Positions 1 to 64,000 of a stretch of 64,000 bases of DNA are shown one piece after another. The number at the start of each line of letters is the position of its first letter. The first letter of the stretch is position 1. Where the stretch lies: positions 62,001 through 126,000 of the forward strand of contig JAQGDQ010002374.1 of NCBI GenBank assembly GCA_030141605.1, given 5' to 3'. This stretch comes from Tubiluchus corallicola (taxonomy: Eukaryota; Animalia; Priapulida). The notes beneath the pieces are model-generated. The model was given only the letters and a program-made list of their open reading frames with translations. It did no database searches and had not been told where the DNA came from. The translations under genes were made by a program, and so were the position numbers.

Positions 1-413
1 TTAAGTGGGTAACATATTTTACTAAAGAGATGCTATTTTATGATGTTTCATTTTTACCACTTGATGATAGTGCACTATGCTTGTCGTGCCATTCCAAGAA
101 AGTTTACCACATTAGTGTCACCAAATACTAAAATGCTGAGTCATTTAAAATGTGAGGCAATCTGTCGGTTGGTTTGTGGATCTTGGAATTATTTACATAA
201 TGTAACCTGCAATCAAGAAAAACTAATATAAATTCTACTGCTTTACTGTGTATTACAAAAATGACAAATTCAGTGCATGTCTATTGAACTCCAATTTCTC
301 TTTTTCATCTTTTCTGGAGTTGTAAAAATTAAAACAGGCACCGCTAATATTTTCAGATCGGTGACGTCTTTTTAGTTTGATTCCATTTTGATGGAATTTC
401 ATTTTATTTGCAG

Positions 414-511
414 TTCAATTGAACCGATTCTTCGCTTGGTTCATTGTGATGAAACACCTCAAGCTCAACTTTGGGCATTGTTGACTCTTGCCAATTTTAC
501 AAAAGTTGATC
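414..511 (+). CDS. ZER1: Penultimate exon of a ZER1/ZYG11-family (CRL2 substrate receptor) gene
   Basis: Bounded by ttttatttgcag| and |gtgagt. Translates SIEPILRLVHCDETPQAQLWALLTLANFTKVD, resembling the ZER1 C-terminal SFEPILRLL...QHWATWALYNL segment. Ends in phase 1, matching the next exon. Confidence 0.75.
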
Positions 512-843
512 GTGAGTGTTAATGAAATTAATTAATGCTTGACTTTTTGTAAAATTACAGTCTGTTTTTGCTTGGTAATATTGATTACACTTATCTTTTA
601 ATTTTGATATTAAAATAAAATGAAAATCTGTTACTACACCTCAAAGTGAATTAAGTTTGGAAATTGTCTGTTTTCTGTGTGTGATGTTTTAACTCCCCTA
701 GCATTTCTGTTAAGGTTAGCCTTTCTATATTACTGTGACTACTCTTTCATTCTGATCCATATTAACATTACAGCCAACTACTGTTGTTGTTTAATTAGAT
801 TATAGACAGCTCTTTGTTGATTAAGTTGTGTTTTGCATTGCAG

Positions 844-1082
844 CTAGCAACTATTGCGGATTGATTAAAGCCGAAGGTGGATTGGAGCTGCTGGATGCAC
901 TGATACGTCATCCGGCTGCATACAGTCACATAAAGCGACTTGCTCGCATTATTCTGGCTAATTATCGTGCATATTGGGATTTAACTGATCAAAATAGTGT
1001 AAGTGCATTAGATTATCCATTCAGTGAGTCCCGTAACACTATTAAGAAGTGTTGCTTAATGCCTGTTCACAACTGTCAATGA
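844..1082 (+). CDS. ZER1: Terminal coding exon of the ZER1/ZYG11-family gene
   Basis: Acceptor ttttgcattgcag at 843. Spliced frame gives PSNYCGLIKAEGGLELLDALIRHPAAYSHIKRLARIIL (cf. ZER1 PDKYCPLLIKEGG...). TGA at 1080-1082; AATAAA near 1797 and 1923. Confidence 0.75.
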
Positions 1083-2440
1083 ACCTCCTGTCACTGACAG
1101 CTGTTATCAACTATCCTGTCCTAACCAAAGGCTACATTATGTGCTAAAATGTGTTTAAAAGGCTATCAAGGCTATCCTTCTAAGACGAGGCACTAAACCA
1201 GCAGAGGTGTTTTTGTCACATTCGGAATACGTCATGTGTCATCATGTTAGTACATCATGCATCAACAAAATAAACATCCAGAGACAGTAAGGTGAATGAA
1301 TTGAGTGAGTGTTGGACCCGATGGTCACAGATACTTGTACTGAACAGGATCAGTGATGCTTAACTGACAATGTTGTTAAACTGGCAGTTGTTAAACAATC
1401 GGCTGTTATTTGAAACTATTCATTGTGTTTGTTGCTTTTTCACTTTTTTTGCTCGTCATTAGTACTGGCTCTATAGCTTGTTCAATGATGTTTTCATTAT
1501 CAAATATATCTATTAATTTAAAGGACAAGAAAAGGGGTGCCTAAAGTAGGTTTCACAAAAATGGTCTTAAAAATTGTATTAGTTTGAATCAAATTTAATG
1601 CGTATATCGTATTCGGCATCATGTACGCTATACATGAAACAAAAAAAGATGTAAAGGATAGAAGGGGTTTGCTTCATCATTGCTCTGCACATTCATGCTA
1701 TTATTTTAATAATCCAGAGGTTACTGTTTCGAATACAGGGTAATGCCCACTTTTTTACTTTACAGTTTTCTTTCAAGTTCAGTTGAGGTGTGACTGAATA
1801 AAGTGTCATACTCAATGACTGAAAATGTCATAAATAATTTACTGTCATGGTGTCCGAGAGTATAGATACTTTTTGCATTGATCTCACCATGCCTTGTTAT
1901 TTTGTAACTGTGTTTTCATTTCAATAAAATCGAAAGTTGACATTTCTTGACCAGACGGCTGTTGGTCTCAATCTGTAAAAAAACTGGCTCCATTATATCT
2001 GCTATGCATGAATACGTAGCATTCATTTCAGTTTTCAGGCCCTAGAGAAAATGCACATGACCTATATTCATCCACTCACTAGGCGTCGACTCCACATAGC
2101 AATATACGCAGAAACTGTGACCCGAGTTCAACGTATTTAGCTAATAGGGTAAAGCCAATGGAACTCGGGGACGCCTGCCCATTTGTGACCTTTGACATCT
2201 TTCACAGCTTTGGCCTGTGGCGATCGGGTCACATTCAAAGCTAAATAAACACCACGAGAGACAAAAATAAAAAAGTATAAAAGGTCAAAATGGACATAAT
2301 AAAAATTCGGGTAAATCAAGAAGATACTGCTTTGCAGCAATTTCTCAAAAAAAACAATTTGTAGAAAGTTTGCACATTATTTGTCATCAGCAGATGGGTC
2401 TAACATGTTTGTCTTTGCACAGGCAAATGTTCACCAGACT

Positions 2441-2455
2441 ATGCAGATTGAGACG
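2441..2455 (+). CDS. Putative first coding exon (MQIET) of the ANK-cGLR gene
   Basis: Acceptor tctttgcacag at 2422, then ATG CAG ATT GAG ACG and GT at 2456. Phase 0 joins the acceptor at 2666 in frame. Confidence 0.45.
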
Positions 2456-2666
2456 GTGTAAATTTCAGTATCTTATTAATGCTTTTCACTCCAGCTAATC
2501 AAAATAGTCAAAAACAAAGTGGAAGAAAGCTTTAATTTTTCAAACTTTGAACTTTTTTGATTTAAACTCAAGTCACAATGACTGATCACTAAAAATTTAA
2601 CAATTTGCAAAAATTGCAGGTCAAAACTTAGTTTCTATAATTTCTCTGATTTTAAACTGGTTTCAG

Positions 2667-5192
2667 ATCGATGAGAGAGACGAAAATGGTTGGACAAAAC
2701 TCTATGGAGCAGTAAGGCTTAATAATGCTGAGCAAGTAAAACGGTTAATAAAAGATCGTGCTGATGTCAATGTTAAAGATGAAGATGGAGGCACAGCATT
2801 GATGTGGGCAGTCTGGGAAGATAATGAACACATTGTTAGTTTGCTACTAGAAGCAGGTGCAGATCCTAACTTGACTAACAATCGTGGTATTACAGCATTG
2901 ATGGATGCAGCCAGGAATGATAATGAACTCCTTGTTAGTTTGCTACTAGAAGCAGGTGCAGATCCTAACTTGACTAACAATGATGGTAGTACAGCTTTGA
3001 TGCTTGCAGCCAGGAAAGATAAAGAACGCAATGTTAGTTTGCTACTAGAAGCAGGTGCACATCCTAATTTGACTGACAATCGTGGTTGGACAGCGTTGAT
3101 GCATGCAGCCATGAATGGTAAAGAACGCAATGTTAGTTTGCTACTAGAAGCAGGTGCACATCCTAACTTGACTGACAATGATGGTCAGACAGCATTGATG
3201 TTTGCAGTCTGGGAAGATAAAGAACTCAGTGTTAGTTTGCTACTAGAAGCAGGTGCACATCCTAACTTGACTGACAATGATGGTAGAACAGCATTGATGG
3301 ATGCAGCCAGGAATGATAAAGAACTCAGTGTTAGTTTGCTACTAGAAGCAGGTGCACATCCTAACTTGACTGACAATGATGGTAGAACAGCATTGATGGA
3401 TGCAGCCATGAATGGTAAAGAACGCAATGTTAGTTTGCTACTAGAAGCAGGTGCACATCCTAACTTGACTGACAATGATGGTCAGACAGCATTGATGTTT
3501 GCAGTCTGGGAAGATAATGAACGCATTGTTAGTTTGCTACTAGAAGCAGGTGCACATCCTAACTTGACTGACAATGATGGTCAGACAGCATTGATGTTTG
3601 CAGTCTGGGAAGATAAAGAACGCATTGTTCGTTTGCTACTAGAAGCAGGTGCAGATCCTAACTTGACTGACAATGATGGTTGGACCACACTGCATTCTGC
3701 TGCTGATTATGAAGTAACTTTGGAATCAGGAGTGGTGCAATCATTAATGAAACATGGCGTTGATATTAACAAAGTAGACAATTCTGGCAAGACTGCAGTG
3801 CAGTTGTACATTGAAAAAGCAACAAATGAAACCCTAAACAAAGAACTACGAGAGACTATTGGTTATCTGCTAACATGTCTGTATGTAACAGCCAATAAAA
3901 AGACTGAGTACGATAGCCAGTTTATTACATTTAAAACGAAATGCATTAATTTGTTACGAGAGGAAGACTTGGATCATAAATCGGTGAAAGAAGTACTTGA
4001 GCTCCCTGGCATAGGACGTCTTCCACCAACCCATGAAAATCATGTTATCAGAACAAAAATTGAAGCCTTAGCTGCCAGAGTATGTACTAAGTTGGGAGAA
4101 ATGGATGAAAGGTTTGATTCTTTCTACAAGCTAGTAGACAGCAGCGCTTGTGGAATCAAAGCTGGGTTACCGGATGAATTTGATTTTTTCATCATCTTGA
4201 AAAGCTTATGCGAGGGTCTGAATGTCGAAGAAACCGACAAAGCAGGATATGTAAAAATTACGTTAGGTGACAAAGCAATGAGAATGTTTCCCGAGTTTGT
4301 TGAAAATGGCAGGTTTTCTTTTGACAAGTTCAAGAGCTATTTTACTATTCTTTTATCCCGGGCTATGAATGCAATTTTCCTGGAAGACTCGGAAATAACG
4401 GAATCTTTCAAGTTCGATAAGGTAGTGTGGAATAAGGTTTGTACTTGCTTCAAACTGATGTACATCTGGAGGCTACCTGGAGGCTGTTACGATGCACCAC
4501 TACCTATCTCATTAGACATGACACCTGCTATAGAAGTACCAGGAAAACCGGCAGGGATGTTGACATCATGTGACCCCGGCTCAGTTACCTCTTATCACCT
4601 TGTATTTAAGCCATGTCCTGATGCAGAGCAAAATTACTGTGCCGTATCTATGGCTGTGTATGAAAGTCAACTTGTTGGAAACATGAGTGAGCATAAGAAA
4701 GAAGGAATAATTCTGGCAAAAGCTTTGCTCAATGATGACCTTTATTCCAAGCAAGCGGAAACCATTGAGAACCTAAGGCTAAAATATTCCAAGGACGATG
4801 TCATGCGTGCCATTTATACGCTGAAATTCCATCCCAGCCTCCTGATAGATTCTTACGTAGTGAAAACAGCTTCAATTCATGAAGCCAGCTGCCATCAGGA
4901 TGACTCTCACTGGAAAGGCAATGAAGTTTTGAATCCAGTTTTAGGCATATTTACCTACATTTCAGACTGCTGCAAAAAAAAGCACATGCGTCACCACCTT
5001 CTTGAAGATGTAAATGTTCTTCAAGAACATGCCATTAAGCGTATTGGTGATATGTCTCTTCTGTATTTGATGAGCATATGCGCAGAAGATATATGTGCTC
5101 ATGTCAGAAAAGATGCTGTACCAGCTAACCTTGGGGATTTCAACTGGGAGCAACTTCATCAGTGGTCTCATGCACGGTTGAGATTTGTGCAG
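2667..5192 (+). CDS. Main exon of an ankyrin-repeat cGAS-like receptor (ANK + Mab-21/cGAS nucleotidyltransferase)
   Basis: Acceptor ggtttcag at 2666; open frame from IDERDENGWTKLYGAV through about 12 ankyrin repeats. NTase motif LVDSSACGIKAGLPDEFDFFIIL, third acidic strand ISLDMTPAIEV, and Mab-21 C-terminal helices (AVYESQLV...IILAKAL, IDSYVVKTA, HMRHHLLEDVNVL). Donor cag|gtattt at 5192/5193 (phase 0). Confidence 0.88.
2781..3671 (+). repeat. Nine near-identical 99-bp coding tandem repeats (internal ankyrin repeats)
   Basis: Units start at 2781, 2880, 2979, 3078, 3177, 3276, 3375, 3474 and 3573. Core gttagtttgctactagaagcaggtgca(g/c)atcctaacttgact is essentially invariant. Confidence 0.97.
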
Positions 5193-5635
5193 GTATTTTA
5201 TAGATTATTAGCAACATTAGTGTTTTTAGATCATTTCAAACTTTTGCTTGCATTGTTAACATTTCTGCATTTTTCACGTTTTAAATAATTTAAAATCTTC
5301 ATTGATTATTTTCAGTAAATCTGTTCTGCTACACAAGGTACATGCGGGAAATTTGTAAAATTGTTTTTCGTTTAATTTTTGAAAGACTAGAATAACATCT
5401 GTGCTGTTCTATGTGCAAAAAATTTATACTGGGTAGTGCAAAACAGAATCCCAACAGAGCAAGGCAGCATTGAATGGAAATTGTCTGAACAATATTTTGT
5501 AATGATTTCTTCTGTATTATTAACCTTTGCCTTCGTACCCCAAACTAGCAAAGGTTCTTTACCATCCTGCACACAGTGGAAGAGATTTTCATGTTATGTA
5601 TTATGATCAATAATGCTAAAATTCTTGGTTAAATG

Positions 5636-5834
5636 TACGACTTCATGTGCTCGTAATGTGTGTTGCGTGATCCCTAATACGAGATGCGTTTACAACAATT
5701 ACATTTAAACACGTGGAAATGCTTCAATGTGTACTTATTACTTAATACATCATCCAAATGCGTGATGCGTACTCACACAATGCGATGGCTATCGTCTGAA
5801 TACGCATCACGCATTACGAGCACATGTAGTCGTA
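5636..5834. mobile_element. Palindromic MITE (possibly PIF/Harbinger-like), copy 1
   Basis: About 33-bp terminal inverted repeats tacgacttcatgtgctcgtaatgtgtgttgcgt / acgcatcacgcattacgagcacatgtagtcgta; no ORF. Confidence 0.7.
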
Positions 5835-6375
5835 GCTTTACAGAGTAAAACTAATAATTTTTAATTCCGCTCCATTGTTAGAATTGGTATGACTCCATAC
5901 TGATTTTGTGTACCATTGTACATAATGGCATGGCCTTTGGGAAAATTACACTAAAAAAAACTAAAATTAGCTCTGATTTGCCGAAAAAAAATCCTATTTT
6001 TACGTTTGACAAAAATGGGTTCAATTTGTTAATAGGTTATATTTTCGTGTTGTACAGTTGTTGTTTTTTAAAGATATTGTTTAAATTATTTAAAAATCTT
6101 TCGAAATGTCTAAAACAGCTGCTATGAAAGATAGTTTGTTTCCATGTGTTACAAATGAATGTAACTTTTGCTAAACTTTTACACTATTATCAAGATCTTA
6201 GTAAAATCTCTTTTTGCCAAGTCATTGTGCCACATACATGATGGAGAGGGATTGGCAGCAAGAGCTTTCATTACTGTGTCAAAAAGTTGTTTTAGACGTT
6301 TAATTTTAGGCAGTTTGACATGTTTTCATTTCTAAAATAATTGCTTTTCTGTCAGCTGTCAAATCTAGTTTAAAA

Positions 6376-6984
6376 TCTTATCACCTTGTATTTAAGCCAT
6401 GTCCTGATGCAGAGCAAAATTACTGTGCCGTATCTATGGCTGTGCATGAAAGTCAACTTGTTGGAAACATGAGTGAGCATAAGAAAGAAGGAATAATTCT
6501 GGCAAAAGCTTTGCTCAATGATGACCTTTATTCCAAGCAAGCGGAAACCATTGAGAACCTAAGGCTAAAATATTCCAAGGACGATGTCATGCTCGCCATT
6601 TATACGCTGAAATTCCATCCCAGCCTCCTGATAGATTCTTACGTAGTGAAAACAGCTTCAATTCATGAAGCCAGCTGCCATCAGGATGACTCTCACTGGA
6701 AAGGCAATGAAGTTTTGAATCGAGTTTTAGGCATATTTACCTACATTTTAGAATGCTGCAAAGAAAAGCACATGCCTCACCACTTTCTTCAAGGTGTAAA
6801 TGTACTTGAAGAACATGCCAAGAAGCATATTCGTGTTGATGGTGTGTCTCTTTTGGATTTGATGAGCATATGCGCAGAAGGCATTTGTACTCATGTCAGA
6901 AAAGACGCTGTACCAGCTAACCTTGGGGTTCCCAATTGGGAGCAACTTGATCAGTGGTCTCATGCACGGTTGGAATTTGTGCAG
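6376..6984 (+). pseudogene. Duplicated, diverged, still in-frame C-terminal half of the cGLR exon (intronic orphan copy)
   Basis: SYHLVFKPCPDAEQNYC...WSHARLEFVQ is open and ends at the same cag|gtattt donor. It lacks the ankyrin repeats and catalytic motifs, and no phase-0 acceptor was found at its 5' junction. Confidence 0.8.
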
Positions 6985-7429
6985 GTATTTTATAGATTAT
7001 TAGCAACATTAGTGTTTTAGATCATTTCAAACTTTTGCTTGCATTGATAAACTTTCAGCATTTTTCATGTTTTAAATGACTTAAAATCTTCATTGATTAT
7101 TTTCAGTAAATCTCTTCTGCTACACAAGGTACATGCGGGAAATCTGTAAAATTGTTTTTCGTTTATTTTTTGGAAGATTAAAATAACATCTGTGCTGCTC
7201 TACTTGCAAAACAATTATACTGGGTAGTGCAAAACAGAATCCCAACTGAACAAGTCAGCATTGAATGGAAATTGCCTGAACAATATTTTGTAATGATTTC
7301 TACTGTATTATTAACCTTTGCCTTCGTACCCCACACTAGCAAAGGTTATTTACCATCCTGCACACAGTGGAAGAGATTTTCATGTTATGATGTATTATGA
7401 TCAATAATGCTAAAATTCTTCGTTAAATG

Positions 7430-7623
7430 TACGACTTCATGTGCTCGTAATGTGTGATGCGTGATCCCTAATACGAGATGCGTTTACAACAATTACATTT
7501 AAACACGTGGAAATGCTTCAATGTGTACTTAATACGTAATCCGTAATGCATAGTGCGTACTCACCCGAATGTGAAGGCTATCGTCTGAATACGCATCACA
7601 CATTACGAGCACATGTAGTCGTA
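7430..7623. mobile_element. Palindromic MITE, copy 2 (carried by the tandem duplication)
   Basis: Same TIRs and flanks as 5636-5834. Confidence 0.7.
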
Positions 7624-8241
7624 GCTTTACAGAGTAAAACCAATAATTTTTAATTCCGCTGCATTGTTAGAATTGGTATGACTCCATACTGATTTTGTGT
7701 ACCATTGTACATAATGGCATGGCCTTTGGGAAAATTAAACTAAAAAAACTAAAATTAGCTCTGATTTGCGGAAAAAAATCCTAATTTTACGATTGTCAAA
7801 AACAGATTCAATTTGTAAATACGTTATATTTTCGTGTTGTACAGTTGTTATTTTTTAAATATATTGTTTGAATTATTTAAAAATCTTTCGAACTGTCTAA
7901 AACATCTGCTATGAAAGATAGTCTGTTTCCAAGTGTTACAAATGAATGTAACTTTTGCTAAACTTTTACACTGTTATCAAAATCTTAGTAAAATGTCTTT
8001 TTGCCAAGTCGTTGTGCCACATACATGATGGAGAGGGATTGGCAGCAAGAGCTTTCATTACTATGTTAAAAAGTTGTTTTAGACGTTTAATTTTAGACAG
8101 TTTGACATGCTTTCATTTCAGAAATAATTGTTATTCTGTCAGCTGTAAAGTCTAGTTTAAAATCTTTCTGTGAACAAAGAATATTGTCCTCTGTTACAAA
8201 GTTATATATTGTTGTTTTCAATTTTAATTCTTTTATTTCAG

Positions 8242-8379
8242 ATGTATGTGCTCTGCAATGATGAGGCATGGTTAGATGCCGGTCACGAGCAAAGAATGTT
8301 ACGTTTGCTTAAAAGGCTCCATGAGTTGCGTTTTTCAGAACCAACTGTAGGTCTAATTAACTGGAACTTCTTATCCAAG
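8242..8379 (+). CDS. Putative exon 3 of the ANK-cGLR gene
   Basis: ttttatttcag| MYVLCNDEAWLDAGHEQRMLRLLKRLHELRFSEPTVGLINWNFLSK |gtttgt. 138 bp, phase 0/0, compatible with the 5192 donor. Confidence 0.6.
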
Positions 8380-8767
8380 GTTTGTATAAGAGTTTTGTAG
8401 TAAATTTACAGTTTTGTAATAATATTTGTGCAGCAATATTGAGACATATTTAAGGCAGCAATGTTTAAATTCCAGACACGAGCAAGTAATACTACGTTTC
8501 CTTAAAAGGCTCCATGGTTTGTTACTTGTAGAACCACGTCTATCTCCTATTTTTTTTAACAGGCGCATCTTATGTGAGTTTTGTGGAAGAGTTTTGTAAT
8601 AAATTCTCATGCACAAGAATTGTTGGCCAATTTGGAAATTGCTATATATTTGGTCTTTTTAATTGATTTGTTCATTTTGCAAGCTGCACTGCTAAAAGTA
8701 AAGGTGGCCATTTTGTTATTACATTCCACAATCTGTTTTCTGCTAGTCAAGAATTACTTTGTTTTAG

Positions 8768-8814
8768 GTGGAGCGGAAGTACCGCAACAATGATGAAATT
8801 CAAGACCTTACAAG
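8768..8814 (+). CDS. Putative exon 4 of the ANK-cGLR gene
   Basis: tttgttttag| VERKYRNNDEIQDLT(R) |gtatga; phase 0 in, phase 2 out. Confidence 0.5.
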
Positions 8815-10705
8815 GTATGAAATAACAGTAACTATAAATGTAGATCACATGTCAGAAATCTGCTATAAGCATCAGGTTTATACACCTTTTTTCTGTAACT
8901 CGACCATTACAACGGCTGTTGATGATAACAATATGGCAGTTATTTATTGCTTACGTTTTGAGACTTGCATCATCATCAGTGCACATTCACAAGTCATCTA
9001 GAAATGTACGTTAGATTATAAAGCAGTGAATGCTACTGTATTATCTATATTGTAAAAGAGCCTGTTAATGATGCAAATTTCCAATGAAACGTAAACAATA
9101 AAGCAGGGCCATTTTGTTGTCGAGAATAACCACTGAGTTTTGACCAGTCGAAAATATTTTCATTCTTTGAAACTATTTTTATTCTTTGAAATTATTGCTG
9201 TGAAGCCCTCCACTGGGAGCCACCAGGCGGTTCAGGGACTCGAAGACGGCTGAGCAGTCAGCCTTCTTATGACCGTGCTGCAGGTGGGAGTGCAGAAGAA
9301 AGAAAGATAAAAGATTATTAAGTAGGATCAAACTATGACATATCTATGAAAATGACAGCCACTGCTAGGCATTGGAAAGAGTAACACACATGATGGATGT
9401 GACAATCACGACAAAGACGTAGAAATCTACGTGCTCACTTCTTTTATAGCAAATGGTGTGCATGCGCAAGCCAATTCTTAATAAACTTGCCCGCAACAAC
9501 ATTAATTTTAACGATTTAATTGAATGCTTTTAACTTTTCAACTTTATGTAAAAAATGAATTTTCTAAAAAATAGGCGGAGAGCAAAACTTGGGCGACTGA
9601 ATGACCAAATGCCTTCAGTGATTTTCAAATTTTCTACCCAAATAATCACTAAATAGAGTTTTATTTGTAGCAGTTTTTTAAATGTATGTACTTTTACTTT
9701 TATATCGAAAACAAGACAAGTAATTAAAGTATTCGCATAATTACTGATGAATATTACATTTTTACAATAATAATATCTACAATGACGATAAAACAAGAGT
9801 AATTAGTACATGTTTATAATAAACAGAAACAAAACTACAATACGTCTAAATTACAACATGATTACTTTATGACAAGTCTAATACAAAAAGACTTTAGACA
9901 TACCTATTATACTGTACTCATGGTCATCCTCAAGCAATGGGGCAAAGGTAGCGATTGTGACTCATGGCTAGCTATGGCTTTGGCACAGAAAAAATGCTAT
10001 ACGTATAGATCTATGAAGGAAGCCTAAGTCAGCGTATTATATAGACTTGAATGATTACGATGTAAATTTAACATTACGCTTTTACATTCAAGAACTAGTT
10101 TGCAAGGACAGATCCATGTAAACAGGGTAAAAAAACACATTAGCTCTAGATATGCTATACTCGCGTGGTTCTCGAGAGGTGCATTATTGAAAATCAAAAT
10201 GTTGATTGTTGGGTTTATTTTCTTTTTGTTTCCGTGTAATATACATTTATATTATTGTATTTCTCAAATGGGTTATGAGAAATGGTAAAGTGAGCCCACA
10301 GTTATTGATTTCTTGAATTAACTGAAATGAAGGAAGTGTGAGTTTATTCCATATTAATCAGGAATCTTGAAATCAAGATGATAAATTATCACTTAATCGC
10401 CCATGGACTTTTCAGCCTGTAAAATAATTACAACAACATATTCTGATTAGCTATTCTAATTTTGCGGGTTAATTGGTAAACAATTCGTATTGACAATCCC
10501 GATTTGCTATGATCCAAGTGTGAAAATTGCACATGGTTTCCACACATGTGCTTTTCATGCTTATATATATGTAAATTATAATGATAGTGGTTTGTGTTAC
10601 AACTTTTCCATACAGAAGTGATGTTCCTTTTTCTTACTATATTCTTTCATTGGCTACGACTTGCCTAATGTTAATAATGCATTTGATTGTTTTCTGATAT
10701 TTTAG

Positions 10706-10778
10706 AAAAATTGCAAAAATACTGGATACTGATACGGATACAGATACTGATACGGAGACGGACGAAGAAGACCAATGA
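10706..10778 (+). CDS. Putative last exon of the ANK-cGLR gene (acidic DT-repeat tail)
   Basis: gatattttag| phase-2 join gives RKIAKILDTDTDTDTDTETDEEDQ*. AATAAA at 10802-10807. Confidence 0.5.
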
Positions 10779-11339
10779 CACTAGCTGAGTTGACTTCAGC
10801 AAATAAATGGTATAAATTATCTCGCTTGGCAAAAACAACAACTTATGTTTATATATTTATAATTAACTAACTTTACATGGTAAAAGTAACTAATAGATCG
10901 CAAGGGTTAAATGCTATTCTAATTTTTAGCTTTTGAAAGTACCTTGTGAATAGGAGATTTCTTTTAAATCGTCTAAAACTAAGAGTTCTACATTAAACTG
11001 GATGACAAAGTCAAGTCTACAAAATTTTAATGTGATTTTTTTTTGTTCTAGAATAGTTAAAAAACGCTTTTCATTCACGAAAAATCAAATGTTGGAAACA
11101 AATAATTCCAAATTCTAAATGGGTAAACTGTGTTTTTTTTATTATTTCAGAAGAATCTTTTCAACGATCCAAACAAAAATAACTGAGTGATTGCATAGCG
11201 AAATTAAGCTTTTCTAATTGTTCACATATCCTGAATTTCCATTTCACGAGGATCATTTTGATACCAAGCTCATTGTTCCATGTTATTGCTATACTGAGAT
11301 AATCCATGTTGAAGTTGAGGATCACACTGCACACGGAAA

Positions 11340-11670
11340 ATCATAATCTTGAGAAAATCATTGTTATAGTTAGGCACGTTTTTTGTCACGTTTTTCCTCA
11401 GAGGTTCACCTAATACTTCTAAAACAGGTGATATGTCTAATGAAATATACAGAGAATTGTAATAGTCTCCATGGTACATAAGATGGATGCAAGTACAAAC
11501 CTTATTCCTACCCACACCAAACAAAATCGAAAGATCCCGTTATTTCTGTGCCTTCTTTGAAAATTGCATTTTTAGCCAAGCATAAAAGCATCACAAAATG
11601 GCTCTTAAAGTTGCCAAAAGAAAACCTGCCATTTTCAATAAACTCTGGGAACAATCCAACAAAAATTATC
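11340..11670 (-). pseudogene. Frameshifted fragment of a paralogous cGLR nucleotidyltransferase domain
   Basis: Two frames, FPEFIENGRFSFGNFKSHFVMLLCLAKNAIFKEGTEITGSF and NKVCTCIHLMYHGDYYNSLYISLDISPVLEVLGEP, align to FPEFVENGRFSFDKFKSYF...NKVCTCFKLMY...ISLDMTPAIEVPGKP of the intact gene. Frameshift near 11510-11525. Confidence 0.85.
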
Positions 11671-11914
11671 CTCATATACAAAAAAAGATGATCCAAATGA
11701 GTTGAACAACTACTGACCTATCTCACTCGTATCACCCATTGATGCCTAATGCAATTTTTGCAAATTCAGTTATCATTCTTACTCAGTTCAGCAATGGTAA
11801 TGTTCACATGTGACAACATCAGCATCATTAAGCCTTTTCACAGTTTCCTGAGGTCAGGAGAAAACAGTTAGAGCTGAAAGTTTTGCTGCTTTCAGATGTC
11901 ACTCTCCGCCATTA

Positions 11915-12235
11915 TTTAATGTCTCAAATGTGTTAAATATTTATGATATAAACAAATTCCAAGTCACTATTTTCATGTTCAAATTTTTCAACAATATGTT
12001 ACCACCAAGTTTTTTAGTAATTATTTTTGTTGCAATGCTGAACTGCATAACTAAAATACCCGCAGCAGATTAGATTTTCATTATATTCAATGTAGAATAG
12101 ACCTTTGGAAATTCTCAATTAAATATCATTGGTTCATATGTGTGGAATGCAATTTCAAATGTTTTGAAAAATGTCAATTTGCTTTCCACTTTTAAAAAAT
12201 TGTACATACAAGAGTTAGTTGAGTTTTATGTGTAA
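11915..12235 (+). mobile_element. Degenerate 3' fragment of a CR1/L2-clade LINE
   Basis: Remnant translation NVLNIYDINKFQVTIFMFKF..MLP...HN*NTR...KFSIKY...WN...FKK, typical of the ORF2 C-terminus; contains stops and frameshifts. Confidence 0.55.
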
Positions 12236-13630
12236 TTAAAAGATATTCTTTTGTATAATCAGTATGTCTTTGCTTTTTATGCTAATGTCAACAATATAAT
12301 TTTTTTACTTATCTTGATACCTGAATGACGTTTTGAATTATGTTTGATTTATGTCTAATTAGTAAGCACCTGATATTTGTGCCAGCCACCCATTAGCATA
12401 TACATATTTATATAGTTTCACTCGATACATAACCCTGTACATAGAGCATCACTTGGGTTTTCTATAATCTTCATTTTAATTCTCTTCTACTAATTATGTG
12501 TGTTACTAATAACTTCATAATAATGACTAATAAGTCATTTATTTCACATAGTACATTTACAATAGTTCTGTGTACAATATATGATGAAAGGTCATACAAT
12601 GAACATAACAAAAAATAAGTTTTTATTGTTTCTGTACAAGAAAAGCCTCACACTATGTTTGCCTAAATAGAAATGCAAATGTGTTGTGGGAGCAATGCCT
12701 AATCTGGCAGTGTGATGTTAGAAGCTACAGTAGAACAATGAACATAGCTTATATCACAAATTTCATGGCAATCTATTGCTCCAGCTAAGTTGCAGCTTGC
12801 CACCACGTGAAATACACAACTTTTTTACAAATATCATCAGCGCACAAAAGTTTATGTCCTGCATTTGCATAAATAAAATATTATTCTGACTGAATATTTT
12901 ATTAGCTATTTGAAGATGTTGGCTGTTTTTGTTTAAGTAGGCAAATAATTTACCAACTTGAGAAAAATCTGCCAGTAATTCATGAAAAATGCTTCATTAA
13001 AACAAAACACAAAAAATGATCCTAGCACAAAAATGTGACAAAACCTAAGAACAAAATAGATCCGTTGGCTGTTTTTACCTGCAAATACTCATTGTAACAA
13101 AATTAACAAATGTTTTGTAAAAAGTGAAATTTCTCAGTGGCCGGCAAAGTTAATCAGGCGCCACAATAGAACTTCGACTTGCACTATTTGCAGTCGCCTG
13201 ATCTCTTTAGTATAATCCTAAGTCTTTCGACGAATGCGTCTTGCACTCAAATAAATAGAGTTTAATTTAATTTTATCCGAAAAAAGTCACAATAAAAAGT
13301 GATAATGATCTTTTGAAATAATTAATTGACTGCCAAGTTAAAGTAATAAGAAATCTGAGCTTCTAGGAAACTTGCTACTGTCGTGTGTGTATAACCAGTG
13401 ATACTAACACAGAATTAAATAAAAATCAGTAAAACAATTTACGAATCTTATTACAGCTGTGCATTTCTCATATACGAAAACATTACAATTATTTTAGTCT
13501 AGACTAAAGCACAAAAAGTTATTTCTGTGAATGGTAATTTATGCAAATTTGCACAACAAAACAATGAACTCATTGCTTTTTTTAGCCTTGGCACAAATTA
13601 GAATGATATTGGACTGCTCTCCGCTTTTAG

Positions 13631-14013
13631 TGGAGGCAGAACGGATGGCACCGCGGCCTACACCGTGCGGCATGACTCAAAGACAAAAACCAAAATGAAT
13701 AAAATAAAAATGACGATTTATTACCCAAAAAAATAAATGTTCCAGATAGCTTACCGAATGGAGCAAACAGAAAGCCTGATGAAGTGCGAACAGAGCTGCG
13801 ATGAGATGAGATGCCCACTGACCACTGACAAGGATCTACAGCAGACCTACCCTTTTTATAAGCTCAGGTGTGCACGTGACTAGTGGCTCCCACTAACACA
13901 AGGTCAGAATAAGAATCTATGTGCTAGTTAAAGCCACGTTCACACGCACACCTGAGAAGTCTGCTGTATTCCCCTGCCAGTATTACACTACCTCATCACA
14001 GCCCTGCAGTACA
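13631..14013 (-). mobile_element. 3' LTR of a Ty3/Gypsy element
   Basis: On the minus strand a polypurine tract GGAGGAAGGGGGACAG directly precedes TGTACTGCAG; the LTR ends CTGCCTCCA. TATAAAAA near 13853-13860 and AATAAA near 13718. Confidence 0.65.
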
Positions 14014-16945
14014 CTGTCCCCCTTCCTCCAGACAAAGAAGTCCCTTCTTTGAAGATCTAGTCTTCCATCGGGAGGGAGAAGAACAGCTACCCACACAGAC
14101 CAGAAAGCAAGTTCGAGCACTGCTAATCAACAATACAAAAAGTTTCTCCTTCCATTAATCAAATAGAATCACAGAAATATTTTGCAAAGACTGGCAATTC
14201 TACAAAACAACATGAGTTAGTGCATAACGCCTACCGAATTACAAATTAAAAGATGAAGACAATGTCAGATTTCTTGTATGAATAAATTAAAGTTAAACAT
14301 TACATTTCTAGTAACAACAATTTTTGTATAACGGCGAGTCGACTTAAAAAAACTTCCAACTAAATATGCCTAAATATGCTACGTAAAAATGCAAAAATGA
14401 ACGAAATAAATGTAATCAGATATCATCCGCTATCCGTAAATAAACGTAACGTAGCGTAAATAATCCGCACGATCCGCAATTCTTAATGATTCACCAGTAC
14501 CAATTATCATGTCTCAACAAGCAAATGCAAGTAAGGTTTGAGGTGTGGACTAGCCCTTAGTCAAGCAACAACGCATCCGATACCACGGGTGTAACACCTG
14601 GGTTGGTAGAGCTTGCCTGGAAAAGATTAACGCTAGTACTCGTGTCAAGCATACAGTTAGTTCAAGTGAATTTTCACTGCAGACCCAGCATAAGATTTAT
14701 TAAGCTTCAGTATTGGCTCCTATGGCGATTAACGTCGATTCTCCATAAATTTCCAAAATAGCTGTGCTGTACAACAGAAAAAAGGTAGTAAATCTGCTTA
14801 CACCAACTATATTCATAGCGGGAAACAAAAACGAAAAGTTATATGCCACTTTATCTTTAAATAAATCAACATCTTTAATAAACAACAACAATGCTGACAA
14901 CTTAACTTCTAAAAAAAATTTTTTTTAACACCTTACCGTGTTCGATTAACTTACGCAACCGAGGGCTGGTCAGTGGTCAAAGTCGCTCTGTTCACATGGT
15001 AGCCAACGGACAAGGCTTTGTCGCGAAGCTAGAAATAGGACCTCGAAGAACGAAAGCAACAACAACAAAACGTCAATTATCGAAAAAGACTAATTAGAAC
15101 TAGTCATCAACTGGAATCGGTTGACTTAAGACAACGAAATTGAGAATTTCGATCACGACTATCTACTCGTACATCACAGCTGAAACAGTCTAAACAAACA
15201 GTAATTGTTTAGCAAAAATAAAATGTTTGTTCTGCCATTTATCTCTCGAGATTAATGCTAGAACAAATGACAATTTGCAATAACTATTTACAGAACGATT
15301 TTTTTTAAATTCCATTCAAGAAAAAAAATTGAAAATTTAAGAAAAGAATACGCAGTTGATTTCCAATACGGCCACTTGAAAACATGGAACAAAAACTAAT
15401 ATATTCGCCTCTCCTCCTCTCCTTAAAGAAGAGTGAAAATTCCATTTTTCACAAAATACGACAACAATAATAATGACATGAGGTAATCAATATACAGCCA
15501 AGGAAATATGTTCAATTCTTGGCTCCTCAGCTGCAAAAAAAATAAAAATTTTAACATTTTTTAAACATGCTCATTAAGTAAGTTTTATAATTCGAGTTAA
15601 AAAAGCATCTAGTCACGTATTTTCGTATTTGACAAGTGTAAGTAGTTGCTAATTTGGATGTATCAAGTAGAATAGTTGCTGGAATTACGAAAATGTTTCG
15701 CGTAAGTAATTCTATGAGTGCATCAAAACTCGAGCATTTTCTTGCTTGTAAAGTGAGGGTTAAGATGAGAGAACTCTTCTAGCATTTCATTTCTCAAGTC
15801 TCGGATTGCGTATTCGATGTGCAGTAGGGTCTTCATAGATGAAGTTTCCATAGTGGGTTGTAGGTTGTCTTGACCTGCGGGGGTAAGGTCGGGGAGGACT
15901 GGACGGCAACTGGACGTCAACGGCTGCATTGGCTTTCAAAAAGGTTAGAGGTGTGCTAGAATGGGTCTTGCTTGATACGAGAACAGGATTAATAGAAGTT
16001 GGAGAGAGAACAGGATCCGGTAACGTAGGTTGCGAGGTTACATTATGATCGGATTGAAACGATTTGGGTTGACTATCAACAGTTTTTCTATTGTTTATCT
16101 CAAGATTACACTCAACATTGCTCCTAGAATGGTTCACCTGGGTAGACTGCTCGCCCGAAAGAGGCGTGCGTACACTATCGCCGGCCTTTTCAGAGGAGTC
16201 CTCAGCAATTGCTGAACTGGAGCTACCAGGAAGCCATTCGTTGATGAGTTGTCGAGTTGATTCGTCGGGAATAAATTCAGCAGAGTCGGCTATGTCAAGT
16301 AAACTAAGAGTAGTTGAGCTGGGAAAATCAACTCTTTTGGGAGTGGATGTTCGTGGTTTTGGTATAGGCGGAGAGAAGGTGGGCAATGAAAGCCGTACAT
16401 CACCGTTGGATGAATTGTCATGGAGAAGGGAAAGTGGATCACGAATAGGAGTTAAGGCTGGCATGGAGGGATTAAGTAGTTCTGGAATTTGGGCTGGAAA
16501 ACTCGATGCATTTTCATTGTGCTCATCATTATAATCAGCTATTCTGCATGGTGAATATGGAGGTGGCGGCAATCCGAAAGAATCGAGAGATACAGAACGA
16601 TCAACTGCTGTCAGCTGTGGCTCGAGTTCAATGTTTTGTTCAGTTTTAGATTTATCGGTACCCGTTGGATCGGCATTGGATTTATCGGCACTAACTTCAG
16701 GATCAAGGCTATAAGTTACTGTAGCTTGGCTGTCAGATAATTCATTGAGTGAAGGCGTTTCACCAGGTGTCCAGGAAAATCCAGTGGCTGGTGTATAACG
16801 CCACAAACGATCTGCATGAACAATTTTGCATCTTTGTCTTGGTCCCGGCAAACGTATACGATAGACAACATCTGAGAGACGTGTTATGATTTCATAAGGT
16901 CCCTGCCAATCAGACTGAAGCTTTGGACTGCGACCGATTTTACGC
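14014..16945 (-). mobile_element. Ty3/Gypsy internal 3' region: integrase C-terminus (GPY/F module), long S/P-rich tail and 3' non-coding region; cut by the gap
   Basis: SPKLQSDWQGPYEIITRLSDVVYRIR...IVHADRLWRY. The ORF stays open to the stop at 15787 and ends in a PYPRRSRQP-type tail. Confidence 0.8.
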
Positions 16946-17251
16946 NNNNNNNNNNNNNNNNNNNNNNNNNNNNNNNNNNNNNNNNNNNNNNNNNNNNNNN
17001 NNNNNNNNNNNNNNNNNNNNNNNNNNNNNNNNNNNNNNNNNNNNNNNNNNNNNNNNNNNNNNNNNNNNNNNNNNNNNNNNNNNNNNNNNNNNNNNNNNNN
17101 NNNNNNNNNNNNNNNNNNNNNNNNNNNNNNNNNNNNNNNNNNNNNNNNNNNNNNNNNNNNNNNNNNNNNNNNNNNNNNNNNNNNNNNNNNNNNNNNNNNN
17201 NNNNNNNNNNNNNNNNNNNNNNNNNNNNNNNNNNNNNNNNNNNNNNNNNNN
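16946..17251. other. Assembly gap (306 N)
   Basis: Run of N. Confidence 1.
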
Positions 17252-17470
17252 TGTTTTGAAGTAATCCCAAAAACTTTTATTTTAAATTCAATATTACAGA
17301 ACAAATCAAATACATGGCGATTTCTTCGCTTCCAATGAGTAGACTAAAAAACGTGCTCAATTCTGATTGGTTGACCTACTAAATGCATATAACGAAGCCA
17401 AGTTTCACAGGCAATTCTAAATAAGTACAACTTTAGATTAAAGGGCAAGCAGAGAGAATTCTTCCGAACA
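17252..17470 (-). mobile_element. 3' LTR of a BEL/Pao element
   Basis: Minus strand: PPT AAAGAGGGGGGAAA then TGTTCGG..., ending ...TTCAAAACA at the gap edge (TGTT...AACA termini). Confidence 0.75.
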
Positions 17471-17810
17471 TTTCCCCCCTCTTTGATAAGTTTTAACAAA
17501 ACATATCAACAAAATCTATTAATCTAGTCAAAATCAACAGTGTAACTAGTTCTACTAAACTACTTAATTTTCCATTTAACCATCAATACACATAGCAGTG
17601 GAAGCTAAATTTTAAGTTTTGAGTTACAAGTTTCAAGTTATTCTAACATTCGGTAATTAAAATTTTCCATTCTGTGCTACATGACGTTTACGTTTAACTA
17701 CAAAAAACAAATTTCTTGCAAACTTTAGCAAGCAGTACGAAAACGAATAATCGCAAAATCATAGTAATAATTTTCTGTGGTGCTGATCATCCGCAGTGTT
17801 TGTAGAAACT

Positions 17811-20800
17811 TCACTTTTGATTGTCGGGTTTTTCTTCCTCAATGAACTCCAGTGGACAGAGTTTGGTGATTGGTCGTGTAAGTTCACTATTGCCAATCTT
17901 CAGTTTTGCAACTCGAGTGTGCCCGTCGCTACCAGGGTAGACTTCTAGTATGCGTCCCATAGGCCACTGTCCTCTAGGTGTATTTGGAGATATAACAAGT
18001 ACGATGTCGTTTACTTGAATGTCTCTCTGCACACGATTCCATTTACTGCGTCTGTTGAGTCCTGGAAGCCACTCTCGCATCCATCTTTTCCAAAAATGAC
18101 GTATTAATTCTTGGACACGCCTCCAACGCTTTCTAGGATTAAAGTCTGTGTTATCCACTGATTCGGGCGCGAATTGTCCACCAACTTGCCCAAATAAAAA
18201 ATGGTTTGGCGTCAAGGGAATGTCATCTTTCTCATCTGCTGTTTGGTACGTCAATGGTCTCGAATTTAATAGTGCTTCTGCTCCGGTAAATGCTGTCATG
18301 AGTTCTTCATCCGTGACGTCAGCGTTTCCGAGAATAGCGAATATGGCTCGTTTTGAGGCTTTTACCATTATTTCATAGGCTCCTCCAAAATGTGGTGCTA
18401 ATGGTGGGTTAAAATGCCACTTGATACCTTGGTTTGCAGATGTCCGTTGAATCTTCTCTTCATCTAATTTCACTAATAGACTTTGTAGTTCATTGTTCGC
18501 TCCTACGAAGTTTAAACCGTTGTCAGAAAGCATCTCAGTTGGCAAACCTCTGCGATTGACCATGCGATAGAAGGCGTTTAAGAACGAATCAGTGTCAAGG
18601 CCAAAGGCTATCTCTAAATGCACTGCCCGCGATGTCATACAAGTGAAGAGGCAAAGATAGCGTTTCTGTCGACGTTTTCCTCTTCCTTGAACTGTAATAA
18701 ACGGTCCAGCAAAATCCACTGCTGTCCTAGCAAAAGCTCGTAAAGGCAGTTTCACTCTGATCTCTGGAATTGGTGCCATCACTTGCGTTGCAGATTGAGC
18801 TTTCTGCTTACGGCATTTTGCACATTCTTTCTCAAATTTTCTGATTTCTTCCCTGCCAGAGATTATCCAATATCGAGCTGACAGTGAAGCAAGAGTCTGA
18901 TTCACCCCTATTGCATGATGAGCTTTTTCATGATGATGTCCAATTATCAACTTGGTTACCCAGTTATTCTTAGGCAGAATGATCGGATGGCGTGCATCGT
19001 ACGATAAGTATTCTGCGTGAATGAGACGTCCTTCGCTGCGAATAACTCCATCCTCGTCTAATCTAGGTTGCAGCTTTAATAAATTGCTATTCTTCGGCAA
19101 CTGTTGGTTATTCTGGAGTAATTTGTATTCCAGTGAAAAGGCTTCACGTTGCATGTTTCGTACAATGCTTATCTCAACGTCTTGCAATTCGTCTGGCTCT
19201 AATTCTCCAAACTTCTTGTGCAGTTTGGAATCACGACAGTTTTCTAGAAAACGATGTACCCATGCTTGTACTCGAATCAGTCGTAACCAACTGGAAAACC
19301 GCTCAGGTTTTAGACGCCAATTGTCATCCTGGTTTTGTATTGGTCCAGTAATGTAAGTTTCAGCAGTTTCACGATTAGATACATGTCTAATTTTTGTTGG
19401 CTTTCTAAGTTCTGCGTCATCCATTTGCTGAAATTCTATAATTTTAGATGGCCATTCTTGCTCGTTCTTGTGAAGAAATTTCGGTCCTCTCCACCATTTT
19501 TCATCATTAATAAGTTGATTTGCAGTTTTCCCTCTAGTCACAGCATCAGCAGCATTCTCTTTTGATGTGACATGCCGCCATTGATGTGGAAATGTTTGAC
19601 TCTGAATTTCGCCTATACGATTAGCGATGAACGGTTTCAGTGTGCGACTTCTACTCCTTATCCACCATAAAACGTTCATACTATCACACCAAAAAATTGC
19701 ATTTTTTAGTTCCATGTTTAGTGCACCAGCTATGTGGTCCGTAAGCCTTAGCCCCAGTATTGCAGCCATCATTTCTAGTCGTGGAATACTAATTGCAATC
19801 AGAGGGGCTACACGAGACTTTGCTGCGATGAGTCGACACGATATAGTTCCGTCAGGATAGGTACAACGTAGATAGCTAACTGCTGCATAGGCTTCTTGCG
19901 ATGCATCTACAAATGTGTGCAGTGTGCATGAATCTGTACCCCCCTCCGTGACCAAACATCTCGGAATATGAATTTCTGGCATCTCGATCAATTCTGTAAA
20001 CCACATTTTGGCTTTCCATTGCAAGTTTTCGTCAAGCTCGTCGTCCCATCCTAAACCGGCTGTCCACATTTCCTGCATGATAATTTTCCCTCGAATGAGA
20101 AATGCTGCCAGAAATCCCAATGGATCAAATATTGTAGCGATCTTCCTCAGTATATTACGCTTGGTAAATAAGAAATTGTCGATGTCTATGGATTTTGGTT
20201 TGAAGGTGAAAACATCTTCCTTTGCCAGCCACAGTACTCCAAGTGTTTTTATACTCGGAAGAAGTCCTTCATCTAAGTTAATTTCTGATGCTCTCTCCTC
20301 TTGTGGTATCTCGGCTAACACTACAGGTGAATTTGATAACCATTTACGAGCTCGCATGCCAGCCTTTTCCCAAAGACTGGACAACTGACTGTAGAGCTCT
20401 ATGCCTTGTTCATCGTCGATGGCTGAATCCATGCTATCGTCCATATACGTCGAGTAGAGTACGGTTTCTGTAGCCATTGGATACTGCAATTGAAATTTTT
20501 CTGCATGCTTCCGCGTCACAAATTGTGCAAGAAATGGTGATGCATTTACCCCAAAAACGACTCTTTCGAATTCATATTGGTCAGGCTGTCTGTTTTCGAA
20601 ATTCCTCCAGAGAAATCTATGGTAAACCCTGTCCTCAGGAACAATTTTAATCATCAAGTACATCTCTGCAATGTCCGATACCAATGCTACAGGATTTTTA
20701 CGAAAACGAAGCAAGACATCGAATAAGTCTCTCTGCAGCTTTGGTCCGGGACTAATGACATCATTCAGCGAGACTCCATCGCATTCTTCTGACGAATCAA

Positions 20801-22290
20801 ACACCATGCGTACTTTTGTTGTCTCTCTATCTGGTCTGATTATTGGAAAATGGGGTAAAAACCATCGTCCGCATTGCTGATCTTCTAATGATGTCACTTG
20901 ACGTATGAAGCCTTTCTTCACATACTGCTGAATATTATCTTCGTATATTTTTGCCACTTCTGGATTTTTTAGTAGACGTTTTTCGGTGCTCTGTAGTCTT
21001 TTCAGTGCCTTTTCGTAGCTCAATTTCGCACTAGGCAGCTCAACTGAATTATCTTTCCATGGTATGCAAACCTCATAATGTCCATCCGTCATTTTCATGG
21101 ATTTCTCTACTTTAGCTAAAGCGTTCTCTGCATCAATATCCAGAATGCGGCAACTTGGCATCGTGCCAGCTGAATCTATCTGCCAAAATTGTTGCAACAT
21201 CTCATCAAGCCGAATTTCACTAGCTTCAGCCGAAAAATACGTGTGAACGAAATTGGTGCGAACACGATAACTGTCGCAATCATTTGGTTGTCCTATACAT
21301 GTCCATCCGAGTGGAGTTAATCTAGCTATTGGCTCCCCTGGCTTTCCACGAACATCTCTGTACGAATAATGTAAATCGGTGTAATCGCTGCCAATCAACA
21401 TGTCTACGATGAGGCGACGTCCTAGTTTTGGAAATTCAATAGCTTTCAAATGGCCCCACTTGTGACTGCATTCATTCCAGTTTATTACATTCAAATTTCC
21501 GGTAACTCTTTCAGCCGTTAATGCGCTGAATTTCATGTCCAGCTGGCCGTTGACACTCTGTAGATTAAATGTTACAGGTCTTGTTTCGAAAACTTTTGTT
21601 TGCCCATTTAAAACGCTGACGTTAATCTGCTGAGTCTCACCCTCAAGTCCTAACTCTGCTGCTACATCCGAGTTGATGTACGATCTTGTGCTGGCATCAT
21701 CTAATAATGCGTTGATTGTCAATTTACGATTTCCATTTTTCACGATTATTGGTATAGTTCGCAACATAATTTTTTCAACTATCTTGGGATTGCCAGATGT
21801 CATTGTCACAGCCGAATTTTGTTTGTCAGGTGGTATGGTCGATGTTCTACTGCGATGCGATGAACCATCTTCAGCTACAGGTTTGATTGATGACGGTGTA
21901 GAACCAACAGTATTGTTGTAGTTCTTGTTGGTCGCGGCTAAATGCGAATTATTTTCTCTAACTTCTTTTGACGAATGTAGAAATCTGTTATGATTGTATT
22001 TGCAGCTGTCTATGCCACAAACTCTGCTACGTGGACAGGTTTGACCTTGGTGATCTGACCCCAGACAGCGATAGCATAAGTTCAACCGCTTTGCAGAGTC
22101 CCATCTTTGTGGAATGCTCATCTTGCGAAACTCATCACACCTCCAAACACCGTGAGGCCCATTGCAAACTTTGCATAATCTTTGTGATTGACTACTTCTG
22201 GAAACTGCAGCTTCTTGGTTATCACCTGTTGTCCCAAAGTACGATCTCGGTTTTGGTTTTAAACCGATTTTTTTCTCTTTTTCTGTAATA
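17811..22290 (-). mobile_element. BEL/Pao LTR retrotransposon gag-pol polyprotein, uninterrupted but 5'-truncated within gag
   Basis: Zn knuckles (CKVCNGPHGVWRC upstream of the listed Met, CYRCLGSDHQGQTC, CGIDSCKYNHNRFLH), protease ALLDDAS, RT SDIAEMY...YMDD, Pao RNase H FVDAS/RLE/WCDS/NAAD, integrase HHCC plus VDFAGP/SDNG/E, and C-terminal PRGQWPMGRILEVYPGSDG. Confidence 0.95.
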
Positions 22291-23806
22291 CTTCATTATT
22301 TATCAATTTATGTCCGCATATTATCGCAACTGTGAGGTAACACTGCTGAATTTTACAAAACTATAACATTTTCATGGGGGAGGGGTAATTTTAAGTGTCA
22401 CCCAAGGTGCCACAAGCTCTAGCTATGCCACAGCTGCACCGCTGCCACTTTTAAATGGTTATTATTATTTATAAACTGTCCTTATCTGTGTGTATATTAC
22501 CACAAGATCTGGGTTCGAATCCTGGTTCAGTTAATTTACTCAGTGTCTTTAAACCCATCCTCTTTTTGAATTTAACTGTTGATAAAAAGATTTAATTTCA
22601 AAGGTTAATATGTCCTCTTTTGTTTCTTATTCCACGACGTTCTGAGCATAAAGTCCTGAACATTCATGGAAATTCCATAACTACAGCATTTCATGCTCAG
22701 TATTCATGATATCTAACTTGGTTAGTGAAGGATCTATTCTTATACATTCTAAAAAGAATATTTATTGCACCAGATATGGTAATTTAAAATGCACACAATA
22801 TAAAACTGCATAAGTTAGTCTAAAATAGTTTAACTAACTCCTATACATTAAAAGAAAATTGTTTAAAAATCTAATTGGTAAGAATAACAGGCCTAGAATT
22901 TATTAGCTGCGTACCCACTGGTATAAGGAAATAGTATTTGCTGTACATGCCAAGAGATGATATCTACCAACTTTTGAGATACGAAGCTTAGACATGCAGG
23001 TTTGTTTTTGATCAAAGCACTGGTTTGGGGCAGATTTTTTGGTGGAATCCATGAATTGCATGTCTTATCAGGGCAAGTCGGTTCTGCGTCTTGGGTTCTT
23101 ACCATTCATTCTGTGTCACTGTTGGTGTATTGTAGAATGCAGCTCTATTGAATTTACCTTATCTTGGACATTTTCTAAATATTTGCAGAATTCTCAAGTC
23201 TGGGATAAGTATTTACAAATTTCAATGCTGTATTACCTAGCAAGAAAGTTACCTAGCAGACCCAAAACACTTCAAAAACCTTCCTTTAATCGAGTCCAGT
23301 TTAAAAAAATTGCAGATGACATGTCATCCCAAAGACTCTCAATGCCATATGTTACAATAGGCAACATTTTAATATTGAACAGACATAGTACGGTTTCTTA
23401 TACATTCTTATATGGTGTTTATAAATTCTGTACATAAGTCTGGCCTCCTCTTTTCCATTATCTAACTAAAGTTGTCTAACTATCTGACCTAACCACATTA
23501 TCAGATATTCTGTAATCACAAAAATTATCAATAGTGCATTTAATAATGGCTACCTAACTTACCCAATTTATGATTGTGGGCAATATTAGGGAGTTACTTA
23601 AATTTTAGATTAAATGTATTCACACTCATTCTGAAAGCCTTCTGTTGTAACTACTTTACTGTACTCATTTGTAGGTAACTCATACCATTGTTGGTAATAT
23701 CGTTTGGTCTTTTTAACATACATGTGTCTAGAACATACACCTCAAATGATTAAATCTAGATTTAGTTCTTACTTTATAATTAATGTTTGTTTTGATTTTG
23801 TTATAG

Positions 23807-23918
23807 TTGATAAAATCTCTGAATATTTTCCGACGGATTGTGCTAACTGGAACGCCAATACAGAATGATCTTCAAGAATTCTATTCACTTTGTGACTTCT
23901 GTAATCCTGGAGTTTTAG
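23807..23918 (+). CDS. RAD54B: RAD54B exon (SNF2 motif III)
   Basis: tag|[37 protein letters not shown]|gtatga; ends in phase 1. Confidence 0.9.
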
Positions 23919-24544
23919 GTATGAATGATAGTTATAAAGTTACGATTTATAATCTTTGCAAAAGAGATAAAGTAAAAAACAATAAAGAAGTAATGAAATG
24001 TTTTTCAGTAATTATGTAGTTATTTAAACGGAACAATAATTTAAAATGTCTGTGCAACTGTTGGTGATCTAACTTTTTTGATGTGTTTGGCTGTACTTAA
24101 CACATCTAATAAAGATGATAGATTATTATCTTTATCATTTTAATGAGGACTATCTGACTCGGTGGTACATTCTTTATGTTATTATATTAAATTCATCCAA
24201 ATCTATAAAATTTTCCACAGTCTGAATGTCTAAATGACATCTGTGTTTACCTCTTTATATCAAAATACAATTATAAGTGCCTTGTAACAGATTTATGTTG
24301 TGGGATGCACAATATAGTGCTAGATGAAAAAACCACACAAGCACATTTAAATAACTGTCTGTCACAGCCTTCTAAATCATTTCGTTGAAACTGATCCTAA
24401 TGTGAATGTTTTCTAACTCTAAAATTCTGCTACTGTAGCTATAGTATCAGTATTACCATATACATGCATAGAATCTCAGTAAGTAATCGTAGCTAAGAAA
24501 GTTTTCAGGTAAGAAAGTTTATTTTAACACCTAATCACATTTTG

Positions 24545-24720
24545 CTTTAAACTAAACAGATTTTAAACTTGGCCGATACAGTGGACCTAAGTATGAACAA
24601 CCATAAGTTCCTAACCCTAATTAAAAGATATTCAATCGTTATAGCTGGTCCACTGTCTTTTAATAAATTCACCTCTAGTGTCAATACTGTTAGTCTTGCA
24701 GTACATCCAAAAGCTTTACT
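24545..24720 (-). mobile_element. Degenerate CR1-like LINE 3' end
   Basis: Minus-strand remnants TRG... and LLIRVRNLW...VSAKFKICL resemble the CR1 ORF2 terminal RVVNLWN...FK motif. Confidence 0.4.
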
Positions 24721-25920
24721 AAAGTATGAACCCACCTCAGTAACAAATCATTTAGAATGTGAAGTAGGTGTCTGAAGTAGCTGCAGCCAGGAACCAATTT
24801 CTAAATTTATTACATCATTTATGTGCAAATTAATTTTTATCAACTTTCAACTTTACAAAATTTGTATAGAAAGCAGACCAAATTTCCCATCAGTGGGTTA
24901 AGCTTCAATGCAAATACACTTTTGTAGGCTTTAGCTATTTGCCGAAAGCTGATGAAATATTAAAGTTGGCACTTCCAAACTTATTGGCGCTGCGTATTAG
25001 TGTTAGCAGAACATAAAAAATAACAGCAGTAACAATAAAAATGTTTCTAATCATGTACTGTACTACCACAAGTTACATTTGTTTTTTGTTAAATAAAAAT
25101 AATGAATCGTCTGTACTTCATATGTCACACAATTACCAATCAGACACTATGAAGAAAAATACACTCAAATAACTTTGTCCTGCTTTATACATGCCTCAGA
25201 CAGAATTATAAATAAAACAATGGCTATTCTGTCACTAAGGGTGTAAAACAATTGGAAAACTAATCAATACAATAAAAATGCTACAGGGTATTTATGCATA
25301 TGATAAATATAAATTGTCTTGTTTCCCCAGAGGATTTGCATGTCATAATTCGCTGATACTACCCTTTTAATGAAATGACAAAGAAATATTTCAGAAAAAT
25401 TGCCTTAAAAATTATATTACTTTACATATATCGTACTCACATTAAAAGCAACTTTTGTTTGTTTTCATTTTAAATCTCTGGCAATACTATTCTGAAGTCA
25501 CCATTACATAATGTCACATACACAAACGTAAATCAAGGGAAGAAAAGGCAATTATGTCAAATTATGTCACAATAAACTTTCTAATCTATATTACTTAGCA
25601 TTTCACTTACCTGCTGGAAAGACTTATGTAACTAGAAATAATAATTTAAAATGTTCGTGCCAATTGGTAAATGTCACTGACTCACCCTCCAGGAAATTAA
25701 CCAGTTAATTTTTTTCAACAACACTTGGTATCCTTACAAAGAGACATTCTTCACTTTCTATGTATAAAAGTTTCACTCTTGTTTGAATATATTCCTCTAA
25801 AGTTTCACTTGATATGTTTGCATTGTAAATTTCTTGTTTATTTGTTTTTCTAATGATCTAGTCAGCAAATTACAGAGGGCCTTCGATGTTGCCTAAATCT
25901 GATTAATCGGTTACTTGATT

Positions 25921-27225
25921 AAGTACATCTACGAGCAATACTATTTGTGCAGCTTGCACATTAAATAAATGGCACTAATGCTTGACAATATCAAGTCACA
26001 TCGAGTAAATGGTACTAACATACTAGCAATAACATAACCCTACAATAATTTCATTCATATTTTATCAACTCTTAAGGCAACTTTAGCTGACAAATATACA
26101 CGCATCCATGAACCTTTCTTTAGGAAATCGAAGCAATACGAGATGTAAAACATAAAAAAAAAGTGATTTGAATAATACTTATAGTTTGGAAGAGCAAATG
26201 TGCATGCACCATAACGACTAACCTTGGATTTACACAGACAACACATCAGATTGAATTTACACATAATATTGAAATTACACACAGTGTTAGTGACACTAAC
26301 TCTATTACTAATACTGAGTAAAACAATACACTAATGTGATGATTTTTGGAGACTATCTCATCAATGCTTTCTGAGGTTGAAGCAGCAAGGACTTTATCAT
26401 TCAGGTCACTTGGCTTCATGAAGCCCGTTATATATCACTTGAGCAGAACTAGAGCTGGGAATACCCAATTGCTAGCAAACGAAAAGCAGTACATGTAGCT
26501 CCAGCAACTTTTATCTTATAGATACATGACTTACATTTTTGCTGCAAGAAACCATAAATATCTTTGTATTCAAAATGTGACAAAACATCTGCAGCAAGTA
26601 ACTCATTTTACAAAGGTTTACCCAAAGCTTATCATGAGTTATACGATAGTCTTAACATGCTTCCATAACTTGTGCAACAAATATGGATAAATTACGCTAC
26701 ATTTTAATAAAGAAGTGGTGCAAGGTTCAAACAATTAAACAAAATTAGCAATATAGTACACTACACTGTGCAGTATAAGTATAAGTGAGTTTTGCAGACA
26801 ATTTTGTAAATATAAAAGTTTTCATTAGCCACTTACAAGAAGTGCGACATTTCCTTCTTAATGGTGATAGCAGAACAGCCTTCACCTACTGTCTCTTTGT
26901 TGCTTTCACCCAAATATGGTGAAAGGTAAAACTCTTCTATGTTACATTCTTCAATACAGAAGTTAGCATCATCTACATTACTACCTTCTTCATGCACAGG
27001 GCTGGAGGTATCATCCTCCACAAGGGAGTAATCTAGGGGTTCTTGCTTAATAGGAATTTTGTCTAAAACTATTTCGTTTGTGTTATGCAAATAATTGAAT
27101 TCAGGAGTTGGTATTGGGGCATCATTAACTGTCTGTGACATATTGCGCTGTTCTTGCAAATGAGGAATTCTTTGCACTTTGACACTTACTGACAATTCTT
27201 TTCCTTTATGGCATGCTATGTGCCT
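25921..27225 (-). pseudogene. Near-identical 1.3-kb copy of the 3' end (last ~130 codons plus part of the 3' UTR) of the giant zinc-finger gene
   Basis: Matches 32768-34071. I could see only a 1-nt A-run difference and one substitution (gatttg vs gaattg). Confidence 0.95.
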
Positions 27226-27995
27226 GTTGCTGTGAAACTTCTTTACTGTTTTTAATAAAATAGTTTATTTTTCATAAATCTGTGCAGTTTTGATGTTTCC
27301 TGTTAGTGACTTTATTAACCAACTATTACTAACCTGAAATCGCTAACGAGGTACGCTGTCACAAGTCTCAAGGAAGCCAAAGTTAATAGATAAGCAATTC
27401 ATACCTAACGAAGAACTTTTAATACACACATGACTTACTCTAACAGCATTTAGGAGTCTGGACAAAATTATCCTGGCAAACTCAACGAATGCTACGGCAA
27501 GAGCAGCAATCTTTTTTACGGACTGATCCAGTCAAAGTGTAAAAAGAGGAAGTGATGAAATCCTTTTGTTACGTATTTCGTTTTTGCGATTAGCGGCTAC
27601 GCTGGCGGCATCGAACGGCGGATGATTAAAAAATTTTGAGCGGCGCGTTGACTGCATTAATAATATTCTTAGGTTCACCAATAATGTTGGCCATACGCGC
27701 AATTTCGATAAGCCAAAATCACTTTTGCGTTTTTAATAAAAGAAGAATATCTCAATTAAAAGCAATTATTAGTTTAAAAAAAACTGAAAACATTTCATGA
27801 AAAGGAAAAAATTGTAGCAATAAATTTGTATTATGTACTTGCAAATACTTCTTCAGTTTTCTTGGAAGTAAAATTTTATTGTTCTTCCTGAGGAAAGAGG
27901 CTAGCTGACTGCGTGATGGGCTGCCTACTATGTAAATAAGTAATGCAAAGTAATGCATTTTTATTGATTTATTAATTTTTCTCTCCCTCCCTCTC

Positions 27996-28136
27996 TTAGA
28001 GAGAAAGAGAGGGAGGGAAAGAAAGAGAAACAGTGAAAGGGAGGAAGAGAGAGAGAGAGATAGACAGAGAGAGGGAGGGAGGGAGAGAGAGAGACAGACA
28101 CACACACACACACACACACACACAGAGAGAGAGAGA
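27996..28136. repeat. Compound (GA)n/(CA)n microsatellite
   Basis: gagagagaga...cacacacaca...gagaga. Confidence 0.95.
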
Positions 28137-29971
28137 TCCTTCTTCCTTTTGTTGAAGGTTCTGCCATTTGTTTCTTGGTTGTTTTACTCCAAATGAGAGG
28201 TAGCGGATTTGGCACATTAAAAATTGCACCCATTTACGTGCCCTGCAATTAATCTATATAATTACACATATATTATATTGTAGGTTTTATATAAATAATG
28301 TGCACACGCACGCATGCACACAACAAGTAATTGCATACGGTGCTCCATACATTAATAATAAATACAGTAGTAGAGATGAGTGGGATTGAACTACCAGCCT
28401 AGGGCGTCGTAACATCTTGATACACCCATGCACACACACTCATATACATGTATGATGTATGCATTATTACATACAAAGATTCTATGAAGCTGAGCCTATA
28501 TATTTAACTATATAAAATGATTGCCCTTAGCACACAGGCTTGTATAAAATCAATTAATTTAAGCCTATCACTAAATAATATTTATCAAGACTTGTCTGTG
28601 GATTTAGCCACAGGTGTTTTATTAGTACGCTTATACCAGTACATTTTTTACATGTAAACAAACTGTATTTAATGAACATTTATTTTGACGTAAACCTAAT
28701 TGGATCTTAAAAAAATTAGGCTAAATATAAGTGACGTCTACACATGATATATAAGATGTTATGCGATTCTAATTTATGCGCCAGGTTGGCTTCTCACCTG
28801 AATTCTGTTACTTGGTTTTGACCTTGTTAGTTAGTTGTTAGTAGTTAGGTGGAAGTAATGTCAGCTGCTTAGGATGACAGCTCTAATGTTTCGTTTAGTT
28901 ATTTTTTGTTCACTGACAATAAAAAAGAGGAGTAATGTCGTAAATGCATCTCCGTTTGTTCAACGTGATTTTATAACCAACTCCAACTCATAACAGCTGC
29001 TATAAATCGCCAAAGACAGATGTAGGCCTTGCAGTCTTTGCTTAATGAACAAAATATTTAACTTGTAACAAAAGTTACAAAACTGTGTTACAATTAGCAT
29101 TTTGTTATAATTACCTGGCTGCATCCTTGGGAAATTCAAAAAGATATTTTTATTTGTGATTTTGCAACTCACTGCTGAGCAATTTATGAGCACCTGTCGA
29201 CCGGCCTGACTTTGGTGGTCTCATCAATTCATCTGTTACAGTACACACCGGTGTGCGAACAGCTTGCGCTATAGCGTACCTGACAACAACAGTCCATACT
29301 GCTGTGCCACTAGGGCGACACTAACTGCGCAAACTGCTGCGCAGTAGGATTTCTCTATTTCTGTGGTCCATAGCCTTTGGATCCAGTGTCATATCTTCGG
29401 TTAACTATTCAGACCAACAGTGAGTGACTGCTCCCATAATAATTAGAAACTAAAATAAATAGGGGTCCCTGTGTCTTTATTTACCTAAATACTAAAACAT
29501 AATCAATGATTCTAGCAGTGAAATGATAATTTTTATATAATCCTAAAATATAAAAGTACTTTGTTATAATTTCACAATACATTAATCGTATGTGTCTGGG
29601 CCAGTGCCATACTTACATATAGACTAACTGGGTTCACACACCAGGGCATCATAGACTACAAAACCCCATACTAACATTAAAACAAGCGAAATAAATGATA
29701 GATAAATCAGTCAATGAATGTACAAACATGAAATAGCTTGTGTTTAATGGTGACAAAGTGTTTTGATATTTTATGCATGCCTATTCTTCAATTTTAGGTT
29801 ATTAGTTTTGGCTAATTTGTTAATGCTCTGTATTAATGAGATCACTATTCAAGTCTCTTGCTTACCTACACATTTTCCTTTGATGTATTTTTAGTGGGGG
29901 GGGGGGGGCTTACTGGGGCTCAGGAATTGCAGGCAAACCCCATACATTATATTGTAGTCATGTTTTGTCAG

Positions 29972-30151
29972 GTTTATGTGTCACATTCAAGAAGTTCTGG
30001 GAAAATCCAATTTTACTGTCCAAGCAGCCAGAAGCTTCCAAGGAACATGTTGAATTTGGAAAAGCTCGGGAAAATGACTTAGCGAGGCTAGCACAAATGT
30101 TTGTTTTACGTCGCACTCAGAGCGTTAATAATGCATATTTACCATCAAAAG
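29972..30151 (+). CDS. RAD54B: RAD54B exon
   Basis: cag|(G)LCVTFKKFWENPILLSKQP...FVLRRTQSVNNAYLPSK|gtagga; phase 1/1. Confidence 0.9.
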
Positions 30152-30512
30152 GTAGGAAATTATCATCTACGATGCTCCATTATCAGCATCAAAAATAACT
30201 ATTTTTTCCATACAGTAAAAGAACTGAAATAACATTACGTTTATCACTAGAAATTGAGGAGACATTCGTGTAATGTATATATTGAATCATGCAATGTTAA
30301 CTTTAATTTTTACCGTTTACCTTGAAATTTTAGCTACTAATCTAATTTTTAAGAAAATTCATTAACTTCAGGTATTTGTTTAATTGTGCTGCAATAACTT
30401 TTTGTGTTTTGTGCTTTTTGTAAAAAAAACTTCTTAAAACCACATATGTGTTTCATCAATCATAAATAAGTTATTTTATAAATAATGGTAAAAATTAATG
30501 GTATGGTTTTAG

Positions 30513-30617
30513 TGGAAATGGTAATATTTTGTCAGCCGTCATCATTCCAAGTGAAAGTATATGAAGCCATCCTTCATTCACAACTTTTAAAACAATACTT
30601 GGATGACTACAACACAG
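30513..30617 (+). CDS. RAD54B: RAD54B exon
   Basis: ttttag|(V)EMVIFCQPSSFQVKVYEAILHSQLLKQYLDDYNT|gtaaat; phase 1/1. Confidence 0.85.
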
Positions 30618-31433
30618 GTAAATTCTTGATTTAAATTTAATTATGTTTTTCTTTATATGTCGATCTAAATTAATGTTCTTTTGAGTGTATTGGTGTATCG
30701 CATGTGTAAAAAATGCTACATGATTTAGCTATAGCTGCGTTATAATTAGTTAGGTAATACCCAACAAACAGAAGAATTTGTGTGTCAGTGTGCACAGGCA
30801 ATTTATTTTTAAATTAAAAACATTTTAAATAACACTGTTGTGCATTTTGCAACTTTATGAGGAAATTGACTCTCTATACTTGTATTTTGTATAGCTTAGC
30901 ATTGAAAAAGTGTTAATTTATCAAAACACTACCTAATTTTCCACCTATAAATCAAATTAAAGAAAAATGTTGATTGTTGTTCTATGATTATAATAATAAT
31001 CTTACAATCAAGTTTATAAATAATTAATCATAATATTACACAGGGGTTAAACAGTTGCACTTGGATTAATCTAGGCTGTAAATAAATTATAAAAACATTA
31101 ATCTAATCAGTTAGTAATTAAGTGAAACTTTGTTTGAGTGAAACTTAGATATGCTGCATTAATTGGTAATCTATTAAGATTTAATTAAGATCTGCCTTGA
31201 TCACAAGGTGCTGTGTGGTCTATTGGTCATGACATTTGACCTGTTACTGTTAAACTTTTCCTTCTTCACTAGGTTGGTTTAAAAAAGTTAATACTTATTC
31301 TGTCCATCATTAATAATAATCTTGCAGTTAAAATTATAAAAAAATAATAATGCTGTAGTAATGCTAAATTACATAATCATCTTTTTAACTTGATGCAGAT
31401 TAATTTGCACTGAATTTATTAATTTTGTAATAG

Positions 31434-31558
31434 CTGATGGCAGAGTGCATCTAGCATGTATAGCAACACTCAAGAAACTGTGCAACCATCCTCAACTGAT
31501 CTGGAAATCAGCTCAGAAAACGGAGCGACAGAGGTCCAGTGAAGAGGATAACAATGAG
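31434..31558 (+). CDS. RAD54B: RAD54B exon
   Basis: tag|(A)DGRVHLACIATLKKLCNHPQLIW...EDNNE|gtaatt; contains the LKKLCNHP motif; phase 1/0. Confidence 0.9.
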
Positions 31559-32350
31559 GTAATTATATTGCGCAATGGCTGCCAAAACACTGTCATTACA
31601 GAAATAAAGCATTTGTGATGAAGTTTTACATTACCATCTTGATACTGCTGTTTTATTCTAAGATTCATATGAGAATTATTGAGTTTAAGTTTATTTTATC
31701 CAAACACGGTGATAGATGAGTGCCTAAGGTTAAATAATAGTGAGCTTGGCTAGTAAAAGGATAAGTGACTAACAGGAAAACTGCTTACAGGCAGCTTTAT
31801 CTGACAAACTGCCCTAAGTTGTTTACCTTCTTTTCGGAATATATAAGTATCTAGAAGCATTGAGCCCTCAACGTAGTTCAGTGTCTCATCTTACAGGATC
31901 ATTTATGAAGATGAACAAGGTTCTGGGCTGGCACATTTAGGCTTTGCCATTAATTGATAGTATCTTCGTATTACCTTGTGTTTGCCACGTTTAAAGTCAT
32001 GCTTTTGGCAAGTTTGCACTTTAATGCAAAAATATCAAAAATATTCTTAACTTGTGAACCACAAGTAATTTATGTATGATAACACAATTTCTGAAGAAAA
32101 GCAGTAATAAGACTTAAGCTTTACATAAAAAAACGCCAAAGAAAACATTGTGATTACTGTGGTGTTTATTAATTAGTTTGTTAACATAATAAAATGTGTG
32201 AGTGTATATTACACTTGGTGTTAATACTAAAACACAAACTACAAACCAGTCAAAATAAGACAAAACTTTTCTACGTGAATACGATATATGATAAATGTAT
32301 TCGACATACTCAAACTCACTTTTTGAACTAAACACATGAAGGTAATGGTA

Positions 32351-32351
<1 letters not shown>

Positions 32352-32406
<55 letters not shown>

Positions 32407-32410
32407 GATG

Positions 32411-32448
<38 letters not shown>
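32352..32448. repeat. (TA)n-(GA)n microsatellite
   Basis: Long TA run followed by a GA run. Confidence 0.95.
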
Positions 32449-33678
32449 TAGTACTGTTAATGTATTTAAGTTAATCAGCATTTATTTTTATGTGTACAAA
32501 AGTTTTTAGGGTCGGTTTCCTGGGATTTGATTTAATATACATCATCATATACATTGTAAGTTTACTTAGCAAATTAAAAGCACATGCACATCAGACACAG
32601 TGCACACTTAAATTATGTCAGAGAACAGCGAACATCTTTCGTGCTTAGGTTTCCAACATGTTCTATACATCTCATTTTACAATCATACTTCTAAGTACAT
32701 TAAAATTATTTACATGTTCAATAACATAATTTTTCTAGTTCACAACATGAATAACTGACAAAGTTACAAGTACATCTACGAGCAATACTATTTGTGCAGC
32801 TTGCACATTAAATAAATGGCACTAATGCTTGACAATATCAAGTCACATCGAGTAAATGGTACTAACATACTAGCAATAACATAACCCTACAATAATTTCA
32901 TTCATATTTTATCAACTCTTAAGGCAACTTTAGCTGACAAATATACACGCATCCATGAACCTTTCTTTAGGAAATCGAAGCAATACGAGATGTAAAACAT
33001 AAAAAAAAGTGAATTGAATAATACTTATAGTTTGGAAGAGCAAATGTGCATGCACCATAACGACTAACCTTGGATTTACACAGACAACACATCAGATTGA
33101 ATTTACACATAATATTGAAATTACACACAGTGTTAGTGACACTAACTCTATTACTAATACTGAGTAAAACAATACACTAATGTGATGATTTTTGGAGACT
33201 ATCTCATCAATGCTTTCTGAGGTTGAAGCAGCAAGGACTTTATCATTCAGGTCACTTGGCTTCATGAAGCCCGTTATATATCACTTGAGCAGAACTAGAG
33301 CTGGGAATACCCAATTGCTAGCAAACGAAAAGCAGTACATGTAGCTCCAGCAACTTTTATCTTATAGATACATGACTTACATTTTTGCTGCAAGAAACCA
33401 TAAATATCTTTGTATTCAAAATGTGACAAAACATCTGCAGCAAGTAACTCATTTTACAAAGGTTTACCCAAAGCTTATCATGAGTTATACGATAGTCTTA
33501 ACATGCTTCCATAACTTGTGCAACAAATATGGATAAATTACGCTACATTTTAATAAAGAAGTGGTGCAAGGTTCAAACAATTAAACAAAATTAGCAATAT
33601 AGTACACTACACTGTGCAGTATAAGTATAAGTGAGTTTTGCAGACAATTTTGTAAATATAAAAGTTTTCATTAGCCAC

Positions 33679-36600
33679 TTACAAGAAGTGCGACATTTCC
33701 TTCTTAATGGTGATAGCAGAACAGCCTTCACCTACTGTCTCTTTGTTGCTTTCACCCAAATATGGTGAAAGGTAAAACTCTTCTATGTTACATTCTTCAA
33801 TACAGAAGTTAGCATCATCTACATTACTACCTTCTTCATGCACAGGGCTGGAGGTATCATCCTCCACAAGGGAGTAATCTAGGGGTTCTTGCTTAATAGG
33901 AATTTTGTCTAAAACTATTTCGTTTGTGTTATGCAAATAATTGAATTCAGGAGTTGGTATTGGGGCATCATTAACTGTCTGTGACATATTGCGCTGTTCT
34001 TGCAAATGAGGAATTCTTTGCACTTTGACACTTACTGACAATTCTTTTCCTTTATGGCATGCTATGTGCCTAACTAAATGTGCTTCCCTACTGAATGTAC
34101 TTGGACAAAGATTACATTTGTAAACGGGTTTTGCACGATGAGAATACAGGTGATTTTTCAAATTCCACGAATGAGTAAACAATTTGTTGCACTCGGGACA
34201 CTTGTGTGTCTTTCGTGGTTTGCTGGCAGTTCCTTTCACAAGTTGTGTTTTGTCACATATGGCAGTTTTGTGGGCCTCTTTGTGTTGTTTTAAAAGTGTC
34301 AGGAACTTGAAACTGGCAGCACATTGTTCGCAGTCATAATTCTTACTGGCAGTAGAGCATTTCTTAGTCTTACCAACTGAATGAGCACTTTGCTTATGTT
34401 GCAGTAGCTGTTCCTTTACTGAAAACTTTTCACCGCATTTATTACAAGAAAACACTTTTTCCCTTGTATGAATCCTACTGTGTGCCCAAAGAGTTTTCTT
34501 TGTTTTGAAAGACGCATTGCATTTTGTGCACACATGAGGTCTGCCTTCAACATGAATTTCTCTATGATGACAAAGGCTACTAGCATTTTTAAAAACTTTC
34601 CCACACACATTACAAACATGTTCTTTACTAGTATGTTTGTGAATTTTCATATGTATACGTAATAAATGTTTTGAGGTATAAGTGTTGTTGCATACATTGC
34701 ACATGTGTTCTTTTTCTTTGTGAGTTCTCATATGTTCACGTAGTAACTGCAATGAGGTAAATGTGTTGTGGCACAAGTTGCAACGCAGGTCTTCAAGTGT
34801 TGCATGTCTAACAAGCATATGTTTTGCTAATCCTTGTTTTGATTCATATTGTGCACTACACTGTGAACAAGGATACGGTCTATCAAATTCAATGTAGCCA
34901 TCAGCAGATAATTTCTCTCTCTCATGTAATGCAGTATGAGCTGACAAAAGCGATGCTCTCTTAAACTTTTCGCCACATTGTTCACATGTATATGCACTTT
35001 CTTGTACATGACTTTCAGAATGTGATCTTAGTTCTTCCTCTTCACTAAAGCTTTGTAAGCACACATCACACTGATGCATGAGTGTAGGCTGGTGACATTT
35101 CATATGTGTTTTACGCGAACGTCCGTGACGGAATTCTGCATCACAGATTGGGCACTTGAAAGGCTTACTATCAGTATGGACAATTTCATGTGCTCGGAGA
35201 TGTGTGGCCTTTCTAAATGCTTTTGGACAAGAAGTGCATTTAAATGGTTTCAACCTTGAAGCCGGGTTTCTGTGGCATTGTTGATGCCTCCTTAAGTGAC
35301 TCAGCTGTCTAAAACTTGTGCAACACGTGGTGCACTCATACGGTTTTTCACCAGTGTGAATTCGTTTATGAGACTGCAATGAAGTATGTGTTTTAAAAGC
35401 AGATTGGCAACTATTACATTGGTATGGTCGATCAGTTACATGTTTTACTTTGTGCGTTAATAAGTGTCTATGTTGTCGAAAACGCCTATTACACACGGTA
35501 CACGAGTAAGGCTTTTCGCCCGAGTGAATCATCATGTGCAACTTTAGATGACCATTTTGTGAGAACATCTTATGGCAGGTCTCACATTCATAAGGCCGTT
35601 CATTTGTGTGTGTTCTTGTATGGATCTTCAGCGTGCTCCAATGTCTGAATTGCTTATTGCATATCTGACACTGGTACGGTTTTAAATCTCCGTGAATCAT
35701 CATGTGTGACCTAAGATAAGCCGGCAGCTTAAAAGCAGCTGAGCACACTTGGCATTGAAATGGTTTTACATCTGAATGAACTAACTGATGGTTTTTCAAA
35801 TAAGTGGCTTGTTTAAACTTAGCACTGCATTGTAGACATGCAAATGGTCTTTCATTAGAATGAGTTATCTTGTGATGTTTTAACCCATCTTTTGACTTAA
35901 ATGCTCTGTTACACACATCACATATAAAGGGCTTGATGTCAGTATGTATACGACTGTGACTTTTCAAAGAAGTACCTGTTTTGAAAGCAGCACCACATAC
36001 TGTACAAGGATATCCTCTGTAGTCAGAATGAACAGTCATGTGAACCTTCAAATGTGCTGATTGTCGGAAACAGGCACTGCATGTATCACACTCAAAGGGC
36101 TTAGAATCAGTGTGAGTGATTTTATGTGATTTCAGCCCATTACGGGTTTTGAATGACTTACCACATCTTGCACAAATGAATGGGCGTACATCGCTGTGCA
36201 CCTGTTTGTGAGAATTAAGAGCAGTAGTTGTCTTGAAAGCAGCACCACATATCTGACATTGATGTGGTCTTTCATCAGTGTGCACTAGCATGTGAGTTCT
36301 TAAATTTGCAGGTTGTTTAAAGCATGCAGAACAGGTATCACATTTAAATGGTTTCAAATCTGAATGCCTTGTCTGCATGTGACACTTGAGATGTCCTGTT
36401 TGGCGAAACTTTGCATTGCACAGCTCGCATGAATAAGGTCGAATGTCAGTGTGTGTTCTTTTATGTAAGCGCAGTGCTTCCGGCAGCTTGAAATCTTTGG
36501 AACATATATCACAAATGTGTGGCCGTAAATCTGTATGTATCTTCTTATGCGAATTAAGGTAGGTATTTGTCTTAAATGATGCTTGACAAACGTCACAAGT

Positions 36601-39600
36601 CCATTTTCTTTCTTCAGAATGGACAACCATATGGCTTCTCAAGTAACTTGCTAATTTAAAAGAAGCGTTACATGTGTCACAGCTATATGGCTTCAGGTCT
36701 GAGTGAGTTGTCATATGTACCTTCACATGACCAATTTGTCTGAATCGAGCACCGCAAATCTTGCAGCTATATGGCTTTTCTCCTGTGTGAGTTTTTTTAT
36801 GAGCTCTCAAGCCTGTGGAAAACTTGAATGCTTTGTCACACAAGTCACAGGAATAGGGTCTCAGGTCAGTGTGAATACGTTTATGGGTGCTCAGAGATGT
36901 TGATGTTTTGAATGCAGCACCACACACTGCACAAGGGAAAGGTCTTTCATCTGAATGTACTGACATGTGAACCTTTAAATGGCCAGACTGTTTAAAACAT
37001 GCATCACATGTGTCACATTTAAAAGGTTTTGAGTCAGAATGTGTAAGAAGATGTATTTTTAAATGTCCTCCTTGTCGAAATCGTCTAAAACATATCTCAC
37101 ATTGGTATGGCTTCTCAGATGTATGAGTCTTTTTATGAGCTTTCAGCCCATCTGTAAACTTGAATCCCTTGCCACAGATATCACAGATATGAGGTCTTAC
37201 ATCACTGTGTGTTTTTTTATGAATGGCTAGGTATGATGCAGTTTTAAAAGCTGATTCACATATATCACAAATGTGATTTCTCTCGTCTGTATGAACTGTC
37301 ATATGAACTTTGAGATGAGCAGACTGCTTGAAGGCAGCTTGACATGTATCACACGAGAAAGGTTTTTCATTGGTGTGTATTCGTTTATGGAGTTTCAATC
37401 CATCTGGTAACTTGAAATCTTTTCCACATATTTCGCAGTTATATGGTCTCAAATCTGTGTGAATTCGTTTATGACTAGTGAGGTAACTAACTGTTTTAAA
37501 AGCTGCCTGACATATATCACAAACGTGTGGTCTTACATCAGTATGCACAATCATGTGACTTTTTAAATTGGAGGATTGCTTAAAACTCATACTGCATGTA
37601 TCACATGCAAATGGACGTTCATCTGTGTGTGTGTATTTGTGTGACTTTAGCCCTTCTCTAGTTTTAAAAGCTTTGCCACAAGTGGAGCAGATATGAGGCT
37701 TAATGTCACTGTGAACCCGTTTGTGACTGTTTAATGATGTGGTTGTTTTAAAAGCTGTTCCGCATATGGGGCAACAGTAAGCCCGAACATCAGAATGTAC
37801 TGTCATATGAGATTTCAAATTCCCGGACTGTTTAAAACAAGCATCACAAGTATCACATTTGAATGGTTTTGAATCTGAATGCGTAAGCATGTGTGCTTTA
37901 ACATGTGCAGTTTGCCGAAATTTCTGACCACATACATCACATGAAAACGGTCTTAGATTTGAATGTGTTCTCTTGTGAAGTTTCAGGGCATCAGGAAGCT
38001 TGAAGTCTTTTCCACACTGATCACAAATGTATGGTCTCAAATCTGTGTGAATTTTCTTATGTGAGCTAAGATAACTAGACGTTTTAAAAGCAGCTTGGCA
38101 AACGTCACATATCCATGGTCTTTCTTCAGTGTGAACAATCATGTGGGTTTTCAAATATGCTGCCAACTTGAAGCTAGCACTACAAGTGTCACATTTATAT
38201 GGCTTGAGATCAGAATGTGTAGCCATGTGAACTCGTACATGGGCAAGCTGCTTAAATGTTGAATGACAAATTTCACAAGCGTACGGTTTTTCATCACTAT
38301 GTGTACGTTTATGAAGTTTTAATGCATCGGGTGTTTTAAAATCTTTTCCACATTCACAAATGTAAGGCCTTATATCAGTGTGGATACGTTTGTGACTATG
38401 AAGGTATGCTTGTGTTTTAAAGGAGGCTTCACAAACATCACAAGTCCATGGACGTTCTTCAGTATGCACTACCATGTGGCTCTTTAAATTTCCTGCTTGC
38501 TTGAATTTGGCATGGCATGTATCACACTCAAAGGGTCTAGCATCTGTGTGTGAGTGTTTGTGTGACTTCAGTCCTTCTGATGTTTTAAATGCTTTTTCAC
38601 ATACGTCACAAATGTGTGGTTTAATATCACTGTGTATTCGTTTATGGCTGCTTAATGAAGTAGATGTTTTAAAAGTGGCCTCACAAATAGGACATGGATA
38701 AGGACGAATATCAGAATGTACGGCCATGTGGCTGCGCAAGTTTGCTGACTGTTTAAAACATGCATCACATGTGTCACATTTAAATGGCTTAGAATCGGAA
38801 TGTATAGTTTGCATGTGACATTTAAGATGTCCTGACTGCCTGAATCTCATACCACATAAACTGCAGAAGTATGGCTTCTCACCTGTGTGTGTACGTTTAT
38901 GCAATTTCAGTCCATCAGGTGTCTTGAAGTCTTTTCCACATTCACAAATGTATGGACGCAGTTCTGTATGAATACGCTTATGTGTGGTAAGATATGCCAT
39001 AGTTTTAAAAGCAGAGTCACATATATCACATGTATAATTTCTTTCTTCCGAATGCACCACCATGTGATATTTCAAGTTTGTGGATTGCTTAAATTTAGCA
39101 TGACATGTATCACATTCAAACGGACGTTCATCCATATGACTAATCTGGTGAGATTTCAATCCGTCTGGTGTTTTGAAAGCATTGCCACATGTAGCACATA
39201 TATAAGGCTTTATATCAGTATGTATTCTTTTATGACTGTTTAGAGCAGTAGATGTTTTAAAAGCAGAATAACAAATATCACATGAGTACTTTCTTTCTTC
39301 ACTGTGTACAGCAAGATGTGATTTTAAGTGAGCTGACTGCTTAAAACAAGCATCACAGGTGTCACACTTATAAGGTTTAGCATCTGAATGGGTTAACATG
39401 TGTGCCTTTACGTGGGCTGTTTGCCGGAATTTTGCACCACATATATTACACGAGTATGGTTTTTCATCGGAATGTGTCTTCTTATGTGCCTTTAAGCCAT
39501 CGGGCAGCTTGAAATCCTTGTAACAAATATCACATTTGTATGGTCTCATATCAGTGTGAATGCGCCTATGATTGGCAAGATAAACAGCAGTTTTAAAAGC

Positions 39601-42600
39601 TGATCCACAAATGTCACAAAAATGATTTCTTTCATCTGAATGTACAAGCATGTGACTTCTGAGATAAGCAGCTTGCTTGAATCGTGCATGGCATGTATCG
39701 CACTCAAATGGGCGTTCATTTGTGTGTGTCTTTTTGTGAGATTGTAATCCCTCCTTAAATTTAAAAGATTTTTCACAGACATCACATTGAAATGGACGAG
39801 CAGTCGTGTGTATTCTAATGTGATTCTGGAGATAGTATGATGTTTTAAAGGCAGCTTGACATGTTGGGCATGCGTACGGTCGAACATCTGTATGCACTGC
39901 CATATGACTTTTCAAATTGCCAGCCTGTCGAAAACTAGCATGGCATGTATCGCAAGAGAAAGGTCTCTCATTTGTATGAATTCGCCTGTGAGTTTTTAAT
40001 CCAACAGCAAATTTGAATGATTTCCCACATACATCACATGAATGAGGTTTAATGTCTGTATGGATTTTCTTGTGTGAGTTTAATGATGATTGTGTTTTAA
40101 ATGCAGCTCCACAAATTTCACAAGCAAATGGTCGTGATTCAGTGTGAACAGCCATGTGAACTTTTAAATGCGCAGACTGTCGGAAACGAGATTCGCAGGA
40201 ATCACATTTATAGGGTTTCAAATCAGAATGAGTTCTGACATGCATCTTTAAATGAGCAATTTGCTTAAACTGTGCAGAGCATTGGTCACAAGAATATGGT
40301 TTCTCGTTTGAATGAGTTCGTGCATGAGCTCGCAAGTTTGATGACATTTTAAAACCTTTTCCACAAATGTGGCAAATATGAGGTCGAATGTCTGTGTGAA
40401 TTTTGCTGTGGTTATGGAGGTAACTGGCTGTTTTAAAAGTAGCTCCACATGTAGAACAACAATAGGGTCGTATTTCAGTGTGAACTAGCATATGGCTTTT
40501 GAGATAACCAGCCAACTTAAAACATGCTCCACACTGGTCACATGAAAAAGGTTTGTCAGCTGAGTGTGTTTTCTTGTGAGATTTTAGTCCTTCCGAAAAT
40601 TTAAAGGCTCTGTTGCATACGTCACATACATATGGCTTCAGGTCCGTGTGAATGCGCTTATGACTACTGAGTGAAGTTGATGTTTTAAATGCCGCACCAC
40701 AAATATGACAAGGAAATGGTCGCACATCGCTATGAACAGCCATGTGAACTTTCAAGTGGGATGACTGTTTAAAGCGTGCATCACAAGTGTCACAGCAATA
40801 AGGTTTGTGAGTACTATGTGTAAGTAGATGAGTTTTGAGGTGAGGCTGCTGCTTAAAGCGTGCATGACAATGGCGACATTCATATGGCTTTTCATCTGTG
40901 TGAGTTTTCTCGTGCGCTTTCAATCCATCTGGTGTTTTAAATGTTTTTCCACATGTACAGCTATATGGACGCAAATCTGTATGTATTCGCTTGTGGCTTT
41001 GCAAATAACTAAACGTTTTAAAAGCTGATTGGCAAATGTCACATACATGTGGCCTTTCATCTGTGTGAACGGTTTGGTGACTCTTTAAGTTTCCTGGTTG
41101 CCTAAAACTGGCACCACAAGAATCACATTTATATGGTTTCGAGTCTGCATGTATTGACAAATGAACTTTCAAGTGTCCTGTTTGTTTAAATCGCTTTGAG
41201 CAGATTTGACACTGGTATGGCTTTTCGTTAGAGTGAGTTCTCTTATGAACTGTTAGATTTGCAGCGATTCGAAAGTCTTTTCCACATTCATCACAAACGT
41301 GAGGTTTAAGATGGGTGTGTACTTTAATGTGGCTATTGAAGAATGATTCAGTTTTAAATGTAGCGAAACAAGTTTGACAAGTATAGGGTCTATTTTCGTT
41401 ATGTACCATAATGTGATTTAGCAAGTCGGTTGATTGTGCAAATTCTGCACTACAAGAATCACATTTGTATGGCTTTAAGTCAGTGTGTACTAAACCATGT
41501 TTTTTTAAAGCTGAAAGTTGCTTAAAAGATGCAGCACATATTTTGCAAGAAAAAGGTTTGTGGTCTGTGTGAGTGAACATGTGACATTTAAGATGGGCTC
41601 TTTGTCGAAAACGACTATTGCAAACCTCACACTTATATGGCTTCTCGCCTGTGTGAACTCGCAAGTGTACACTCAGATAGGTAGACTGTGCAAATTTCAC
41701 TTCACATACGGGACATTGGTACTGTTTACCTTTACTAGTGCTGGTCACGTACTGCGTCAAGTTAGTGCTTGCATTCACAACCTCTTCAAGTTCTTTTTTT
41801 ACAATGTGAATTCTTTTGTGGACAGCTAAGCCAACTTGAGATTGAAATTTTTTTCCGCAAGTGAGACAATAGTGCATATTGTTCTTAGAATGTGACCACA
41901 AATGAATTTTCATGTGGCGAACCACTTTAAAACCGTTCTTACAAACGGGACATTTGTGGGGTTTAAGCCTAGAGTGACTAGTATCATGACTATCAAAAGC
42001 AAGCTTATTGTCAAACATACCATCAGTCTTTGCGTTTTTTGATGCATGAACTTTCTGATGAGCTCTCAAATCGCTGTATAGGCGAAAATCTTTGCCGCAT
42101 ACTCCACATTTGAATTTCTTAGCCTGTGAATGCACAGCCTTGTGTGTTGTGAGGTATTCGCTTAATTTGAATCTTTTTCCGCACACATCACAAGAAAATG
42201 GTTTATCATCACTATGGCTTGCTACATGTCTGACTAGATGGTGGTGTTGTCTGAATGTTGCTTGACAAATGTGACAAATGTATGGCCTTTCGTTTGTGTG
42301 TATGCGCTTATGAACTTTCAGAGTTCCTCCATCTTTGAAGACTTTCTTGCACGTGTCACACTCATAAACTCTTTCTCTTTTCTTCCCAAATGGCACTTTT
42401 CTCTCATTACTAAGATTTTCATTACCACTGCTGTGTAGTTCTCGCATACCAATATTTTGGAAGTCAACATAGCAGCTTGAATTTGAAGTCTCGGCAACCA
42501 TTTTTGTGTATGCTTCATATGACTTGTTGGTATGTGATGTTTGGTGGATGTCAAGTGTACTCATGTCACAAAAGTCTAGACCACAAATTCCACATTTATA

Positions 42601-45489
42601 AGGTTTTAGTGCCATGTGTACTTTTTCATGTACTAGTAACTCTGACTCTTTCATGAAAAACTTTCCACAAATGTCACAACAGTGCTCCATATCTTCACAA
42701 AAATCCATGTCTGCAGACTCCTGAATAGTAATAGCCTCGGCATGTGAATCTTCTACTTTGATTTTTTGCAGGCTTACAGTTGGAGTGTCCATTATGATAA
42801 TTCCAGGACTTTGTGCAGTTACTGAATGCTTGCAAATGATATGAGTCTTCAGCTGTTCTGACGAATTACAATTGAAATCACACTTATCACACTTATATTG
42901 CTCTTTGTGGGCTTGATTATGCAGTAGCATGTGGCTTTGCAAGCTATATTCTCTGTGAAATCCACCTCCACAAACATCGCATCGGAAAGCCTTTAATGCA
43001 CCAGAATGCACATTATTCACGTGTTTATTTCTGTTAGTGGATACTTTGAACATAGCAGGGCAAGCATTACACTCATACAGCTTCTTATACTGCTTCATGT
43101 GCTGGTCCAAGAGAGCTTTAGAATTAAAACTGTTTTTGCATACCCTGCATATACTGGAATCCAAGCTACTGTTTTGTTGCTCAGGTGTTGATTTTGCCTT
43201 CTCATGAGCAGTTTGCAAATGCACATCCCTGTCTAGTCGACTGTGAAAACTAACTGAGCAGACATTACACTTAAATATCTTCAGAAGTGCTTTTCTTGGT
43301 GTAGTTGTTATATCTGCCGTTGGCTCTTTCGTCTCAGAGTGGGTTTTAATATGTTCTTTAAGAACATCCGCTGATGAACATCTTGTGCTACACAAAAAAC
43401 AGAGGTACTGGTTTTTCTTTTTTTCCTGTACAGGCTGTAATTTAGCAATATGAAGTTTCATGTGCCGCTGCAAATTCTTCAGGGCTCTGTATGAAGCAGT
43501 ACAATGTTGACATTTATACTTTTTAGGCACACCCCCATGCACATCACTCATATGTTTTTTAACTGTTGATTTAACTCCAAATCTAGCTGGGCAGAGTTTG
43601 CATGAATACATTTTTATCTTGTTATGAGTGATTTGTATGTGCCTTTTAAGGCTTGCTGTATGTTTAAATGCAGCCGGGCACATTCTACACTTTATTGATT
43701 TCTCATCTGTATTCCCAGCCTTCTTAATGCCATTCACTGGTATTTTGTCAATACTGTCAGGCTTACTAGCTTGATCAGGCTTACTGGCTTCATCAGTTCC
43801 TGCTGTTGGGGTTTTTGTCGCTATTTTATCTATTCGCTGAGACTCAAATGACTGCTGCTCATTTTCGTGAAGCCGAAGATGTAATGTTAAATTCTTCAAG
43901 GCTTGAAAAGAAGCAGTACATTTAGTACATCGATACTGTTTTGGTATTGCACTATGAACAACTCTACCATGCTTTTGCAAATTAAAAACATTGGAAAATG
44001 AAGCTGGACAAATTCCACATTTATGGGTCTTTTGCAAACTAGCAGGTGGTTGTATGTAATTAGCAGCAACACTTTGATTGTCAGTTGAGTCCTCATCATT
44101 ATGTTTCATAACCATGTGATTTGTTAATGCAGACAGTCTGTGAAAAGTTATTTCACACATATGACAACTGTATAGTTCACTCACATGTAACTTAGAGGTG
44201 CTTACTTCATTTGCATAATGTAAACATTTTCTACCTTCCTGTAAGCATGTACACAACTTCACAACGGCTGTCATTAATCCAAGATGTTCTTGTGAACTCA
44301 GAAGATTACTCAGTGATGCACCACAGTCGAGACATTCACACTGTTCATCAGTTTTGAATAAGATCGTCTTACAGGAATTTTCTATTGTGTATTTTTGACA
44401 TTCTTCAATATTTACTGGAGAATTTGTGATTTTACATTCTACTTGTAATTGTTCAACATTATCACTGTTTAGACTAATGGGAAAACCACTTATCACTTTA
44501 GCTTCATTGCGTTCGAAAACCGAACCATTAATTATGCTATCAGAAGTTTTTTCATTTAAAGGAGCAACTGAATTCTGAATACTGTCCTGATTATCAAAGT
44601 CGTCAGAATTAGAATCTGAATCTGAAGAATCAGAATCAGAATCATCTATATCACGATTCAAGTCATTATCCTGATTATTTACAGGCATACTTGTAAAATT
44701 TTCCACACTGAATTTCACATCAATACCATAATCACTGCACATCTGCTTGGTAACATCACTAGCAAGACGTTGCTCCGTAACATCTTCTATGGGCAGATCC
44801 AATTCATATTGCTTATTGATTTCTACTTTTTGTGAAGTAGTGTGTTGTTGCCTAGACAACGAATGATCTGAGTCTTGCTGGCTGAACGGCAGTAGATTTA
44901 TATCTAATGCATTGCTGCCAATAGTCACAGCAACGTCGTTATTCTCTAATGTCCCTAATGAATCAATAGCAGTTTCAATGTACCCTTCACTCTGTAGAGT
45001 GTCAAAAACATTTTCATTATTGTCTAAATGCTCTGGTGTACCATTAGTTATTTCATTATTGTTTAAACTCTCTAGTAACCCACTAGCAGAAAATGATTCT
45101 TTCATTTGATTCTGCTGCAGAGCTTGGAATTCGTCCAAAGTGACAAAATCTTTTACAGCGGTCCCGGTACCCAGCGCACACAAACCATCTCTACTATCAA
45201 CGCAGGCTGTATTCATAAGCTCAAGGCTGACATTAAACTCATTTATTCTGGATAGAGCCTGCTGCTGATACGTAGCATGAGTCACAGCTGAACGAGTCTG
45301 ACTGCCTGCTTGCTGCTGCTGTACTGAGCCCACATCTGTTACGCTGCTAGTAATATTTTTGATGCTGTTAGTATAAACCAGTTCTGAAATAGAGCTTTCG
45401 CCAGCCTGCTCTCCACACAGATCGATTTGCTCAAGTTCTAACTGTTCAATGGCAGCTTGCAGCTCTTCGTTCATTTCATAAGCATTCAT
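33679..45489 (-). CDS. Giant single-exon C2H2 zinc-finger protein (3936 aa, about 110 fingers), nested antisense in a RAD54B intron
   Basis: 11.8-kb uninterrupted ORF. Manual count gives about 110 C2H2 motifs, 77 of them back-to-back at 35272-41721. The N-terminus is acidic/low-complexity with no recognisable KRAB, SCAN, ZAD or SET domain. Splice acceptor at 45548-45550 with an in-frame stop before the ATG. Confidence 0.95.
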   Translation of the reverse strand: MNAYEMNEELQAAIEQLELEQIDLCGEQAGESSISELVYTNSIKNITSSVTDVGSVQQQQAGSQTRSAVTHATYQQQALSRINEFNVSLELMNTACVDSRDGLCALGTGTAVKDFVTLDEFQALQQNQMKESFSASGLLESLNNNEITNGTPEHLDNNENVFDTLQSEGYIETAIDSLGTLENNDVAVTIGSNALDINLLPFSQQDSDHSLSRQQHTTSQKVEINKQYELDLPIEDVTEQRLASDVTKQMCSDYGIDVKFSVENFTSMPVNNQDNDLNRDIDDSDSDSSDSDSNSDDFDNQDSIQNSVAPLNEKTSDSIINGSVFERNEAKVISGFPISLNSDNVEQLQVECKITNSPVNIEECQKYTIENSCKTILFKTDEQCECLDCGASLSNLLSSQEHLGLMTAVVKLCTCLQEGRKCLHYANEVSTSKLHVSELYSCHMCEITFHRLSALTNHMVMKHNDEDSTDNQSVAANYIQPPASLQKTHKCGICPASFSNVFNLQKHGRVVHSAIPKQYRCTKCTASFQALKNLTLHLRLHENEQQSFESQRIDKIATKTPTAGTDEASKPDQASKPDSIDKIPVNGIKKAGNTDEKSIKCRMCPAAFKHTASLKRHIQITHNKIKMYSCKLCPARFGVKSTVKKHMSDVHGGVPKKYKCQHCTASYRALKNLQRHMKLHIAKLQPVQEKKKNQYLCFLCSTRCSSADVLKEHIKTHSETKEPTADITTTPRKALLKIFKCNVCSVSFHSRLDRDVHLQTAHEKAKSTPEQQNSSLDSSICRVCKNSFNSKALLDQHMKQYKKLYECNACPAMFKVSTNRNKHVNNVHSGALKAFRCDVCGGGFHREYSLQSHMLLHNQAHKEQYKCDKCDFNCNSSEQLKTHIICKHSVTAQSPGIIIMDTPTVSLQKIKVEDSHAEAITIQESADMDFCEDMEHCCDICGKFFMKESELLVHEKVHMALKPYKCGICGLDFCDMSTLDIHQTSHTNKSYEAYTKMVAETSNSSCYVDFQNIGMRELHSSGNENLSNERKVPFGKKRERVYECDTCKKVFKDGGTLKVHKRIHTNERPYICHICQATFRQHHHLVRHVASHSDDKPFSCDVCGKRFKLSEYLTTHKAVHSQAKKFKCGVCGKDFRLYSDLRAHQKVHASKNAKTDGMFDNKLAFDSHDTSHSRLKPHKCPVCKNGFKVVRHMKIHLWSHSKNNMHYCLTCGKKFQSQVGLAVHKRIHIVKKELEEVVNASTNLTQYVTSTSKGKQYQCPVCEVKFAQSTYLSVHLRVHTGEKPYKCEVCNSRFRQRAHLKCHMFTHTDHKPFSCKICAASFKQLSALKKHGLVHTDLKPYKCDSCSAEFAQSTDLLNHIMVHNENRPYTCQTCFATFKTESFFNSHIKVHTHLKPHVCDECGKDFRIAANLTVHKRTHSNEKPYQCQICSKRFKQTGHLKVHLSIHADSKPYKCDSCGASFRQPGNLKSHQTVHTDERPHVCDICQSAFKTFSYLQSHKRIHTDLRPYSCTCGKTFKTPDGLKAHEKTHTDEKPYECRHCHARFKQQPHLKTHLLTHSTHKPYCCDTCDARFKQSSHLKVHMAVHSDVRPFPCHICGAAFKTSTSLSSHKRIHTDLKPYVCDVCNRAFKFSEGLKSHKKTHSADKPFSCDQCGACFKLAGYLKSHMLVHTEIRPYCCSTCGATFKTASYLHNHSKIHTDIRPHICHICGKGFKMSSNLRAHARTHSNEKPYSCDQCSAQFKQIAHLKMHVRTHSDLKPYKCDSCESRFRQSAHLKVHMAVHTESRPFACEICGAAFKTQSSLNSHKKIHTDIKPHSCDVCGKSFKFAVGLKTHRRIHTNERPFSCDTCHASFRQAGNLKSHMAVHTDVRPYACPTCQAAFKTSYYLQNHIRIHTTARPFQCDVCEKSFKFKEGLQSHKKTHTNERPFECDTCHARFKQAAYLRSHMLVHSDERNHFCDICGSAFKTAVYLANHRRIHTDMRPYKCDICYKDFKLPDGLKAHKKTHSDEKPYSCNICGAKFRQTAHVKAHMLTHSDAKPYKCDTCDACFKQSAHLKSHLAVHSEERKYSCDICYSAFKTSTALNSHKRIHTDIKPYICATCGNAFKTPDGLKSHQISHMDERPFECDTCHAKFKQSTNLKYHMVVHSEERNYTCDICDSAFKTMAYLTTHKRIHTELRPYICECGKDFKTPDGLKLHKRTHTGEKPYFCSLCGMRFRQSGHLKCHMQTIHSDSKPFKCDTCDACFKQSANLRSHMAVHSDIRPYPCPICEATFKTSTSLSSHKRIHSDIKPHICDVCEKAFKTSEGLKSHKHSHTDARPFECDTCHAKFKQAGNLKSHMVVHTEERPWTCDVCEASFKTQAYLHSHKRIHTDIRPYICECGKDFKTPDALKLHKRTHSDEKPYACEICHSTFKQLAHVRVHMATHSDLKPYKCDTCSASFKLAAYLKTHMIVHTEERPWICDVCQAAFKTSSYLSSHKKIHTDLRPYICDQCGKDFKLPDALKLHKRTHSNLRPFSCDVCGQKFRQTAHVKAHMLTHSDSKPFKCDTCDACFKQSGNLKSHMTVHSDVRAYCCPICGTAFKTTTSLNSHKRVHSDIKPHICSTCGKAFKTREGLKSHKYTHTDERPFACDTCSMSFKQSSNLKSHMIVHTDVRPHVCDICQAAFKTVSYLTSHKRIHTDLRPYNCEICGKDFKLPDGLKLHKRIHTNEKPFSCDTCQAAFKQSAHLKVHMTVHTDERNHICDICESAFKTASYLAIHKKTHSDVRPHICDICGKGFKFTDGLKAHKKTHTSEKPYQCEICFRRFRQGGHLKIHLLTHSDSKPFKCDTCDACFKQSGHLKVHMSVHSDERPFPCAVCGAAFKTSTSLSTHKRIHTDLRPYSCDLCDKAFKFSTGLRAHKKTHTGEKPYSCKICGARFRQIGHVKVHMTTHSDLKPYSCDTCNASFKLASYLRSHMVVHSEERKWTCDVCQASFKTNTYLNSHKKIHTDLRPHICDICSKDFKLPEALRLHKRTHTDIRPYSCELCNAKFRQTGHLKCHMQTRHSDLKPFKCDTCSACFKQPANLRTHMLVHTDERPHQCQICGAAFKTTTALNSHKQVHSDVRPFICARCGKSFKTRNGLKSHKITHTDSKPFECDTCSACFRQSAHLKVHMTVHSDYRGYPCTVCGAAFKTGTSLKSHSRIHTDIKPFICDVCNRAFKSKDGLKHHKITHSNERPFACLQCSAKFKQATYLKNHQLVHSDVKPFQCQVCSAAFKLPAYLRSHMMIHGDLKPYQCQICNKQFRHWSTLKIHTRTHTNERPYECETCHKMFSQNGHLKLHMMIHSGEKPYSCTVCNRRFRQHRHLLTHKVKHVTDRPYQCNSCQSAFKTHTSLQSHKRIHTGEKPYECTTCCTSFRQLSHLRRHQQCHRNPASRLKPFKCTSCPKAFRKATHLRAHEIVHTDSKPFKCPICDAEFRHGRSRKTHMKCHQPTLMHQCDVCLQSFSEEEELRSHSESHVQESAYTCEQCGEKFKRASLLSAHTALHEREKLSADGYIEFDRPYPCSQCSAQYESKQGLAKHMLVRHATLEDLRCNLCHNTFTSLQLLREHMRTHKEKEHMCNVCNNTYTSKHLLRIHMKIHKHTSKEHVCNVCGKVFKNASSLCHHREIHVEGRPHVCTKCNASFKTKKTLWAHSRIHTREKVFSCNKCGEKFSVKEQLLQHKQSAHSVGKTKKCSTASKNYDCEQCAASFKFLTLLKQHKEAHKTAICDKTQLVKGTASKPRKTHKCPECNKLFTHSWNLKNHLYSHRAKPVYKCNLCPSTFSREAHLVRHIACHKGKELSVSVKVQRIPHLQEQRNMSQTVNDAPIPTPEFNYLHNTNEIVLDKIPIKQEPLDYSLVEDDTSSPVHEEGSNVDDANFCIEECNIEEFYLSPYLGESNKETVGEGCSAITIKKEMSHFL

Positions 45490-47253
45490 GATTGAACAAG
45501 GGATTGTGCAGACTATTCACTTGCTTTCCTAGCATCAAATTGTTCACCTGTGAATAAAACGTTAACTTTAACTAATATAAAATTCGAGATTAAAAACATT
45601 AAATAATGATTTTTCTCGAAGAATAATGCTACAGTAAAATTAAATAGAATCATAACCCTAATTCCCAACATAAACAACATGGATTACTTATCCAACACAA
45701 GTAATTGAAGTACAAGTGTTTATTTCTGAGTCTGAAAAGTCAGAGTACCTCTCTCGAGTAAAAAAAATTCATGCTTTCTATTTTGAAATTGTTGCCATGT
45801 ATTTACACAATTTCGTTTCGTAAAATTTTTTAATGGGCATGTATAAATCGAAAAGTGACTAAAAAAGTAACTGAATTTTGCGGGAACAGACTAAAGGTAT
45901 ATTGTCGGCTTTTGATATCTCACATCTGAGGCAACAAAAAATACACGCCTAAGATGATCAAGACACCAAAGAACTGAACTGGTATGAGAGACAACCTTGC
46001 AAAACTACTTCAAAACCATAACACAATAATATAGAAAACAAAAGTAACATAACAAAATCTGTAGCATAACGGACAAAAGGACAGAATTTCCTTGGTGCAA
46101 TTCGATGCCGTGCTTAGTCGATGCTAAGAGTTTGGAAAACAAAATAAAATGTCTTCAATAAATCATATCGGAAGATAGCGCACAGCGGTGTACTAAATAG
46201 CACTTCTAATGGCTTTGTTTCTTGTTCTTAAAAATTATTCGTTTTCTCATGTTAGTTTTCATTTGACTTTTAACTTTTTGCAAAAATTGCTGTCACATGT
46301 TCTATTTTAGCAACAAATTAGTCAGTTTTGATAGCTAAGACAACTGTTTCACCAAAAAAGTCAGATAATTAAAGCTTAGTAGCAACAGACTTATAACAGT
46401 CATTCGGCTATAAATGTAGCTCTAATATTCAATGATAATGAGTTAAAAAATTGCAAAATGCTTCCCCATGTCTTTCAAATCTTTAAGTCAAAACAAATAA
46501 AACATGTTCAATAATTTATAAATCATAATATCAACAATTTATAGCTACTCTTTTATTGTCTAGAAAAACTTCAGGAAGTTATTTTTATATAATTACATGC
46601 TATTAATACAGTATAATAATACTTTTTAGTATCTCTGTGGCAAGGGTGATAGCCGAATTATAATGGCATATGCTTAGATAAGTAAAATTAAACAATACTG
46701 AAGCTGATCAATGCAGGGTCTGCAGCTTAAAACAATGCATTTAAAATTCCATTGGTTCTAATGTTTTGCTGATTAGATCTTCAGGTAAAGAAAAGCCACA
46801 GTCTGTTGATAATAAAATACTCCTGCCTTAAACATAAATATTAAGCAGTACCTTTACTTAAGGTTCATAATATAATATCTATCATCTAATGGTTTGAGTC
46901 TGGTTAATAAAATGCCTCAAAAATCAAAATTTTAAGAACTTCTGGGAGTCAGGCCTCAAGAGTCAGGTTTGGGGTCGACTTTCATCAATCAGGAACCCAC
47001 ATTGATGTGCTTTTAGGCTCAACTCCGCAACCTAGCACTGGTCAGTGAATGCGATATAGATGACCACTGGATTCTATATGAACTTTAAACTGTTTCACTT
47101 ACTACACTGATTCGGGCTGCTTATCTCCTTCAGGGAGTGTATTCATCTTCCCAACCGGGCTGAGACACTTCTGCCAATTCACTGTTTCATCTAAAGGATT
47201 ATCCTTGATAATTCCTGATTATCACAGAATCCTTTGCCAGATCCTGTCACAAC

Positions 47254-47341
47254 CGCCGGTATTAAATAAGCCAGGGCTGAGTACTGGTGTGCCACAATCA
47301 CTGGTATTAAATAAGCCAAGGCTGAGTGCTGGAGTGCCACA
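47254..47341. repeat. Two-copy ~45-bp tandem repeat
   Basis: c(c/t)ggtattaaataagcca(g/a)ggctgagt(a/g)ctgg(t/a)gtgccaca occurs twice. Confidence 0.8.
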
Positions 47342-48166
47342 CAAAAACTGTGGAAAAGGCAATACCTGGGCATCACAGCAGTTTTAGTATGCATAAAATT
47401 GTTAAGATTTATTAGATTTTAGAGGATATTTTACTTTGAAGCCTATAAACTTTGTCCTGTCAAAAATTTAAATGATGAGTTATTCCTAAAATGCTAGGAT
47501 GTTATTAATAACTTATGTATCTCACAACATTGTTGTAGTAAACATTTTGCTATTATGTAACAGATGCCTTCCATTGAAAAGAATTACTATAAATTTTGAA
47601 AATCATCAAAGGAGCTAAAAGTTGTTCATTGAGCTCTTTCCTAGCCCATCTCCTAAATAAATTTATTATTTGTTTGCCTCACGAATAATTTAATCATATA
47701 CTGACGGAGAAGAAAAATATCTACGTCTAAGGTGTGCCTGTCTGGTGAACAGGGGCTTCGCTAGGGTTAGGGTTGCTGGACGTCCCTTATATACAGGACA
47801 TGTCCCATATTTGATAATTTTGTCCCCCGTGGCGTATTTAGTTCATTTTCAAATTTCGTGATAAAAATGCATTTTTACTACCTTCTTACGGGTTCTTACT
47901 AGTAACTTTATGAATAATTGTATTTTCTTTTCTCAGATCCTTTTGATGAAAATATCCCAAATGTAATTATTAAATAATCATAATATTTCTCCATTTTCGG
48001 TATTAAATAAATATTTTCAAATGATTTTACTTTTGTTTTCCTCATAACCCATTAAAATCCCTGCTTAATGTTTTTAACTTATGTCTCTACTTTTATATAA
48101 TATATTGATCTGGGTGTTAGGCGTGTTTAAATTTATGTCTATATATATATATATACAGTTGCCCTA

Positions 48167-48288
48167 TGGTTGCCAGATTAGAAAATTAGAAATATGGGAC
48201 ACTTATAATCTCTTATATTATATATGTGTGTGTATGGAAAGAGATTATAAGAGTGTCCCATATTTCTAATTTTCTAATCTGGCAACCA
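48167..48288. mobile_element. Hairpin-like MITE (hAT-like GGTTGCCAG termini)
   Basis: About 48-bp inverted arms (tggttgccagattagaaaattagaaatatgggacac...) with a single 2-nt indel, around a ~24-bp TA/TG loop. Confidence 0.75.
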
Positions 48289-48656
48289 CAAGGTTGGTGT
48301 CATTCGGTGCAGTACTCATGGTATCAAACGTGCATTGGAGCTTATATACTGTATCCTTTAGTATGATCTTATGTGCATAGCTAGTACTTGCTGCATGGCG
48401 ATTAGGAGAAACATCATCTAGACAACATCACTTTATTTTCCATCCTACTGAGTTAAAGTGCTAAGCACACATTAGTATACTGACAATGTTTATTTTAAAT
48501 TGAAAACTTAATATTTTTAATTTTTATGATATATTTGCACATTGAAGCAGCACTTTTAATCATATGAAAATACACTTCTTAGTTGAAGTATCAAAAGAAA
48601 CTGGCATTAAAACACAAACAGTTCAGTATTTTACTAATTATAATTTATGTCAGCAA

Positions 48657-48845
48657 TCAGAACTTTCCATTCCTGGATTTCACTGCTGCAAAGTTGTCAA
48701 TTACTTCATCAAAATCAATTACTTTTGCTAAGTCAATTTTAACAGATAAAACCGAAAGATCAGATAGCTTTGACTGTTCCATTGTGGATCGCAAGCAGTT
48801 TTTGGTTTGTTTAAGCTTTGAAAAGCTTCTTTCACATGACTTCAC
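48657..48845 (-). mobile_element. hAT transposase C-terminal dimerisation-domain remnant (ZMYM1/Tip100-like)
   Basis: SCERSFSKLKQTKNCLRSTMEQSKLSDLSVLSV...IDFDEVIDNFAAVKSR. Confidence 0.85.
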
Positions 48846-49089
48846 TCTTACACTCAACTTAAAATTGTTTCTCACGATCTAAGTTTGGAGAGATTCAAAC
48901 CCCCTCCCCACCAAAAATGTACTTGCATTTATGGACTGCCGGTACATTTATTAAATTAAACTCAATGTCTCATAAACTATGTTGCTACATTCTTCCCGTA
49001 TAGCAATTTTTTGTTGTATCATAAGACGTTTCTTGTTATTGGAAAAAACGTTTCTAATTGCAGTCCTTAACTAATTTATCGCATTAGTA

Positions 49090-49500
49090 TGGGGTCAATA
49101 TGGCGGAGCGAATATGTTTGTAATACGTCTTACCCGAGTATCGAATTGCGTTTGAACTGCTTTCCATTCATTAAGCTCCTCGGCACAGCCGGTTCGTAAT
49201 CTTCATAACTTGCATTACTGAAGGTATTTGTGGCAATTTCTTTCACATGATGATTCTCCGATTCGTTTTGTAATGATCAGTACGTTCCTCAACTAATTCA
49301 CTGAAATCATTCATTGCTACATTGTGCTTCGCGTTGAGGGCAATATTTTCTGCCGTACTTTTCCTTTGTACATCAGCTCCAGCAACAAGCACTCGAACAG
49401 GCTTGCCTATCAGCACAAGATCGTGGGAAAAATGCGCATGCGCCTCATTCACTGTACAAGCAGACGCTCGCTGAGTTACTGAATGCTTGCTCATTTACCA
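49090..49500 (-). promoter_or_regulatory. Candidate promoter / non-coding first exon of the giant zinc-finger gene
   Basis: Locally CpG-richer. NRF1-like palindrome GCGCATGCGC at 49434-49443, ATGGCGG (YY1-like) near 49100, and a minus-strand donor-like GG|GTAAGA near 49133. The ZnF exon needs an upstream donor. Confidence 0.3.
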
Positions 49501-49629
49501 TGCTTTGTGTTATAGTCGTTATACAAATTGTTTCTGTATTATCTGGCATGTTGGATCTTTAACAATGGACGATACGTAGCATAAATTACCGATTACTACA
49601 TCTTTGCCAGAGTTGTAGCTAAACACAGG

Positions 49630-50270
49630 GCTAGATGAACAAACTATTCCCAGACAAATGATAAAAGAATCTCAATTATTTTGGTGCAATAATTGGTTTT
49701 AGGCCACATGACAATTACAGATATAGGAACAACACTTGGGAATAATAATTGACTATTAATTGGCATGGCATTCCCATTCCAACATGTTAACAGCAAAATA
49801 AGCAAAATTAATGGAATGTCTTTTTTTAAATTGGGCATAATATCAATAAAGATACAATGAAACTCATTTCTGACTGTTCATGGCATTGCCCCTAATTCAG
49901 CTTTGAAACCCCTTACAATCAATCAAAATAAATTTATTTAATTAATGACATTTGCCAGTAGAAGAGCTCATGTTACATCGTTGTGTTATGAATTAAACCT
50001 GCTAAAACTAAAACATACATAAATTAGAATTAAACAATTTTGTTTACAGATTCAAACATAACACTCATCCAGTACTGTTTTCTTATTACTATCACTCTAT
50101 AGACACAACACATGATTACAACTCTAGATTTGCAAGCAGCAGCAATTATGACATAGAACGTTTCAACACAAATTTGAGACAGGTCACTGAAATTCCAGGG
50201 TCTATTTTGTGGAATAGCCTTCCCAGTGATATGAAAACTGCTTCCTATCGTAATCTAAAATATAAACATT
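49630..50270 (+). mobile_element. Degenerate CR1/L2-clade LINE ORF2 3' fragment
   Basis: Remnants LGIIID...HVNSKISKING, HDYNSR and ILWNSLPSDMK with multiple frameshifts. Confidence 0.6.
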
Positions 50271-51020
50271 ATTAAAGTTAAGATCTAGTCTTATAGCTGA
50301 CTACTGTAACAACTAGCATTACTATCATTACTGGTTATCTGATCCCAGGTAAAAAAGTTGCTGACAAAATGCATTGGAAAAAAAATAACCCTAACCCTGA
50401 CCTTAGCCAGAACTGTGGCTTTTTCCGTGACTTTTTTCCTGTGACTTTATTATAGATCTGGGCCTATTATTAGGTACATGTTAGTTAGTATTATAGATTT
50501 TATTTTTTTTAAAGTTACTTCAAAATGATATCGTTATAAATTCACAGTCCTGAAATGGAAGGAACATACATCCAGTCAATTGTTGATTTGTTGCATTATG
50601 CTTAAGAGAAGAAAAATAAATTGTCTATGTCTTATAAAATTTTGATTTCTGATGTTGATTTTGCTTTTGGTATTTTACATTCTGTAGTCTTGAACATGAC
50701 TTTTCTACAATTGAAACTAACTTTGTCTTACCAACAAGAACACTAGCTGTTGTAAATTAGCAGTACTGTTAAATCTACATACTGTACGTAAACAAAATAT
50801 TGTAATCCCTCTCAAAAAAGATAAATTTCCTTTCACAAATTGAGTCTGAATTCGCCAGCTTAGTATCTTAGTCAATCAACTTCTTGATCAAAATCCTTAT
50901 TTTTCTGATTACTGTTGTCTGTGCAAGCATGCACAGTTAACTGTACTAAATTTCTGCATGTAACTTATGTTTTATTACTCTTATGGCATATTAATTTTGG
51001 CTGTCTGTTATTCCATACAG

Positions 51021-51179
51021 TTGTGCCTTTTTGACGATATACTGTCATTGTTTTCTGGAGAGCACGTGTCACTGGCAGAACATTCAGGGAAACTCCTTGT
51101 GTTATCTAGCTTGCTGTACTCTTTTCATGCAACAAACAAAAATGTAGAGAAATCTGTTGTTGTTTCAAATTATACTGAG
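51021..51179 (+). CDS. RAD54B: RAD54B exon
   Basis: cag|LCLFDD...EHSGKLLVLSSLL...EKSVVVSNYTE|gtatgc; phase 0/0. Confidence 0.9.
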
Positions 51180-51188
51180 GTATGCTAC

Positions 51189-51416
51189 TGGCACGTTCAG
51201 ACGTAGAGACTAATCTCGCAATTTGCTGCGCAACTTCTGTCTGAGAGTAGTTGCAGGTGTGAGTGGTTTGGCAACTTCTCTCGCAACTTGCTGTGCAACT
51301 TTTCTCTTTTCCTTCTGGGTTTGCAATAAGCTGCAAGAAAAGTTGCCAACCATTCACACGTGTGGCGTACTCTCAGAGAGAAGTTGCGGGAGAAGTCTCG
51401 ACGTCTGAATATGCCA
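51189..51416. mobile_element. PIF/Harbinger-like MITE
   Basis: TIRs tggcacgttcagacgtagagact / agtctcgacgtctgaatatgcca; internal gcaactt/aagttgc repeats; flanks tac/taa (near-TWA TSD). Confidence 0.7.
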
Positions 51417-51659
51417 TAAAGAAAATGCAATAAAGTTTAAACATGCATTCATAATTGTATTAATAGCACTTATTATTATACTATATACTATGAGTATTAA
51501 TTGTTACACCGTAATTAAATTGTGTTAAAAGTTACCACTATTTGTAAACTACAACCACTAAATTGTTTATTTTGTAAATTCCTGAGAAACCTCGTCCTAA
51601 ATTTGTTGTACATCGATGCAGTTGAAATGTATTTGTAATCAAGTGGTTAATGTTTTTAG

Positions 51660-51786
51660 ACGTTAGATATTTTACAAGAAGTGTGCGTTAAAAGCAATTA
51701 TCGTTACTTGAGACTGGATGGGACAACACCTTCCAGTAGACGGCAAGAACTGGTAGATCAGTTTAACAACAGGAACGCTTCAGAAA
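51660..51786 (+). CDS. RAD54B: RAD54B exon
   Basis: tag|TLDILQEVC...YLRLDGTTPSSRRQELVDQFN...|gtatgt; phase 0/1. Confidence 0.92.
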
Positions 51787-52063
51787 GTATGTAGAGTTTT
51801 AGTTGTTTATGTGGTTAGTGAAATCGTGATGTAGTTTGGTTTTGCATTCTTGCTCATATTTAGAAATGGCTAAAAAGGTGGTAATTTTGTTGGTATATGT
51901 CACTTCAAACACACCTAAATTTGGCATCATTATTTAAGCTTATGGACATGAAATTTTATAAATACTAATACTAGAAGAAACTGCTTGATATCTTTGTCAA
52001 CGATGAGTTCGATCCATGACTTGCATAAATTATTAATTAAATTCTGTTGTATTCGCATTCTAG

Positions 52064-52236
52064 CTGTATTCTTACTAAGCTGCAAAGCTGGCGGACAAGG
52101 ATTAAACCTGATCGGAGCTTCGAGGCTTATTCTCTACGACATTGACTGGAATCCGGCCAATGACCTGCAGGCCATGGCTCGTGTATGGCGAGATGGACAG
52201 AAAAGAACAGTGCACATATATCGTCTGCTCACAGTG
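52064..52236 (+). CDS. RAD54B: RAD54B exon (helicase motifs V-VI)
   Basis: [63 protein letters not shown] is RAD54B-type rather than RAD54L FDPDWNP. Confidence 0.93.
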
Positions 52237-52479
52237 GTATTTTATTACTGTCTTTTAAAAGCAATTTTATTCTTAGAATTGGATTGAATCATTTTTAGGT
52301 GTTTTCTTCTACAATATCGTTTTATTTACTAACCATAACGCAATTAGTTTAGATACAGTTTTTGGATCATTTGCCCGTCACATGAAATTGGCAGGTAGCG
52401 GTTGCTGCTTTTCTTTTCTGGTCTCCCCTTTCCCAGTAATGTGCCATGCTAGCTAAATGCCACCTAGTAAAAATAGTAA

Positions 52480-53440
52480 CAAAAACCTATGAATTATTAT
52501 GTAATTATAGATTATGATAATGCATACTAACCATGCACAAACGGGGAACCCTAGCATGCTGCTTATTACAGGCATCCACAGCATACTGGCCACTATGGCA
52601 CAGGTGCTGGAAGTGTCCCATGGTATTGATGTCATGCCTATAATTGACTGAATGATGTAAAATGATGTGGATACTAATGCCTGCACAATTGTACATGTCT
52701 AACAAAAGGACTCCACTCTCTGCTTCTGCAGACAGAAAGTGGTTCAAGCTGTTCAAGAAAACTTGCACTCATTGTCATCTACTATGTAGATAGTTACAGA
52801 AATGCACTGTTAGCTTTTTATATGCATAAGAGTTGTTGATTTGAATTGTGATGAATCATAGCGGGAGACCCACATGTCCTGGACAACGTCTTGTCAGGTT
52901 GATCACATCGTCTTTCAGCAAGTATCACATTGTCTGGGGAGGTCAGGATCTCATTTAAAGTGTCAGCCGGCCCACTCAAATACATGACCGTATTACTGAC
53001 AAACGTTTTGCCGAACCTCTGTCATAATCTTAATCTTGATGAATGTAGATGTTGTATTACTAGATGAATCTTCCAATCTTTTCCTTGCACTTTTTCAACT
53101 TGTGGTGTGACTCTTAGACAAGAAAAGTAGCTCACATTAGTGGCTGGGAGTACGTGAAAAAACTTGGAATATGCCTGTTCTCACTTGTAAAGACCTAATT
53201 CCTGATACTGTACTCTATCTGCGCAGTTCAACCATTGGACCACTTATGGAGTCCGTGTCTGGGATGGTGTCATTGTCTTTTTTACTGTAAAGCACTTGGC
53301 AGATTGCAAATAACCATTCTAGTGACATCTGACTTGGGATCTGCAGTCTTTTGTACAACGAAGGTTTATTGTTACATGAAGCCGCTTATTGCTCCGCTTG
53401 AGAAGATGCATTCACGATCCTTGTTTGTTGGTTGCTAAAT
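52480..53440 (-). mobile_element. Probable highly degraded non-LTR retrotransposon fragment
   Basis: GC-richer intronic block with broken minus-strand remnants (PDNV..LLK..DQ) resembling an RT N-terminus. Confidence 0.3.
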
Positions 53441-53618
53441 GCCAACAACTTGTTGGCAGTACTTACATTGTACCTTTTGCTTCAGGAAAATATGTTATAA
53501 AATATTTCAATTCGGTAACAGCTTAATTGTAGGAATTCTGTTTTCTCTAAACCTGCTTTCACATTTCACTTCCTAGTAAATGTAGACCTTTAACTGTTGT
53601 ACTATTAGCCTTGCATGG

Positions 53619-53888
53619 CAGAGGCATCTCTAATGCATGGGCATGCTGGGCAGTTGCCCCGGGACTCGATGTGCATCGGGCCCATGCTAATCTATGAATG
53701 TTGTGATTTGCTGTCAATAAATAAATACTATGCTAAGCTATACTATACTATACTGGAAGTACCAATACAATAAATATATGTTTAATTTTATCGACATTTA
53801 CATTTTTGTTCCAGAATGGTTGTGTAGGTAGGGGGTCCCAATACACTGCTTTTCTGGGGGCCTACAATACTGTTTTGAGATGGTTCTG
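53619..53888. mobile_element. Old hAT-like MITE
   Basis: Imperfect TIRs cagaggcatctc / gagatggttctg with internal gggccc/ggggcc motifs; no clear TSD. Confidence 0.4.
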
Positions 53889-53975
53889 TTACCTAGCTGT
53901 CTATATGTATTAACCAATGTTACTGTTGCATTACATATTTATTTGCAGGTGTGTTAGTTATTTTGTCTTATACAG

Positions 53976-54092
53976 GGCACCATAGAAGAAAAGATTTATC
54001 AGCGGCAAGTAATGAAACAAGGCTTGAGCAGTGCCATAGTCGATGCCAGCAGCTGCAGCAGCACTGTCACTTTTTCTCAAGAGGAATTAAAG
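53976..54092 (+). CDS. RAD54B: RAD54B exon
   Basis: cag|GTIEEKIYQRQVMKQGLSSAIVD...FSQEELK|gttgta; phase 0/0. Confidence 0.92.
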
Positions 54093-54551
54093 GTTGTATA
54101 TGCAAATTTTGATCAGTTGAATTTCTGGTAAAAAAGGGAATGCATGAGTAACTCGTGTGAGTCTGCATTTTGAAACAAACTGTCAATCACGATAATTGTT
54201 TTTAAGCAGCAATTGGAAACTTCAACTTCATAATTGGTTGAACTGTACCATGAGTATTAAGGAAATAAATTGCTATTATTATTACAATGACTTTTGAGCT
54301 AATATACTGAAGTTTATTAAAGAAAATCAGAGACAAACATTCAAGTCTGCTTGTGCGATATGCTGGTTTGCAGCATCAACACCATAAACAAATGTGGTAA
54401 TGCACAAGGTAATGTGTAAATACTTGCATTATTGATGAAATTTATTTTTATTTCCTTTTTTATTAAAAATTTCTTGCCACAACAATGCCTAATGGTATTT
54501 TATTAATAGGATTTTCCTATCTGTCTTTATGTTATGACAAATTGTTCGCAG

Positions 54552-54752
54552 GATTTATTTACTCTGGTGAAAAGTGAAACCTGTGCTACACATGACTTGC
54601 TGAACTGCGTGTGTGACCAACTATGTGGTGCCATTTCATCTTCCAAAATTGACAGTATGGTACCTATGAATGTGAAAGCCAAACACTTATCTATGGATCA
54701 ACTGATGGAGTGGGAGCATTACAAAGGACCAATACAGAACTGCGTTCTTCAA
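54552..54752 (+). CDS. RAD54B: RAD54B exon
   Basis: cag|DLFTL...CATHDLLNCVC...LSMDQLMEWEH...|gtgaga; Rad54 C-terminal C/H motif and RAD54B-like LSMxQLxxWxH. Confidence 0.88.
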
Positions 54753-56163
54753 GTGAGAATTAAAGTTTTATTGTAACGATGTTTTTACAGCAATTAATAT
54801 TATTTACTGTAAATTTTATTTGGTAAAAGTTAATTTATCGATAAAAGCTTTTAAAGGCCAGTGCAAGTGAAAGTTTAATTTAGCACAGAAACTCTAGTGA
54901 CTTAATATACAGATGTAGGTAGGGTAACTTTGTGCAACTAACCGACCCTTTCAATATTGCATAATGGCATCCTGCAACAAAGAGATGAGATAACTGTAGG
55001 TCAATGAGACCAGAGGTGGGTAACCATCTGTCCCCTACTTTTTGGGCATTCGCTCAGATTTATGGCAATTTTCTTTGTGTCCTGGCTTGTACGCCTACGT
55101 AAGACAATGAGTAATAACTAGGCAATAACCTGTACATAACATTTACAAAGCATAGAAAATAAACAGTACATAAAACATTTTCCAGTCCCTGCAAGAAGCA
55201 ATTTCCATTCCGTAGATATTTCATTTTTTGAAGATGGAAGCGCTCTAAATGCGCTCCAGTGTCTTTAGTACAGGCTAACAGATTCGCAATATTCGTTTTG
55301 TGCGGATAACTAGTCAGAATACCGCATTTAACGCTGGTAAACAGCCCAGAAAACGAACATTTTAGTCCAGCAGTGGCCGCCATCTTGAATGCTAGAGTCC
55401 AGTCCTGTCGGTAGTTTAACCAATGTGCTGTCCAGGCCCCTAGTTGCCAAAGATGAATATTTATGACGTTTTGAAGTATTTTGACAGGATTTGACAACTC
55501 ATGTTACCTACACGAAGCTTTTTGATGAACGTTGTTACCTATATTTTCACCCTGATACATGCCTCTTTCAAGGGTCATTTACAATAGGGTGGAAATTCGC
55601 TCCATCGAAATTGTCACTGCAACATAGTGGGATGGGATGCTCTGTTCACATACATATCGATATTTTTGTTCCCGCCCCCGCAGTGGGTAAGATATAAGAC
55701 TTTGAAATGACGGAGTATTTGCATCTTGTGCGTAATGCGAGCTGAAAGAGGGGGGTTTGGGACAAAAGTCGAAAAGTCATTTTGGAGAAGATAACAAGAC
55801 CCAATACTGTGCAGAGTCAGATTTATTCAAACTCAGTGGTTGTTGCATGGTTAATCCTTCAAATATGTGTAAAAAAATAGAGAAAAATAGGCACTTTTTC
55901 ATGAAAATCGGCCTATGTCGTACCTCTGCTACTATGAGGAGTTGGACCAAGCAGATTCACATAGTGAATACTAGTGACTAGTGGACCTCATACCCGAACT
56001 TTGGTCTGAATCGGTTTACCTAACCTTGTGCCGGAATTTTTCGAATTTGCATGGTCTTCTGGCGGACGCGTTCTTAAGCTTCACACATTAAATTTATCAG
56101 TGGTTAAAAACTTATCGAAAAAATAAAAAAAGTGCCCTGTTTGCGTCATGCTGGATACATTAA

Positions 56164-56875
56164 AGGAAAAATCAGGACTTTTAGGAAGTTGAACTTATTT
56201 TAACATTTGGGGGGAAAATGTTAAGAAAGTTTCAGCAGTAACTTCAGCTTTAGTTTACAGGCGCCTGGTGCAATTAGTAAAGTCAATTTAAAGTCATGAT
56301 AATTTCACACTTGGGGTGCTCATTTTGAATGAAAAATGACGTTATATGGTTGCCGTTCAGTTTAAAGCCTGGTGCAATTAGTAAAGTCAATTTAAAGTCA
56401 TGATAATTTCACACTTGGGGTGCTCATTTTGAATGAAAAATGACGTCATATGGTTGCCGTTCAGTATAAACACCTATCCTGCCAGGTGCTTCAGCAAACT
56501 TTTTTGCAGCTGCATTTGCTGTTATATTACTTAGAAGCAGTCCAAAACATAAAACGAGAGATTAATAATACCATTTTTTTGCTGTTTGATGAATCTTTAT
56601 TGCCCACTATATAATAAAATCAGTTACCCACGATAATAGTAGATATTAATAATACCATTTTTTGCTATTTGATGAAAAGCGTGCTTTCCTGTTACTTACC
56701 AGCTTACATCATTTTTTGTGTTTGTCCTCAGCGAGGTTCGTTTGGCGGAACATAAAAAATTATTTTGCATTTTTAAGCAAGGCATCTTATGTGCATATAT
56801 TGTGCGGTGAATTCAGTACTTCTCAGTGTATATTAAAATGCAATAAATTTTGTTAATTCAAGAACTGGTTTTCCT
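56164..56875. mobile_element. Non-autonomous Kolobok-like DNA element
   Basis: TTAA on both sides (56160-56163, 56876-56879); termini aggaaaaatcag / ctggttttcct. Confidence 0.6.
56263..56470. repeat. Two-copy 104-bp tandem duplication
   Basis: 56263-56366 vs 56367-56470, two visible mismatches. Confidence 0.92.
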
Positions 56876-57225
56876 TTAACATCTGCCCCTACTGCTTTAC
56901 CATAAATTGGTGAGATCACAAAATTTGACTTTAAGCATTTTTTTCTTTTTGTCTCCCAAGTCCCAATTCAGCTGTCCAGTATTTTAATGAACGATACTTC
57001 TCATTTAAATTAAATAAAAACAGATCTTAAATGCCAAAGCAGAGTAAATACCACTTACAGAATTAGCTACTATAAAATGCCTGGCTGTGTTCACCATAAG
57101 CAATATAATAGCATCAATCGTATTAAAATTATTAATATTATCTCGACGAAAGTAATCTACGAGTCTTTCTAATTTCACTAAAAAAGTTATACGTATAAGT
57201 TACTATTATTTGCAACTAATTACAG

Positions 57226-57300
57226 GGCAGCCATTTGCAAGCTGTTGGCAATGCAGTCAGCTTTGTCTTCTCCTATAAAGTCAACAAGCCAACAACATAA
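57226..57300 (+). CDS. RAD54B: Probable terminal RAD54B exon
   Basis: ctaattacag|GSHLQAVGNAVSFVFSYKVNKPTT*; VSF(V/I)F is typical of Rad54-family C-termini; phase 0. Confidence 0.75.
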   Translation, partial: GSHLQAVGNAVSFVFSYKVNKPTT

Positions 57301-60300
57301 TTAGTCCACACCGATTCACAGCATGTGGCAAATGAGGTTCTGTGCACCATGATTCTATGTACACGATATATAGTAGCAACAGATGTGCTTAAGATGTGGA
57401 CTGAAACAATATTTTCAATTGTAAGTATGTCTGAACCTCATAATTTAACATATGTTTGAACCTCATACCTCCAGCCGATTGAATAACTGAATGGAGTAGT
57501 TGTACATACGTGTATCAACATGCTGAAAAATGTTACAGACAGTTGTCTATTTACTCATACTTGTTTATTGTATATCTCTGCAGTAAACTATTGTACTGTT
57601 TAAGAATGACTTACAAACTAATCAACTTCAAGTCTTTCTTTCATATACTTAAAATATCTATATTTTTTCTACAAGTTAATTATCACTTTATGTACTATCT
57701 AATAATCATTACTTGTCCATTGCAATGCTAATTTTTAATGCATTTCCAATGAAAAAAACAGCCAAAATAAAACTGCAATAACTCATTTATCTAGTGTGTT
57801 CAGTGAATTCATTTCTGGAATGCCAAAACGTGCTTACAAGTAAAATCTTAATGAAAGCACAAATCTTTGTGATTTTATGTTGGAATGGTCATCAAATCAA
57901 CAAATCAAAACAAATAATAATAACAAAGCATAAAACATAACAACACTGATTACCCGTTATGAACAAATTTACGAGAACTGGCCATAGCCCAACAAACAAA
58001 TCAAATATATTTCAATCACAGATTATTCAGATGAAATGAATAACCATTAAAAATTATAACTAACGAGTCTCATCACATTAGCACATGATAAATGCAAATC
58101 TATGAACTTTAAACGTATCAATAACTATCCCTTGCTAAAAAAAGTTCTGTGCATTTACTATAATGAAAATCTAACAGTACTATCTACAATTACTGACTAT
58201 TCCACAATGTAGAATTTCTAACTGTATCAACAATATAATTAATGCAAAACTGCACACCAATAAACTTGAAACACGAAAATGTATATTGCACATCACCTGC
58301 TAAACAACTAAATTATATAACAATGAAAATTTGACAAGGTTATCCATGACTTCATGATTATTGCCACATAGTGAAAAATTTCTAATTGCTAACAACATAC
58401 ATGTAATGCAAAATCAAGATTATAAACACCAACTATTTATACACAGTTATTACTTTTAATTACAAACAACATCAATACAATTAGTAGGCAACTTAGGATA
58501 ATTTAACACTTAATCACATAATAATTTTAATAACATCTAAACAAAAAAAACTCGTATTAAAACGACTATGACTAGATCAATAAACTAAATTAAATCATTT
58601 ATTTTTTTTTTCACGTATGATTAGTGATGTTAACAGTTGTTATTAATTCATCAGTCCACAGACAGTAAATTATCATAGTAATACATTCATGCCAATAAAA
58701 TATGATACTGAAAATGACAGACATTATAAGCATAGTTTATAATACCTACCAAACAGTCAAATCACAAATTAAACAAAATGAATGCTAGGAATTTAGGAAT
58801 AATAGTAAATGTAAAGTAATGAAAAACTGAGGCCAATAAAAGTAATAATTCATTACATATATGTCTAAGCATACTCGTTGTTAAAGATACCTTATAGAAA
58901 GGCTCCATGAATGATGTTTAAAACCAGTCTGAATAATTACTAGTATGTCAAATTGTGATTATACATCAAATTCTGAAGGCTATGACATACTTAAAACTAA
59001 AAAAATGAAAAACCATGTTAGTATGTTCACAAACACACATAAGTAACTTATCTGCTGTTTAATCGAAAATGAGTTGAGCTTGAAAGAGAATAAAGAGTTT
59101 TTGAAAATGTGTGCAATTTATACATGCTCGACAAAAAAAATTCTCAGCGTAATTACAGATGGCTACAAAAACAATACACTAAATGATTCACAAATTCTCG
59201 CAACTAATTGTGCAAATTAAAGTTCAGCCAATCACTTATTGCTCAAGCTATAGTATTGAGATAAATGTTGGCTGGGCATACAATATATGGAATGGAATAC
59301 TTGGCAAACTTTAGCTATTACAAATGCTGCGAAAAATAGAGAAAATAAAGTGCAATAGCAACACTAGCATCAATTGTCAGGGCCAATTAAGCATTTGCAA
59401 TCATAATACAGTCAAAAGTAAAAAAAGAAAACTTGCAAAAATGTATAATATCACTAAGCAAAAATAAATTTAGGAATACCAAGCAAAAGCTTCTAAATGA
59501 AATCATAAACCAAAAGAACAAAAGTGTTTTACCTCTGCATAATGGCAAGGTGACTAGGCCAAACGTAATTTTATAATAATTATGACTTAAACAACTTTTC
59601 AGCCTTAACACGTAACAATATACTCAGACATTAGTAATCACAAACAAATTATAACTTAATAAATCATAATGGACACATGTATCACTAAAACACCTAAATG
59701 CACAAAATAGACTACTAACGAGGGCAAGAATTTGGCATTGCTGCAAGAACTGCATTAACTCTTTGGCTTTTGTGACTAACAAAATCACTATAAAATTAAA
59801 AAATAACACCTAATAATACATCTCTAATGACAATTACAACCAGTGTGCTACAGACTAACAAATACAACATTAACAATGGCAAAGTAACCACCTATAGTAC
59901 CTACAATGCTTCTAGAATAAATTACATGACCTCAGTGAGGTAAATATTTAAAATTATATGAACAAATTACTGACTACCATTATTGTTGCATAGTATTCAA
60001 TATGCACTGGTTGAACAAAAAGCTTTTGTGCAACAGCAATTACATTCACATCTTGTCTTACTGCCAACCTTATCAATACACCACAACTTTTCTGGGTGCA
60101 TAATCAATGAACTAATAGCAAGTAAGCTTAGACTGTACTTTAACAATTAACAAAGTTATAAGCAAATGCACTTAAAACATAAAATATTAAATATAACAAA
60201 ATCAGCATCAAGTTAAATAATATTGCTTAAAACGATCTGCAAGTAGTTATGCAGTTGGAAAGCCTCAAAGCTATCACTCCAAGTAATATAACATCTAAAA

Positions 60301-60480
60301 ATTAAGTATAGTAATTCCTCATGTTGTAAAACAAGTTTATTTTGCTAAAATAACCTTAAATAATGCTATAATCATGCTTTTATATTGCACATTGTATCTA
60401 ATATAATGTCAACCATTTTCCATCTTAAAGGAAAGACTGAAGATGTTTTACCTATTGTTTTGCCGCTCATCTTGCACTTA

Positions 60481-60760
60481 CAGTAGAATCTCAATTACTC
60501 GAACACTTATTAACCAAACGAACGAGTTCGTGTTTTATTTGTAGCACGTTTTATACCTTGTGTTTAAATACATGGTCAAGCACTGCTTTTCGAAGTTTTT
60601 GACCCTTAAAACCTGAATACTTCAAACATTCATCATTTCCAATTAACCCTACATACAATGCAACAAATAAATGTAGTGTGATTTATAACTATGGCAAATT
60701 AGCCAAGAATCAGTTATTTGCCATAATTGACTATCAGTCTGGTTAACTGAGACTTTACTG
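60481..60760. mobile_element. Tc1/mariner (Tigger/pogo-like) MITE
   Basis: TA TSD on both sides; TIRs cagtagaatctcaatta / taactgagactttactg. Confidence 0.7.
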
Positions 60761-60932
60761 TAATAACTTTGTCACGCTACTGCCCTGTATGTATACAACC
60801 ATACCACAGTGACACTTGCCATAAAGACAAGCAATGGTCTTTGGTTAATGCAAAAATTCATATCCTTTGCAAATCTTTATACCTGTTACTCGAAGCCTGA
60901 AAGTGTCTGGAAGACTCGACAATGAACAGACT

Positions 60933-61024
60933 TTACAAGCGATCATCAGGCGAAAGAACATCAACCTTATACCATAGTGTTTTGTTCTTTGTCCAACTGT
61001 ACGAATTGTCGAATAACGTGACAT
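60933..61024 (-). CDS. Terminal exon of a SEC14L2-like (CRAL-TRIO/GOLD) gene
   Basis: tttttag|(Y)VTLFDNSYSWTKNKTLWYKVDVLSPDDRL*; GOLD-domain FDNxYS motif. Confidence 0.8.
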
Positions 61025-61491
61025 CTAAAAACAATACAATAAACTCCGCTAAGAAATTTTACAAGTGTGGCTTGCTGCACGAAACAGAATACCTGCAATA
61101 TTCATTTGCTGTAAAGTACTATAACAATATGCTTCCAATTGTTCTTCAGCATTTTAAACAAAAAAACAGCTTTCTTCCATATCTGGAAAGTCGCATACAG
61201 CAACAGTTAGAGCAATCTAATCATCGATTGCGCAAATAGCTTAATTATATATCAATTTTTAATGCATAATTGTCAAATAACTGATGAAAAAAAATCAGTC
61301 TGAAAAAATTCACTCTGTTCATGCCTTGTAACTTTTATGTTAAATTACTGTCTGTAAAGAGCTTACTCTTTGAAATTTAATTAGATCATTTTGTAGTCTA
61401 AGCTCCAGACGAGGACTAGACTACCATTGAAATAATTTTCTGAAATACCAGATCTACTAACATCCCCTACAGGGTTGAACGACCTTGTCAT

Positions 61492-62009
61492 TAGGGGTGA
61501 GCATTCTCTGCCAGAAAGCAAATTCGAATCGAAACGAGCTTCAGTATTTCAAATTCAAATTCAAATTGAAAGATTTTCAAACAAGTTTTCGAATCACCAG
61601 TAAAATAGTCTTACAAGGATCATACATATTACTCGATTTTGTTCTGCAGTAAAACCACTAATAATTTGTTTGAAATTGTGCACAGAAATCACAGCTAAAT
61701 TATGCTAATTGCATGATGTTTCGATCATTTTAATGATAAAAAATGTATGTGATTGAAGTGATGAATATTCGAATCTATAGAATCGAATTTGAAAAAACAC
61801 TAATAATTTGTTTAAAATTGTGCACAGAAATCACAGCTGAATTATGCTAATTGCATGATGTTTCAATCACTTTAATGATAAAGAATGTATGTGATTGAAG
61901 TGCTGAATATTGGAATCTATAGTTTTACATTCGAATCGAATTCAAACTAAAAAAACTCGTTCGAATTTGATTTGAATGTTCAAACTCGAACATTCGATGC
62001 TCACTCCTA
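61492..62009. mobile_element. hAT-type MITE with an internal ~140-bp tandem duplication
   Basis: TIRs taggggtgagcat / atgctcactccta; 8-bp TSD cttgtcat / cttgtcac; many subterminal ttcgaa motifs; 61656-61780 repeated at 61798-61922. Confidence 0.8.
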
Positions 62010-62193
62010 CTTGTCACTGCATAGATAAGCATCTCTGTCCTCTGTTCTTCTGTTCTATAAATAACATTAAAGATGCTTTTCAACTAACTAGAAGAACTAT
62101 GTGACAAGCACTAACTCATCCAGAAACTGGCTAACAATAGTGTTTGCTAAAAAAACTAAGATGGGCTGCACAAATGCATAATCATATACTTAC

Positions 62194-62369
62194 ATATGCC
62201 TGGAACTTCTGCAATGAAACTTCCTGTCTCTGGCACTAGATGGCAGTTACACCGCTGCAAGCTTCGCACATTCGTTAAATCAGACGGTTTGAGTTTTTCA
62301 ATGGGAGTGCCATCCGTTTTCAGGTACAAGCCAAAGCCAATGTCATTTTCGTCTGTGATGAACTCCCAC
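62194..62369 (-). CDS. Penultimate exon of the SEC14L2-like GOLD-domain gene
   Basis: tttgcag|WEFITDENDIGFGLYLK...QRCNCHLVPETGSFIAEVPGI|gtaagt; matches the SEC14L2-type GOLD pattern W.F..D..D.GFG...HLVPE.G...PG.Y. Confidence 0.85.
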
Positions 62370-63874
62370 CTGCAAACAAACCAAAATTAACTTGTAGTAG
62401 GAAACAAAGACGTTTATAAATGGCCAATACCCATGAAGAACGATGGCTCAACCAAAGCTACTTTACAGTGCTTATTTTAGACATCGACAGTTTTAATTAT
62501 TGCAAACAGATCAGTGTGACAGCATTATAAAAAAATCTATAAGGTTGCCTGCTTTTTGTTAATACAGATATACTAGTGATAAGCAAAGCTGGTGAGACAT
62601 CAAAACAAGATCTATCTGTGCATCTCTTTTAAAGAAAATGACTTGGTCCACTAGAAGCGTTAACCTAAACAATTATAACAAATCAGTTATACTAAATATT
62701 TAAAACACAGAAAACCCACCAAATGTTTAACATTTGCAGTTATAATGTTTTCTGATTAGGGCTGCTTAGAGACAATTAGCAACTACCTAGCCATACCTTT
62801 CAGGATCAGGTTATGGATTATCAGTTGCAGATTTAGAGGATGGGTCTAAGAAACCTGCTCCCCTTTCACAGTAGCACTTACAACACATCAAATAAATATT
62901 TTCTCTGGATTATAAGCATTAGAACGATTTGCTAAATCCTAGCAGTGGCTTTACTAAAATTTAATACCTATAAAAATCCTATATCACAAGAGTTCTACTT
63001 TTCAAAACACATGAAATTTAAGTACACCATGTACACTGTATACCACTATATTGCTGAATATTACAATGCTTCCCCAGACCCATTAACTGCCTTTTGTTGG
63101 GCCCACCATTTTTCAAAAGCCAGTATCCGCCCTTGATTATAAACTTACCTACATGTCAGGACAAAATATAAAATATTATTAGTCAAACAGTACAACACTG
63201 TTATATTTTTGCAGACAAAATTTTCTCAGAATACTTCTCCAAGCAATTTAACTTAATTTGGGTACAAAAATGCATATATTTGAGAGTTTTTGTTTGCAGA
63301 CATAACATGACATAGAGAAATGTGGAAATATAGGACTAGAACAGATTGCTAATTGGTAGAAAGAAAAGACCACTTTACTCTGCAGAAATTTTGTCACTAT
63401 GGCTGATAATATGCATAAATTCTTTAAATAATGGGAAGGATGAGTATAAAAATCTACAATGACACCTTCCTTATTTCGGACATTCTTTTTGTCAACAGGG
63501 CTCTTTCAATTTTATTTGAAAACACGATTTGCTGTTTTACTAGAAAATCAGAAATCTACTTAAAGTCCGTCATTCATTACCTGATTATGGACCCTGCCTT
63601 TCCTACATGATGTTCAACATAAAAATTTGCCCTCTTGTTCACAACAGCCATGTCCATCTTAGTCTTATCTATAGCTTCTTTGTTGTTTTGAAGGTAATAG
63701 CTTTTTGGGATTTCCCCTCCATAACAAATCTGAAATATTGCAAAAGAAACACCACAATTAATAAGGCACTTAGTGTATATGAAAAATTAATTGAAAAGTA
63801 TACAAATTATTAAGTAAAACAAACCTTGCAGTTGAAATGATTTAACTGTTTTGACAAATAAAAAGCGAAACATA

Positions 63875-64000
63875 CCGTATATACTCGCATATAAGCCGAA
63901 TTTAGAACTGTAAAATACAATACTGAAATCAGGGGGTCGGCTTATATGCACATGAAACAAAATGAACACAAGGACAGACACTAATGCCAATTTTCCAGCC
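63875..64000. mobile_element. Left end of a pogo/Tigger-like DNA element
   Basis: TA followed by ccgtatatactcgcatataagccga, with an internal inverted copy tcggcttatatgc. Confidence 0.5.

Follow-up and report, generated by a model that had tools for sequence, protein, structure and literature searches.

A homogenised, hypervariable ankyrin-repeat array joined to a cGAS-like enzyme domain in the priapulid Tubiluchus corallicola

We report a gene of Tubiluchus corallicola in which a homogenised array of nine ankyrin (ANK) repeats precedes an enzyme domain of the cGAS-like receptor (cGLR) type, located in a 64,000-nucleotide stretch of contig JAQGDQ010002374.1 (hereafter the window). Two published kinds of protein, the ANK-cGLR fusion and the NLR with homogenised, hypervariable repeats, are joined here, and the combination is new in the literature searched. 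The architecture and fold of the protein, the homogenisation and mosaicism of its repeats and an excess of replacement changes at repeat positions 3, 5, 10, 13 and 14 are the observations underlying our best explanation, to which we give an even chance: that the ANK-cGLR array is recombined, that its contact differences are kept by selection and that it serves as a variable, fast-diversifying immune sensor switching on cyclic-dinucleotide synthesis.

Gene structure and the enzyme domain

The array lies in a large coding exon on the forward strand (2667..5192; 842 codons, open throughout), bounded by splice sites predicted from the sequence, an AG acceptor and a GT donor, each of phase 0. Its product begins with some 11-12 ankyrin repeats, which a helical linker connects to the cGLR enzyme domain, and the model of the full-length product has a pLDDT of 90 and a pTM of 0.84. 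The homogenised repeats follow a diverged, cap-like first repeat that has not been homogenised (2685..2783, forward) and are themselves followed by diverged last repeats running into the helical linker (3675..3830, forward). Neither the start codon nor the upstream exon of the gene was located in the window.

Downstream, the gene probably continues in further exons, a point absent from an earlier note on this DNA. The probable next coding exon (8242..8379, forward) resembles the C-terminal tail of P0001, the nearest relative of the window protein (blastp, 43% over 28 aa, pairwise E 1.4e-5), and a possible further one (8768..8814, forward) bears a weak likeness to the same tail, judged by eye; as an Atlas query, the tail yielded no usable match. 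A short segment similar to this tail is present in three diverged copies (8133-8207, 8268-8406 and 8461-8605), which suggests local exon duplication. The presumed intron holds a tandem duplicate of 4590-6379, 93% identical and on the same strand (6376..8166), which supplies a second copy of the C-terminal lobe, and further along, on the reverse strand (11402..11678), lies a decayed piece of a gene from a second ANK-cGLR subfamily, with identities of 83% and 62% to P0001 and of 52-54% to the window protein.

The Mab-21/cGLR nucleotidyltransferase core and C-terminal helical lobe occupy 3960..5186 (forward). Pfam families PF03281 (27.0 bits) and PF20266 (30.1 bits) are matched above the cut-off of 24.1, with homology covering both the core and the helix bundle. 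The model of the enzyme domain (pLDDT 89) finds its best fold match in oyster Cv-cGLR1 (8gjw; Z 28.2, rmsd 2.9, 326 aligned), further matches including 7lt2 and 8gjy (Z 25.3), with beetle and coral cGLRs and cGAS among them; human cGAS is matched by this model in Foldseek with E 2.8e-15. Foldseek with the full-length model and the PDB profile search (alignment A2) gave matches dominated by ankyrin proteins. The Pfam and fold matches thus back the architecture that had been proposed in the earlier note, a cGAS-like enzyme with an ankyrin array.

The first two catalytic acidic residues (E-F-D, 4176..4184, forward) and the third, an Asp (4515..4517, forward) shared by all of the 39 homologues aligned, are intact. 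The published cGLR criterion reads [DE]h[DE]h ... h[DE]h with spacers of 8-20 and 50-90 residues (Li et al., 10.1101/2023.02.22.529553), against which the spacers of the window protein are 11 and 108 residues. The GS motif itself reads L-V-D-S, placing the assembled copy outside the h[QT]GS criterion of Li et al. by virtue of an Asp codon at 4137..4139 (forward), which had escaped the earlier note and which was recognised from the homologue alignment and from contigs of other samples. The relatives fall within the motif criterion, the glycine being present in all 39 aligned homologues. In cGAS, the corresponding GS residues are G212 and S213. A cGAS mutant with the changes G212A/S213A is reported to have no catalytic activity (PMC7431009), and the copy assembled here is probably impaired as an enzyme, or else the Asp is a base error. 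In the reading we favour, the Gly-to-Asp change would be such an error or a loss-of-function allele, other copies of the family keeping the Gly. The case for function rests on Gly-bearing copies.

Such copies were found among contigs from four further runs (X1-X4, from at most two samples and two studies), which we aligned to 2001-8300 at 85% likeness; these contigs show presence and not absence, and their depth is not taken as copy number. Among the matches listed, all contigs that cover base 4138 read Gly in 4/4 runs, and in X3 and X4 part of the Gly depth has the same letter as the window at 4136. This evidence bears on an alternative that we regard as unlikely, in which the array, a variable binder shaped by selection, does not gate synthesis but acts as a decoy or scaffold, or varies in escape from pathogen inhibitors, and in which the copy described here is catalytically dead or decaying within a birth-and-death family. 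The Asp at the GS glycine fits this alternative in the light of the inactive cGAS mutant (PMC7431009), as do the partial duplicate and the decayed paralog that adjoin the gene, but the 842-codon frame is open, the three acidic residues are in place and the contigs over 4138, including those in X3 and X4 with the window letter at 4136, are all Gly among the matches listed.

The calculated pI of the enzyme domain is 5.75. Nucleic-acid-sensing cGLRs have a pI >8.5, and for acidic cGLRs ligands other than nucleic acids have been proposed (Li et al., 10.1101/2023.02.22.529553). In two Priapulus relatives the enzyme domain is basic, with pI values of 8.1 and 8.7.

Repeat variation, recombination and selection

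The array is reported by TRF as a single tract (2784-3685) with a period of 99, 9.1 copies, 89% matches and no indels; TRF, repeat alignment and exact-match blocks together define the nine homogenised 99-bp repeats, R1-R9, at 2784..3674 (forward). Their mean identity is 88.3% for nucleotides and 77.3% for amino acids, every repeat being distinct and all in frame. In the register 2784-3674, 24 of 99 nucleotide sites vary, and repeat positions 3-19, which make up 51 of the 99 nucleotides, hold 20 of these 24 (p=0.0013), positions 20-33 being near-invariant across R1-R9. In the model, helix 1 comprises repeat positions 7-13, the turn 14-16 and helix 2 17-25. Positions 5 and 10 are hypervariable, with six alleles at codon 5 and five at codon 10, both varying at all three bases; variation is also found at positions 1, 3, 12-16, 18, 19, 21 and 29, and so extends, through 16, 18 and 19, to the turn and the start of helix 2.

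Silent differences are few. Four variants are purely silent (one in R1, two in R3 and one in R4) and two additional silent steps are needed at the multi-hit codon 5, while the changes overall comprise 21 transversions and 13 transitions. The earlier note had described nine 99-bp repeats with about four synonymous differences, and this description holds; so, exactly in R1-R9, do the residue sets that it gave, namely G/I/S/W/Q/R after the Gly, W/D/L/H/F after TALM, and VWED/ARND/ARKD/AMNG at the exit of helix 1 with D/R in the turn. CpG hypermutation was rejected as a source of the variation, as only 5 of the 24 variable sites touch a CpG, with none in codons 5, 10, 13 and 14.

R7 is a clean recombinant of an R6-type 5' part and an R4-type 3' part. 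The 5' parts of R6 and R7 share an exact match of 94 bp (3216/3315), and the 3' part of R7 with the start of R8 repeats R4-R5 exactly over 118 bp (3103/3400), the longest exact match between copies. These two blocks establish the joining of R6 and R4 cassettes that had been claimed for R7 from its motifs, and KELS does occur with both VWED (in R5) and ARND (in R6). Over the array, the four-gamete test finds 68 of 276 pairs of variable sites incompatible with a single tree, and Rm is 5, which calls for at least five breakpoints; together with the exact blocks, these values support homogenisation and recombination within repeats, although recurrent mutation at the hypervariable codons could be the source of some of the incompatible pairs. 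A Psim-like value for the internal conservation of R1-R9, taken from our own calculation and not from T-REKS, is 0.835. The thresholds for high internal conservation (HIC) in the literature are a Psim of at least 0.70 (PMC13449251) and of 0.85 (PMC4986451), and the array lies above the former and slightly under the latter.

Selection was assessed by counting the fewest steps per codon over nine recombining sequences, which is not a codon model. The array as a whole, with 28 replacements and 6 silent changes, shows no replacement excess (p=0.33). For a contact set fixed beforehand as the positions varied in a designed library (2, 3, 5, 10, 13 and 33; PMC4308713), there are 15 replacements over 15.1 sites against 6 silent changes over 22.2 sites, a ratio of 3.7 (p=0.004). 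The excess at contact positions persists in R3-R9 (p=0.008) and in R5-R9 (p=0.046), and the ratio of replacement to silent change at positions 20-32 is 0.26. Position 14 is one of those randomised in DARPins; with it added to the contact set, the ratio to the array-wide silent rate is 3.5 (p=0.004). Five of the six silent changes also fall within the variable positions 3-19 (p=0.07), and when this local silent rate is taken as the reference, the five varying positions give a ratio of 2.6 (p=0.036) and all seven library positions one of 1.9 (p=0.13). Given an excess at the contact set and weaker ratios to the local rate, diversifying selection is likely, but is not established. The concentration of replacements at contact codons that the earlier note described is supported against the array-wide silent rate, is borderline against the local one and is missing from the array taken whole.

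Because the library positions vary in ankyrin repeats of every kind, tolerant library positions were compared with tolerant positions outside the library, tolerance being taken from 184 homologous repeats. The entropy profile of the window array follows the generic variability of these repeats with a rho of 0.57. Among tolerant positions, those of the library carry 17 changes over 15.8 sites and the others 4 over 17.0 (p=0.002); at positions 17, 22, 25 and 26, which tolerate variation just as well, nothing varies, and changes are 4.6- to 13-fold fewer than at the library positions.

These comparisons bear on a second alternative, improbable in our estimate, which posits a recent expansion of repeats under relaxed constraint. 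In it, block duplications of an ordinary ankyrin unit, with conversion tracts favouring the helix-2 half, would leave older differences to persist at tolerant positions, and there would be no adaptive diversification. It draws on the want of a whole-array excess, on the silent changes that likewise gather in positions 3-19 and on the correlation with generic ankyrin entropy; it sits poorly with the invariance of the tolerant positions 17, 22, 25 and 26, with the six and five alleles that differ at all three bases of codons 5 and 10, and with the 21 transversions as against 13 transitions. As far as codon counts can tell, diversifying selection is the likely agent that keeps the contact codons different.

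The resemblance to designed ankyrin proteins is partial. Amino acids vary at 14 positions, of which just five (3, 5, 10, 13 and 14) belong to the designed-library set, and library positions 2 and 33 are fixed among R1-R9 in the register 2784-3674. The other nine varying positions lie outside the set and include position 19, which carries a polar N/S where Ile is often found, so that 'DARPin-like', the term used in the earlier note, is an approximation.

Relatives and further copies

A profile-free search of 50% representatives returned 71 proteins, and of the 69 new ones 50 were scanned, the longer being favoured. Ankyrin repeats were detected in 42 of these 50. In a quick tree of 45 of 48 enzyme-domain rows, three short rows having been dropped, the window protein and P0001 fall in a clade of 11 proteins, all ankyrin-fused, with an SH-aLRT of 100; four of its members are from Priapulus caudatus (XP_014670921, XP_014668761, XP_014675828 and LOC106804703). 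A detector seeded with the window repeats, which misses diverged ones, was used to compare arrays, and among the 16 ANK-cGLR arrays with at least five detected repeats that of the window has the highest internal conservation. Only one other passes 0.70, that of P0006 (Priapulus XP_014670921), at 0.76 and with a different consensus, the remaining 14 lying at or below 0.66. With 42 of 50 homologues ankyrin-fused and 14 of the 16 compared arrays not homogenised, the fusion is old and widespread and the homogenisation sporadic.

The P0006 array varies at positions 5, 10, 13 and 14. Two proteins of about 2260 aa, P0012 (Ruditapes) and P0013 (Mercenaria), each have ankyrin repeats and two active-site motifs of the cGLR type, and a subgroup of homologues (P0024, P0030, P0039 and P0050) has GG in place of the GS motif. 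A protein search with the ankyrin region yielded, in the best 120 of 1197 matches, generic ankyrin proteins at 29-47% identity and no allele or paralog; of 39 pattern matches to the enzyme domain in a metagenome scan, 0 were confirmed, and a repeated search with the enzyme domain returned P0001 only.

In the four runs, many diverged contigs, 85-95% alike, pile onto the ANK-cGLR gene, a picture consistent with a family of many copies. The repeat type ALMYAAKKGY, which has no counterpart in the window, appears as a loose end in X2 and X4, and thus in both samples; it differs from each of the nine repeats at 7-11 of 30 nucleotides, brings new residues to positions 10, 13 and 16, and could stem either from an allele or from a paralog. 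Joints that shorten the array were seen at 2869-3678 (X4, side 44) and at 2873-3711 (X1, side 29). Neither spans a multiple of 99, and at 85% likeness we read them as diverged short-array paralogs and not as alleles of the array. Elsewhere in the aligned region, at 5780-5840 and 7450-7560, loose ends are numerous, as are joints that switch strand, a pattern like that of a small repeated palindromic element.

We think it very unlikely that the mosaic of cassettes and the Asp codon arose in assembly from mixed paralog or haplotype reads: many contigs 85-95% alike do lie on the gene, no aligned contig spans the stretch, and elsewhere in the window there are a gap of 306 N and a 99.8% identical duplicate of 1.3 kb, but the nine repeats are all distinct and in frame, their longest exact match of 118 bp can be spanned by ordinary short reads, and repeat-like contigs from both samples cross the array.

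Known systems, proposed mechanism and the rest of the window

That ANK-cGLR fusions occur in invertebrates, as the earlier note stated, is confirmed by the homologues counted above and by Li et al. (10.1101/2023.02.22.529553), whose ANK-cGLRs share with the window protein an N-terminal ANK region, a cGLR core with helical lobe and the three acidic residues. The cGLRs of that work also include an acidic subgroup with proposed non-nucleic-acid ligands, and Cv-cGLR1 (8gjw), the best fold match here. The window copy departs from them in having no GS glycine and a longer spacer to the third acidic residue, and in the available text of Li et al. the ANK fusions are presented as domain architecture only, with no homogenised or hypervariable array described.

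Such arrays are known as the HIC ANK, TPR and WD40 sensor repeats of fungal and other NLRs (Dyrka et al., PMC4986451; Ament-Velasquez and Saupe, PMC13449251), and HIC NLRs occur in animals also (PMC13449251). In common with the window array, these have near-identical repeats, shuffling, and selected sites on the inner helix and hairpin of the ANK unit. In the HIC NLRs, however, the partner of the repeats is a STAND ATPase and repeat number is polymorphic among alleles, whereas the window array is N-terminal, is joined to a second-messenger synthase and is represented by one assembled copy together with unassigned contigs. None of the 12 Pfam families matched by the 846-aa exon product is a NACHT or NB-ARC ATPase. 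Judged from its sequence, the window protein resembles an HIC NLR sensor in its presumed working, yet it is not an NLR. The available text of PMC13449251 contains no mention of cGAS, cGLR or Mab-21.

With the designed libraries (ANK-N5C, PMC4308713; DARPins, PMC8229355) the array has in common a fixed scaffold and variation on the concave face at positions 3, 5, 10 and 13. It differs from them in being natural, in having positions 2 and 33 fixed while 12, 15, 16, 18 and 19 vary, and in showing 2-6 states per position that are dealt as cassettes and not independently. The ANK-cGLRs of Priapulus caudatus share the supported clade, the architecture and, in one case, a homogenised array (0.76); they differ in an enzyme domain that is about 30% identical and in their repeat consensus, and are uncharacterised. 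We found no paper joining Priapulus and cGAS, and none describing a homogenised array on a cGLR, in a literature search that covered mainly openly available papers.

In the mechanism that we propose, unequal crossing-over or gene conversion would homogenise the scaffold and re-deal short cassettes, so that new paratopes could arise in single steps; selection, for which the contact-codon counts give support, would keep the re-dealt contact cassettes different. The concave ankyrin face may then bind a variable, probably protein, ligand other than a nucleic acid, binding would activate the acidic enzyme domain by way of the helical linker, and the product would signal through STING. We put forward only tentatively the wider proposal of an invertebrate ankyrin library, recombining and anticipatory, directly on a cGAS-type synthase: the specificity of a protein-sensing cGLR would be rewritten as cassettes are shuffled, the HIC strategy of the NLRs would feed cyclic-dinucleotide/STING signalling, and the arrangement would have had multiple origins in one ANK-cGLR clade.

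Where the activator of an animal cGLR has been identified, it is dsDNA or dsRNA, other ligands of the acidic cGLRs being only suspected (Li et al., 10.1101/2023.02.22.529553), and a modular, swappable binding face on a cGLR offers a direct test of non-nucleic-acid sensing by the acidic members. If the array does gate the enzyme, the diversity-generating repeat strategy of the NLRs would extend to second-messenger receptors, and a programmable ligand-to-STING switch, with selected ankyrin binders grafted onto the enzyme, is suggested.

Several other features lie in the window. Upstream of the ANK-cGLR gene, on the forward strand, are what appear to be the last exons of a ZER1/ZYG-11-like gene (418-518, assigned by eye, and 843-1025, which matches PF22964 with E 2.7e-5, below the cut-off). 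The reverse strand carries a retroelement-like frame (15787-16945) that adjoins the 306-N gap (16946-17251), and an intact frame of 1493 codons of the Pao/BEL retrotransposon type (17811-22292) with matches to Peptidase_A17 and DUF5641 and weak ones to reverse transcriptase (RT) and integrase. A pair of 1305-bp segments, 99.8% identical (25921-27225 and 32768-34071), is either a recent duplication or an assembly duplicate, and includes the 3' end of an uninterrupted reverse-strand frame of 3945 codons (33679-45516), which is packed with C2H2 zinc-finger-like repeats and would be unusually long as a single exon.
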